Shown here: positions 1 to 64,000 of the stretch, one piece after another
How the letters are laid out: the number at the start of each line of letters is the position of its first letter
Numbering within the stretch: the stretch's first letter is position 1
Assembly: GCA_002269645.1 (NCBI GenBank)
Contig: NIVC01000031.1
Span: forward strand, 1,116,001-1,180,000
Direction of reading: 5' to 3'
DNA length: 64,000 nucleotides
From: Macrostomum lignano
Lineage: Eukaryota
Translations under genes and position numbers: made by a program
Notes under the pieces: generated by a model
Seen by the model: the letters and a program-made list of their open reading frames with translations, nothing else
Databases searched by the model: none
What the model was told of the DNA's origin: nothing

Positions 1-327
1 GCGTAGTCATTCCGGCACTGAATTTGATGCTTGCATTATTCGAGAGTAACTAATCGAGTAAAATCTTCTCTGTCAACATGCTCAGTGCGTAGAACTCAGG
101 GACGTAGGCTTGAAAATGAATTTTAATTGAATTATAATTTTGAATGATCCCTTGGCGTCACTCTGAAATTTCAATACTCAAACGTAAAAAAACTTTTCGA
201 ACAAAATCCACTTAGCGTTACAATTTTCAGAAATGCTTGGAAGTAATGTTGTTTACCGGTAGAGCATTAATATATAATAGCACTATACTCTAGTCCTGTA
301 TGGATTTTGCTTGCAATTTACTTATAA

Positions 328-840
328 TTATAGATTAGAAAATAAATGTAGAAAAATCAATAATATTTTAAGACTCCACTTACTGCTAAAAGTGACCGTA
401 CTGTTGACAACTTTCGAAATGTTAAACTGTCTGTCTCGAATGATGGCGTCAAAATTTCCAACCTTCCATATTTTGGCTCCAATTTCGAAGCCTAACCGAC
501 GTTGCTTGTGACTCTCGGCTGGGCCAGCGTTTTTTGACGCATCGTTGACAATCAAGAGTTGGCAAAAGCTGCTGGTCTCAAAGACAACGACAGCAGAGCA
601 TGCTCGAATTCGACAGGCCATCAAGCATTCTGCCTTCGACGCTAGATTTATAACATTGACGACTTCACTGCTGACGGACGAGTCAATCAGCAGAGATTGC
701 TTGGATGGGATGTACTTCAAGCTGGGACAGTCAGATGGCAGAACTGTGTGCGGGTTCACGACTGTGGCTGTGAGGTATGCGGCTGCTTCTGTGAGTGCAA
801 CAGAGAAAATTAGAAATAAATTTTTTTCAATAGTACTCAT
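328..840 (-). CDS. Putative secreted/GPI-anchored PAN/Apple-like domain protein
   Basis: 170-aa ATG-started ORF with a hydrophobic N-terminus (LFLIFSVALTEAAA), a PAN-like Cys pattern (ECLMACRIRACSAVVVFETSSFCQLL) and a hydrophobic C-terminal tail (WSLKILLIFLHLFSNL). The domain call is by motif resemblance only. Confidence 0.45.
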   Translation of the reverse strand: MSTIEKNLFLIFSVALTEAAAYLTATVVNPHTVLPSDCPSLKYIPSKQSLLIDSSVSSEVVNVINLASKAECLMACRIRACSAVVVFETSSFCQLLIVNDASKNAGPAESHKQRRLGFEIGAKIWKVGNFDAIIRDRQFNISKVVNSTVTFSSKWSLKILLIFLHLFSNL

Positions 841-3659
841 TCTCCTTTAGTTTCGAGCGATGAAGATCAAAATAAATCTGTTGCTGTTGCTGCTGTTGAA
901 ATCCAAGCAATATATAAATGTAGCCAAGAGAAAGCATTCAGTTTGTCAATCATTCTGTAACCAGGAAGGCAGCAATATTAACATCTGCCGGATGTGCTTG
1001 CTCTTGCACTTTTGTTTGCATTTTGTTTGAACTCTTTGCAAAAGGAAATTGCTCGTACTGTTCATCAACCGTACATTACAGTAAAAAACTTTTTTGTTCA
1101 AATTTGTATCAACAGACTGCAGGGTGAGGGTGGCCCAGCCCTGCAACAAGTCCGCATCAAAGTTTCCAGGCGTTCAATTCTGTGGTAACACCTTTTTTGA
1201 ATAAGAGATTGAAGACTCACAATGCTTTATAATCGCTGGAGATTATCGTCAGGGAGGGGGGATTGCCCACCCTGACGATTGTCGAATAAACAGCAACGCA
1301 GGCACACGAAATTTAAAAAGAGCACGAACAGATTTTTTGCGCACCTTCTCAAACAAGAATCAAGTCGCCAGCCCTCTGGACCGTCGAGGTATTCGACGAT
1401 TGTGCCAGAAGGTCGGATTTTTCCCGAAAGCGTCAGTGAATTCAATAAACCTCTGTGTGCCAATCAGCACTGCGCCTCAGTGCAGCCTTGCCAAGACTCC
1501 AAATTTCATCAGCACGTCGACCACATGTGTATGAATCAGCTCTGACTTCGTTGGTCACTGGTCTTCACCCAGGCGAAGCTTGTGGACCTTCAACAGGTGG
1601 CACCAGGTGACTGTCGTAACCCTGTTGCGAATTCCTTCAGTTTCGTTGATTAAGCCAGTGGGCATGAACCTCAACTGCTGGACATCCTCAGCTGGTCTCT
1701 CAAGCATTTTGTCATCACCCTGTAACAGTTTACACTTTATTTCATTTAAAAAAATCACTGCACTTTGACCACTCTTCTATCTTAGCAACACTGTTTCACG
1801 ATTTCTTGCTCGTTTCCTGTTTCGCAAATTTCCACAAAGCTGCGCTTTCAACTCGGTTACATTGGGACTTCCCGCTGTGTGCACTGCACGCAAAAGCAGA
1901 GGAGATAATTGGCAGATAGGTAGGGATACAGGGATGGATGCGTAGTCTATCTGCCTTTCTCTCTCTCTGCTTCAAGCTCCAGGTTACAAAGGAATTTCCG
2001 CAGCCTGTTAGCGTTGAAAACTAAGCGCTATTGGGAAGAAAAAGGAACGGTGAAAATTAGCTGGCAACACCTCCTTAGCCCCAGCCGGCGAAGCGCATCA
2101 GGTGCAAAATTGTTCAGCAATTTACGCTCGCACCAGGCCTAGGCTTTTCCAAGTTTTTGTTATACTCAGAATGCAGTTTTCATTGGAAAAGTTTTGAACA
2201 ACTACTTGAAGACTGAAAGGTGAAGAAAACTTGCTAGTATCGATGTTTTACAGTACCTAATTTTACTGGAATATTTTTTCCGTTCTAACATAAGTAACTG
2301 CTTCCGGTTTGTTTTAAAACGCATTAAAATAAATCCCGGAAGGAAACCGAATGGCTCTTAACAACTAGCTGGTTCAAGAAATTACCAATTCTAAAAGACT
2401 TGACCAGGTCAATTAAAAGGTTGTGGAAAACTAGGAGCAAAGCAGCACAAAAAAAACAGACTGGCCTCTCCTGTTCCTCGAGTCGCACAGAAGTATTAAA
2501 GTTTCCCGCGTAGGGTAAATATCGGTTAAAGTTGTTAAAGAAGCTGTTAGAATCGAATAAAAGCAAAGTCTTCATGCTTTCTCGTCAAACGACTTTTTTG
2601 TTCTGCGAGGGCACTGGTTAAGCCACTGATTCAGTGAAATGTGCCAAACCGCTTGCCTCCTCGCTGACTGAGGGTCGACTGTCACCTTTGATTTGCGGCA
2701 GATGGCAAGGAAGCCTCTATAGCTTAGCGACAAACTATAATAACTACTCCAATATTTTCTATTTCATTAGATTGGTCACTACGATAGTAGCAAAATTTGC
2801 TCAGGCTAAACTGGGAAAGAATAAGCTCTCTCGGCTAATCTCTAGATTATTTTACTTCATGTATGCAGTACTATCGTTGCCTTAGGAATACGAAGTCTAG
2901 GCATTTTGCAACATAAATCTGTTTACAATTTGATAACAATAGAGGTCGAGGAGAAGCTTTTTTAGTTTCGGTCAAGTCAAAGGCCTGAGCCAACACTAAG
3001 GAGCCACAAACAGGTGTTTTTCGTGCAGTGTTTTATGACCAGGAAGAGGTAGATTCTTGCTTAGTTCCTCTCATTATTTCTTTTACTCCCCCACTCATAC
3101 CTCTTCCACTGTTTTTCTGTCTACTGCATCCTTCGCTTATTTCAGCCTGTCGTTGGATAACAGGTTGCAGCTGGCTCCATCTCCGCGGCCTCTAACCGAT
3201 TCCAGCGCAGGAAATGGCACTGTATATGACTACTGCGAAAGAAGGCTGGGCAAGGGGTCTGAAATCCGTCTGCGCGTGCACAGACAGGGCACCCTACCGG
3301 CTGTTAATTACTCTTGGGGTATCCTCTCTTGATGAGGCACCGTTGGGCCGGCGGGGAAGGGTTATGAAGCTGCATGGGATGCGGCATTGAGCTACTGGCT
3401 GACTGGCTGCGATAGGACCAAGGTCTGTAACTGGGGATGAATGAGAGGGAAGCAATGATATCCCTAGCCAGTCAGGTCGAATAGACCAAACAAAATCAGT
3501 CCAGCCAGCCGTCTCCCTGCTTTCTCCCTTCCCCTCTCAGGCCAAAAGATATTATGAAGCAGAATGCAGTTTTTTGCTTAATCTATCTCGAGCTAAGGAC
3601 AAATATTAGCGACTGAAATCGAAGCTTGATTAGAACCGAGTCAATAAGCGCGACAATAG

Positions 3660-3914
3660 ATGAATCATCAGACCGGGCTGCCTCTGTCTCACAGTGTCTC
3701 ACAGCAACAAGTGACCAGCGGAGGAGGCGCAAGCAATGGCGCCTCAATCAGACCGGGAGCTACCGGAAGCAACGGAGATCGCAATTTAGTTGGCGCATCA
3801 TCGGTGGCTGCGACAAGCTCGGGCGCTGAGCACAGTAGACAGTCTAGCGAACCGTTTTCCAGTTTTCAAAAGTCGAATGCTAGGCAGCCGCTCGTTACAT
3901 GGACGCAACAGAGA

Positions 3915-3946
<32 letters not shown>

Positions 3947-3997
3947 GCCACAAAAGTCTCAGTCGCGACTGCTTCTGCAGCAAAAGCAGCAACAGCA

Positions 3998-4031
<34 letters not shown>

Positions 4032-5599
4032 GCTTCATCAAGCAATCGCAGACTGTTGATGGGTCAGCATAGAAAGCCGCAGTTTATTCGACCAGATCGT
4101 CTAGCGCACCTGTACCACGCATTCGTGCCCAATCACAGACCTCGGGTTGGCGGCCTGCAGCTGCAAGGCGGGCGCCAGCAACAGCAGCAGCTGTACGAAA
4201 CAGCCGGATCAATACTAAGCAGCGATCTTGACACCACCAGCTTCTTTGATTCGGAAGATGAAGCTGAATCATCCAGGTGCGCATATTTTTTTATCTCAAT
4301 TAGATCGACAGAAAATTTTAATGTAAATCTTAGAAAGTGTAAGATTATATCATCCGTCTGCATGTGGCTACTAACAGTTTATACCATAACAATATGGGTA
4401 TAAACTTCTAGCCTTCATAAACCAGGAAAAGTAACCGTTTTAAAGATATCAGTACAGTACCTTTTGCTACAGCTTTTCAAGGCAGCTACGAGATAGTTAG
4501 ATGGGGTGTTGCTTTTTCAGTTAAGAAATGAATTGGGGAGAAAGTTAAATTTACAGCAGCAGTGGAGAGGAGGCCGTCAGTGCAGTATATAAACATAGAG
4601 AGGGGTGGGCAATTTCGCTTTTAGCAGGCACAGCAAGTAGGCCGGTTTGCGTTGGGCAAAACAAAATTTTTGGGCTGTGGGCTGGAAATTTATGGCTCGA
4701 ATGATGCATGGCCCTTTTCTCTGGGATAGGAATAAATGGAGAAAAACCTTTTTTCGAAATTTTACGATTGTGGTATGAAACGGCTTTAAGTTTCTAGTCA
4801 ACTCGCGCCAAAATGCTATTTTTCTTCCTAGGAGTAGTAGGACGTACTCATGGATCAAAAAGTTATGAGTACGGCTGTATCAGAACGTAGCACTCTACAT
4901 TTTAAGCACTTCATGTATGTACGATTCATCTCTTAAGTTCTGCGATTTCGATGATCACATGAAGGTTAAATTTAGGACAAACGCTTACTGAAGACGGTCG
5001 AACGCACAGAACTGAAGCAAAATGATCTTCATTCTTGATTCTTTCAGCGATCTCCTTTTTCCGTATTGTTAACGTCAAAGCTTTCTCGCCCCAAGCTTGT
5101 GGTAGGTCATTCTTCAATTAGAAGACACTGCATCTTTGCTTTTCCCACTTCCGACATGTTTGAATTACATGTAGGTTTTAACTTGTAAATCAACCACGAA
5201 TCGATCATACATGCTGGGTAAACACGCATATTCGAAACTCTGAAGCAAAGATGTTGACAATGTTATTTAGTGTTTAAAATATAGTGAATTTTTAACCTAA
5301 CTTTGACCTTGAAGTAAGTGTTCGGTCCTGAGACAATCCTAACTTCAAGCGGTCCTTACAAGTACTATAAAATGCTCAAAACCCGCGAAACACCTGGACT
5401 ATAAACTCAAAAAACCACATCTCTGAACGCAGGTTTAGCACAACAACAGCAACGACAATGTCGTCGAATTATTTTCACAAGTTTCGACAGCGGCAGCGAC
5501 GGGCCCCCAGGATTAGTAGGGTGAGTCTACTCTGCTGCTACTCTACTCTACTACTACTACTTACTACTACTACTACTGCTACTACTACTACTACTACTG

Positions 5600-5649
<50 letters not shown>

Positions 5650-5743
5650 GCTACTACTATTACTACTACTACTACTACTACTACTGATACTACTACTACT
5701 ACTACTACTACTGGTACTACTACTACTACTACTACTACTACTG

Positions 5744-5809
<66 letters not shown>

Positions 5810-8800
5810 ATACTACTAGGCGTAACCCACAAAAAATTCAGCATGCAAAAGCAACATTAAAGTGAAAACCTACATATCTACTATAGAAAACTACTATAGT
5901 TTTCTACTAATCTACTATAGAAAAAAGACAACCTGTTGTATTTGATTGTAGCAGAGTACTGTGTATCTAGGTACATGTATACATCCCTCTATCTATTAAT
6001 ATTTTTCTCGTAGGAAGATAGGCCAACTGACCCAACGTTCCAATGCTAGATCGAGCAATACACAAACGCAGAAGCAGACAGACTGGCATTTTTGGCGTCT
6101 GCAATTTCCAAATGCGCTTTGCCATCCCCCGCCTTCATACGCTGCAGCCGCCTTCATACGCTGGTTGTCTGCAACCCTTGGCCTGCCTCTCCTATTGGAA
6201 TTGTTATGCCCGAAACAGAACGGCCCCCCTCGGACATCGAGATTGCATTTACGAGGGAGGCCTGCAGCACTTAAAATCAATGCACCTTTTGAAGCAAATG
6301 AAAAATAATAAAAAGAAACAAGACTAGTTTTTTAGGCTAGAGACCATTTGTCGGCAAACTCCAACACGCAAAGCACATGCGGCCTGTGAAGCCTCTCTAT
6401 CCAGCCAGCAGGTCCTTTGAAACTTCACAATAGCAATTTGGCCTGTCTCTTTTTAGCTCTTTACTCTCTCCTCTTTCTTCTATCTCCTCTCTTCTCTATC
6501 CTTTTTCCTCACCTTTCATCTTTTCTCGCCTTGCCTCTTATCTTCTCTCTAATCCCCTCTCTCGTCTCTCTTCTACTTTCCTCTCTCATCTGACCGTCAG
6601 CCATGAGTTGGATTCTTTATCTAGCCCTTGAAGAGTAAAAAGTTTGCAGACCTCTATGCGTCGCCAAGGATTTTATGGTGGTGGGGGAACGACAAAGCCA
6701 AGAAATTCACATGTACACTGTACATGACTAGACTCCTACAAGTTCATTTTTTTGCGAATCGGTGTTTTCAGCGCTCATTTTGGCGCCACAGACAGGCACT
6801 CATTTTGGCGCCACAGACAGGCACTCATTTTGGCGCCGCTCATTTTGGCGCCACAGACAGGCACTCATTTTGGCGCCACAGACAGGCATTCATTTTGGCG
6901 CCACAGACAGGCTTTCATTTTGGCGCCACAGACAGGCACTCATTTTGGCGCCGCTCATTTTGGCGCCACAGACAGGCACTCATTTTGGCGCCACAGACAG
7001 GCATTCATTTTGGCGCCACAGACAGGCACTCATTTTGGCGCCACAGACAGGCACTCATTTTGGCGCCGCTCATTTTGGCGCCACAGACAGGCACTCATTT
7101 TGGCGCCACAGACAGGCATTCATTTTGGCGCCACAGACAGGCACTTATTTTGGCGCCACAGACAGGCACTCATTTTGGCGCCGCTCATTTTGGCGCCACA
7201 GACAGGCACTCATTTTGGCGCCACAGACAGGCACTCATTTTGGCGCCACAGACAGGCACTCATTTTGGCGCCACAGACAGGCACTCATTTTGGCGCCTCT
7301 CATTTTGGCGCCACAGACAGGCACTCATTTTGGCGCCACAGACAGGCACTCATTTTGGCGCCTCTCATTTTGGCGCCACAGACAGGCACTCATTTTGGCG
7401 CCACAGACAGGCACTCATTTTGGCGCCACAGACAGGCATTCATTTTGGCGCCACAGACAGGCATTCATTTTGGCGCCTCTCATTTTGGCGCCACAGACAG
7501 GCACTCATTTTGGCGCCACAGACAGGCACTCATTTTGGCGCCACAGACAGGCACTCATTTTGGCGCCACAGACAGGCACTCATTTTGGCGCCACAGACAG
7601 GCATTCATTTTGAAGCCACAGACAGGCACTCATTTTGGCGCCACGGACACTCAGTTTGTTGCCCTGAAACAAAATTATTGATTTCCACATCGGGTCACAA
7701 GGTGGGGTTGCTTTTACTGGGGGGACATGTCCCCCCTGTCCCCCGGTGGCGACGCCCCTGCATTGAGTGTTAACATGTAGTAGAGTATTACATGTAGTAG
7801 AAGTTTTATTGCTATACAGTGCTTTTCACTCATGCAAATATCGTGGATCAACTGCCCAACGAGATTCATTCAGGCCCCACAAAGTGACATTTAAAATGCA
7901 ATCATTTTAAAATTTCTCCACAAAGGGACAATCTCTCGAATGAATACGAGCCGTACGGGTGACTGATTAGTAAAAAGACTAGGTACATAGGTAATCAACT
8001 AGACTAGGTAACAGACTGACCGTATATTTCGATGCTAGCTCTAGTCTACACAGATTCCAAAACAAAAGTACAAGTAATTGATTTCTTCGACGGCAAAAAT
8101 TTCCGGCGAAAATTTTCTCCAACGCTCTGAATTGTAATTGCAGGCATCCTCATTCAGCAGCATCACAGAGTCCTCACTATCGCTGAACGTGATCACCGTA
8201 ACCCTGGACATGGAGTCAATGCAATTCCTCGGCATCAGCATAGTAGGTCAGGCTAGCCGCCGAGGCGCCGACGGTGGCATCTACGTTGGCAGCATCATGA
8301 AAGGCGGCGCGGTTCACCAGGACGGTCGAATTCAACCCGGCGACCTGATCCTTGAAGTCAACGGCATACCGTTCGATCGAATGGAGAACGACGACGCTGT
8401 TCGTGTGCTACGAGAACAGGTACAACGAGCGGGGCCAATTAGCCTTACCGTAGCCAAGTCCTGGAACTGTCGCCAGTACCTGCGCGTCTCACAGGAGGAA
8501 CCAGTCCGACCAATAGATCCGCGTGCTTGGATCCTGCACACCAATGCTGTCCGTGAAGCTGAAGCCCTAGTCGACCCAGATGTGATCCTGATGCCAGGAG
8601 CTACAGCAACCCCGCCACAGTCCATGGCTACTGCAGCCAACGTCGATGGGACCGATGTCAGCCACCTTCGTCACGAAGCTGACGATGACGTTCGATCGCT
8701 GATTGGCGACCCACTGCAGCAGTCGCTTCCGTTTGCTCTTCCACCGGGCGGACCTGCTGTCGCAGCGAGGAGTCGATCCTTGTCGAGCTCGTCCAGCTCC

Positions 8801-11800
8801 TCCAGCGCGAGACTTGCGGCCGCCGCTTCAGCTGCTGCGGCTGCTGCCAATGCGGCATCTGCCGCCGCTGCTGCAGCTGCCGCCGCCCGTACCGCCGGCA
8901 GTGGGCAAGTTGAACGGCCAAAAAATTTGTCTCTTCAACAGCAAGCGGCGTTGCATCATTCGGCTAGAATTCCTGCTCTAAGTGTGCAATCCGACTGCGG
9001 TGAAATTGTGCGCGCACTTCGACAGCCAGACAGCGGGCTGGAGGTGCGCGATCGAGTCTGGTTGAAGATCCGCATTCCCTCTGCCTTTATCGGCGGCGAA
9101 CTGGTCGACTGGTTGCTGCTACACGTTGACGGATTTCGCGATCGACGACAGGCAAAGAAGCTCGCCTGCCAGCTGCTGCGGTCGGGACTCATCCGCCACA
9201 CGGTCAACAAGGCCTCGTTCTCGGAGCAGTGCTACTACATCTTTGCTGGCGAGTTGCCACAGCCTCCGCCAAAAGCAACTCAGCAAGGGCAGAATCAACA
9301 GAACCAAAAGCAGCAACTTTCTGTTCACCAGCTGGAGGATCCGAAAAAGATAGCGCCACCAATGACGGTGAAACTGCCACCTCTTCAGCAGTCGTCATCG
9401 GCTCCAAGAAGTTTCAGCAGTGAGCAACTGTTGGACGCTGGATTTGCCACGCCGCCACTGCCTCCACCGCCGCAGAATCATAGTCAGCATCATCATATCC
9501 AGCAGCAGCAGCAGCAGCAGCAACAGCAACAACAACAGCAGCAGCAGAAACTTCAGCAACAAGAAATGCAGAGCAATCTACCAAGAAAACCATTACCTAT
9601 GCATCATCTCAGCAATACTGCTACAGCAGGAGGCACAGTGCTCAGTGTCGGCTCTGGTAAGTAGTTAATTCTGTCGATAACATAATTTAGAAATACCACA
9701 AAAGCACTGTCACAATCTAATGTATCAATCTCGGCTTCATATTTCTATATTCGTGCGCGAATGCGTTTCGTCAAGTTTTGTCCCGCTAGTCCCATTCGAA
9801 ACCCGGTTTACCGCTGGGTAGTTAGCGAAGCCTAATGGGCCCGAGGAACTGCCATTCAAGTGGCTACATTTTGGGACCTGGAGCTTTTTCGAATGGATGC
9901 TTATTCCCTGCTGGGAAGTGACGTTTGGGTAGACTAGTACCTCAGATGTTCGGGGATTAAAGGCCAGGCATTGGTGCATTCTCTTTGATGGTTTCTAGGT
10001 GGAATCTATAGGTAGGATAGCTATTTTTATTCAGTGTAGACAGACTATAGATACAGACTAAAACGTTGAGAGACATCAAATACATCTATATCTATCGGAG
10101 GTTCTAACCGTTAGTGGACACGGAAGTTTGCCTTATGCGACTTCGATAGGGGGTGAAGGAAAGGAGTGGGAGGGAGCCAGAATCTGATCGACGTTTGCAT
10201 TGTCCATAAGACACAGCCTGGCGCAATGACAAATTCAACTGGCCATTAGTTCAGCTTTAGCAGGCGTTTGAACCATAGACGATTAGTTAACTATGCATTT
10301 ATTATCTGACATAAGGGAATATTGTTCGCAAACAGTCTACATGGCATTCTGGAATACATTGAGAAGAAAAAAGGATAGTCAAGACATTTTAGCCACCAAA
10401 CAATGGAAAACGCGCACATTAAGCACAAAAACAACGCAGTAGTCATGGACTGTTCATCAGAAGTTGCTCATTAAAACTGAAACGTGCAATCCTTGAAGTG
10501 CCAGTTCTCGAAGAAGCGAACTGCGCGTTTCGAATCTATCCGACCTGCAGTTTAATGGACATTGTAAAAAATTCACCGTTTCTATATAACCATAGTATAG
10601 CCACTAATTTACTTACAATGTTGACTTATTATGCTTACCATGCTTCACCCACATCTCCTGTGTCACCTCCACTGAAGCATAGGTCGCACGGTTCGTTCAG
10701 TCGTTGACAAGAAGATTTTTCCAATTAATAAGCGGGGCTGTTCGACGAGATGCACCAGCCATAGTTTTTTTGACAAGACAAGTAGCTTTCACTCGTACTA
10801 CCCGCTTTCCTGATTTCTTTCAAGACGCAAACGAAATCAGCACTCATCACAGTGTTGTCTATGGTCAAACTAAGACACATTTCAGTCGTCTATTGGTCAA
10901 ATAACTCTCAAAGCAGCAAATTGAGGCGTGATAAAAAGTGTGGAACAATGGATAAATAATCAGCGGTCCCAGTGCGTGACAACGATTGTCTGGCGAGCGC
11001 ACTGCGACCGCTGATTCTTTGCATTGTTTTTTCTGTTTGACGATCCTACAGACAATGCATTTTTGTAGTAATGAATTGTTCTGCATTAAAAATGTGAATA
11101 ATGATCGTCAAATTGCTAAACAATGACGTTGCGTAGTAGGTAAGGGGCTGAAATAATGGCCATAGACACTCGTGCAAGCCAAGTTGCTTCAATTCGCTTT
11201 TCGCAGGCGGAAATCTCTGGGAATTAAGAAGTTCATTGCGCCTTTCGCCTTTACATGTTAGCTTAACTTGCTTCAATGCATCAATACAAGCTATCACCGA
11301 TCATTATTTAGGCTTGTAGCTTCTATACATGTAGAAGTTATTTTATTACATTTTCCTATTAGAAAGGCGTACTTGTGTCGGACAAGTTTCGATACTATGC
11401 ATTCAACAGAGAAGTAAACTGATTCATATTGTGTGAAATTATTCTTATTCTTAAGATCCCTCCGGATTTGTTTATGAGATGCTGACTCCTGATAACGCAC
11501 AATAACACGGATAAGTACAAGCCTTAGCCCGCTTCCGGACATTTGCCCTCCGGCACTTCCCCTCCGGCACTTGCCCTCCGGCACTTCCCCTCGGCGGCGT
11601 TTGCCCTCCGGACATTTGCCCTCCGGGACATTTCCCCTCCGGACATTTCCCCTCCGCACATTTGCCCTCTGCAAATTTACCCCCTCGCACATTACTCACC
11701 TCACCTCCTCCTGTACCCACCCGTCGTTCCTCCAGCACCAACCTCATCCTCCCGCCTCTTGCATCCATCAGGTTCTTCTCCAGCCAACAACTCATCCTTT

Positions 11801-13245
11801 TCTAGTAAGCAATATATACCCGCGCCCTACCCTATCCCCAGCCTTACCTGTACTTTTCCAGAGGGGAAATGTCCGGAGGGCAAATGTCCGGAGGGCAAAT
11901 GTCCCCGAGGGCAAATGTCCCCGAGGGCAAATGTCCGGAGGGCAAATGTCCGGAGGGCAAATGTCCCCGAGGGCAAATGTCCTCGAGGGCAAATGTCCGG
12001 AGGGGAAATGCCGGAGGGCAAATGTCCGGAGGGCAAATGCCGGAGGGCAAATGTCCGGTAGCCGCCTTAGCCATGCACGCACTCGAACTAGGTGTACAGA
12101 GGATCAGCTCAAGTTCAATTTCAGTGCTCAAGCCTAGTCGAACCTGGACACTTTGATCACACATGAGTGTCAGAGGCTCAAGGAGTTATACTTAACTTAA
12201 CTTAAATTCCGTTCTATCTACAGCATTTTTGGTCCTTTGGTCCAATTCCAATCGATAGAAAGACTGTTTATACCCACAGTTCATCACAGACGCATTCCCA
12301 ATTAACTTCCACGAGAAGGATCGAAAAATGCTATTTTCATCGAAAAGAGAAGTCCTAGAAGGAGAGGAAAATAAATTGAGAGAAATTGATTTCGCCATCC
12401 AGATAGAAGTTGCAGTAATTATTTTCATTGCCCAGTCAGATAACCGATCTCTGCGCTACTGAGCTGCCACCGGATTCGGGCAAGAGATGTCTGCTTATGA
12501 TTTGGGCGTATCCGCATTCATTTCCTATTTATGTTATTGCGACACACGAAAAGCACAAATAAATGTATAGGTTAAGTCTCGTACTTTGTGGGTGCATTTC
12601 TAAATGAAGAGGCAAGTTAATTCTTTCGGCTAGAATTTTTCAGATTGGAGAATACCTGCATAGAGCGTAGTAGAATTGCCTCACTGATGGTTGTATTATA
12701 CATTCGGTGCCTTTTCGTCTATTTTAGACTATTTTTTGTTGACAGAATATAAGACGAACTAAAATACTTTAGGAAGTGCTTGCTTGCTGCGGATCATGGG
12801 ACAGCAAACTCGCCTGTGGGCCACATGCGGCCCGCAAAGCCTCTCTATCCAGCCCTCGGATCCTTTAAAACTCGCAATAGCAATCCGGCCCGCTCAATGT
12901 TTGTGTCTCTTCTCAGCGCTCCTCTCTCTAATCTCCAATCTCCTCTCTAATCTCCTCTCTACTAGCTTCCTCTCGCATCTCCTCTCCTTTCCTCTCTGCT
13001 CTTCTCTCTCATCTCCCTCTCCTCTCTCCCCTCCTCCGGCCCGCAGTCATTCTCTAGGTTCTCCATCTGGCCCTTGAGGTAAAAGAGATTGTCAATTAAT
13101 TAATATGATAATTTTTTATCTAACACAAAAAAACTGAATTTCAGGCAGCAGTTCGTCGCAGAAATCTAGCGTGATTGCGTCTTACTCATCGGCGGCTGCT
13201 CATGGTGGTAATTATAACAATATGCGACTGGCGCATTGCAGCTGA
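3660..13245 (+). CDS. dvl: Dishevelled (Wnt/PCP scaffold), spliced
   Basis: In-phase exons traced by hand: ~3660-4276 (polyQ; YETAGSILSSDLDTTSFFDSEDE conserved Dvl motif; GT at 4277), 5433-5520 (FSTTT...FRQRQRRAPRISR basic region; cgcag/gtgagt), 8144-9656 (ASSFSSITES, PDZ FLGISIVGQ...GGIYVGSIMKGGAV, DEP RDRVWLKIRIPSAFIG...FSEQCYYIF; GTAAGT at 9657). The probable last exon is 13145-13245 (tttcag, phase 1, ends TGA). The 5' boundary and last exon are less certain. Confidence 0.93.
5540..5818. repeat. (CTA)n microsatellite in Dvl intron 2
   Basis: Long ctactacta run starting just after the donor at 5521. Confidence 0.97.
6345..6655. mobile_element. hAT-like MITE with CT-rich core (copy 1)
   Basis: Ends tgtcggcaaact...agtttgcagacctct form an imperfect inverted repeat. 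Internal atgcggcc/gcctctctatccagcc/gcccttga..gtaaaaag segments are shared with 12800-13095. Confidence 0.55.
6774..7652. repeat. 25-bp minisatellite (CATTTTGGCGCCACAGACAGGCACT) with interspersed 15-bp short units
   Basis: Directly visible tandem array. It is flanked by gcgtcgcca (6658) and tggcgacgcccctg (7747-7760), suggesting a MITE-like wrapper. Confidence 0.95.
11530..12063. mobile_element. Foldback/Mutator-type MITE with tandem-repeat TIRs and 9-bp TSD
   Basis: GCCTTAGCC direct repeat at 11521-11529 and 12064-12072. The left arm is built of (cggacatttgccctc)n and the right arm of the inverse (gagggcaaatgtccg)n. Termini cgcttccggacat / rc ggctaccggacat. Confidence 0.85.
12800..13095. mobile_element. 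hAT-like MITE with CT-rich core (copy 2)
   Basis: gggccacatgcggcccgc...gcctctctatccagcc...CT-rich core...ggcccttgaggtaaaaag; similar to 6345-6655. Confidence 0.55.
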
Positions 13246-15209
13246 CTTCAACATGGCTTAGGATTGCAAAATTTATTGCGCGTACACCTGTCTAGTTTGC
13301 TTTGATTTTGTTCTTTTGATTAAAGTTTTTTAGGTCACGCTTTTTGAACTTTTTAAATTGTAAAATATAACAAAACTAATAAATTGATGATAAATTACGG
13401 ACCAAAACTAGCTGGATAGAGCTATAATAAGTAGCTAAAAGCCCGACCCTGTCCAGTTTATCTGTCAAAATATATAAATTCTAATCAGTTTTTGTTCAAA
13501 TGTAAAACTCGAACATACTTATACGAGCATAACTGGAAATCTTCAGGCAAAAATAAAGTTAGTTTGAAACGACTAAAGCAAAAAATTGTTCCCGGGCAAG
13601 CCAGTCAGGCAGACAGACTTTTGTCCAGGTCAGGTCATTGCAGCGCGCATCATTTGACTCCGAAAATATTACAGCTCGATTCGTCATCGCTCGAAGCTGA
13701 CGCCCTCACGCAGCAGGGCACCTCGCCTCTCCCGCTTGGGTCCAAAATCTAGGATGACAGGCTGTCACAGCCTCGCTTCCTCAATACCAAGCTGTATCCT
13801 TATTCAGTCAGGGAAAAACCCATGCCTCCACGCCATTTCAATCCTTCGAAAAACCTCCCTTAGTCTGCATTCTTTTTTAAGCTCCTCTTTCGACTTGTTT
13901 TCTTGGTAGGGCCTTCTTCTGCCGCCTGAAGCTGTTCAGAAGCCTGACAGACTGCAACTGTTCGTCGCTGATGGGCGTTAGCTAGAAAGTGCAACTCCCG
14001 TGGGAGCCGATTGCATCGCCCAGGAGAAGGCACCCCCAGATTAGCTTTTGTTACTAAGCTTAAATAGCCCTTACGCATGTCGAATTCTTTTGCCAGGCCT
14101 TGATGACTCATGCAAACTGTTTCAACGATGCTGCAGCAATTAAAATTGAGTTGTCAACAAGCAGTCTCATTGACACATTTTTGACACATTTACTTTGACA
14201 AAGTATAAACATCTTTACTATCTAATCGATCTACTGAGAGTTTTGAATGCGATACATGTAAAACATTTCAAATGGAATTAGTTTTAAGTTTTAACTCGCG
14301 TGGATGTTGACATCATGCAAGCTTCTGGCAGCAGTGTTGACTTCCTTAATGGATTGTAGAGTGACTTTTTACCTGTTTATACAAGCATGGGGTAGCTATC
14401 TGTTATTTTTTGCCAATTGACACTGGGGGGGAGAGGTTATAAAAGCATGGTTAACCTTGGCATTTCAGCTTCTAATCACTCAATCGTGATCAGCGTGAAG
14501 CGATGTTCTGTCAGCCATTCAGCTAGTCAACATGATGCATCCGCTCGTATTGGCAGATTGATACAGTCAAACATTCTAGCTAGCTGAAGTTGAACGAGGT
14601 CAGTAAACAAGGTCAGTTTAAGTTATCTAAACGCAAAGCAACTTCAGACAAACCAAGAATCGTCATAGCAATAAACGATGAAGAATTATTTTAGTAGAAT
14701 TCTGCTGGATTTGTGCTCAAGAATAATTCATGTATGCATGTTACAATGAAGTAAAACCACGTGATACCAGAAAAAAGCTGCCTTACAAAAAACATTGTCG
14801 CGTATAGGAAAAAGGACCCATTAACCCGGTGGCTAAATTTAAGTGGAGTCCCAGTAAGTTTTGTTGAGTCTAGTAGCTAGGCTGTATAACAAGTAACTTG
14901 GAAAAGACACTTAAGGTTTTCAGTTCTGTAAAACTTGAGCCAACGGTAGCTTTGTTAAAAATATTTTCGAGATTTGAAACACAAGAGACGACACTGTCAA
15001 CACATGAAATTTTAGCTGAGAGATCAGCTTAAATCTGTGAAGGTAGGTAAGTTATTTTTATATATTTAAGGTTGCTACGAGATTCCAACACATGCACTTA
15101 CGAGTATATAGCCAGCAGTATTGTGTAGCTACGGCTGATGCATACGGGTATAAACATTTACAGACTTCTTCTTTCAGGCCCGTTTTAATTCATAACACCG
15201 GAACTCGAA

Positions 15210-16736
15210 ATGATCTCCAACTTTGTTAACAACGCCTCGTGTACTTGGAGGCACAGCCTACTAATACTATTCATCATGCGATTGTGCACGACCATGACGT
15301 TCAATGCCATGAGAGACGTTCGCATCACCGACTACGTGCAGGACGCCGAGACTGGAAGATGTCACTTCCAAGGAGGAAGCGAGGGAGAAATGTACAAATA
15401 CATAATTTCAGTGTATATAATTGAATTCTTTCTGCCAGCTCTCGGCGGTCTGGTTGCTGATAAGTGGCTTTGCGAGCTGCTTCTACTGCGCATTTCTAGC
15501 GCCGTATTACTGCTAGCTGCTGTTTACTTTGTCGCTGTCGAGATGGCCGGACTCATCTGCATACCGTGGGTGTACCTCTTCGGTCTCCTGCCCGGCTGTC
15601 TTGCCAATGGTATCGGAGTCGCTTCAATGCTTGCAGCGCCTCAGAAACTCACATTCGGACAGATCGGTAGTCCGATTCCCGGCCTGATAGTTTATTACCT
15701 AGCCGCTTCTCTTGGCGAATTAATTGGCTTACTGCCGAGGATAATTCGACCTTCTGTCAATCTGACCTGGGCATTCTGCATTCCGCCGTTGGTACAAATA
15801 GCGGCATCCATTCTGCTTCGACTCGACTGGAGCAGCTATCTGCACCGAGTGCGTCACCAGGCGTCTGATGGTTTCCTATTTCCTACTAAAGCTCGTCTGT
15901 TGCGCTACTTCTTGCTACTAGCACCGCTTGTGCTACTTGTTAACGTTATCAGTTTCGTGCGCGGTGGTCTGTACTGTCAAGAGATAAATTTCTATTTGAA
16001 TCGTACCACAGAAAACTCTACCAGTAGTAACTGCTCCGAGATTTTCATCGGATACAATGCGGGAACTATTTCTACGCTGGTTATGCTTGCGGTATGCTTT
16101 CAGCTTGGCTATTTGAACAGCAAAAATGGTCACATCAGTGCCCGTTTTTATTCTGGAGTGGTCTTGCTGCTACTCTGCCGAGTAGCTTTGATTGCCTGGA
16201 ATTGCTGGGCTGCCATGGAAGATGATCTCTTGCCGCCGAATCCGCAAATGGTTCACAACGTCTACGCAACTGCATCCGCTCTGGATGGAATTAGCAACGC
16301 TCTGGCTCTGGTTGCGGGCTACGAGCTCATGTACAGAGTGGCACCGGCTGGAAGCAAGAATTTAGTCATGGGATTCCTATTCACAATCTGGGCAGTTGGC
16401 ACAAGTATCGCTGGCGTTACTATATTATCTATGATGGAAATTCCTTACAATCAGCCTATTCTTAAACCAGTTTGGGGTAAATCAAACAATCTTTGGGTGT
16501 CCTACGTAGTGATGGTGGTCGAGACAGTTTTTTTGCTTCTGTACTACGGTTGCGTGAGCACGAAAATAGCTGCACGCATGCTTGAGTTCGATGACTACTG
16601 CAGTGAAGAAGCCAGCGAATATGACAGCGAAAATGACAGCAGGAATTTGAATGGCCTGGATTACCAGCGCTACGTCAGCAGCGCTAATGGTGACGAGGTT
16701 GACGAAACACCCGAGAGAAGTTCGAACAGTTTGTAA
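15210..16736 (+). CDS. Divergent SLC15/POT (PTR2)-like MFS transporter, paralog 1
   Basis: 508-aa uninterrupted ORF with many hydrophobic segments. LGGLVADKWL resembles the PTR2 GGxxADxxxG motif, and AGYELMYRVAPAGSKNLVMG resembles the SLC15 GLEFxYxxAPxxMKSxxMG motif. Acidic C-terminal tail. Confidence 0.75.
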   Translation: MISNFVNNASCTWRHSLLILFIMRLCTTMTFNAMRDVRITDYVQDAETGRCHFQGGSEGEMYKYIISVYIIEFFLPALGGLVADKWLCELLLLRISSAVLLLAAVYFVAVEMAGLICIPWVYLFGLLPGCLANGIGVASMLAAPQKLTFGQIGSPIPGLIVYYLAASLGELIGLLPRIIRPSVNLTWAFCIPPLVQIAASILLRLDWSSYLHRVRHQASDGFLFPTKARLLRYFLLLAPLVLLVNVISFVRGGLYCQEINFYLNRTTENSTSSNCSEIFIGYNAGTISTLVMLAVCFQLGYLNSKNGHISARFYSGVVLLLLCRVALIAWNCWAAMEDDLLPPNPQMVHNVYATASALDGISNALALVAGYELMYRVAPAGSKNLVMGFLFTIWAVGTSIAGVTILSMMEIPYNQPILKPVWGKSNNLWVSYVVMVVETVFLLLYYGCVSTKIAARMLEFDDYCSEEASEYDSENDSRNLNGLDYQRYVSSANGDEVDETPERSSNSL

Positions 16737-19364
16737 GTTCAGTTGCGACATTCAAGACAAGTTTGACTTACAATCTCACAGTAATAAACAGAACGTACAT
16801 AACTTTAACCACACGATGTCTTATATCCAACTTTGTAATTTGTAATTTGATTGTTTTTTCTGTTTTTCTAAAACTTGCTTCATTAGTCTAAATGACTTTA
16901 GATTCTAGATTCTAGATGGTATGATAATAGGCTCGTATCTCCTAAAGTGCTGTTTAGACACGTTAATACCTTTTTATGCTATTCGAGAAATTATCAGCAA
17001 CGATCCAAGCGTCTAAACAACTTCAATTGCATTTTATCAGCTTCGTTTTTTGCGTTCTTGATGGCACGGTAACTGACGTGTCGTTCAGCGAGAGGCAGAG
17101 GTTCTAGGCGGGAGCTTCCTAGTCACAGTCTGAACAGTAGTTGACTGCTGCCAAATGATATTAATGTCTCTAGTGTGGAATTTTAAACAGTAAGCAAGAA
17201 GTCCGCAGAGATCGTATTAGATGTGCGCTCGGCACTTTTTTCAAAGCATTGCTTTCAAGTATGAGCTACAAAAGCATGATTTACAATACTTCAGTCGGTT
17301 GAATTGCCCTAAAAAAGCGAACACGAACTTTGCGGCTGTGCCACCAAAACCAGCTATAGTAGACTGAAGTCCATCTATAATAGTCTTATGCTATGCACAA
17401 GCACGCAGGTATAGAAAGACACGTGCATAAAATGTTACTGTAAGTAGAGTAAGACTAATACTGAAGTAGAATTTAAAAGCTTGAATCATGCATGATACTA
17501 TACTAATTATAACGCAAGAGATGAACCAATGAATATTACCTCAAATATATACAACGAATCACGACCCCAAAAGGTAAATAATGCCCGGAGATCTATTGTA
17601 TTCGCTTAATTTCGATTCAACTGTCAAATGGTCAAATTCCAAAAAATTGAACTCGTCACCTCCTCGAAAAATGACCTTATTCTCGCAAGATTCACCTATA
17701 AATACGAGCCAAAAATCCGAGCTGAAATCTCAGACTCGGAGCGGCCCAAAGAGACTCAAAGCAGTTTCTCTAGACTCAGAGCGACCTGACGAGTCAATCA
17801 GGACCATACAGTGTATCTCCGAGGGAAAGTCATACCGATCGGTAAGCCTTCGACGTCATCTTTGTTATTTGATTATCGAGAGCTGAGTCATTGCCGGCCG
17901 TTATTGATAAGTTTATTTCTACTCAGTAATTGAATTTGAGGCCTCCCTATTCCTAAGGGATTGGATGGGATCCACGGGATCGATTCAGACACTCTTAGAC
18001 GATTATTGATTTGATTGATTTTGGTACCCTAGATTAACAGATAAGGGCACACGACTCCGATTCCGATTTTTCTAGAAGAAGACGCCCCTTTTCGGAGGAC
18101 CTTGATATTATTATAAACTGATTATTAGGACGCATCTACGATTTTGATTACTAATCACAAGGAACACTTTAATGGCGGCGGATTAAACTGTTACGATTAT
18201 TAAAGTTGCTCTCGTATTCGGCCGACTTCAGAATCGACAAGGAGTACCCTCAGTGCGCGACTGCAGCTTGAATTACAATTGAAGAGGAGCCCGCTATAGT
18301 AAGTGAACACTAAATTCTGTTCCCAGACTCACGGTCTGGAAGTGGGAATTTTGAGTTACTGATCACCACTCTTGAAATATTCACAGGCAAATGACAGCAG
18401 CCAAAGTCAGCAGTGCTCAATATTCGATTCCATGAATTCCATGAATTCCATGATTCCATCAACGCCCTGTGACGTTGTTTTTGCCTCTCATGACTCGCGT
18501 GACTGCCTTAATACGCGTTTTTTTTGTTGTTGTTGTATGAAGCACCTTTACACCGCTGACGCAGCCGCAGGCATCTTATTTGGAAAATAGATCGACGTCT
18601 CTATTTCAAATTCAATACAACGACTAAAAGAGCTGGCCATCAGAACAACTCTGGTTGCTTTCCTCAAGCCAGTCTTGACCCTACTAATAGTGCGCGCTCA
18701 TGCCAGACTATTTTACGAGTGCCGCGCCTCTTTCAGACAACTTCCAAAAGTGTGCACATCTTCTGATTCTAATCATGGCATCATGGGGTTTTCCCATTCT
18801 ATGCTCTCTAAGCGATATAAGGCAAGGTTACGTAGCTCCTTTTCTCACATATTGTGAGATATTTACGCTGTTCCACCACTTCCAATAACATTAGGATGAA
18901 GTGGACAAACTGCGAGGTTCATTCAAGCTACAAAGAGTTTACTGAAGAGATATTTTTATGAGGCCGGACTTTCAGCACTGATGTGAAGGCACAAGAGTTC
19001 TTATAGAGTTCTTAGAGTTCTTCCTGTCCGATAAAATGGTTTGTTGGGTCAGCCCGTAGTATATGTATTATCTGTAATCGTATACTCGCATTATGCTTGG
19101 AATCGTGCATCAAATTCTGTACTCGTACGTCTATATGGCCAAAGAAGCGAAGCAGAAACAGTAGCATCTACCAGCATCTCAGCAAAGCTTGAAACTGGAT
19201 CATGTCTCAGCGTACATAGAGCGTCAGTCTTCAGCACCAATGGGGATGCTGGAAGCGCCACTGTTGTGGCCGCTGGCCAAAGGAATAAAATCAATTCACT
19301 TGAGACGAAGGAGAGGAAAGGAGAGGTAGCTCTCAGCTAGTGAGCTAGTTAATATATATATATA

Positions 19365-19687
19365 ACGGGTGATCCAAAAAATGGACAAACTTTGTAGTGA
19401 AACTGTGCCAAGGCATGAATATTCCAAATAGTCTTTGGCTTTAAGTTGAAAGTGTCTTTGGTTGTTTCTACAATTACACATCTACTGTCTATGGCTTCAA
19501 GTTGAAAGTGACTGTTGGCTAAATTTAGAATGGCTATTTTAGGAAACTGGATAAAGATATCCATTCCAAAGTTGGCAGAAAAAATCTTACAGGTGTCAGG
19601 ATTCACCTGCTGCGAGCCTGTAAAGATTCACTGTATTGCCTTGGCACAGTTTCACTACAAAGTTTGTCCATTTTTTGGATCACCCGT
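19365..19687. mobile_element. Tc1/mariner-type MITE (~323 bp)
   Basis: ~57-bp near-perfect TIR (acgggtgatccaaaaaatggacaaactttgtagtgaaactgtgccaaggca / inverse), flanked by TA on both sides. Confidence 0.85.
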
Positions 19688-19829
19688 TATATATATTATT
19701 TGACTGATACTCGTAGATGTACATCAGTGCGCGTAAATTACATATTGTCATTGAGCATGCACATTCACAGAATCATCTCCCCGTGCAAAGAGATGACAGA
19801 TTACGGGGTGGGATAAGCAGACGCATTAA

Positions 19830-21585
19830 AGCAAGCAATGTCAATGGAACATTTTTCGGTCCATGAGCAGTCAGTCAAGTCAGTCAATCATGAGTCACAA
19901 CGTTGCCGAACCATTCAGGCGGTGCACGAAGTCTCAGAGCGGCGCAGCGGTGGCGTTGGCGGAACCGCCTCTGGTTGTCCGCCGTCCAGCTTTCCCGGAG
20001 CCTCTGTGTCGTCGGCCCGTCACTCCAGCCGTGGTGGTCATCCAGGATGCAGCGGCTGATGTACCAGTGGCTGCCATCGATCAGAGTGATTGTGTTGCCC
20101 TCGCGACAGACGACTGTCTGCGGCTCGGAGACGCCACTGCTGGGCTTTCCACGGCTTGGCCGGCGGACGCGGCTCTCGACAGTCAACGCTGCGTCCTTCA
20201 GTGGCTGGTTCTGCTTGCGCATCCGGCGGCGGCTCTTGGCCTGCTGCTGTCGCTCCGTGACGCTGCGCCGCAGCTCCTGGTCCGTCGTTGACTCGGTGCT
20301 TGCTGGTTGAAGACGATCGAGAGGCAGGCGGAGCTTCCGTCCCAGCATCAGTTCGGCCGGTGACTTCTTGGTCAGCGCGTGCTCAGATGATCGATACGCT
20401 AGCAGCAGCTCCTGAACCGCCTGCTTCACTGGCACACCGTCGGCGTGTAGTGCACGCAGTGAGGTCTTGATGAAGCCATTGAACTTCTCGACTCCGCCAT
20501 TCTGCCGTGAGCAGTAGAACGGAGTGCGATGGTGCTTGATGCTGAGCGAGCTGAGGAAGTCCGTGAACTCGGTCGACACAAACTGAGGTCTGTTGTCCGT
20601 GGTAATTTCGTCTGGAAGCCCCCAGCGGACGAACAGGCTGCGAAGGGAGGCAGTGGAAGTCACGGATGAAGATGCGATGATCTCAGGCCACTTGGAGTAG
20701 AGATCGAGAACGACGATGAAAAATCGATGAGACTGCGGTACATTGGCATCCGGCAGCTCTCCAACGATATCGACTCGCAGCTGCCGCCATGGACCCGCCG
20801 GTAGCTCCGTCGCTGACCATGGGACCTTGATCTGCTTGAACGCTTTCTCGGACAGGACGCAGGCGCTGCAGTTCCCCACGAAGGCCTTCACGTCGCTATC
20901 AATGCCCGGCCACCAGACCGTGTCGCAGCACCGCGAATTGACCTTGGCGACGCCGAGATGTCCTTGATGCGCCTCTGCCAGCACAAGGTCGCGGAGGTGA
21001 GTCGGGATGACGGCTCGGCCGCCTCTCGTCAGGCAGTTACCATCGTTCTACAGAAAGAGCTAGTGTTGCACCTGGTGGAAGCCCTTCAGGTCGGCTGGAA
21101 CCTCGGCTGGCTATCGGTTGATGGAGGAACCCGATGACTCGCTGCAGTTGGTTGTCGCTCTTGGTTGCATCGGCCAGTTGAGTGACTGAGATCGGCTCGG
21201 CGCTTCTGGCCAGCACCAGGTTGATGTCGGACTCGCTCTGGTGCTGGTCGTTGGACTCTTTGGCTGCGCTCTTGCAGTCGTAGCCGTAGCGAGACAAAAA
21301 GTCGGGCTTTACGTTGAGCTTTCCGGGGTCGTACTCGATGTCGAAGTCGTAGACGAAGAGTCGCTCGCACCTGCGCTGAAGTCAAAGAGGTTGTTGGCCG
21401 ACTCCTCGAGGTGACAGCAGGGTCTTCAGCGCTTGATGGTCGGTGAGAAGCTTGAACTTTCGATCGTACAACAACAGGTGCCAATGCTCGCAGCTCCAGA
21501 CGCAAGCCAGAGCATCCTTTTCCGACGCAGAGTAGCGGCGCTCGGTGTCGGATAGGGCTCGTGAGGCGAAGGTGACTGTCCACTC
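19830..21585 (-). mobile_element. Truncated, decayed Gypsy LTR retrotransposon pol (RNase H + integrase)
   Basis: Minus strand reads FASRALSDTERRYSASEKDALACVW...TDHQAL (RT-RNase H), then HQGHLG...VWWPGID (H2C2 zinc finger) and the rve core (VDIVG, ITTDNRPQF, NGGVEKFN). Stops and frameshifts are present and the 5' part is missing. Confidence 0.92.
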
Positions 21586-22833
21586 AGGCTCTCAGGCTCA
21601 GGCTCATGAATATAAATCCCAAGCTAAAAATTTTATCAAGATTTTTTTACAACCACTAGAAAATAAACTACCAACACATTTGCTCGATAATTTTACCGAC
21701 AATCGTATTGAATTTATCAATCGTAAGATAAACTCTGATATTTACTAATTAAGCATGAATTGTGTGTCATGAATTCACAGAATGAATGGTAACATACGAG
21801 AAATTTAAGTAATACAAAGTTAGCTGATTATTACAGTACGTTTAGGAACCCATAGTAGTCAATAGAGCTTATCCTTCAAAGATTTACATCATCTGCTCCA
21901 ACTGGTGCCTAGGTTCTGTAGATAAGCTATTATACTACACGTATAGGCGCCAGTACTTGTCTTTGCTATCGTCTAGAAGGAAAAATATAACCCAAGGCCT
22001 TACTTTACTTTAATTAAACTGTTAAAACTTAAGCTATGAAGATCTCATACATAGCATATTTTTAATATAATATTACAAATGATTTACAAATGTACAGCAT
22101 TTCGCCCGTACAGCTATTCAATGTCAGCGGCGTCGGTCGATGTGTTCGACTTCGCTGTAAAATTGGTGTTTTACATTGCACCGACGTTCAGCCGAAATGA
22201 TACTCATGCCGATACTGACAATTTGAATGTACAGGTAAGATAAGCTAGTGACTAAAGTTAGCAAAGCTATTTCTTATCTTGTTTTCAAAAATAGCATCCA
22301 TGTTATTATTGGTTAATCTTGCTGTAGATTAGAATGCAACAGCAGCTATATTATGTGCATGTAAATGTTTATTAATTAAAAAAATTCTCTGGTCTCCTGT
22401 AAACGCATAAAAATACGGATTACAGCATTTATAAATTTAAGCATTGCAAAAGTTTCGAAATGGCAAAAATACCACCCTAGCTGAATTGCACGTATATAAA
22501 TTTTCATCTCTATAAAACCGCAGTTGTTTGGTCTGCCATATACTTGCCTAATCTAATCGGTACAGCAGATAAACGGTGCAGCTCTATTTAATGCTAGTCA
22601 ACATCTATATAACTTCATGTAGCGAAAATGAGCCCTATATAAGTCTTTGTAGAAGTCTGGCATGAAATCAGAAGCGCACATAATTACTGCCTACTATTGA
22701 TAATCAAATTAAAAAACTACTAACGGTGAGATGTACGAAGTTTCAGAATTTATTTTAATTTTTTTGTCGCTACCTACGTTCTTTACATGTACGTACATGC
22801 AATCAAATCATCATTATTCTCTTTTTTTCAGAG

Positions 22834-24399
22834 ATGTCTTCTGAAGAACTTGTTAACAGTAATTCGTTGGCCTGGATCCGCACAATAACTAATTTGTTTA
22901 TCATGCGACTGTGTCTATCAATCAGCTTCAATATTTTCAGAGATATCCACATCTCTGATTATTTTTTTGACGATAAAACAGGAAAATGCTACTTCCACGG
23001 TGAAGGCGACGAGTTCTCAAACTTTGTTAACATACCTGTATACTTAGTTGAATTTTTGTTGACTGCGCTAAGTGGTTTAATTGCTGACAAGTGGTTTGGA
23101 GAGCTTCGCCTTCTGCGCATATCCGGAGTAATTTTATTATTGGCAGGTGTGTACACTACTGCAATGGAGATGGCTGGCGTTATTTGCATCAAGCTAGTGT
23201 ACGTTATCGGTCTGGTACCAAACTGCTTAGCGAACGGCATCAGTTTCGGACTTATGATTGCATCGTTTATGAAAATCTCGGACGGCGACCTCGGCAGTCC
23301 AACACCTGGATTGATTGCGTACTACGCGTCGGCGTCGCTCGGTGAGCTGATCGGTTTGCTAATAAAGCTGACGCGGCATTACATTAATCTTACTTGGATC
23401 CTCTGCATCTCACCGCTGGTTTATATTGTGTTCTCTCTGCGTCTTCGACTCGACTGGAGAAGCTACCAACGTCGCTTCCAACATCAGCTTGTCGATGGAT
23501 TTCAATTTCCGACAAAGACTCGGCTGTTGCGCTACTTCCTACTGCTGACACCTCTTGTGCTCTTAGTAAACAATTGTATGGGCGTACGTGGTTTCCACTA
23601 TTGCTTTGAGATTAACTACTACCTAAATTGCACGAAAAAACACACTACTCACACCAGTTGCGCAGAAGTGTTTGTGGGCTACAACATAGCAACACTAGCT
23701 ACCTTCGGTCTATTAACCGTGTTCTATTCCTTCGGCTGTTTACAAAACAAGGATCGAGGCCACATTAATGCTCGCTTTTACTCAGGAGTTACCCTATTAT
23801 TACTTTGTAACGGTGCGATGATAGTCTGGAACAGCTGGGCAGGGGTCAGAAGCTTGGCTCCTCTAGACTCTCGACTAATTCACACTGTTTACGGAACCGC
23901 ATCGGTACTATATGGTATTAGCAACGCTCTAGCACTGGCTGCAGGCTACGAGCTGATGTACCGAGTGGCACAAGCTGCAAGTAAAAGCTTTGTCATGGGT
24001 CTGCTGTCTGCAGTCTGGGCGATCAGCGGCTTCATTACTGGTTTAAAAATACTTATTATGTCAAAGTTCCCTAGAGATCGACCTATCATCCCGCAAGTGT
24101 ACGGAAAGTCGAATGATCTTCGTATCGTTTATGCGGTGATGTTTGTCGAGTTAGCGCTGGCTATGCTTTATTATCGCTGTTTTTGCGTCCAACTAGTAAA
24201 GCGTTTGTCAGAAGTTGATGATGATTGCGACTACATGGCGGCTGATAGAGTAGTTGACGATGAAAGCGACGGACATGACGTCGACTTTGAAGAGGCGAGA
24301 GCAGAAAGCTACAGCCAATATAGTGAAGTCGAACCTACGCGCCGTGTTAGTGCTGTTTCCAGCGATGAAGGTCAGCTTTTACTACCAAAAGAAGAGTAG
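22834..24399 (+). CDS. Divergent SLC15/POT-like MFS transporter, paralog 2
   Basis: 521-aa ORF colinear with 15210-16736 (LSGLIADKWF; AGYELMYRVAQAASKSFVMG). Preceded by the acceptor tttttttcag. Confidence 0.75.
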   Translation: MSSEELVNSNSLAWIRTITNLFIMRLCLSISFNIFRDIHISDYFFDDKTGKCYFHGEGDEFSNFVNIPVYLVEFLLTALSGLIADKWFGELRLLRISGVILLLAGVYTTAMEMAGVICIKLVYVIGLVPNCLANGISFGLMIASFMKISDGDLGSPTPGLIAYYASASLGELIGLLIKLTRHYINLTWILCISPLVYIVFSLRLRLDWRSYQRRFQHQLVDGFQFPTKTRLLRYFLLLTPLVLLVNNCMGVRGFHYCFEINYYLNCTKKHTTHTSCAEVFVGYNIATLATFGLLTVFYSFGCLQNKDRGHINARFYSGVTLLLLCNGAMIVWNSWAGVRSLAPLDSRLIHTVYGTASVLYGISNALALAAGYELMYRVAQAASKSFVMGLLSAVWAISGFITGLKILIMSKFPRDRPIIPQVYGKSNDLRIVYAVMFVELALAMLYYRCFCVQLVKRLSEVDDDCDYMAADRVVDDESDGHDVDFEEARAESYSQYSEVEPTRRVSAVSSDEGQLLLPKEE

Positions 24400-24518
24400 T
24401 ATTCGTCTTGAAGAAGAGTGGATACGCAACAATGCCGATGTATGCCGATCAATTCGGCTTAAAGTCTCTGAAAATGCGAACAATCAATTTATATGACCGA
24501 CAGTAAAAGTTTGCTAAA

Positions 24519-24868
24519 CAACAAACAACAACAACAGAGTACGCTGCCAGTTCACAAAAACAGCGTCAGATGGCGCGCTTCAAAGCTTGGTCGCGAACAA
24601 AAGCCGCACCGCCGGCAGAGTCCGGGGCGCCGGCGTCAGCCAGCAGACAGTCGACGTAGCGCCGAGTCCTCGCCTGTCCCCGCCGGTAGGGTGCCTGCAA
24701 CGTAAGTAGCAGCACCTCCTGCACCGGCTCCGGACAGTAGGCCTCGGCGCGGATGACGTGGCCTGCCAGCTGGAGTCGCCGACGGCGCAGCAGATCGCTA
24801 GGCCAGGGCCAGGCCGGCGCGATGATAGAGCGCCGTGTTGGTGACTCGCTCGTTGCCGATCTTAAGCT
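24519..24868 (-). mobile_element. 5'-truncated RTE-type LINE 3' end
   Basis: Minus strand RRRRLQLAGHVIR...RRGQARTRRYVDCLLAD resembles an RTE C-terminus. It has a (TTG)n-like tail and a direct repeat GTTTGCTAAA at 24509-24518 and 24869-24878. Confidence 0.8.
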
Positions 24869-26317
24869 GTTTGCTAAATAATACTTAAACACTTCAAGAA
24901 TTGTTTGCTGTCAAGCATACATGTTACTCCAGCTTGACATTTTATTGTACATACTGCCAAGGACGCATGCATGGATAAATTAAAATGACTTTGCTTTTTA
25001 TAACATATGCATGTACAATGTACCTTAGCTGATGAGTTACAGTAAGTGTTGCCGACTGCGAATGTATTCCAGCTTTGCAGAATCCTATATAAAAGCTGCT
25101 TTGGGAGCTGCAATTCTAGAAAACAGCTCCCTCCGTTGTTGCGGCAACAAAGAATGAAATAATTTTTTTTAATAAACTACATGTACATGTAGCTTCTTGA
25201 CCCTTGTACAAGTCACTATAGTGCATGGTGTCCTAAGAAAGTTAATGATATCAAAACAAAAAATCATCTCAAGAATATAAGCCAAATATCTAGCCTAAGA
25301 TATCAGCATCCCTGTGAGCTTTGGCATCAAGGGCTTCTGATGGGTTTCGACCTTTCAGCCCCCTTGTGGGGAAGCCTTCGAGCCTCAAGTCTCAGAAATA
25401 AATCAATTAGAGTCCTGGCCCCCCCTCCTGTCAGATGGTCAGCCCCATGGTAGCTTGATCGTGTGGCGAGCAGTCTAGGTCCTATAGCTAAGAGAGGGAC
25501 AGCGAGAGACAAGCAGGGAGAATTTTTAAGGTAGAAATTAGTTAATCTGCAGATTAGCTAACTCGCTGCCACCAGCCTGTGCGTTCTGGCTCACCAAACC
25601 GGAACTTTCGAAATCTGGCTTCCGACTAGAAGGGGCTTTGCACTTACCTGCCAACTAGTGTCTTTTTGCTGTCAATCTCGAAGTCATAGCCGATGATAAG
25701 GGACACTGCTGGGACTAGATCGCATTGGCCATGCAGGTACAGAGGGGACTTGTGCAGGGGATTCTTGCAGTGGCGAGTCTATGGGGTAGCTACATGTACT
25801 ATTACATTGCTAAATACGAGGAATTGTACTTTTGGCCTTCAACGCGCCAACCAGCCTCTCGTAGCGCTGATGATAGACTAACTCGAACCTCAGAGACCGC
25901 ATGATTCATTACCTGAGCCGCTTGGCTAACCTAGAGTGCACAGAGTACATCTCTGGCACCGATTCTGCACTACTGGCAATTTTGCTAACTGATTTGACAG
26001 ATTGATCGACTGAGAACTGCCTTGCCATTGGTCCACTATGACCGGCGCCTACTAGCTTAGCCACTCATCTGAGCCATCGGCGAACAAAGAAATAAAGCCG
26101 ATAAAAGTAACTGTCAGATTTAACCTTCTCCTTGAATCACTTCACGCCTCAGATTAAATTGGAGCTTCAGACTACTAGCAGTATTATTGAATGATTTCTG
26201 CCTCAGTAACAGCACTACTGAACAAAATGAGCAAAAGTGTGCGCCTAATCCAGCTACTGAAACAGGGGACAGATAAGGAATCACCCAATCAAGCAAGTCT
26301 AGGTAGCCTCTCACCCA

Positions 26318-26764
26318 ACCAATCAGAAACTCAACAGCCGGAGACCAGGTAATCCACAGTGACCGAATCGGATTAGTGCTTCGCAGCTGTAGACCCGGGA
26401 TGATGCTGATGTCACAACCTTCGCAGATAGCTAGCAGGTGATGCTCTTAACTTTGATGTTCACTGCTGATGAACGGGGGAATTCGTCCTTGATGATGAGG
26501 GGGGGGGGGGTCGCAATCCGGGGATCAAGAAACGACGCTCAGGCCAGAGAGAGAGCAAGTTCCTGGCCGGTCTCCAGAAAGGGTTTGCAGGGGTTGAACC
26601 GGTTGAAGTTCGAGCGAGCCAAAAACACCGGTTAAAATAGCCGCGAACTGGACCGCAGTTTGTTATAATGGAACACATCGATTCTGATTGGCTGAGCCGA
26701 TTTGTTAAAATGAGCGTCGAATTTTCTGATTGGCTAAGCTTGCTGCCACCCAAAGTCACGTGAC
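26318..26764. promoter_or_regulatory. Cluster of CCAAT boxes and a palindromic E-box
   Basis: TTCTGATTGGCT at 26682 and 26724, the inverse CCAATCAGAA near 26318, and GTCACGTGAC at 26755-26764. No linked transcript was identified. Confidence 0.35.
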
Positions 26765-27513
26765 CGGGAGATCCTATCAGTTCCCTCGGGTCGTAAAAAC
26801 ATGGCAGGTGCGGCAAAAAATCAATCAAATTCGCAACAAAATGATTTATGACTTTTCGCGTAGGATTGACAGAAATTAATGAAAAAATATACATTAGAAA
26901 GCTCTTATTAAATAGAAAGTGAAGATAATGAAGAGAAATCGCTAATCGCTAATCCCAAATTACTTTTAAGGGTAAAACGCATAGCTGTCAAAGCTTTCAC
27001 ACGCTTGAGTGAACACGAACAATAGGCTCTGACCTCATAAATCTTGATGGCCTGTCAAAATGATGAGAAAAAAGCTATCATTTGCATCCCCTCAGACCAT
27101 CTGGCGCCAGTCTTAACACTGAGTGAGGCGCAGGTGGCTGTCAGACCAGCTTCGAAAGCGATGATTTATGACCCAAAAAGCTGCGCCTATGTTATTATGA
27201 CTACTAGTATGACCAAACATTATATCTAGTATAGATTCTATGACAATTTGCAGGAAAATGATAAAAATGCCCATAGCCTGCTGTTAGTAGGCTAGTAAGT
27301 TTAGAACCCATGTGCTAGCGCGGGATTTGGAAAAAAGTGCGTCCTCATCAACTCCCTTTTAGCCATTGCTTCAACCTAAATCTCATTTTGATCTACCAAC
27401 TTTGGTTTCGGCTGCACGTACAATAATGACAACTTCGAACTAATTGGCCCTCAGCATCTCAGCAAACCCCCTCCATATGAGCCACATCATTTCAGCCGTT
27501 ATGAGTAGGAGTA

Positions 27514-29960
27514 CGAGGGCTATTCCAAAAGTATGGTTCGCTATTCTCCAAAATTTATTAAAAGCACATTGGACAGGAGACACTAGCTATGTACTAACCT
27601 ATAGTCTATGGTAAAGGAGAATACAAGTTTCAGAGTGCTGTCAAGCTCACAAGCCGCAGAGCATCACCGCCTTATTCAAATAGACTTTTGCAAAGATGGC
27701 CACGTCAGCTTCGTTCACTCGGTTTGGCGTTCGGAACATCATCAAGTTTGGAGTTTTGGCTGGAAAATCGGCAACTGCTATTCCAGAGCTTGGAGATGTT
27801 TTGAGAGAGGAAGCTCCATCAATTCAGACAGTGCGCAAGTGGGTTCGTGAGGTCCAGGGAGGGAGGCTGTGTATGGAAGATAGAGAGCGCTCCGAAAGGC
27901 CAAGAACAGCAACAACCGACGCAAATGCCAAGCGTGTGGAGGATGCGGTGACAGAGGACAGCAGGCTGACTTGCGCTGAGCTCGAGAGGAACTTCTAGAC
28001 ATCCCCCACATCACGGTGCATCGCATCCTAACTGAGAACTTGGGCATGCAGAAGATCTTCGGCATTCTTTCGGATGACGATCATTCCGTTTCTTACAAGT
28101 TTCGGTTGACGATCACCTATGAAAATGGTATACTGTGCTGTAGAAATCATGGTAAAACGGCAACTATATAATTAGTTTCGGAAGGCGATCATTTCAATAT
28201 AAGTTTTGAATAGAAAGGATCGCGATCCGAAACTACAGAAAAACAGAGAAACTTTCCAATTTAAAACCAGCAACATCAATAGCATTATTTCTGTCATGGA
28301 CGTGTATATAATCAGTTTCGGAATGCGATCATTTCAATGATACTTTTGAATACAAATGATCGTGATCCGAAACTACAGCTTTTCTTTCTCATATTTCAGT
28401 AGCACTCACTATGGCATGCTCGACAGACGGCGTCGTGTTCCGGTGCAAGAAGGGAGCTGGTTCGCCATTTGGAGCACATGAAAAAAGAGTCTCCATTAGA
28501 AGGGGAACTTTTTTCGAGAATTCTAAACTGAATCCAATGGACATCATTGGGTACTGCATTGGTTATCTTCTGAACACTCCGCAAAGGTAAGCCATGTACT
28601 TTCGGTTGACGATCATTACAATGTACAAATTACATTAAGAATGATCGCCTTCCGAAACTGAGGGGGGGTGCATCCATATTATAACCCACAGTTCACTGCG
28701 CGCCATGTACGGCATTGAAGCGGAGGCAGCTGTGCAATGGGGCCACTTCATTCAATGATTACTGCTCCTAAGACAATAAAAACTCTGTACTTTCGGAACG
28801 CAATCATTTCAGGGCTACCTTCATATTAAAATGATCGTCTTCCGAAACTGACTTACGTTCACTAGATGTTAAACTTTGAGACACTAATTTTTTTCTAGAA
28901 TTGCCAAGCTGTAGTTTCGGAAGACGATCATTCCATCCGAAATTGATTTAATACACGTGGCGGTTACTACGAAATACACGATTCACGACTGATAGCCCCA
29001 ATGTTGGGTTTTTTAATTTCTGGACAATTTGTTTGACTCGCTTTCTTACTTTCAATTTCAATTACCCAGAACTTTTACATTGGTGATCGTCACTTTTCAG
29101 GTGATCGTCATCCGAAAGAATGCCAGATCTTCGCCAAATGGGTGCCCCACCTGCTGACAGAAGAGCAGATGGAGGAGCGGGTGAGGCTGTCCAGAGTGCA
29201 CCTTTGTCGATTTCATCGAGAAGGCAATGACTTCCTCAGCAGCAGGATTGTGACAGGAGATGAGACTTCGACCTACGAATGGGATCCTTAGCTGAAGCGG
29301 CAGTCAGCACAGTGGCTTGGCTTCCAAGGGGATCAGCAAGCCCGGAGAAGGTGCAGCGCAAGCAGAGTTCAACGAAGGTGATGGACATCATCTTCTTCGA
29401 CGTCCATGGCATTCTGGTGGACTGGCCTGTGTCAGTCGGTACCAGGTGAACGCCGAATATTACAAATGGATTCTGCAGGAGAAACTGCGATCCCGGCGAT
29501 CAGAAAGAAGCGACCTGGCTTGCTGGAGAGAAGCGTCATCTTTCATCACGACAATGCGCCTGTGCACTGCGCCAGAAGAGTGGAAGAGCTCTTGGAGTTC
29601 TGGGACTGGGAAGTTCTGCCTCAGCCGTGTTATTCGTCTGACTTGGCTTCGGGTGGACTTCTACGTTTTTCCAAGAATGAAGGATAGTCTTCGTGGTCAA
29701 CGTTTTGCTTCAGTGGAACAAACTAATAACAGCGCTTCATCAGCTTTCCGACATCTGGCCATTGGCGGTTGAAGCCCTGCCCAGTGCCTTTAAGGCGTGG
29801 GTGCGCCGCTGGCAGAAGTGCGTTGACCTTGGCGGCAACTAGCTAGAGTTACTATGAGTTCATTATGCGGTCGCAAAGTTTTGTTGATTAATTGTCATGT
29901 TGATTCACTAGTTTGTCTTTTATAGCATAGCGAAACATACTTGTTGTAAATCAATACTCG
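27514..29960 (+). mobile_element. Decayed mariner (DD34D-type) transposon interrupted by an insertion
   Basis: TA|CGAG...CTCG|TA ends with a degenerate TIR (aagtatggttcgctat vs rc aagtatgtttcgctat). Transposase HTH at 27696-28060; FAKWVPHLL, IVTGDET, HDNAPVH and YSSDLAS after 29125. Multiple frameshifts. Confidence 0.9.
28061..29124 (+). mobile_element. Merlin-type (ISXO2/IS1595-related) non-autonomous DNA transposon
   Basis: Perfect 23-bp TIR GGCATTCTTTCGGATGACGATCA and 8-bp TSD AGATCTTC (28053-28060, 29125-29132). An internal exon-like segment 28400-28586 (tttcag/gtaagc) encodes DGVVFRCKK...KRVSIRRGTFFENSKL, a motif resembling Merlin transposases. Confidence 0.8.
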
Positions 29961-30371
29961 TACATTTATGAGTATTGGCATCTCAGCAATTCCCCCGTGA
30001 GCCTTAAAATCTCAGCAACTCCACACCCGTGAGCCTTTTGTATCTCAGAAATCGAATCAGCATGCTGCTGTGCTTTCGTTTATCCTGGGACCATCCCACT
30101 GAGTTTTCCTAATGCCAAGAACAACTAAAGCTATGTAATGTACACGACGCGACACCCACGTTTCATGGAAAAAAGTTTTGAAGGGCACCTAAAATAAATA
30201 ATTTGCTGGATTTAACGCTTTGCAATTAACATTAATTTATACTGTTTTCAGATCCTACATGGCTAATCGAACTTTTCGAAGAGTTAGAAATGAAGTTTAA
30301 GGCCCGTAACTAATTTTAGATAGGCAGATAGCAAGGCAACCTTGTTAAAATATGGGGGTTGGCCTTCAGAA

Positions 30372-32010
30372 ACGTATGAAACATTCGCCGACACTTATTC
30401 AGACACTTCTACAGACACTTTATTTTCTGTCGTACGGTTAGGAACAAGCATTAAATTTGTCTAGGACACTTCCTAATTCATATTTAATGAAATAAAGCAG
30501 TCCATGCATAGTTTTAATTTTGCAATTTTGTTTTTGTGCACTCGTTCCAGACTTTCAAATTATGGCTTTTATCGCGTAGTGTGCGTGCATGCATCGTGTA
30601 CAACGATTAGCTGCAGCGTGCTAAATAGTTCAATTAGGTATTAAAAGCGTACAAGGTATTTGTACAATAGTATTTGTACATTTTAGTTGAAGTTAAAAGT
30701 TCAAGCTTTTAGTGAATCATTGGAAAATAAAACTATCCGTTTTAAATCGTGCAACATATTGTTTTGTCTCGGACATTTGTGACACTGTCACTTAGGGTTG
30801 CAAGGTTTTTTAAAAGAGAAACTGTTGCTTTTCCAATGCTGAAGTATTTGTGTTGTATGGATCAGGGTTTTTCGTCAAAATTTGGATGCATGTATACATC
30901 TAAACATATAAAAATGATCAAGGTTGAAGATTACCCTATGGTATAACTGTTTTCTCCATTTTACTATTTCAAAGTGCCCACGTGAAGTTAGATTTAGCAT
31001 GCCAGCCTTAAAAAATAAAAAAATCTACATAGTGTAGAATTGTATACTCTTTTATTTAAGACTATATTATATTCCCAATATATTTGCTTAGATAAATCGA
31101 AAAGTATTTACTTTACTTGAAAAAAATAATGTTCACTACAAATATTTCAATGTAGAAACCAGGAAACATAAACCTATTAAGTCTTATATAGAAATGAAGG
31201 ATAAAGATATGGATAGAATATAATAAAGCCATTGTGGGCATTAAATATAAAACAAAAGAATCACTTAAGGCAAAATTTGAAAAAAGTGAATTTTTGGCAT
31301 GCTCCAAGAAAAGAGGCTTATAATTTGAAATATTTTTGCTTTTGTTTGACAAAAAATATGTATAGATTTATACTTTTGGGCAAGGTTTATTTTCTCTTAA
31401 AATTCTAATTGTAAATTTGCCAGTAAGCTTAAAAATTGTTGTAAGTTGAAGCTCAAATAAAATTAGTCTTAACTCCAATCTGACTTTCCAAAGTAAATCC
31501 CTAAATTATTTGTTACAATTGCTTTAAAAACTTGCCATTTCATTTATTCATTAATCAAAATTTTGTTCTAGAAACTGATACCTATAGAAGGTTTTTAGTT
31601 TTTAAGAAATCTAGTAACTAGTGTCAGAGAAATATGTTTATGTAGGTTTTATATATATATATCAACCTTATATATAAAAAAGGTTGCACACTGAGATTTA
31701 AATACAGCTTCTAACATGTGTGTCCAGAGGTGAGATTGTGGCCAACTGCACACCAATAGCATACCAACTCTATACCAAATCCATACTGACATGCCAACTG
31801 TATACCAACTGTATACAAACACCATATCAACTCCATACCAACTGCATACCAACCCCATACCAATATGCCAACTGCATACCAACTCCATACCAATATGCCA
31901 ACTGCATACCAACTCCATACCAACATGCCAACTGCATACCAACTACATACCAACATGCCAACTGCATACCAACACCATACCAACTCCATACCAACTGCAT
32001 ACCAACTGCA
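30372..32010 (+). repeat. Left long TIR (AT-rich unique part plus start of satellite)
   Basis: Reverse complement of ~41475-43115. The only indel noticed is one TA unit in a (TA)n run. Confidence 0.92.
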
Positions 32011-34378
32011 TACCAACACCATACCAACTACATACCAACATGCCAACTGCATACCAACACCATACCAACTCCATACCAACTGCATACCAACTGCATACCA
32101 ACTCTATACCAACTACATACCAACATGCCAACTGCATACCAACACCATACCAACTCCATACCAACTGCATACCAACTCCATACCAACTATACTCCAACAT
32201 GCCAACTGTATACCTACACCATACCAACTGTATGCCAACTGCATACCAACTCCATACCAACATGCCAACTGCATACCAACTCCATACCAACTGCATACCA
32301 ACTCCATACCAACATGCCAACTGCATACCAACTCCATACCAACTGCATACCAACTACATACCAACATGCCAACTGCATACCAACACCATACCAACTCCAT
32401 ACCAACTACATACCAACATGCCAACTGCATACCAACACCATACCAACTGCATACCAACTCCATACCAACATGCCAACTGCATACCAACTACATACCAACA
32501 TGCCAACTGCATACCAACACCATACCAACTCCATACCAACTGCATACCAACTGCATACCAACTCCATACCAACTACATACCAACATGCCAACTGCATACC
32601 AACACCATACCAACTCCATACCAACTGCATACCAACTCCATACCAACTATACTCCAACATGCCAACTGTATACCTACACCATACCAACTGTATGCCAACT
32701 GCATACCAACTCCATACCAACATGCCAACTGCATACCAACTCCATACCAACATGCCAACTGCATACCAACTCCATACCAACATGCCAACTGCATACCAAC
32801 TACATACCAACTGCATACCAACTACATACGAACATGCCAACTGCATACCAACACCATACCAACTCCATACCAACTACATACCAACATGCCAACTGCATAC
32901 CAACACCATACCAACTGCATACCAACTCCATACCAACATGCCAACTGCATACCAACTACATACCAACATGCCAACTGCATACCAACACCATACCAACTCC
33001 ATACCAACTGCATACCAACTCCATACCAACTATACTCCAACATGCCAACTGTATACCTACACCATACCAACTGTATGCCAACTGCATACCAACTCCATAC
33101 CAACATGCCAACTGCATACCAACTCCATACCAACTGCATACCAACTCCATACCAACATGCCAACTGCATACCAACTCCATACCAACTGCATACCAACTAC
33201 ATACCAACATGCCAACTGCATACCAACACCATACCAACTCCATACCAACTACATACCAACATGCCAACTGCATACCAACACCATACCAACTGCATACCAA
33301 CTCCATACCAACATGCCAACTGCATACCAACTACATACCAACATGCCAACTGCATACCAACACCATACCAACTCCATACCAACTGCATACCAACTGCATA
33401 CCAACTCCATACCAACTACATACCAACATGCCAACTGCATACCAACACCATACCAACTCCATACCAACTGCATACCAACTCCATACCAACTATACTCCAA
33501 CATGCCAACTGTATACCTACACCATACCAACTGTATGCCAACTGCATACCAACTCCATACCAACATGCCAACTGCATACCAACTCCATACCAACATGCCA
33601 ACTGCATACCAACTCCATACCAACATGCCAACTGCATACCAACTACATACCAACTGCATACCAACTACATACCAACATGCCAACTGCATACCAACACCAT
33701 ACCAACTCCATACCAACTACATACCAACATGCCAACTGCATACCAACACCATACCAACTGCATACCAACTCCATACCAACATGCCAACTGCATACCAACT
33801 ACATACCAACATGCCAACTGCATACCAACACCATACCAACTCCATACCAACTGCATACCAACTCCATACCAACTACATACCAACATGCCAACTGCATACC
33901 AACACCATACCAACTCCATACCAACTGCATACCAACTCCATACCAACTATACTCCAACATGCCAACTGTATACCTACACCATACCAACTGTATGCCAACT
34001 GCATACCAACTCCATACCAACATGCCAACTGCATACCAACTACATACCAACATGCCAACTGCATACCAACACCATACCAACTCCATACCAACTGCATACC
34101 AACTGCATACCAACTCCATACCAACTACATACCAACATGCCAACTGCATACCAACACCATACCAACTCCATACCAACTGCATACCAACTGCATACCAACT
34201 CCATACCAACTATATTCCAACATGCCAACTGTATACCTACACCATACCAACTGTATGCCAACTGCATACCAACTCCATACCAACATGCCAACTGCATACC
34301 AACTCCATACCAACTCCATACCAACATGCCAACTGCATACCAACTCCATACCAACATACTAACTACATACCAACATGA
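31765..34378 (+). repeat. Satellite of 11/19-bp units (ATACCAACTGC/TCC/ACC/TAC; ATACCAACATGCCAACTGC), left arm
   Basis: Directly visible. An 843-bp higher-order duplication is evident from ORF-track periodicity (e.g. 32113 vs 32956, 32573 vs 33416). Confidence 0.97.
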
Positions 34379-34452
34379 CAACTTATATTATGCCACACTA
34401 AACGAAAACATGGCAAATTCATACCATTGTTTCATGTTTCAGGCTTCTTTGC

Positions 34453-37020
34453 ATGGCAGCGAAGAAAAGTGTGAACGACACTTCTGAAGCCATTAGCGGT
34501 GACCATTCAGGTGCTGCTGGTGCACAAGTTTTTTCTGCTGGAGGTTTTTTTGTGGAATCATGCATATCAACTAATCTCTTCGTGAATCACTTTGATACAA
34601 GAACTTGTAAACTTAAGCCTTCTTGGTTGGATCAAGTCATTTATCCACTGTTAAGACAGCATGGTGAGTATTGTCAGTTCTCAGTTAATAAGGTTAGACT
34701 GCGTGCATTTAAGCGCCATAGGAAGGACTGCAGTTTTCTTTGGATGCGCCTAGTCTGTGCCGAAGGCTCTGGTTGCAGTATGGCATTCGTCGTCACCTTA
34801 AACAAGGCGCCGACTGATGGGCAGTCCTCTACACTGACGCTACGAAGAATCTCAGAGCACTCGGGGCATGATGTTCCATCAAGTTGTTCCTCTTATCGCT
34901 ATCTGTTGCAACGAGGTTCACAAGAGTGCCGTAACTTTGTTTTATCTCAGGCCACCAACCCTGCTGCCAAGCCAACGCAGATCTATGTGAAAGCAATCGA
35001 GCTGTTTGGTAGCGAAGCATGCTCTCTATCTGCTGTCCGTACAACTGTTAGTCGGACAAAAGCTGCCGACGACAAGTCTCCAGACGACATAAGAGATTTA
35101 AGACTCCAAATGAAAGACTGGAAGTTGACTATAAACGAGGATGGAGTCATTAGCGGCTATATCCAAAAGATTGACGTTGCACCAGTTAGTGTGATTCTCC
35201 ATACCTCCATGCAGTTGGATTTGCTTCGCGACGTGCTGAAAGGCAATCAGCTTGCTCCTCTCCACTTAGACGCCACCGGCGGAATTGTGCGACAGACCCA
35301 GAACGTGCCGAGCACTGTACTTCTGTGCAGTGCTGTTGTTGCAACCCCGGATATAAAGAGAACAGCTGTATCAGAAAGCATCATGGAGGTCACGCGCTCG
35401 GAAAATGTGTCCAGTTGGCTAATGCATTTTTTAGCAGATTTCGCTCGTCACTGCAACATAGGACTGTGGGAACTACCCAAGAAAGGTCCGCAAATCTACG
35501 TGTCTGACTTTAGCTGGGTTTTCATTCATGGTATTCTCCGAGCCGCATGCACGACCTGTGTTACAGACTACCTGCGTGTACAGTACAATCGACTTCGGAG
35601 TGCTGATCTGAAGCCACCTGAATCTCCTGTTGTGTTTATCTGTAGCTCGCATTTGCTGCGCGCTGTTGCCAGGACTTTGAAGTCACCAGATAAAATCGAT
35701 AAGGTTACTTATCGCGAGTTCATGCTCTCTTTTGCACTATTAGTGACGTCGAAAACTTTGCGTTGCGCCCAAGCTGTTTGGAAGGCAATGGTCGAGGTGT
35801 TTACCTCCAGGCGGGTAAATCCTGCCACTTTGAAGGCTTTACAAATTCTACATGGTAGGTTCGACTTCAGTTCGTTGGAGATTCCTGATGAAAACCAAGT
35901 GGCTGAAGATTCTGCTAATGTCTCAAATGCAGTGCAAGAAGACGTCGCATTGGCTGAATTGGAGACTGGACTACGAGCCTCATCACCTATTGCGAAGTAC
36001 TTCAACGATTTGACAAGCGAAGTGACAGCAAGCGATGGCAATGGCGTGCTGAACAATCTTTTCTACCCTCAGGCTGTTCAGGTTGTATTGCGAAAGTGGA
36101 TGCCACTGTTTCCTCTTTGGAGTGTGGCAGTGTTTGGAGGAAATCGTAGCGCACACGTGACCAACGCCGCTGTTGAATCATGGTTCAGCTGGTGCAAAAG
36201 CGAAGCACTGCCTTCTCCAAGTTCTCGGCTCAGGTTACCAAGATTTGTCCGTGCGCAACTAACAACCGTAAAACTGCAACTGAAGCGGTTGCAGCACGAG
36301 CAACATCCAATTCGCCCCCCAAAGCGTGCTAGAGGACGCAAATGTGGCTTTGATGCTCCGTTAAACCCACCTGGAGATCCCTGGAAAAGGTCAGGAGCCT
36401 CAAAAAGACGAAGAACCAGCTTCATTCAATCGGCATTATCAATTCCGCCAGCCGTTGCACCCACGACCTGTACTCTAGCTGCGCCTGCTGCAAGTGGGTC
36501 TCGCTTGGGCAGCCAGCCCGTCATTGTCCAGGTTCGGCCTGCTATTGCTCGCACGACCTGTACTCTAGCTGCGCCTGCTGCAAGTGGGTCTCGCTCGGGC
36601 AGCCAGCCCGTCATTGTCCAGGTTCGGCCTGCTATTGCACCCACGACCTGTACTCTAGCTGCGCCTGCTGCAAGTGGGTCTCGCTCGGGCAGCCAGCCCG
36701 TCATTGTCCAGGTTCGGCCTGCTATTGCACCCACGACCTGTACTCTAGCTGCGCCTGCTGCAAGTGGGTCTCGCTTGGGCAGCCAGCCCGTCATTGTCCA
36801 GGTTCGGCCTGCTATTGCACCCACGACCTGTACTCTAGCTGCGCCTGCTGCAAGTGGGTCTCGCTTGGGCAGCCAGCCCGTCATTGTCCAGGTTCGGCCT
36901 GCTATTGCACCCACGACCTGTACACTAGCTGCGCCTGCTGCAAGTGGGTCTCGCTCGGGCATTTCACCTGCACCAACAGCACAGAATACCACCTGTCACA
37001 GCCTACCAGATGAGCAAATT
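34453..37020 (+). CDS. MULE/NOF-FB-like DDE transposase (exon 1)
   Basis: N-terminal C-x5-C...H-x2-H (CAEGSGC...EHSGH), LHLDATG (D1), VSDFSW (D2), CSSH (MULE CxxH), TNAAVESWF (E), and a C-terminal 30-aa repeat. Donor ATT|GTGAGT at 37021; the raw ORF reads on to 37149. Confidence 0.88.
36455..36960 (+). repeat. 90-bp coding tandem repeat (~5.6 copies)
   Basis: Encodes APTTCTLAAPAASGSR(L/S)GSQPVIVQVRPAI repeats in the transposase frame. Confidence 0.95.
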
Positions 37021-37554
37021 GTGAGTGATGAAATTGCATTTTTTCAGTTTAGAAATACCTTCAGTCAACCCTTGTATTGGTTTACGTATTGTGTATGCGC
37101 CGTACACTCACTCCGCCACAATTTGCGTCTCCCACTAGATCTGTCGTAGTAATGTATGTGCCATGTCTCAGCAACTTGTGGGTAAGGTGCAACCTTATCA
37201 ATCAACTCTCTTTGTAGGCCTCCTCCGTCTCGACTGGCACAGGTATTTATATTGCACAATCCAACATGTTCCGTATGATGCACGTCTGTTACGTGATTGT
37301 TCTCTGATTAGAGATCTAAAGTTTATGATTCTATCATTTTTTTGCTTTTCGTGTCACCGATTATGCCCTTTTAAGTTTTACTAATTTCCATGAATTAGCA
37401 TTCAACATGTTGCTTTCCATAAGTATTTGTACTTTTAAGTTTCGTTTCTTTTGCTTACGTCGAGGCGCCATTTTTTGTTGTTAAATGGATGTGACTGGGC
37501 TGTTCACTGGGACATTTTGATGGTAAATTCGTTCCTAACCGCCAATTTTATTAG

Positions 37555-38634
37555 GACGCGCCGACACTGCAGTGTCATTTCCTGCACTATCGCCACGGTC
37601 GCCAGAGGGGCTACCGAATCCGATGGGCACGTATTGTGCTTTCAATGCCGCCAGTCAATGCTTGGTTGCAACATTAACGAGCGCACTATCGTGTGATGCA
37701 GATTCACCACTTGCATTGTTCCTTAACTGCCTAATGACAGGCAAAGACGTTCTGTTGCTGCATTCAGCCGCGTTTCAGTGGTGCAGTAAAGCATTTCATA
37801 TGGATCCTATGGCACAAAACTGTGCCTTAGAGTTTCTGACCGGAATGCTGTTTCTTTCTGAGCTCAAACTGCGATTCAGCTGCGAGGTAAGGGTGAACGG
37901 TTTATTAAGTTTATGACTATTTAAATGCGTTTTAGTAAAGTGATTTAAGCCTGCATCCTGAATCTAAATTTATTTGTAAGTTACCTTCGAAGACAGTATA
38001 TACTTTGCTGGAAGGCAAAGAATACCTTTCAATCGCGCTTCCACTGTGTGTTGGTCTTCACAGTTGCACCATGAGTACTGTTCCTATCCATCTTTTTTAT
38101 TTCGTAGATTTCTACAACTTTGAGTTGTTCCGCCTGTTTCAAAGTGACACGACTGCTACCTAGAGACACGGCAACTATTCTACGTTTATCAATTCCTGAT
38201 CACGACGACTCGCTTGATTTCCCGGCACTCATTAGACAGTCACTGTTTTCTACTCAAGACCACACCGACATCCGTTGTCCGACTTGCGACGTCGGGGGTG
38301 CAGCTATGCACAAACACTTGCAACAACGTCGGAGCACATATGCATGGGAATTAGCCGAGTCTCTGTCAAGCGCAGAAAGGGACAAACTGTACTATTCGAG
38401 AAGAACACTAAAGTTGTACCCATCGAGATGAAGCTTACTTTGAGTGGCAGAAGCTACAAGCTTCGTGCAGCCATCGTTCACATTGGTAGTCGCGTGAATA
38501 GTGGTCACTATATTGCATACGTATTCTGTGGCCGCACTAGCTACTGTGTCAGTGATTTGACTGTACGAAAATTATCTTTGTCAGCGGCATTCAATGACGT
38601 GAAGCGAAACTGCTGCGCTCTTTTTTACGGCTAA
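37555..38634 (+). CDS. Ubiquitin-specific protease (peptidase C19/USP) domain carried by the transposon
   Basis: Exon 37555-37886: Cys box GLPNPMGTYCAFNAASQCL and QNCALEFL (QxDAxEF-like). Exon 38108-38634: CSAC and CPTC zinc pairs and His box YKLRAAIVHIGSRVNSGHYIAYV...SD. One frame change at the G5 run 38294-38298. Confidence 0.85.
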
Positions 38635-39476
38635 CGTGCTGGTGATCTCCGTGTTATTAACATAATGTGGACGGTTTACTTATTTTCTTGAGTTTATTCG
38701 TGTTTGTAATGGTCTCATGCCGTTGAAAGTATAAATTCATAACTGATGATCGTGCTGTGTAATGTATTTATAACAAAAACTTTTAACTGTGTTGAAAAGG
38801 TCTACATATATACATGTACGGATTTGCATTTTATAGTTTACCGCCATTTTAATTCTCTATTTTTCTGTATGCGCTAAAAGCTGGGACTAAACGCCGTTAG
38901 TAAACCGTTTAGACAACGTGAGTTCTAAAACTTATAGTGTCAACTATATACTCTTTTCTTGCAGCTAAATACTCTCCATTTGAGTATAATCGTAATTGTT
39001 TTTGGCCTGTGAAACCTGTACACCTGTCACTTATCACTTAGGCCAATAAATGTCACAAAAGAAAAAATTGTTCAACGAAATACGTGCCATGAAACATTCC
39101 TTTGCTTTATTTATCCGAAAGAATTTATTTCAACACAAGGACTGACAACTAATACGGGTAAAGGAAATGAAACTGTTCAAATATAAGTATAAACTACAAT
39201 TAATCGTTCAAGGAAGTATAGATTAAAAACCACATAAGATACTTGTCTCATAGTTACTACTACGCTGAAGTCATTCAACTACATACTTTGTTGCAATGAA
39301 AATTGTTGCATGGTACAATAGATAAGCCAATAAGCTATACGAACGGTATGACTTTGTTTAATGCTCGAATACTAGCGTTCTTATTTTCGTGCAAAAGAAG
39401 CTGGCAAACTCGCATAACGAACTCGCAAACTGAACAGACACGCATCCGATATTCCGTCACGCATCATCCTAGTCTG

Positions 39477-40616
39477 TTACTCATGCCTCGTTCGCGAGCG
39501 CAATGACATCGCTGGTTGGACCGACCTTAAAGATCTCTGGGGCCTCTGCGATCTCCGACGCATTGGTTTTAGTGGTCCAAGAGCGGGACACTCGTACTGT
39601 TGGGACTGCCGCTGTTCATCCAGCTCGAGCTGCCGCTGCTCCTCTGGCAGTGCGAGTTGCCGTTGGCCGTCCTGTATCTGCGGATGCCGCTGTTCATCCA
39701 GCTCGAGCTGCCGCGGCTCCTCCTGCAATGCGAGTTGCCGTTGGCCGTCCTGTATCTGCGGATGCCGCTGTTCATCCAGCTCGAGCTGCCGCGGCTCCTC
39801 CTGCAGTGCGAGTTGCCGTTGGCCGTCCTGTATCTGCGGATGCCGCTGTTCATCCAGCTCGAGCTGCCGCGGCTCCTCCTGCAGTGCGAGTTGCCGTTGG
39901 CCGTCCTGTATCTGCGGATGCCGCTGTTCATCCAGCTCGAGCTGCCGCGGCTCCTGCAGTGCGAGTTGCCGTTGGCCGTCCTGTATCTGCGGATGCCGCT
40001 GTTCATCCAGCTCGAGATGCCGCTGCTCGTCTTGCAGCGCGTGCTGCCGCTGCTCCTCATCAGTTGGGCGTGATCGCCGCTGCATGAAACGCCGACGGTG
40101 CACAGTCGATTGTAGCTGACTGAAGCCGCGCGAGACAACGAGCAGAGAACGAAGAACAGACACATCACATGAAGAAATAAGGAGCCGAAAGCTCTGCAAA
40201 ACTTGCTTCCGCAGTCGCTTTGAACTTTGAAAATGGTGACCCGGAACCTCTCGACGTAGGACAACTGACTGCGTCAGATGTGGCTTAGTTACACGCTGCA
40301 GCCAAGCAATGCCATTACCACGGTGGTCTTTGTTTCCACAACCATATACACCGTGCAAAAATGCAACCTTGCTAGGATCGGTTATTAATTGGACAACAGA
40401 CACTCGATCACGTCCGCACCTACGAAATCCGTCTCGCACACGGATATTAGAATGATTAAATGAACGTGTGCAAACGCAAAGCCTCTGGCAAACCGACTGA
40501 ATCGATAGTTCATCGCTGTTGTTGAACGTCACAATGACAGGAAGAGAAGGGCATGGTAGGACCGCACCTACACAAGGCAGAACAGCATCCGGTGGGCCTT
40601 GTAATAACTGGTCCAT
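39477..40616 (-). CDS. Orphan ORF2 of the transposon (convergent), with a 26-aa Gln/Glu-rich repeat
   Basis: 379-aa ATG-started ORF lying between the USP region and the right satellite. The repeat QLELDEQRHPQIQDGQRQLALQEEPR has a 78-bp period. No family recognised. Confidence 0.5.
   Translation of the reverse strand: MDQLLQGPPDAVLPCVGAVLPCPSLPVIVTFNNSDELSIQSVCQRLCVCTRSFNHSNIRVRDGFRRCGRDRVSVVQLITDPSKVAFLHGVYGCGNKDHRGNGIAWLQRVTKPHLTQSVVLRREVPGHHFQSSKRLRKQVLQSFRLLISSCDVSVLRSLLVVSRGFSQLQSTVHRRRFMQRRSRPTDEEQRQHALQDEQRHLELDEQRHPQIQDGQRQLALQEPRQLELDEQRHPQIQDGQRQLALQEEPRQLELDEQRHPQIQDGQRQLALQEEPRQLELDEQRHPQIQDGQRQLALQEEPRQLELDEQRHPQIQDGQRQLALPEEQRQLELDEQRQSQQYECPALGPLKPMRRRSQRPQRSLRSVQPAMSLRSRTRHE
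39605..40030. repeat. 78-bp tandem repeat (~5.5 copies)
   Basis: gccgctgttcatccagctcgagctgccgc recurs every 78 bp; one unit is 3 bp shorter. Confidence 0.93.
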
Positions 40617-40744
40617 GAATATGGAAGAGTGCGATTTTAGTCATCAAAAGAGTCAGGAAAGATGGCAACATGGCAGAAGTATCCCAAGAGTTGTACAAAA
40701 AGAGAACCTAAAAGTTCCTACGAGTCTCGCAATTTAACATTCTT

Positions 40745-41720
40745 GGTATGGAGTTGGCATGCAGTTGGCATGTTGGTATGGAGTTGGTATGCAGTTGGTA
40801 TGCAGTTGGTATGCAGTTGGCATACAGTTGGTATGGAGTTGGTATGCAGTTGGTATGCAGTTGGTATGCAGTTGGCATACAGTTGGTATGGTGTTGGTAT
40901 ACAGTTGGCATGTTGGAATATAGTTGGTATGGAGTTGGTATGCAGTTGGTATGCAGTTGGTATGCAGTTGGTATGGAGTTGGTATGCAGTTGGCATGTTG
41001 GTATGGAGTTGGTATGCAGTTGGTATGCAGTTGGTATGGTGTTGGTATGCAGTTGGCATGTTGGTATGGAGTTGGTATGGAGTTGGTATGCAGTTGGTAT
41101 GGAGTTGGTATGCAGTTGGCATGTTGGTATGGAGTTGGTATGCAGTTGGCATGCAGTTGGTATGGTGTTGGTATGCAGTTGGCATGTTGGTATGTAGTTG
41201 GTATGCAGTTGGTATGGAGTTGGTATGGTGTTGGTATGCAGTTGGCATGTTGGTATGTAGTTGGTATGCAGTTGGCATGTTGGTATGGAGTTGGTATGCA
41301 GTTGGCATGTTGGTATGGAGTTGGTATGCAGTTGGCATACAGTTGGTATGGTGTAGGTATACAGTTGGCATGTTGGAGTATAGTTGGTATGGAGTTGGTA
41401 TGCAGTTGGTATGGAGTTGGTATGGTGTTGGTATGCAGTTGGCATGTTGGTATGTAGTTGGTATGGAGTTGGTATGCAGTTGGTATGCAGTTGGTATGGA
41501 GTTGGTATGGTGTTGGTATGCAGTTGGCATGTTGGTATGTAGTTGGTATGCAGTTGGCATGTTGGTATGGAGTTGGTATGCAGTTGGCATATTGGTATGG
41601 AGTTGGTATGCAGTTGGCATATTGGTATGGGGTTGGTATGCAGTTGGTATGGAGTTGATATGGTGTTTGTATACAGTTGGTATACAGTTGGCATGTCAGT
41701 ATGGATTTGGTATAGAGTTG
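40745..41720 (-). repeat. Satellite block of right arm (inverse of 31765-34378)
   Basis: (GTTGGTATGCA/GGA/GGT; GTTGGCAT)n, about 1 kb. Confidence 0.97.
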
Positions 41721-43115
41721 GTATGCTATTGGTGTGCAGTTGGCCACAATCTCACCTCTGGACACACATGTTAGAAGCTGTATTTAAATCTCAGTGTGCA
41801 ACCTTTTTTATATATAAGGTTGATATATATATATATAAAACCTACATAAACATATTTCTCTGACACTAGTTACTAGATTTCTTAAAAACTAAAAACCTTC
41901 TATAGGTATCAGTTTCTAGAACAAAATTTTGATTAATGAATAAATGAAATGGCAAGTTTTTAAAGCAATTGTAACAAATAATTTAGGGATTTACTTTGGA
42001 AAGTCAGATTGGAGTTAAGACTAATTTTATTTGAGCTTCAACTTACAACAATTTTTAAGCTTACTGGCAAATTTACAATTAGAATTTTAAGAGAAAATAA
42101 ACCTTGCCCAAAAGTATAAATCTATACATATTTTTTGTCAAACAAAAGCAAAAATATTTCAAATTATAAGCCTCTTTTCTTGGAGCATGCCAAAAATTCA
42201 CTTTTTTCAAATTTTGCCTTAAGTGATTCTTTTGTTTTATATTTAATGCCCACAATGGCTTTATTATATTCTATCCATATCTTTATCCTTCATTTCTATA
42301 TAAGACTTAATAGGTTTATGTTTCCTGGTTTCTACATTGAAATATTTGTAGTGAACATTATTTTTTTCAAGTAAAGTAAATACTTTTCGATTTATCTAAG
42401 CAAATATATTGGGAATATAATATAGTCTTAAATAAAAGAGTATACAATTCTACACTATGTAGATTTTTTTATTTTTTAAGGCTGGCATGCTAAATCTAAC
42501 TTCACGTGGGCACTTTGAAATAGTAAAATGGAGAAAACAGTTATACCATAGGGTAATCTTCAACCTTGATCATTTTTATATGTTTAGATGTATACATGCA
42601 TCCAAATTTTGACGAAAAACCCTGATCCATACAACACAAATACTTCAGCATTGGAAAAGCAACAGTTTCTCTTTTAAAAAACCTTGCAACCCTAAGTGAC
42701 AGTGTCACAAATGTCCGAGACAAAACAATATGTTGCACGATTTAAAACGGATAGTTTTATTTTCCAATGATTCACTAAAAGCTTGAACTTTTAACTTCAA
42801 CTAAAATGTACAAATACTATTGTACAAATACCTTGTACGCTTTTAATACCTAATTGAACTATTTAGCACGCTGCAGCTAATCGTTGTACACGATGCATGC
42901 ACGCACACTACGCGATAAAAGCCATAATTTGAAAGTCTGGAACGAGTGCACAAAAACAAAATTGCAAAATTAAAACTATGCATGGACTGCTTTATTTCAT
43001 TAAATATGAATTAGGAAGTGTCCTAGACAAATTTAATGCTTGTTCCTAACCGTACGACAGAAAATAAAGTGTCTGTAGAAGTGTCTGAATAAGTGTCGGC
43101 GAATGTTTCATACGT
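41475..43115 (-). repeat. Right long TIR
   Basis: Reverse complement of 30372-~32010. Confidence 0.92.
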
Positions 43116-46100
43116 CTTCAGAAAAGTGAAATAAAAAATTATTTAGGCTTAAAAATTTGAATTAAAACTAAAAAGTATGTTAAAGCCGGAATGCTCTTTT
43201 ATCATAAAGGGGAATAAATGTCGAAGTTCTCAGCGAAAAACGACATTTCTATGTGTATTCATTCAAAAGTGAAATTGTTGGAAAAGTGGCCTTCAAAACA
43301 TTTTCCATAGATTTGGAGTGTTGCGTCCTACTACTTTAGTATAGTCTTGCCTAACGCTTGTAAATGTACCCAAGAAACCGAAATTGATCCCACAGCATTT
43401 ACAATTATTGAATTTTAGTAGACCAAGTTGTTTGTGTAAGGATGTTTACTTATCTTCGCAAATGTTTTAATAATAATCTTTCCGTGCGAATTTGAATCGC
43501 AAAAAAGTCGAACAATGCTAGCTCAGAGGGGTTGAGAGATATCAGGCGGCAGACGGCACACAGTTGAGACGTTGTTAAGTAAGCCTAGACAGCTAGTCAC
43601 TATGAGATTTACGAAATATAAAACTAATACATACAAAATATACAGTTTTTTAATCTAAATTGAATTTTCTAACCTTTAAACTTGAGTTTAACATATTTTT
43701 ATGCAGCATAGGGCCCTAAAGTTAGATCCTACAGCAACCATCCATTACTTGACTCCATTCTCCAATGATAGGCCTTATTTTGAAAGTAGGCCTCCGCATG
43801 GACATGGCGTATTTTTAGCAATGTTTTATTCCATTTAATAAATCTTACTTTCCTGAGTTCAGTTAATAGAATGCAAAACTCTTTCTGTAGTGTAGGCCTG
43901 TCCCCCTATCTAATTTTCAACTTATTTTTCAATCTTTCTTTCAATTTCAATCAATTCCAATCTTATTTAAGTACTTGTTATTCAATATTGTGTGACTTCC
44001 TTATCATTTTAACATCTTGCTAACTTCCCATTCATTCTCCATCAAATTTTGAATTTTGCAAGTCTTTTTTACCTTAATCTTCAGGGTCCTTCAGTCATTC
44101 TAAGCAAAGCTGGCAGCTAGGGAAATATTTCAAATTAACTCCTTTAACTACTAAAGTACTAAAGAGTAATAAAGTACTCAATACTATTTACTAATTTAGT
44201 ATTCTGTAGGCCTAGTTTATTCAAAAAATATATTAAAAATTATCAATACAGATGGATCCATGTGAATAAAATTAGAATTATTGGCATAGGACTGTGGGGA
44301 TAAACATTTCATTTAATTATGTTTTTGAATTTAAGGAATTTTGAACAAAGTTTTAACAAAGTTAAACAATAGTTAGCAAGTTTGTTGTCACATTTGGTCA
44401 TTGCATTAGACATTATAGTAGTGTACCACCTAGAAAAATGTGCCAAAAGTGTTACCTAGGTAACAAAAGTACTATAGAAACTCATCTAAGTGTATCCAAT
44501 AGGGCATTAGATGTGCCATACATGGCTATGAACTGGGCTTATGTTAATAAGTACTGCAGGGCATCTAGCCATGATCTAGAAGAGTTGTTCAAGATTAGAG
44601 CTCTTAAAAATCAAGATTTAGACCAAGACAAGATTTGAGACAAGAAAAGTCTAAAGTCAAAAAAATTTAAGACAAGATAAGATAAGATTAAAAAATATTA
44701 AAGGTATTACAAATTTTGATAAATAAAATATATCTGTCAAATAGTTTTCATTTAGAATGAAAGAAAGAAATGACAAGTGAGAAGCTATAGCTTTTTTTGG
44801 TTTTTGTCTACAATCGTTCCAAGTATATTTCTCAATTGCAAAGTTTAATTTATGCATTAAATTAGTCACTTATTATAACAAATATGCCATAGGATTAGTA
44901 GATCCTTTAGTAAGTAGAAACAGTAAGTATACAAAAAAGTAATTTTCTCATTTTTCCTAACTCTCAAAGCCAAAGGTTTTTGCTTTCAAGGCTGCTTTGA
45001 TCAGACCTTAAATTAACAAACATTCCTTAGAAATCACTATTGAAAAGGCAAAACAATAAATATTAAATTAAACAAACTCAATTGAAAAAAAGACAGCTAT
45101 TACGTTTTGACTAATATCTTTATATTAAATAAATTAATAAAACTATATACAACTGTTTTTCCTTCATTAATTTTTGCCAAATTTGCCTAGATTGTGCTGA
45201 ACTTGCTTTCACCAAATTTGCCAAAAATTCATCAAATATGTCTATTATGAATCTTTGTCATAGAATTAGTTTGTTACCAAATTAGTCAGCACCTAAGAAG
45301 ATTGGTTAAGAATTAAAAATTTTTTTTTAATTACCAAGTTGCATTTTAAAATGACTTTTAGTTTTATGTTAGGCCAATTTAAAACTTTCCTTTTTGATAA
45401 ATTTCAAAATTCAAAAGCTTTTATTTTTGTATCACAGTTTTCACTAAGTCTTTCAATGAAAAAGACTAGGCCTAAATGGTTTATTATTCCAATAAAGAAA
45501 GGGTAGATAAATATTTTTAAAAGTTTTGCTTTACAAAACATATACTTTTTTTAGACAGTTATTTCCTTTTTTTTGATATAATTGCATCGCAACTGCAAAG
45601 TTATTTATTTGCAAATTTTCCATGATAAGATATATATTTATTTTTAGATATTTTGCAAGTTTTAATGATTTCAATTATTTAGCCTTTAGACTTTGACTTA
45701 GCTGCAAGGCAAAATTATTTGGCCTAGATATGTTATAAATGTAGAAACAAAATTGTGAAATTAATCAAGTAATCAAGAAAGTTATATTTTTGTGATATAA
45801 AGAGACATTTTTATTTATTTTTAATGCATATAAAATATAGCACTTTTTAAAAAAAATTCAAGTAAAAGTGCTATAACTTTAATATTTGTCTATTGAAGTC
45901 AATGTTCTTAGTATTATTATATATTTAAAATAATTATAGGATGGTATTGAATGTTTACTTAACCTAGTTTTTGGCTTTCATATACCTATTATCAATATCT
46001 CCAAGTGTCTCCTCAGCTATCATCAATGCCTATCCTTGGTCAGTTGCACTCTAGTTAGTATAAGCTTCTTATTTCCTAATAGGCCACAATTAATCTATTT

Positions 46101-48056
46101 GCCTTAGTATTGAGCCATAATAATTGTTAGAATGACAAAATAGTCATAAACAATTTCTATTGCACTGCTTTGCCAATTGACCTAACCCCTTTGGCACTAT
46201 ATATCCAGCCTAAAGAGGTCTATTCATTTCTTGAGACTGCTTTCCTTAGTGCTAGAAAAGCATTGGATTAGAAAGCATTTTCAGATTAGTTATATGGACT
46301 AGCTATGGCCAATACAAGCAATGGCTAATCTATATCTATAAACTATGATTTATGGTTTTTAATGATTTAAAAATAGCTAACAATAAGTTATAAGTGTTAC
46401 AGGCATGTTTCCTATATGCTAGGAAATCTCACAACTGCCACTAGGCCTAGCTATAGTAGGGATACTGCTTTTCACCTTGTGAGTATCCTAAAAGTTGCCA
46501 CCAAAGTTGTACAAGGCTTTCCTTTTGTCCCTTAAATGTTCTATTGCTGCCACCAAGACTATTCTATTATGAATTTATTTTCCTAGAATAAGTCTGAGAA
46601 AAGTTCTTAGTATAGGTCTGAGTATTTATCTAAGCATAGGTCTGAGTATTAGTCTGAGAATTGTTCTAAGTATTAGCTAACTCTCATAGGTAGCATTCTA
46701 TTAATATTCTGGTAGCATTCCACTGTTATTCTTGTAGTATTCTTACTATTATTCTGGTAGCATTCTTATTGTTATTCGGTATATGTACTACATATATGAT
46801 CTTTCCAATCCTGAGCATTTCCAGGATCAAAGGGTCATAGCTTCTAGTACTCTATATATACTGCTAAGATCTACTTCATATTTCTCCTTTCTGGTTCTTT
46901 ACTTTTCAGTAGTATATACAGTATATTGTCCTATTTCACTTCAATAGAAAATGAATTATCTTGGAAAATAGTCTTCAATTATATTTACTTGGAACTCTTA
47001 TTATTGGCTACTAGCTTTCTCTCTCAATGAACCACAATGTGTGAGGTTGGTACTTCCTCCACTGAGATTTGCTTCTATTTATACTAAATTTTGTGTTGGT
47101 TTTAAGAAAAATTAGACTTGTAAAATATTATAAATATATATATATGTTATAGCAAATTGTTTTTCTTAGTTTTTGGCACATTCAAATGTATTATAATCAT
47201 AGAAACATAGAACTGAGATGCCCCTTACATAAGAATAGAAAAGGTAAGCTTTATCAAGCATAAAGGAGAGAGCTAATGTATATTATGGGCCAATACATTT
47301 AATAATAAAATTTCCTTTTTTGACAAAGTCACGAAAATGTTTCTATAGGCCTAGTAAATAAATAAAGCTTAAAAGCAACATTTTTACATATATAACATTT
47401 TTTATATCAATTAGTTCCCCAGTTGTAATTTAGAATAATTTTAATTGTCATCATTGGCTAGCAATGAATTCCACTTCTATTAGTGGTTAGCCTGTTATTA
47501 ATATTGCTTTGCTGGGGAGGAAGCTTATTAATATTTCAATATCATATTGTTTTGGTCTTAGCTTAAACAGTTTTACTCTATAATGTAATTTTTGAAAAAA
47601 GGAAATTTTATCTTTTTGTCAAATATTTTGCTTAAGTATTGGAATATTTTAGCATGTCATATATGCTTTGGAATTATTACATTTCAATGTTATAATTCAA
47701 CACTGTGCAATATAGTCCACCAACAATAAGCTAGATAAATGGCAATATTCTCCCTAGACTAACAATTGTTTTGTGCCTTGTTGCAAAATAGATTTATCTA
47801 TTTTTTAAAAAAGCAATGGACATGTCATTATTTGAATAATTTACTTATATATTTATATTTGTAGGACACATTAGTATTCTATAGATTTTAAATCTATTGT
47901 AAGAGTTCTTAGATTAAGATGTCTATAAGATATTGTGATGAAAAAAAATCACCTAAATAAATATTTTTCATGATCAACCAACCAAGGCAAGAATTAATAC
48001 TAAAATATAGTTAAGTTAATCGATATAGATTCTGTCTGGCATCATCAGTCATCATA

Positions 48057-51000
48057 ATGGCATCTCAGCATCACGCAGCTGATGATGTTTGCAATCCTTA
48101 TAAAGAGTTGCAAAACTTGAAACCGGACCCAGATATGCAACGCATTCATCTGGTCTCAATGTCTGAGCAGACTCTGCAGCTGCTCAGAGCTGAGTCTAAA
48201 GCCGAATTCAGTCACATGAAGGACACTAAAAATGTTGTTATTATAATATTTGGCGCTTCCGGTGATTTGGCTAAGAAGAAAATCTACCCGACATTGTGGT
48301 GGCTATTCAAAGATAAGCTTTTGCCGCCAAACACTTTCTTTATTGGCTATTCTAGGTCGAGTCTGACTGTGCAAATGGTCAGGGACAATGCTAAGCCATA
48401 TCTGCGCACCGTTGATGGCGAACAAGAACGATTGGATGCTTTCTTTGCTAGGAATTCCTATGTGCAGGTGAAGGATTAATTCAGACTTGTTTGATTTAGA
48501 AAACAGTTGAGTGAGATTCGAAGGCAGTAAGGAATGGTAGGGTAGAGTAGAAGACAGTAGGAGAGGGTAGAAGACAGTAGGGGAGGGTAGAAAACGGTAG
48601 GGGAGGGTAGAAGACAGTAGGGGAGGGTAGAAGACAGTAGAAGACAGTAGAGGAGGGCAGAAGACAGTAGAGTGGGGGTAGAAGACAGTAGTAGAGTGAG
48701 GGTAGAAGACAGTAGAAGACAGTAGAGGAGGGCAGAAGACAGTAGAGGAGGGCAGAAGACAGTAGAGGAGGGCAGAAGACAGTAGTAGAGTGAGGGTAGA
48801 AGACAGTAGAGGAGGGCAGAAGACAGTAGAGTGGGGGTAGAAGACAGTAGTAGAGTGAGGGTAGAAGACAGTAGAAGACAGTAGAGGAGGGCAGAAGACA
48901 GTAGAGGAGGGTAGAAGACAGTAGTAGAGTGAGGGTAGAAGACAGTAGAAGACAGTAGTAGAGTGAGGGTAGAAGACAGTAGAAGACAGTAGAGGAGGGC
49001 AGAAGACAGTAGAGTGGGGGTAGAAGACAGTAGTAGAGTGAGGGTAGAAGACAGTAGAAGACAGTAGAGGAGGGCAGAAGACAGTAGAGGAGGGTAGAAG
49101 ACAGTAGTAGAGTGAGGGTAGAAGACAGTAGGGGAGGGTAGAAGACAGTAGAATGGGGGTAGAATACAGTAGGGGAGGGTAGAAGACAGTAGGGGAGGGT
49201 AGAAGACAGTAGTAGAGTGAGGGTAGAAGACAGTAGAGGAGGGCAGAAGACAGTTAGAGTAAGGGTAGAAGACAGTAGGGGAGGGTAGAAGACAGTAGAA
49301 TGGGGGTAGAATACAGTAGGGGAGGGTAGAAGACAGTAGGGGAGGGTAGAAGACAGTAGTAGAGTGAGGGTAGAAGACAGTAGAAGACAGTAGAGGAGGG
49401 CAGAAGACAGTAGAATGGGGGTAGAATACAGTAGGGGAGGGTAGAAGACAGTAGGGGAGGGTAGAAGACAGTAGTAGAGTGAGGGTAGAAGACAGTAGAA
49501 GACAGTAGAGGAGGGCAGAAGACAGTTAGAGTGAGGGTAGAAGACAGTAGGGGAGGGTAGAAGACAGAAGAATGGGGGTAGAATACAGTAGAATGGGGGT
49601 AGAATACAGTAGGGGAGGGTAGAAGACAGTAGGGGAGGGTAGAATACAGTAGTGGAGGGTAGAATACAGTAGTAGAGTGAGGGTAGAAGACAGTAGTAGA
49701 GTGAGGGTAGAAGACAGTAGAGGAGGGCAGAAGACAGTTAGAGTGAGGGTAAAAGACAGTAGGGGAGGGTAGAAGACAGTAGAATGGGGGTAGAATACAG
49801 TAGGGGAGGGTAGAAGACGGGGGGTGGGGGGTAGAAGTCATTCAGATCAGATCAGAGATTGAAACCAGAGAGATAATATATTTGAGTTTATAACATTATT
49901 TTCTTTTCAATAAGCTTTACCAGTGAAGCTAGTTTTTGAATAAGCAGCTCTCTGTGTGCCCTATTTAATCCAGGGCTCTTACGACAAGCGAGAAGACTTC
50001 GCCAAACTGGAGCAGTACATTCGCAGCAGTACAGAGTACGCCAGTTGCAATCGAGTGTACTACCTGGCCATACCGCCTTCCTTGTTCATGCACGTGGCAA
50101 CTCATTTGAAATCCGAGTGCTTCAGTCCTGATCAACAGGGCTGGTCAAGGGTGATCATTGAGAAACCATTTGGTAGAGATTTGCACACTAGCGAGATCCT
50201 GTCCCAGCACCTATCGAATCTGTTCACTGAGGATCAGGTGTACCGCATTGATCACTATCTGGGCAAGGAGATGGTCCAGAATGTGGTGGTGCTGCGGTTT
50301 GCTAATCGGATTTTGGCGCCATTGTGGAATAGGGATAATATTGCTAACGTGTTGGTCACGTTTAAGGTAAGTCTTTTAGTGTGAACTTTAGCCATTAGTT
50401 AGGTTTCTATGAAGTTTAGCACTTAGGACACATTAAACTTAAGTAGACAATAGGAAAAATTCAAAAGGACACCTTACCAAAAGCCAATAGGACATCTTAA
50501 ACTTTAGCCAAAAGTACACCTTAAACTTTAGTCTAAAGTACATCTAGAACTTTATCAGTACACCTTACACTTTAGTCAAAAAAGACATCTTGAACTTTAG
50601 CCAATAAAAGTACATCTTAAACTTACCAGTCAAAAGGACACCTTGTGACTAGTCAATAGGACACATTAAACTTGACAGCCAATAGGACACATGGAACTTA
50701 TCAGTCAATAAGACTCATGGAACAATTATTAGTCAATAGGACACATTCAATTATCAGCCAATAAGACACCTTGAACTTTAGCAGCCAATAGGACACCTTG
50801 AACTTTAGTAGCCAAAAAATAATACACATTGGACTTCATTGTTAACCTAAACTACCTTATCGGTCGCTTGAAATATCGATTAAAATCTAATAAATGTTGC
50901 AGGAAAACTTTGGCACGGAAGGCCGTGGCGGTTATTTCGACGAATTCGGCATTATTCGAGACGTGATGCAGAATCACCTGTTGCAGGTGCTTAGCTTAAT

Positions 51001-53421
51001 TGCTATGGAGAAGCCGCTGTCAATGGCTGCCGATGATATTCGCGATGAAAAGGTTTGGATGTTTCAAAACTTATCGGTAGTCTAATAAAACATTACTAAT
51101 TTTCTTTTTCTAAAATAACTAGTTCTGCATTTAGCCATTGATTAAAATCATTTCAAAACATATCGGTAGTCTATTAGGCTTATACCTAACTATTGTTTTT
51201 GCTTTATCAGTCTTCTCTCAAAATACTTGGTTATTGCTCCTTTCCAAACATATCGGTAGTGTATTAAAGTCTTACTAAGTGCCTTCTTTCCTATCATCTT
51301 CTAGGAAAGTATATTATCATTTATTATGATTATTTCGAAACATATCGGTAGCTAAAAACACTTAAAACATATGCCTGACGCAGGTGAAGGTACTAAGAAG
51401 TATTCGGCCAATCGAACTCAAAGACATCGTCATCGGGCAATACGTTGCCAATTCGGAAACAGGCAAACCCGGTTACCTTGACGACGCCACTGTACCAGCC
51501 GGGTCGCTGGCGGCCACCTACGGCATGGCGGCGCTGTACATTAAGAACGAACGGTGGGACGGAGTTCCATTCATTATCCGAGCTGGCAAAGCTCTCAACG
51601 AGACTAAATGCGAAGTTCGAATCCAATTTAAAGACGTTAGCGGCGATATATTCGAGTCTGGTGTAGTGCACCGAAACGAGTTAGTAATGCGAGTGCAACC
51701 GAACGAAGCTGTGTACATCAAGTGCATGACAAAGCGGCCAGGCATGGGTTTCGGCGCGGAGGAGACCGAACTAGACCTGTCCTATAGTAAACGATTCTCT
51801 AAGGTTAAGCTGCCGGATGCTTACGAACGATTGCTATTGGATGTACTGTGCGGATCTCAGGTGCGTTTGTGTATTGTAGTTGGGACGGGGTTAAAAATAC
51901 ATGATTCCAGTTGGGATACTACAGATGTACAGTTTTGTATACTATTATAGAATATATAGAGTTTATATATAGCGGTTGGTATGCCCATAGATGGTCACTG
52001 AAAGATCATAGAGGTGGTAGCTAATTGTCACTGAAGGATCATAGAGGTGGTAGCTAATTGTCACTGAAGGATCATAGAGGTGGTAGCTAATTGTCACTGA
52101 AGGATCATAGAGGTGGTAGCTAATTGTCACTGAAAGATCATAGAGGTGGTAGCTAATGGTTACTGAAGGATCATAGAGGTGGTAGCTAATGGTTACTGAA
52201 GGATCATAGAGGTGGTAGCTAATTGTCACTGAAGGATCATAGAGGTGGTAGCTAATTGTCACTGAAGGATCATAGAGGTGGTAGCTAATAGTCACTGAAG
52301 GATCATAGAGGTGGTAGCTAATTGTCACTGAAGGATCATAGAGGTGGTAGCTAATTGTCACTGAAGGATCATAGAGGTGGTAGCTAATAGTCACTGAAGG
52401 ATCATAGAGGTGGTAGCTAATTGTCACTGAAAGATCATAGAGGTGGTAGCTAATTGTCACTGAAGGATCATAGAGGTGGTAGCTAATGGTTACTGAAGGA
52501 TCATAGAGGTGATAGCTAATGGTTACTGAAGGATCATAGAGGTGGTAGCTAATTGTCACTTAAGGATCATAGAGGTGGTAGCTAATGGTTACTGAAGGAT
52601 CATAGAGGTGATAGCTAATGGTTACTGAAGGATCATAGAGTTGATAGCTAATGGTCACTGAAGGATCATTGAGGTGGTAGCTAATTGTCACTGAAGGATC
52701 ATAGAGGTGGTAGCTAATTGTCACTGAAAGATCATAGAGGTGGTAGCTAATTGTCACTGAAGGATCATAGAGGTGGTAGCTAATTGTCACTGAAAGATCA
52801 TAGAATGATTGCAGATAGTAGGTCACTGAAGAATCACTAAAGAAAATGAAGAAAAGAAGGGTGGGAGATGGTCACTGAAGGTTCATAAAGGGTGAAGCAG
52901 ACGGTCACTGAAGGATCATAAAGGGTGTAGCAGACGATCACTGAAGGTTCATAAAGGGTGAAGCAGACGGTCACTGAAGGATCATAAAAGGTGTAGCAGA
53001 CGATCACTGAAGGTTCATAAAGGGTGAAGCAGACGGTCACTGAAGGATCATAAAGGGTGTAGCAGATGTTCATGCCAAATTAAGCTCATTTTTTATCATG
53101 TTTTAATTTTCAATTGAAGAAATAAATAATGCGATTCTACTAGCAGTAGAGTAGTTAGTATTTTCAAAAATCTGAATCTGAAAACAAGCGCTCAATTTTC
53201 AGGTGAATTTCGTTCGCACCGATGAGCTGCGCGAAGCGTGGCGCATATTCACGCCGATTCTGCACGAGTTAGATGCCAAAGCTGTGAAACCTCTGCCGTA
53301 CGCCTACGGCGCTAGGAACGGGCCCCCTGAGGCGGATCAGTTCCTGCGAAATCTGGGATTCACCTTCTCTGGCACTTTCAGCGTTACTAGGGAGTCGCGG
53401 ATCAGCTGCAGTGAGAAGTAA
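48057..53421 (+). CDS. G6PD: Glucose-6-phosphate 1-dehydrogenase
   Basis: Phase-0 exons 48057-48467, 49974-50366, 50903-51052, 51384-51860 and 53203-53421 with GT-AG boundaries (~549 aa). Motifs [42 protein letters not shown] and PDAYERL. Confidence 0.98.
48560..49820. repeat. Purine-rich minisatellite in G6PD intron
   Basis: Variable units of gggtagaagacagtag(aggagg/tagagtgagg/gggagg). Confidence 0.93.
50440..50830. repeat. Degenerate tandem repeat in G6PD intron
   Basis: Recurrent (caata)ggacaccttaaacttt(agc) units. Confidence 0.65.
51990..53070. repeat. 33-bp minisatellite (two subfamilies) in G6PD intron
   Basis: GTCACTGAAGGATCATAGAGGTGGTAGCTAATT (51990-52800), then GTCACTGAAGG(A/T)TCATAAAGGGTG(T/A)AGCAGACG (52870-53070). 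Confidence 0.95.
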
Positions 53422-53579
53422 TGAAAAAGAAGCCTTCCGTTTCTAAATGATTGACAGCTAATGCTAAATAATTTTGGCTAAAATCATTATTCTCTTTATT
53501 TTATTACTTCACAGTTAGGGTAAAAAAGGCCGTAAGTTTATAAACGCTTTGATTATTTTTTTTTTGAAAATTAAGATTA

Positions 53580-54045
53580 ATAAGTTGATAAACTAAAAGA
53601 TTAATGAGTTGATAAACTAGAATATTGATGAGTTGATAAACTAGATTGATGAATTGATAAACTAGAAGATTGATAGGTTAATAACTAAAAGATTGATGAG
53701 TTGGTAAACTAGAATATTGATGAGTTGGTTAACTAGAAGATTGATGAGTTGATAAACTAGAATATTGATGAGTTGATAAACTAGAATATTGATGAGTTGA
53801 TAAACTAGAATATTGATGAGTTGATAAACTAGAATATTGATGAGTTGATAAACTAGAATATTGATGAGTTGATAAACTAGAATATTGATGAGTTGATAAA
53901 CTAGAATATTGATGAGTTGATAAACTAGAATATTGATGAGTTGATAAACTAGAATATTGATGAGTTGATAAACTAGAATATTGATGAGTTGATAGACTAG
54001 AATATTGATGAGTTGATAAACTAGAAGATTGATAAGTTGATAGAC
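53580..54045. repeat. 24-bp minisatellite
   Basis: (GATGAGTTGATAAACTAGAATATT)n downstream of the G6PD stop. Confidence 0.95.
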
Positions 54046-54614
54046 TACATACTGATAAATTAATTGACTTTAATGTTGAGACATTGTTAGATGCATGTAG
54101 GACTATTGATTAATTGATACGCTATTAAAAATATCAGCAGAAAAGTCTCGCAGAAAAAAATCAGTTGCAATTGACACTGGATTCATAAGCAATTATGTCT
54201 GAGGTAGTATATCTTTTCTAGTATACTATTACTCCAAAAGTTACTGACTGATTTTGTGAGTGGATCGGTATGTTCTTGCTCTGTCATTCCTTGCTCATAA
54301 TTTTTGTTTCAGTTTTTAATTCCCGGTTTGTTCGAAAGTTTGTTTTTCAATTTTTCCCGTATTTATCAAATATTGATATAGTATGCATAGCACTCCAGCT
54401 AATAGCCAGCGTTGGAATCAATGTTTTCTACTAAAAATTCAATGCGTTTTATGACTCAAGTTTTTTTTCAATGCATTATAACAACAGTTAGTATGCTGCA
54501 ATACTTCTGTGTGGCGTTTTTTAATAAAAGATATTAATGTGTATTTTTTCTACTTTACTTTTTTTCCAGTAAAAAAACTGTCTACTGTAGTGCGACGTCA
54601 TTGTGCCTCCATGA

Positions 54615-55235
54615 TCGTCAGTTGCTGGGCCACCAGCCTACCAGATCCTCAGTTGCTGGGCCACCAGCCTCCCAGATCCTCAGTTGCTGGGCCACCAGCC
54701 TCCCAGATCCTCAGTTGCTGGGCCACCAGCCTCCCAGATCCTCAGTTGCTGGGCCACCAGCCTCCCAGATCCTCAGTTGCTGGGCCACCAGCCTCCCAGA
54801 TCCTCAGTTGCTGGGCCACCAGCCTCCCAGATCCTCAGTTGCTGGGCCACCAGCCTCCCAGATCCTCAGTTGCTGGGCCACCAGCCTCCCAGATCCTCAG
54901 TTGCTGGGCCACCAGCCTCCCAGATCCTCAGTTTCTGGGCCACCAGCCTCCCAGATCCTCAGTTGCTAGGCCAGCCTCCCTGGTCCTCAGTTGCTGGGCC
55001 ACCAGCCTCCCTGGTCCTCAGTTGCTGGGCCACCAGCCTCCCAGATCCTCAGTTGCTGGGCCACCAGCCTCCCAGATCCTCAGTTGCTGGGCCACCAGCC
55101 TCCCAGATCCTCAGTTGCTGGGCCACCAGCCTCCCAGATCCTCAGTTGCTAGGCCAGCCTCCCTGGTCCTCAGTTGCTAGGCCAGCCTCCCTGGTCCTCA
55201 GTTGCTGAGCCAGCCTCCCAAATCCTCAGTTGCTA
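54615..55235. repeat. 31-bp minisatellite
   Basis: (CCTCAGTTGCTGGGCCACCAGCCTCCCAGAT)n. Confidence 0.96.
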
Positions 55236-55814
55236 AACCATCAGACTTTCATAATGGCACACGCATGTTTGATAATTAGGCAATGTATTATAAGTGCCTA
55301 ATTTCAAATATGAATGCATACTGAGCTTCAGTGTTTTAACTAACAGTTGTCGTATTATTTTGTGTTTGCCTATATTATGCCGCATCATCTGTTGAACGCA
55401 ATCTCCAAATGTTTTGTTCGGTTTTTTAGTATTATGCGATAATTTTTCTGTGCGTTTCGTTGCGTACGTTTTTTGCAGTTCGCGTTTAAAAGTTTTCCTC
55501 TTTTATCACTTTTTGAGCAGATTCAATGTTGTTAGTCTGTTAAAATAATCGTAATATAGAAAAAAAGTTCATTTCTATTCCCGCGTACGTTTTTGTCTTC
55601 TCGGTTGATAAAAAATCGTTTTTCTCCTAGCAATAAAAATTATACAAGCGTATCGTTTGCTTCGTTTTTATTGTTCGTGTTATCACCTGTTTTGTTTGTG
55701 TTGTTAGTTATTTAAAATTAATTGACGGGCGTAGTTTTGGTTTCAAAACTAAGATTGCTGCAGACTTAGTCTTTACGAGTGGAACTTCTCCGTTGGAGGA
55801 GAAAATATAGAGTG

Positions 55815-58800
55815 TGAAAATATGGGGGGGAGTTTTATGATTATAGCTTTAAAGGCTAAATGTACAGGTGTGTGAAGATATGGGTTGGTCGAAGTTTTAT
55901 GATTATAGCTTTGAGGCTAATTGTACAGGTGTGTGAAAATATGGGTTGGTCGAAGTTTTATGATTATAGCTTTGAGGCTAATTGTACAGGTGTGTGAAAA
56001 TATGGGTTGGTCGAAGTTTTATGATTATAGCTTTGAGGCTAAATGTACAGGTGTGTGAAAATATGGGTTGGTCGAAGTTTTATGATTATAGCTTTGAGGC
56101 TAATTGTACAGGTGTGTGAAAATATGGGTTGATTGAAGTTTTATGATTATAGCTTTGAGGCTAAATGTACAGGTGTGTGAAAATATGGGTTGGTCGAAGT
56201 TTTATGATTATAGCTTTGAGGCTAATTGTACAGGTGTGTGAAGATATGGGTTGGTCGAAGTTTTATGATTATAGCTTTGAGGCTAAATGTACAGGTGTGT
56301 GAAAATATGGGTTGGTCGAAGTTTTATGATTATAGCTTTGAGACTAATTGTACAGGTGTGTGAAAATATGGGTTGGTCGAAGTTTTATGATTATAGCTTT
56401 GAGGGTAATTGTACAGGTGTGTGAAAATATGGGGAGGATGAAGTTTTATGATTATAGCTTTGAGGCTAATTGTACAGGTGTGTGAATATATGGTTTGGTC
56501 GAAGTTTTATGATTGTAGCTTTGAGGCTGATTGTACAGGTGTGTGAAAATATGGTTTGGTCGAAGTTTTATGATTGTAGCTTTGAGGCTAATTGTACAGG
56601 TGTGTGAAAATATGGGTTGGTCGAAGTTTTAGATTGTAGCTTTGAGGCTGATTGTACAGGTGTGTGAAAATATGGTTTGGTCGAAGTTTTATGATTATAG
56701 CTTTGACGCTGATTATACAGGTGTGTGAAAATATGGGTTGGTCGAAGTTTTATGATTATAGCTTTGAGGCTAATTGTACAGGTGTGTGAAAATATGGGTT
56801 GGTCGAAGTTTTATGATTATAGCTTTGAGGCTAATTGTACAGGTGTGTGAAAATATGGGTTGATTGAAGTTTTATGATTATAGCTTTGAGGCTAATTATA
56901 CAGGTGTGTGAAAATATGGGTTGGTCGAAGTTTTATGATTATAGCTTTGAGACTAATTGTACAGGTGTGTGAAAATATGGGGATGATGAAGTTTTATGAT
57001 TATAGCTTTGAGACTAATTGTACAGGTGTGTGAAAATATGGGTTGGTCGAAGTTTTATGATTATAGCTTTGAGGGTAATTGTACAGGTGTGTGAAAATAT
57101 GGGGAGGATGAAGTTTTATGATTATAGCTTTGAGGCTAATTGTACAGGTGTGTGAAAATATGGGTTGGTCGAAGTTTTATGATTATAGCTTTGAGGCTAA
57201 TTGTACAGGTGTGTGAAAATATGGGTTGGTCGAAGTTTTATGATTATAGCTTTGAGGCTAAATGTACAGGTGTGTGAAAATATGGGTTGGTCGAAGTTTT
57301 ATGATTATAGCTTTGAGGCTAATTGTACAGGTGTGTGAAAATATGGGTTGATTGAAGTTTTATGATTATAGCTTTGAGGCTAAATGTACAGGTGTGTGAA
57401 AATATGGGTTGGTCGAAGTTTTATGATTATAGCTTTGAGGCTAATTGTACAGGTGTGTGAAGATATGGGTTGGTCGAAGTTTTATGATTATAGCTTTGAG
57501 GCTAAATGTACAGGTGTGTGAAAATATGGGTTGATTGAAGTTTTATGATTATAGCTTTGAGACTAATTGTACAGGTGTGTGAAAATATGGGTTGGTCGAA
57601 GTTTTATGATTATAGCTTTGAGGGTAATTGTACAGGTGTGTGAAAATATGGGGAGGATGAAGTTTTATGATTATAGCTTTGAGGCTAATTGTACAGGTGT
57701 GTGAAAATATGGGTTGGTCGAAGTTTTATGATTATAGCTTTGAGGCTAATTGTACAGGTGTGTGAAAATATGGGTTTGTCGAAGTTTTATGATTATAGCT
57801 TTGAGGCTAAATGTACAGGTGTGTGAAAATATGGGTTGGTCGAAGTTTTATGATTATAGCTTTGAGGCTAATTGTACAGGTGTGTGAAAATATGGGTTGA
57901 TTGAAGTTTTATGATTATAGCTTTGAGGCTAAATGTACAGGTGTGTGAAAATATGGGTTGGTCGAAGTTTTATGATTATAGCTTTGAGGCTAATTGTACA
58001 GGTGTGTGAAGATATGGGTTGGTCGAAGTTTTATGATTATAGCTTTGAGGCTAAATGTACAGGTGTGTGAAAATATGGGTTGGTCGAAGTTTTATGATTA
58101 TAGCTTTGAGACTAATTGTACAGGTGTGTGAAAATATGGGTTGGTCGAAGTTTTATGATTATAGCTTTGAGGGTAATTGTACAGGTGTGTGAAAATATGG
58201 GGAGGATGAAGTTTTATGATTATAGCTTTGAGGCTAATTGTACAGGTGTGTGAAAATATGGGTTGATTGAAGTTTTATGATTATAGCTTTGAGACTAATT
58301 GTACAGGTGTGTGAAAATATGGGTTGGTCGAAGTTTTATGATTATAGCTTTGAGGGTAATTGTACAGGTGTGTGAAAATATGGGGAGGATGAAGTTTTAT
58401 GATTATAGCTTTGAGGCTAATTGTACAGGTGTGTGAAAATATGGGTTGGTCGAAGTTTTATGATTATAGCTTTGAGGCTAATTGTACAGGTGTGTGAAAA
58501 TATGGGTTGGTCGAAGTTTTATGATTATAGCTTTGAGGCTAAATGTACAGGTGTGTGAAAATATGGGTTGGTCGAAGTTTTATGATTATAGCTTTGAGGC
58601 TAATTGTACAGGTGTGTGAAAATATGGGTTGATTGAAGTTTTATGATTATAGCTTTGAGGCTAAATGTACAGGTGTGTGAAAATATGGGTTGGTCGAAGT
58701 TTTATGATTATAGCTTTGAGGCTAATTGTACAGGTGTGTGAAGATATGGGTTGGTCGAAGTTTTATGATTATAGCTTTGAGGCTAAATGTACAGGTGTGT

Positions 58801-61800
58801 GAAAATATGGGTTGGTCAAAGTTTTATGATTATAGCTTTGAGACTAATTGTACAGGTGTGTGAAAATATGGGTTGGTCGAAGTTTTATGATTATAGCTTT
58901 GAGGGTAATTGTACAGGTGTGTGAAAATATGGGGGATGAAGTTTTATGATTATAGCTTTGAGGCTAATTGTACAGGTGTGTGAAAATATGGGTTGGTCGA
59001 AGTTTTATGATTGTAGCTTTGAGGCTGATTGTACAGGTGTGTGAAAATATGGTTTGGTCGAAGTTTTATGATTGTAGCTTTGAGGCTAATTGTACAGGTG
59101 TGTGAAAATATGGGTTGGTCGAAGTTTTATGATTGTAGCTTTGAGGCTGATTGTACAGGTGTGTGAAAATATGGTTTGGTCGAAGTTTTATGATTATAGC
59201 TTTGACGCTGATTATACAGGTGTGTGAAAATATGGGTTGGTCGAAGTTTTATGATTATAGCTTTGAGGCTAATTGTACAGGTGTGTGAAAATATGGGTTG
59301 GTCGAAGTTTTATGATTATAGCTTTGAGGCTAAATGTACAGGTGTGTGAAAATATGGGTTGGTCGAAGTTTTATGATTATAGCTTTGAGGCTAATTATAC
59401 AGGTGTGTGAAAATATGGGTTGGTCGAAGTTTTATGATTATAGCTTTAAGACTAATTGTACAGGTGTGTGAAAATATGGGGATGATGAAGTTTTATGATT
59501 ATAGCTTTGAGACTAATTGTACAGGTGTGTGAAAATATGGGTTGGTCGAAGTTTTATGATTATAGCTTTGAGGGTAATTGTACAGGTGTGTGAAAATATG
59601 GGGAGGATGAAGTTTTATGATTATAGCTTTGAGGCTAATTGTACAGGTGTGTGAAAATATGGGTTGGTCGAAGTTTTATGATTGTAGCTTTGAGGCTGAT
59701 TGTACAGGTGTGGAAAATATGGTTTGGTGGAAGTTTTATGATTGTAGCTTTGAGGCTAATTGTACAGGTGTGTGAAAATATGGGTTGGTCGAAGTTTTAT
59801 GATTGTAGCTTTGAGGCTGATTGTACAGGTGTGTGAAAATATGGTTTGGTCGAAGTTTTATGATTATAGCTTTGACGCTGATTATACAGGTGTGTGAAAA
59901 TATGGGTTGGTCGAAGTTTTATGATTATAGCTTTGAGGCTAATTGTACAGGTGTGTGAAAATATGGGTTGGTCGAAGTTTTATGATTATAGCTTTGAGGC
60001 TAAATGTACAGGTGTGTGAAAATATGGGTTGGTCGAAGTTTTATGATTATAGCTTTGAGGCTAATTATACAGGTGTGTGAAAATATGGGTTGGTCGAAGT
60101 TTTATGATTATAGCTTTGACTAATTGTACAGGTGTGTGAAAATATGGGTGATGAAGTTTTATGATTATAGCTTTGAGACTAATTGTACAGGTGTGTGAAA
60201 ATATGGGTTGGTCGAAGTTTTATGATTATAGCTTTGAGGCTAATTGTACAGGTGTGTGAAAATATGGGGGGATGAAGTTTTATGATTATAGCTTTGAGGC
60301 TAATTGTACAGGTGTGTGAAAATATGGGTTGGTCGAAGTTTTATGATTATAGCTTTGAGGCTAATTGTACAGGTGTGTGAAAATATGGGTTGGTCGAAGT
60401 TTTATGATTATAGCTTTGAGGCTAAATGTACAGGTGTGTGAAAATATGGGTTGGTCGAAGTTTTATGATTATAGCTTTGAGGCTAATTGTACAGGTGTGT
60501 GAAAATATGGGTTGATTGAAGTTTTATGATTATAGCTTTGAGGCTAAATGTACAGGTGTGTGAAAATATGGGTTGGTCGAAGTTTTATGATTATAGCTTT
60601 GAGGCTAAATGTACAGGTGTGTGAAAATATGGGTTGGTCGAAGTTTTATGATTATAGCTTTGAGGCTAAATGTACAGGTGTGTGAAAATATGGGTTGGTC
60701 GAAGTTTTATGATTATAGCTTTGAGACTAATTGTACAGGTGTGTGAAAATATGGGTTGGTCGAAGTTTTATGATTATAGCTTTGAGGGTAATTGTACAGG
60801 TGTGTGAAAATATGGGGAGGATGAAGTTTTATGATTATAGCTTTGAGGCTAATTGTACAGGTGTGTGAAAATATGGGTTGGTCGAAGTTTTATGATTGTA
60901 GCTTTGAGGCTGATTGTACAGGTGTGTGAAAATATGGTTTGGTCGAAGTTTTATGATTGTAGCTTTGAGGCTAATTGTACAGGTGTGTGAAAATATGGGT
61001 TGGTCGAAGTTTTATGATTGTAGCTTTGAGGCTGATTGTACAGGTGTGTGAAAATATGGTTTGGTCGAAGTTTTATGATTATAGCTTTGACGCTGATTAT
61101 ACAGGTGTGTGAAAATATGGGTTGGTCGAAGTTTTATGATTATAGCTTTGACGCTAATTGTACAGGTGTGTGAAAATATGGTTTGGTCGAAGTTTTATGA
61201 TTATAGCTTTGAGGCTAATTGTACAGGTGTGTGAAAATATGGGTTGGTCGAAGTTTTATGATTATAGCTTTGAGGCTAATTGTACAGGTGTGTGAAAATA
61301 TGGGTTGGTCGAAGTTTTATGATTATAGCTTTGAGGCTAATTGTACAGGTGTGTGAAGATATGGGTTGGTCGAAGTTTTATGATTATAGCTTTGAGGCTA
61401 AATGTACAGGTGTGTGAAAATATGGGTTGGTCGAAGTTTTATGATTATAGCTTTGAGACTAATTGTACAGGTGTGTGAAAATATGGGTTGGTCGAAGTTT
61501 TATGATTATAGCTTTGAGGGTAATTGTACAGGTGTGTGAAAATATGGGGAGGATGAAGTTTTATGATTATAGCTTTGAGGCTAATTGTACAGGTGTGTGA
61601 AAATATGGGTTGGTCGAAGTTTTATGATTGTAGCTTTGAGGCTGATTGTACAGGTGTGTGAAAATATGGTTTGGTCGAAGTTTTATGATTGTAGCTTTGA
61701 GGCTAATTGTACAGGTGTGTGAAAATATGGGTTGGTCGAAGTTTTATGATTGTAGCTTTGAGGCTGATTGTACAGGTGTGTGAAAATATGGTTTGGTCGA

Positions 61801-62245
61801 AGTTTTATGATTATAGCTTTGACGCTGATTATACAGGTGTGTGAAAATATGGGTTGGTCGAAGTTTTATGATTATAGCTTTGACGCTAATTGTACAGGTG
61901 TGTGAAAATATGGTTTGGTCGAAGTTTTATGATTATAGCTTTGAGGCTAATTGTACAGGTGTGTGAAAATATGGGTTGGTCGAAGTTTTATGATTATAGC
62001 TTTGAGGCTAATTGTACAGGTGTGTGAAAATATGGGTTGGTCGAAGTTTTATGATTATAGCTTTGAGGCTAATTGTACAGGTGTGTGAAGATATGGGGAG
62101 GAGGAAGTTTTATGATTATAGCTTTGAGGCTAATTGTACAGGTGTGTGAAGATATGGGTTGGTCGAAGTTTTATGATTATAGCTTTGAGGCTAATTGTAC
62201 AGGTGTGTGAAAATATGGGGAGGAGGAAGTTTTATGATTATAGCT
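55815..62245. repeat. 61-bp satellite array (~105 copies)
   Basis: (GTGTGTGAAAATATGGGTTGGTCGAAGTTTTATGATTATAGCTTTGAGGCTAATTGTACAG)n with recurring variants. Confidence 0.98.
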
Positions 62246-62428
62246 GCGTTGCTAATTAAAGAGGTGGAGTTTAAGTTTTATTATCGCTCATTTGCTACAT
62301 CTTGAGGTGTGAAAACTGGATTTAAAAAATTCTAATACTGTATGACTATTGAAATCAAATTCAATATGTTGATCATTAATAAATAATTTCATGTTTGCCT
62401 ATACAATCATAAACCATAACAACCGACA

Positions 62429-63436
62429 ATGAGCTCGGCGGTCAGACAATCCAGCGCGCAAGCCTACCTTCAACACCATCGAGTTGGCGCCCTATTCGAA
62501 GAATTAATGGCTAGTTTAATTCGCGATCAACCGCAGGAGCCCCTGCTTCATCTGATGCGTTCACTGCAGCGCAAGGCCTCTGATCGGGGACTTTTAAAAC
62601 AGGGGTCGGAATTCAGCGCGTCTCCGGCCATGTCGGCGCCTCTCAGGCCGTCGACTGCGGCGCCGGCGAAATCGATGTCGGCTACTGTAGGCGTCGGCGC
62701 TTCGAGCGGCACCAGATCCTATGATAAACCTTGGCTGACTACTAGTAGTAGCAAGCCTGGCGGCATGAGAAAGTCCAGCTCCGGCAATGTGGCCGCCTCT
62801 ATGGCTGATTATAGCGCTTTTGAGGTGAGAGTCTATCTATGAGAATCGCCCCAAATCTACCTGTGAGAATCACCCCAAATCTACCTGTGAGAATCGCCCC
62901 AACTCTACCTGTAAGAATCGCCCTAAATCTACTTGTGAGAATAGCTCCAAACCTACCTATGAGAATCGCCCCAAATCTACCTATTCAGCGACAGCGCCAT
63001 CAGCAGAAGCAGCCTCGCGCCTCCCTGACCCAGCCGGACCCGTTTAACTCAGCTACGGCTGGCAACAACTATTTATGGTCAGCCGGGGAGGCTGCCTCTG
63101 CGGCTGAAGCGCCGACAACGGCGACGGCAGTAGCCGAGGCGGAAGCTGATATTCTCGGATCGGAATTCCGTCTGGCTAGAGGAGCACCAGATGCGAACTC
63201 TGGCGCTGCTGACAAAGATCAGGGTTCCAGTGTCGGAGACACAGATGCTGTACTCTCTGCTAGAGGATCTCGGCATCGAAGTGCTATGGCTGCTAGACAA
63301 GCTGCTAGAGAAGCTCGAATGAGACAGTTAGCCGAGACTAGTACTACTGCTGCCGCTGCTGGCAAATCGACAGACTCAGCGATTGGTAGCGGAGCTGATG
63401 AGGACGACTTTGAAGCTGATGGAGTTCTGCTTATGG
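62429..63436 (+). CDS. C8orf34/VEST1-like protein with N-terminal RIIa/DPY30-like docking domain (5' exons; gene continues)
   Basis: AQAYLQHHRVGALFEELMASLIRDQPQEPLLHLM and SYDKPW resemble, from memory, vertebrate C8orf34 ([22 protein letters not shown]...; SYDKPW). Exons 62429-62824 and 62989-63436 are in phase with GT-AG boundaries. Confidence 0.75.
62839..62985. repeat. 24-bp minisatellite filling intron 1
   Basis: About six copies of GTGAGAATCGCCCCAAATCTACCT. Confidence 0.9.
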
Positions 63437-63569
63437 GTGCGCGTTTACTAATTGTGGTGTTTTTTCTCAGTCTGGTTTTATTCTTTCAAACTTTTTTTAG
63501 TTGTTGTTGCCGAGGCCTTAGCGTCTGTTGCTATATGTTGAAGTTCTGTTGCTAAAGCGTCTGGTTGCG

Positions 63570-64000
63570 TTTCTATGGATCGGGATACTGTTGCTAAGGG
63601 TGTAGCTTGCGTTGCTATGGTTCAGGATTCGTTGCTAAGGCTGTAGCTTGTGTTGCAATGTGTCGGGATTATGTTGCTAAGGGTGTAGCTAGCGTTGTCA
63701 TGGGTCGGGATACTGTTGCTAAGGATGTAGCTTGCGTTGTCATGGGTCGGGATACTGTTGCTAAGGGTGTAGCTTGCGTTGTCATGGGTCGGGATACTGT
63801 TGCTAAGGGTGTAGCTTGCGTTGTCATGGGTCGGGATACTGTTGCTAAGGATGTAGCTTGCGTTGTCATGGGTCGGGATACTGTTGCTAAGGATGTAGCT
63901 TGCGTTGTCATGGATCGGGATACTGTTGCTAAGGATGTAGCTTGCGTTGTCATGGGTCGGGATACTGTTGCTAAGGGTGTAGCTTGCGTTGTCATGGGTC
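63570..64000. repeat. 42-bp minisatellite (runs off window)
   Basis: (GGGTCGGGATACTGTTGCTAAGGGTGTAGCTTGCGTTGTCAT)n. Confidence 0.95.

What the first reader, a model, noticed from the sequence alone, without database searches (positions are those of the whole stretch)
34453..38634. Foldback/Mutator transposase apparently spliced to a USP-family deubiquitinase
Seen: inside one TSD-bounded element, a MULE-type DDE transposase (DATG, SDFSW, CxxH, VESWF) is followed on the same strand by exons encoding a USP (C19) fold. These carry Cys box GLPNPMGTYCAFNAASQCL, a QxxAxEFL box, two CxxC zinc pairs, and His box GHYIAY with the downstream Asp (SD). A phase-consistent GT-AG chain exists (34453-37020, 37218-37242, 37555-37886, 38108-38634), giving a fusion of roughly 1150 aa if the single frameshift is corrected. 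Known: Mutator-superfamily elements often carry Ulp1/SENP (C48) or OTU cysteine proteases. To my knowledge a C19 USP cargo is much less described. Inference: the element may encode a transposase that removes ubiquitin from itself or from chromatin, to resist degradation or silencing.
Basis: partly seen in the sequence, partly recalled or inferred. Interest (0 to 1): 0.92.

Follow-up and report, generated by a model that had tools for sequence, protein, structure and literature searches.

The report
Rehavkus transposon carrying a USP deubiquitinase
A recently active 12.7-kb jumping gene in the flatworm Macrostomum lignano carries, just after its transposase gene, two exons for an apparently intact ubiquitin-removing protease; this pairing recurs in related transposons of other animals, but whether the two are made as one protein here is unproven.

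Summary
Window 30372-43115 is one foldback-like DNA transposon of Macrostomum lignano with an 8-bp target-site duplication. It has six near-identical copies at different sites.

Its 898-codon ORF is a Rehavkus-group (Mutator superfamily) transposase. It matches Repbase Rehavkus DDE domains, and its predicted fold matches the IS256-family ISCth4 transposase. Pfam gives no hit.

Two exons downstream on the same strand encode a compact USP (C19) domain:
- Pfam UCH scores above its cut-off.
- The predicted fold matches USPs.
- The catalytic Cys, His and Asp and both CxxC pairs are present.

The window's frameshift is a G5 run. Four of six copies have G6 and are intact.

The proposed splice chain is not supported as written. 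The RNA-seq-based NCBI model joins 37020 to 37555, which is out of frame. At least three in-frame routes exist, including a donor at 36943 inside the coding repeat.

Fusion is still plausible:
- The USP has no start codon of its own.
- It has been under purifying selection.
- Two relatives encode transposase plus USP in one uninterrupted ORF.

Among the relatives examined, Ulp1 (C48) domains turned up more often than USP domains, and one relative carries an OTU domain. I rate this a new variant of a known kind, of moderate interest.

The parts
30364..30371 (.). Left copy of the 8-bp target-site duplication CTTCAGAA
   Evidence: The other copies have different duplications of 8-9 bp: GTACACTGT, TTATTAAT, GCGACTTT, TTATTTTC.
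30372..31662 (.). Left terminal inverted repeat, unique part. 1291 nt, 100% complementary to 41825-43115. Begins ACGTATGAAACATTCGCC.
31742..34374 (.). Left subterminal minisatellite. 11-bp unit CCAACTCCATA, about 250 copies. Inverted relative to 40743-41743.
   Evidence: The long 'ORFs' here are repeat artefacts.
34453..37020 (+). Transposase coding exon; the ORF stays open to 37149. N-terminal WRKY-like zinc-finger region at aa ~76-134. DDE core with D273 (35269-35271), D352 (35506-35508), C397xxH400 (35641-35652) and E575 (36175-36177).
36455..36961 (+). In-frame coding minisatellite: 5.6 copies of 90 bp (30 aa, APTTCTLAAPAASGSR.GSQPVIVQVRPAI). Copy number differs among element copies. Each unit holds a candidate donor gcaa|gtgggt.
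36944..36945 (+). Last candidate alternative donor GT. The exon would end at 36943 in phase 1. Joined to 37555 it gives ...TLAAPAA-R-RADTAV..., in frame with the USP.
   Evidence: Sequence. The same junction is used in UniProt model A0A1I8HZW9 (P0003). Its use in RNA has not been shown.
37021..37554 (+). Intron of the RNA-seq-based NCBI model (donor GTGAGT, acceptor ttattag). This junction leaves the USP exon out of frame.
37555..37886 (+). USP exon A: Cys box with the catalytic Cys codon at 37635-37637, and the QNCALEFL box. In the consensus of the copies there is no in-frame ATG before the catalytic Cys.
   Evidence: Homologous exon with the same 3' boundary in L006.
38108..38634 (+). USP exon B: two CxxC zinc pairs, the His box (His codon 38506-38508), Asp codon 38554-38556, and the stop at 38632-38634.
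38294..38298 (+). G5 run causing the frameshift in this copy. It is G6, and the frame is intact, in L001, L010, L011 and L012. It is G5 in the window and in L002.
   Evidence: Relatives P0010 and P0158 read through in the G6 frame.
39477..40616 (-). Second gene of the element. 379-aa ORF with 5.7 copies of a 78-bp (26-aa) repeat at 39607-40049. Function unknown.
   Evidence: Annotated from RNA-seq in the NCBI record. No homologue found in related loci.
40743..41743 (.). Right subterminal minisatellite, the inverted 11-bp unit
41825..43115 (.). Right terminal inverted repeat
43116..43123 (.). Right copy of the target-site duplication CTTCAGAA

Best explanation
Window 30372-43115 is an autonomous, recently active, foldback-like DNA transposon of the Rehavkus group (Mutator superfamily) in Macrostomum lignano.

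Its main gene encodes a transposase with an N-terminal WRKY-like zinc finger, a DDE/RNase-H core with a CxxH motif, and a C-terminal 30-aa repeat array. The gene is followed by two exons for a compact, catalytically complete USP-type (C19) deubiquitinase. That module is inherited with the element and has been kept under purifying selection.

Most likely (inferred) the USP is translated as the C-terminal domain of a transposase isoform. The isoform would arise by alternative 5' splice-site choice. Donor 37020 gives a transposase-only product. A phase-1 donor, such as 36943 in the coding repeat, gives transposase-USP.

The USP would then remove ubiquitin or a ubiquitin-like modifier from the transposase itself, or from chromatin or repair proteins at the element. 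That could protect transposition from degradation or silencing. This role is inferred from the interchangeable Ulp1 (C48), OTU and USP modules in the same transposase clade.
For: Shown:
- Organism and locus: the window is 100% identical to NIVC01000031.1 of GCA_002269645.1, flanks included.
- Structure: perfect 1291-bp terminal inverted repeats, inverted 11-bp minisatellites, 8-bp target-site duplication.
- Copies: six copies at least 98.7% identical (five of them at least 99.5%), with different flanks and different 8-9-bp duplications. All contain the USP exons.
- Transposase family: 635 relatives at E <= 1e-3. Repbase Rehavkus DDE domains from PMC6446971 match the transposase at 34-51 bits and the family profile at 78-294 bits.
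- Transposase fold: AlphaFold model with pLDDT 82.6. Its top five PDB matches are the ISCth4 (IS256) transposase, and the N-terminal region matches a WRKY domain.
- USP: Pfam above its cut-off, catalytic and zinc residues aligned, USP fold.
- Selection: versus the L006 homologue, pN = 0.35 and pS = 0.83, with the same intron position and phase.
- The G6 state is intact in 4 of 6 copies.
- RNA-seq-based annotation joins the transposase exon to USP exon A.
- No start codon: the consensus has no in-frame ATG before the catalytic Cys. In L006 the frame is open for at least 95 codons upstream with no Met.
- Relatives L004 (1320 aa: transposase-USP-Ulp1) and L013 (1507 aa: transposase-USP) are single uninterrupted ORFs.
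- Of 44 relatives scanned with Pfam, 12 have a PHD finger, 8 C48, 3 USP and 1 OTU.
Against: - The only RNA-derived model splices 37020 to 37555, which is out of frame. The transposase ORF then ends 40 codons into exon A.
- That stop lies upstream of the 37886/38108 junction, so a fully spliced form of this isoform might be degraded (inference).
- No protein joining exons A and B of this family appears among 1.84 billion representatives. Only P0003, which covers exon A alone, was found.
- Use of donor 36943 rests on one database gene model of unknown evidential basis.
- Two of six copies, including this window, carry the G5 frameshift. PacBio homopolymer error cannot be excluded.
- The three coding differences of this copy from the consensus of the copies are a frameshift and two non-synonymous changes.
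- The sister family in the same genome (P0008/P0156, 40% identical) has no USP within 10 kb downstream.
- No biochemical evidence exists for any function.
Confidence: 0.5

Rival explanations
1. The USP is made as a separate small protein from its own mRNA or cistron. For example, from a 19-nt first coding exon (ATG 37163-37181, donor G|GTAAGG) spliced to 37555, giving MSQQLVG-RADTAV... M. lignano commonly processes polycistronic precursors by SL trans-splicing.
For: - The 37163-37181 exon ends in phase 1 and has a strong donor.
- The annotated transposase isoform does not include the USP in frame.
Against: - No such gene is annotated in any of the six loci.
- The region is intronic in the RNA-based model.
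- In L006 the USP frame is open for at least 95 codons upstream of the Cys box without a Met. That argues for a larger N-terminal extension.
- Relatives have the USP inside the transposase ORF.
Confidence: 0.15
2. One reading: 34453-37020, micro-exon 37218-37242, 37555-37886, 38108-38634.
For: - It is phase-consistent, with an acceptable acceptor (ctctctttgtag|G) and a GT donor.
- Short-read aligners can miss 25-nt exons (general knowledge).
Against: - It is absent from the RNA-seq-based model of this locus.
- The donor GTATTT is weak.
- The micro-exon was chosen because it restores the frame, and at least two other routes do the same.
- Comparison of the copies neither supports nor contradicts it: the region is identical in all six.
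Confidence: 0.12
3. In this family the USP exons are no longer translated. They would be a recently stranded remnant of an ancestral transposase-USP fusion, now sitting in the 3' UTR or in retained introns and starting to decay.
For: - Out-of-frame junction in the RNA-based model.
- G5 frameshift in 2 of 6 copies.
- The window's private coding changes are non-synonymous.
- No spliced exon A+B product appears in the protein collections.
- A sister family lacks the USP altogether.
Against: - Four of six copies are intact across 285 codons, with every catalytic and zinc residue kept.
- Splice sites are intact and identical in all copies.
- Long-term purifying selection.
- The copies are too young (>= 98.7% identical) for the few changes among them to indicate decay.
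Confidence: 0.18
4. The USP is a Pack-MULE-style captured fragment of a host USP gene with no role for the element.
For: Mutator-like elements are known to capture host gene fragments (PMC6446971).
Against: - No close host USP was found. The nearest non-element USP is 36% identical, 60.7 bits, and comes from an ENA contig of unidentified organism.
- The same USP type, ending ...CALFYG, occurs in at least three divergent lineages at 45-53% identity with the same exon structure and pN/pS < 1.
- It is a complete domain, not a fragment.
Confidence: 0.05

Closest known systems
Rehavkus elements (Repbase group within or beside the Mutator/MuDR superfamily; e.g. Rehavkus-1_TC, Rehavkus-3_TC, Rehavkus-1_HR)
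   Same: - The transposase core is homologous: 34-51 bits pairwise, and 78-294 bits to the family profile.
- It shares the signature motifs LxxDATGS, DFSxA, CxxH and PLW...TNxxVExxF.
- Large size, long terminal inverted repeats, a minisatellite next to the terminus, and 8-9-bp duplications (PMC6446971).
   Different: - No PHD finger is detectable in this transposase, although 12 of 44 relatives have one.
- Minisatellites lie at both ends, giving a foldback architecture.
- It carries a USP module and a second, minus-strand gene.
- Published summaries list one ORF and no protease.
- Platyhelminthes is not among the listed hosts, which are arthropods and annelids.
Ulp1/C48-carrying Mutator-like elements (plant KI-MULE/Kaonashi type) and Ulp1-carrying Ginger2 elements
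   Same: A DDE transposon that carries a papain-fold protease for ubiquitin-like modifiers. In the present clade C48 turned up more often than USP (8 of 44 relatives scanned). One relative has both USP and C48 in a single ORF.
   Different: Here the protease is a C19 USP, a different fold family with a zinc ribbon. It is predicted to act on ubiquitin rather than SUMO. The statements about the plant elements and Ginger2 rest on my own knowledge and the title and term counts of PMC2836005. I did not test them here.
Helitron/Helentron-encoded deubiquitinases (OTU and VTD domains)
   Same: DUB domains are built into the transposition protein. Some transposon VTD domains were shown to be active enzymes. 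The proposed role is protection of transposition proteins from proteasomal degradation, and DUB classes substitute for one another (PMC9741609).
   Different: Rolling-circle RepHel elements rather than DDE cut-and-paste elements. OTU/VTD rather than USP.
Drosophila Foldback (FB/NOF) elements
   Same: Long terminal inverted repeats built largely of short tandem repeats that flank a coding core.
   Different: Homology to the NOF protein could not be tested because no reference sequence was available. The resemblance is architectural only.
Cellular USPs with solved structures (USP30, USP18, USP46, USP12, USP14, USP35)
   Same: Same fold (TM about 0.6, E about 1e-15). Cys box, QxDxxEF-type box, zinc ribbon, His box and Asp are all present.
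   Different: - Only about 285 residues and 15-22% identity.
- One-residue insertion before the catalytic Cys (GLPNPxGTYC).
- QQD is replaced by QNC.
- It is encoded inside a transposon and has no start codon of its own.

Membership tests
Mutator superfamily / Rehavkus group | Transposase core homologous to reference Rehavkus transposases | tested here: met
   phmmer against the window transposase: Rehavkus-3_TC 51.1 bits, Rehavkus-1_TC 46.5 bits, Rehavkus-1_HR 34.5 bits. The family profile A3 matches all six reference domains at 78-294 bits (sequences from PMC6446971 supplement).
Mutator superfamily / Rehavkus group | DDE triad with a C/DxxH motif after the second Asp | tested here: met
   D273, D352 and E575 are invariant or at least 90% conserved, and C397/H400 are invariant, in 47 sequences.
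Mutator superfamily / Rehavkus group | Catalytic fold closest to IS256/Mutator-type transposases rather than hAT, P, piggyBac or Transib | tested here: met
   The top five Foldseek PDB hits are the ISCth4 transposase (E 1e-4 to 4e-3, probability 0.97-1.0). The only other transposases listed are mariner-type catalytic domains and IstA, at E > 0.1. TM scores are low (0.2-0.36).
Mutator superfamily / Rehavkus group | Target-site duplication of 8-11 bp (9 bp for Rehavkus) | tested here: met
   Four copies have 8 bp and one has 9 bp. This falls in the MULE range, though mostly 8 rather than 9.
Mutator superfamily / Rehavkus group | Long terminal inverted repeats and a minisatellite near the terminus | tested here: met
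   1291-bp perfect inverted repeats plus 11-bp minisatellites at both ends.
Mutator superfamily / Rehavkus group | PHD finger in the transposase | tested here: not met
   No PHD hit in the 898-aa ORF at E <= 1. It is present in 12 of 44 relatives.
Mutator superfamily / Rehavkus group | Match to the Pfam MULE / Transposase_mut models | tested here: not met
   No Pfam hit to the transposase, or to P0002, at E <= 10. None among the 44 relatives at E <= 1e-3.
USP / peptidase C19 (Pfam PF00443) | Profile match above the curated cut-off | tested here: met
   36.9 bits against 23.9 for the spliced, frame-corrected product. Exon B of the window alone scores 29.3 bits. The Pfam alignment covers profile positions 72-241, so it does not cover the Cys box.
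USP / peptidase C19 (Pfam PF00443) | Catalytic Cys in a G-x-x-N-x-G-N-T-C-type box | tested here: met
   GLPNPxGTYCAFNxxxQxL aligns Cys-to-Cys with GxxNxGNTCYMN of P0153, P0100, P0113 and P0151. It is conserved in L006.
USP / peptidase C19 (Pfam PF00443) | His box and downstream Asp/Asn | tested here: met
   YKLRAAIVHIGSRVNSGHYIAYV aligns with USP12 and with the USP set. The Asp in CVSD aligns with the D of the other USPs.
USP / peptidase C19 (Pfam PF00443) | Four-Cys zinc ribbon in the fingers subdomain | tested here: met
   C117, C120, C167 and C170 are invariant in 8 sequences.
USP / peptidase C19 (Pfam PF00443) | USP fold | tested here: met
   AlphaFold model with pLDDT 74 and pTM 0.79. 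The top 50 PDB matches are all USPs. Caveat: the alignment used for the model contained USPs.
USP / peptidase C19 (Pfam PF00443) | Isopeptidase activity on ubiquitin | not testable with these tools
   Needs an enzyme assay.
Transposase-protease fusion protein (single polypeptide) | Transposase and USP joined in one reading frame in the mature mRNA | tested here: inconclusive
   The RNA-based model is out of frame. In-frame routes exist. Relatives L004 and L013 are continuous ORFs.
Drosophila Foldback/NOF | Homology to the NOF-encoded protein | not tested
Only the foldback architecture is shared.

The most novel reading that the evidence does not exclude
Rehavkus-type transposases across animals (flatworm, psyllid, firefly, possibly a bivalve, and unidentified samples) have repeatedly recruited three unrelated classes of ubiquitin or ubiquitin-like proteases (C48 Ulp1, C19 USP, OTU). 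That would make removal of a ubiquitin-type mark an integral, selectable step of their transposition.

In M. lignano, the coding minisatellite may supply an array of phase-1 splice donors. These would switch output between a transposase-only isoform and a transposase-USP isoform.
Probability: 0.3. Interest if true: 0.7.

Novelty: new variant of a known kind. Interest (0 to 1): 0.5.

Why it matters
Transposons with Ulp1, OTU or VTD proteases are known, but why they carry them is not. This case offers a young, multi-copy element that probably still moves, in a flatworm where transgenesis is available. It pairs a Mutator-type transposase with a minimal USP.

The same transposase clade swaps USP, Ulp1 and OTU modules. 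That points to a shared requirement for removing ubiquitin-type marks from the transposase or from chromatin at the element. It also gives a tractable system to test this: a catalytic Cys mutant, excision assays and DUB probes.

The case also extends Rehavkus to Platyhelminthes. It shows that the published description of Rehavkus (one ORF, PHD finger) is incomplete.

Tried and rejected
- Pfam on the transposase ORF, its halves and P0002 at E up to 10: nothing usable. Classification therefore had to come from fold comparison and the Repbase reference domains.
- PDB sequence search with the USP at E <= 0.01: nothing. Only at E <= 10 did weak hits appear, all of them USPs.
- Word-indexed protein search: it found only 2 relatives of the transposase and 1 of the USP. 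It found nothing more with a 47-sequence profile. The exhaustive search was needed.
- PDB search with the A3 profile: it hit only the C48 and PHD tails of relatives, not a transposase.
- Similarity between the open frame upstream of the L006 Cys box and the M. lignano 30-aa repeat: not significant, E = 0.14 in a tiny database. I dropped it as evidence. Only the open frame without a Met is used.
- The sister family (P0008/P0156; L003, L005): no USP within 10 kb downstream. The long P0156 model (1088 aa) ends in an unrelated 39-aa exon, so it is not a second example of fusion.
- ORF2 (39477-40616): no Pfam hit and no homologue in related loci.
- NAGNAG or neighbouring alternative splice sites that would rescue the frame of the 37020/37555 junction: none by inspection.
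- SL trans-splicing onto 37555 with a leader-borne AUG: if the leader ends in AUG (my recollection of flatworm spliced leaders, not checked here), that AUG would read the wrong frame.
- The Mercenaria protein P0040 spans 34 kb and lacks the His box, so it is weak evidence for fusion.
- The Cyamophila protein P0113 has its USP 900 residues upstream of the transposase. It may be a merged gene model.

Full report
**Source and context**

The 666-aa core of the ORF at 34453-37149 is 100% identical to Macrostomum lignano protein BOX15_Mlig004567g1. Locus L009, from contig NIVC01000031.1 of assembly GCA_002269645.1, is 100% identical to the window across the element core. It also has the same flanks and the same target-site duplication, so the window comes from that contig. 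The neighbourhood is ordinary flatworm DNA: a Dishevelled-like gene, a retrotransposon integrase remnant and several satellites.

**Check of the observation**

- The ORF at 34453-37149 (898 aa) carries LHLDATGG, VSDFSW, CSSH and VESWF.
- The exons 37555-37886 and 38108-38634 have canonical AG and GT borders. They encode the Cys box, QNCALEFL, CSAC and CPTC, SGHYIAY and CVSD.
- The chain with the 25-nt exon 37218-37242 is phase-consistent up to one frameshift.

The element is larger than the finding's span:
- Perfect 1291-bp inverted repeats at 30372-31662 and 41825-43115.
- Inverted arrays of an 11-bp minisatellite at 31742-34374 and 40743-41743. These arrays explain the spurious long ORFs there.
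- An 8-bp duplication, CTTCAGAA, flanking the ends.

**It is a mobile, young family**

Through the NCBI protein cluster I fetched five further copies: L001, L002, L010, L011 and L012.
- Over the 6.4-kb core they are 99.5-99.7% identical to the window, except L012 at 98.7-99.5%.
- Checked for L001 and L002, the flanks are unrelated to the window's and to each other.
- Where both ends were found, each copy has its own duplication: GTACACTGT, TTATTAAT, GCGACTTT, TTATTTTC.

**The transposase**

Pfam gives no hit at all. An exhaustive phmmer search of 1.84 billion representatives found 635 relatives at E <= 1e-3, nearly all aligned to residues ~190-650.

In a 47-sequence alignment the following are invariant or at least 90% conserved:
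- D273 (DATG)
- D352 (DFSW)
- C397/H400
- N571, E575 and K582

An AlphaFold model built on that alignment is confident (pLDDT 82.6, pTM 0.71).
- Its five best PDB matches are the IS256-family ISCth4 transposase, the prokaryotic relative of Mutator.
- No hAT, P, piggyBac or Transib/RAG structure appears in the list. The only other transposases listed (mariner-type catalytic domains, IstA) are at E > 0.1.
- The N-terminal beta-sheet region matches a WRKY DNA-binding domain. By established knowledge this is typical of Mutator-like transposases.

Six Repbase Rehavkus DDE domains, taken from the supplement of PMC6446971, settle the group.
- Three of them match the window protein directly, at 51, 46.5 and 34.5 bits.
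- All six match the family profile, at 78-294 bits.
- Twelve of 44 relatives carry the PHD finger that is the Rehavkus hallmark. This element does not.

Homology to Drosophila NOF was not testable.

**The USP**

With the frameshift corrected, exons A+B give 285 residues.
- Pfam PF00443 scores 36.9 bits against a cut-off of 23.9.
- At a permissive threshold all 18 PDB sequence hits are USPs, with the His box aligned to USP12.
- In an alignment with USP domains from relatives and a free-standing USP, the catalytic Cys, the Q..A.EFL box, four zinc cysteines, the His box and the Asp all line up.
- The AlphaFold model (pLDDT 74, pTM 0.79) matches only USPs in its top 50 PDB hits, at E about 4e-15 and TM about 0.6. 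Caveat: the alignment used for that model contained USPs.

**The frameshift**

It lies in a G run at 38294-38298. The run is G5 in the window and L002, and G6 in L001, L010, L011 and L012.

Divergent homologues read straight through in the G6 frame. These are P0010 from M. lignano and P0012/P0158 from an unidentified organism. The ancestral element therefore had an intact USP. The window copy is either mutated or mis-assembled at a homopolymer.

The window also has two private non-synonymous changes: T to M in PNPTGTYC, and V to L.

**Is the USP selected?**

Contig L006 (Logan run SRR31628425) holds both USP exons at 43-46% identity. The intron is at the same codon boundary and in the same phase. 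Nei-Gojobori counts give pN = 0.35 against a saturated pS = 0.83. The module has therefore been under purifying selection.

It is not a recent capture. The nearest USP not linked to a transposase is only 36% identical.

**Is it spliced to the transposase?**

This is the weak point of the finding.

The NCBI gene models for this family come from genome-guided RNA-seq assembly with StringTie/TACO and TransDecoder (PMC5730564).
- They join ...DEQI (37020) directly to 37555.
- That reads exon A in the wrong frame (DAPTLQCHF...) and stops after 40 codons.
- The transposase exon and USP exon A therefore appear on one transcript, but not in frame.

The 25-nt micro-exon that repairs the frame is absent from that model. 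I found two more phase-1 routes:
- A donor gcaa|gtgggt in every 90-bp repeat unit, the last with its exon ending at 36943. UniProt model A0A1I8HZW9 uses this donor and yields ...TLAAPAA-R-RADTAV....
- A possible stand-alone first exon, ATG 37163-37181, with a strong donor.

With several routes available, phase consistency alone is not evidence.

Points for a fusion:
- The consensus of the copies has no in-frame ATG upstream of the catalytic Cys. The only one in the window is a private T-to-M change.
- In L006 the frame stays open for at least 95 codons upstream of the Cys box without a Met. Chance for that is about 0.01.
- Two relatives encode a Rehavkus transposase followed by a USP in one uninterrupted ORF. 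L004 is 1320 aa and also has a C-terminal Ulp1 domain. L013 is 1507 aa.

Points against:
- The RNA-based junction is out of frame.
- No spliced exon A+B product appears in the protein collections.
- Two of six copies are frameshifted.
- A 40%-identical sister family in the same genome has no USP.

I put an in-frame transposase-USP isoform, by any route, at about 0.5 to 0.55.

**Wider pattern and likely function**

Among 44 relatives scanned with Pfam:

| Domain | Relatives |
|---|---|
| PHD | 12 |
| Ulp1/C48 | 8 |
| USP | 3 |
| YqaJ | 3 |
| OTU | 1 |

A further USP-bearing relative (P0151) and further C48-bearing relatives appeared in local scans and a second Pfam run. Named hosts of relatives include a sea cucumber, a firefly, a psyllid and a clam.

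Interchangeable proteases for ubiquitin-type modifiers on one transposase clade suggest that deconjugation itself is what the element needs. A parallel is the OTU and VTD deubiquitinases of Helitrons. For those, protection of transposition proteins from proteasomal degradation has been proposed, and some VTD domains were shown to be active (PMC9741609).

Whether the target here is the transposase, chromatin marks or repair factors is inference only.

**Novelty**

Full-text searches found no description of a DDE transposase with a USP domain. Published summaries of Rehavkus list one ORF, a PHD finger and a minisatellite, and no protease. Repbase Reports and Dfam could not be searched.

Since Ulp1-bearing Mutator-like elements and DUB-bearing Helitrons are known, this is a new variant of a known kind. 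It is of moderate interest and is not unique to this element.

Noticed in passing
window 39477-40616 (minus strand): A second gene inside the element: a 379-aa ORF with 5.7 copies of a 26-aa repeat. It is annotated from RNA-seq in the NCBI record. It has no Pfam hit and no homologue in related loci. Function unknown.
   Followed up: partly
window 36455-36961 and 39607-40049: Both element genes contain in-frame coding minisatellites (90 bp and 78 bp). Copy number differs between element copies. The NCBI gene models treat whole repeat units as 'introns', probably an artefact of mapping reads from copies with fewer repeats.
   Followed up: partly
relatives P0043 and P0129 (Pyrocoelia pectoralis KAK5642758.1): Some Rehavkus-type transposases also carry a YqaJ/viral alkaline-exonuclease domain together with PHD and Ulp1 domains. 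This suggests a larger accessory toolkit in this clade.
   Followed up: no
L003 and L005 (M. lignano contigs NIVC01001607.1, NIVC01000130.1): A second Rehavkus family in the same genome (P0008/P0156, 40% identical transposase). It also has C-terminal coding tandem repeats but no USP within 10 kb downstream.
   Followed up: partly
window 3660-4403 and 8138-9664 (+): Exons of a Dishevelled-like gene (Dishevelled-specific domain; PDZ plus DEP). A 115-bp tandem array (6774-7649) and a CTA microsatellite (5527-5818) lie between them.
   Followed up: no
window 19884-20984 (minus strand): Remnant of an LTR-retrotransposon integrase (Integrase_H2C2 plus rve).
   Followed up: no
window 15210-16736 and 22834-24399 (+): Two paralogous ORFs of 508 and 521 aa with similar N-termini and no Pfam hit. 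Possibly a tandemly duplicated single-exon gene.
   Followed up: no
window 55812-62245, with further arrays at 48546-49818, 51994-52804, 53576-54047, 54605-55234 and 63546-64000: A 6.4-kb satellite of a 61-bp unit (106 copies, 94% matches) and several smaller tandem arrays, most lying in regions of strong GC skew.
   Followed up: no
P0045 (MES9883988.1, labelled MAG: Sedimenticola sp.): A 1211-aa relative of this animal transposase is deposited under a bacterial metagenome-assembled genome. This is probably eukaryotic contamination of the bin.
   Followed up: no
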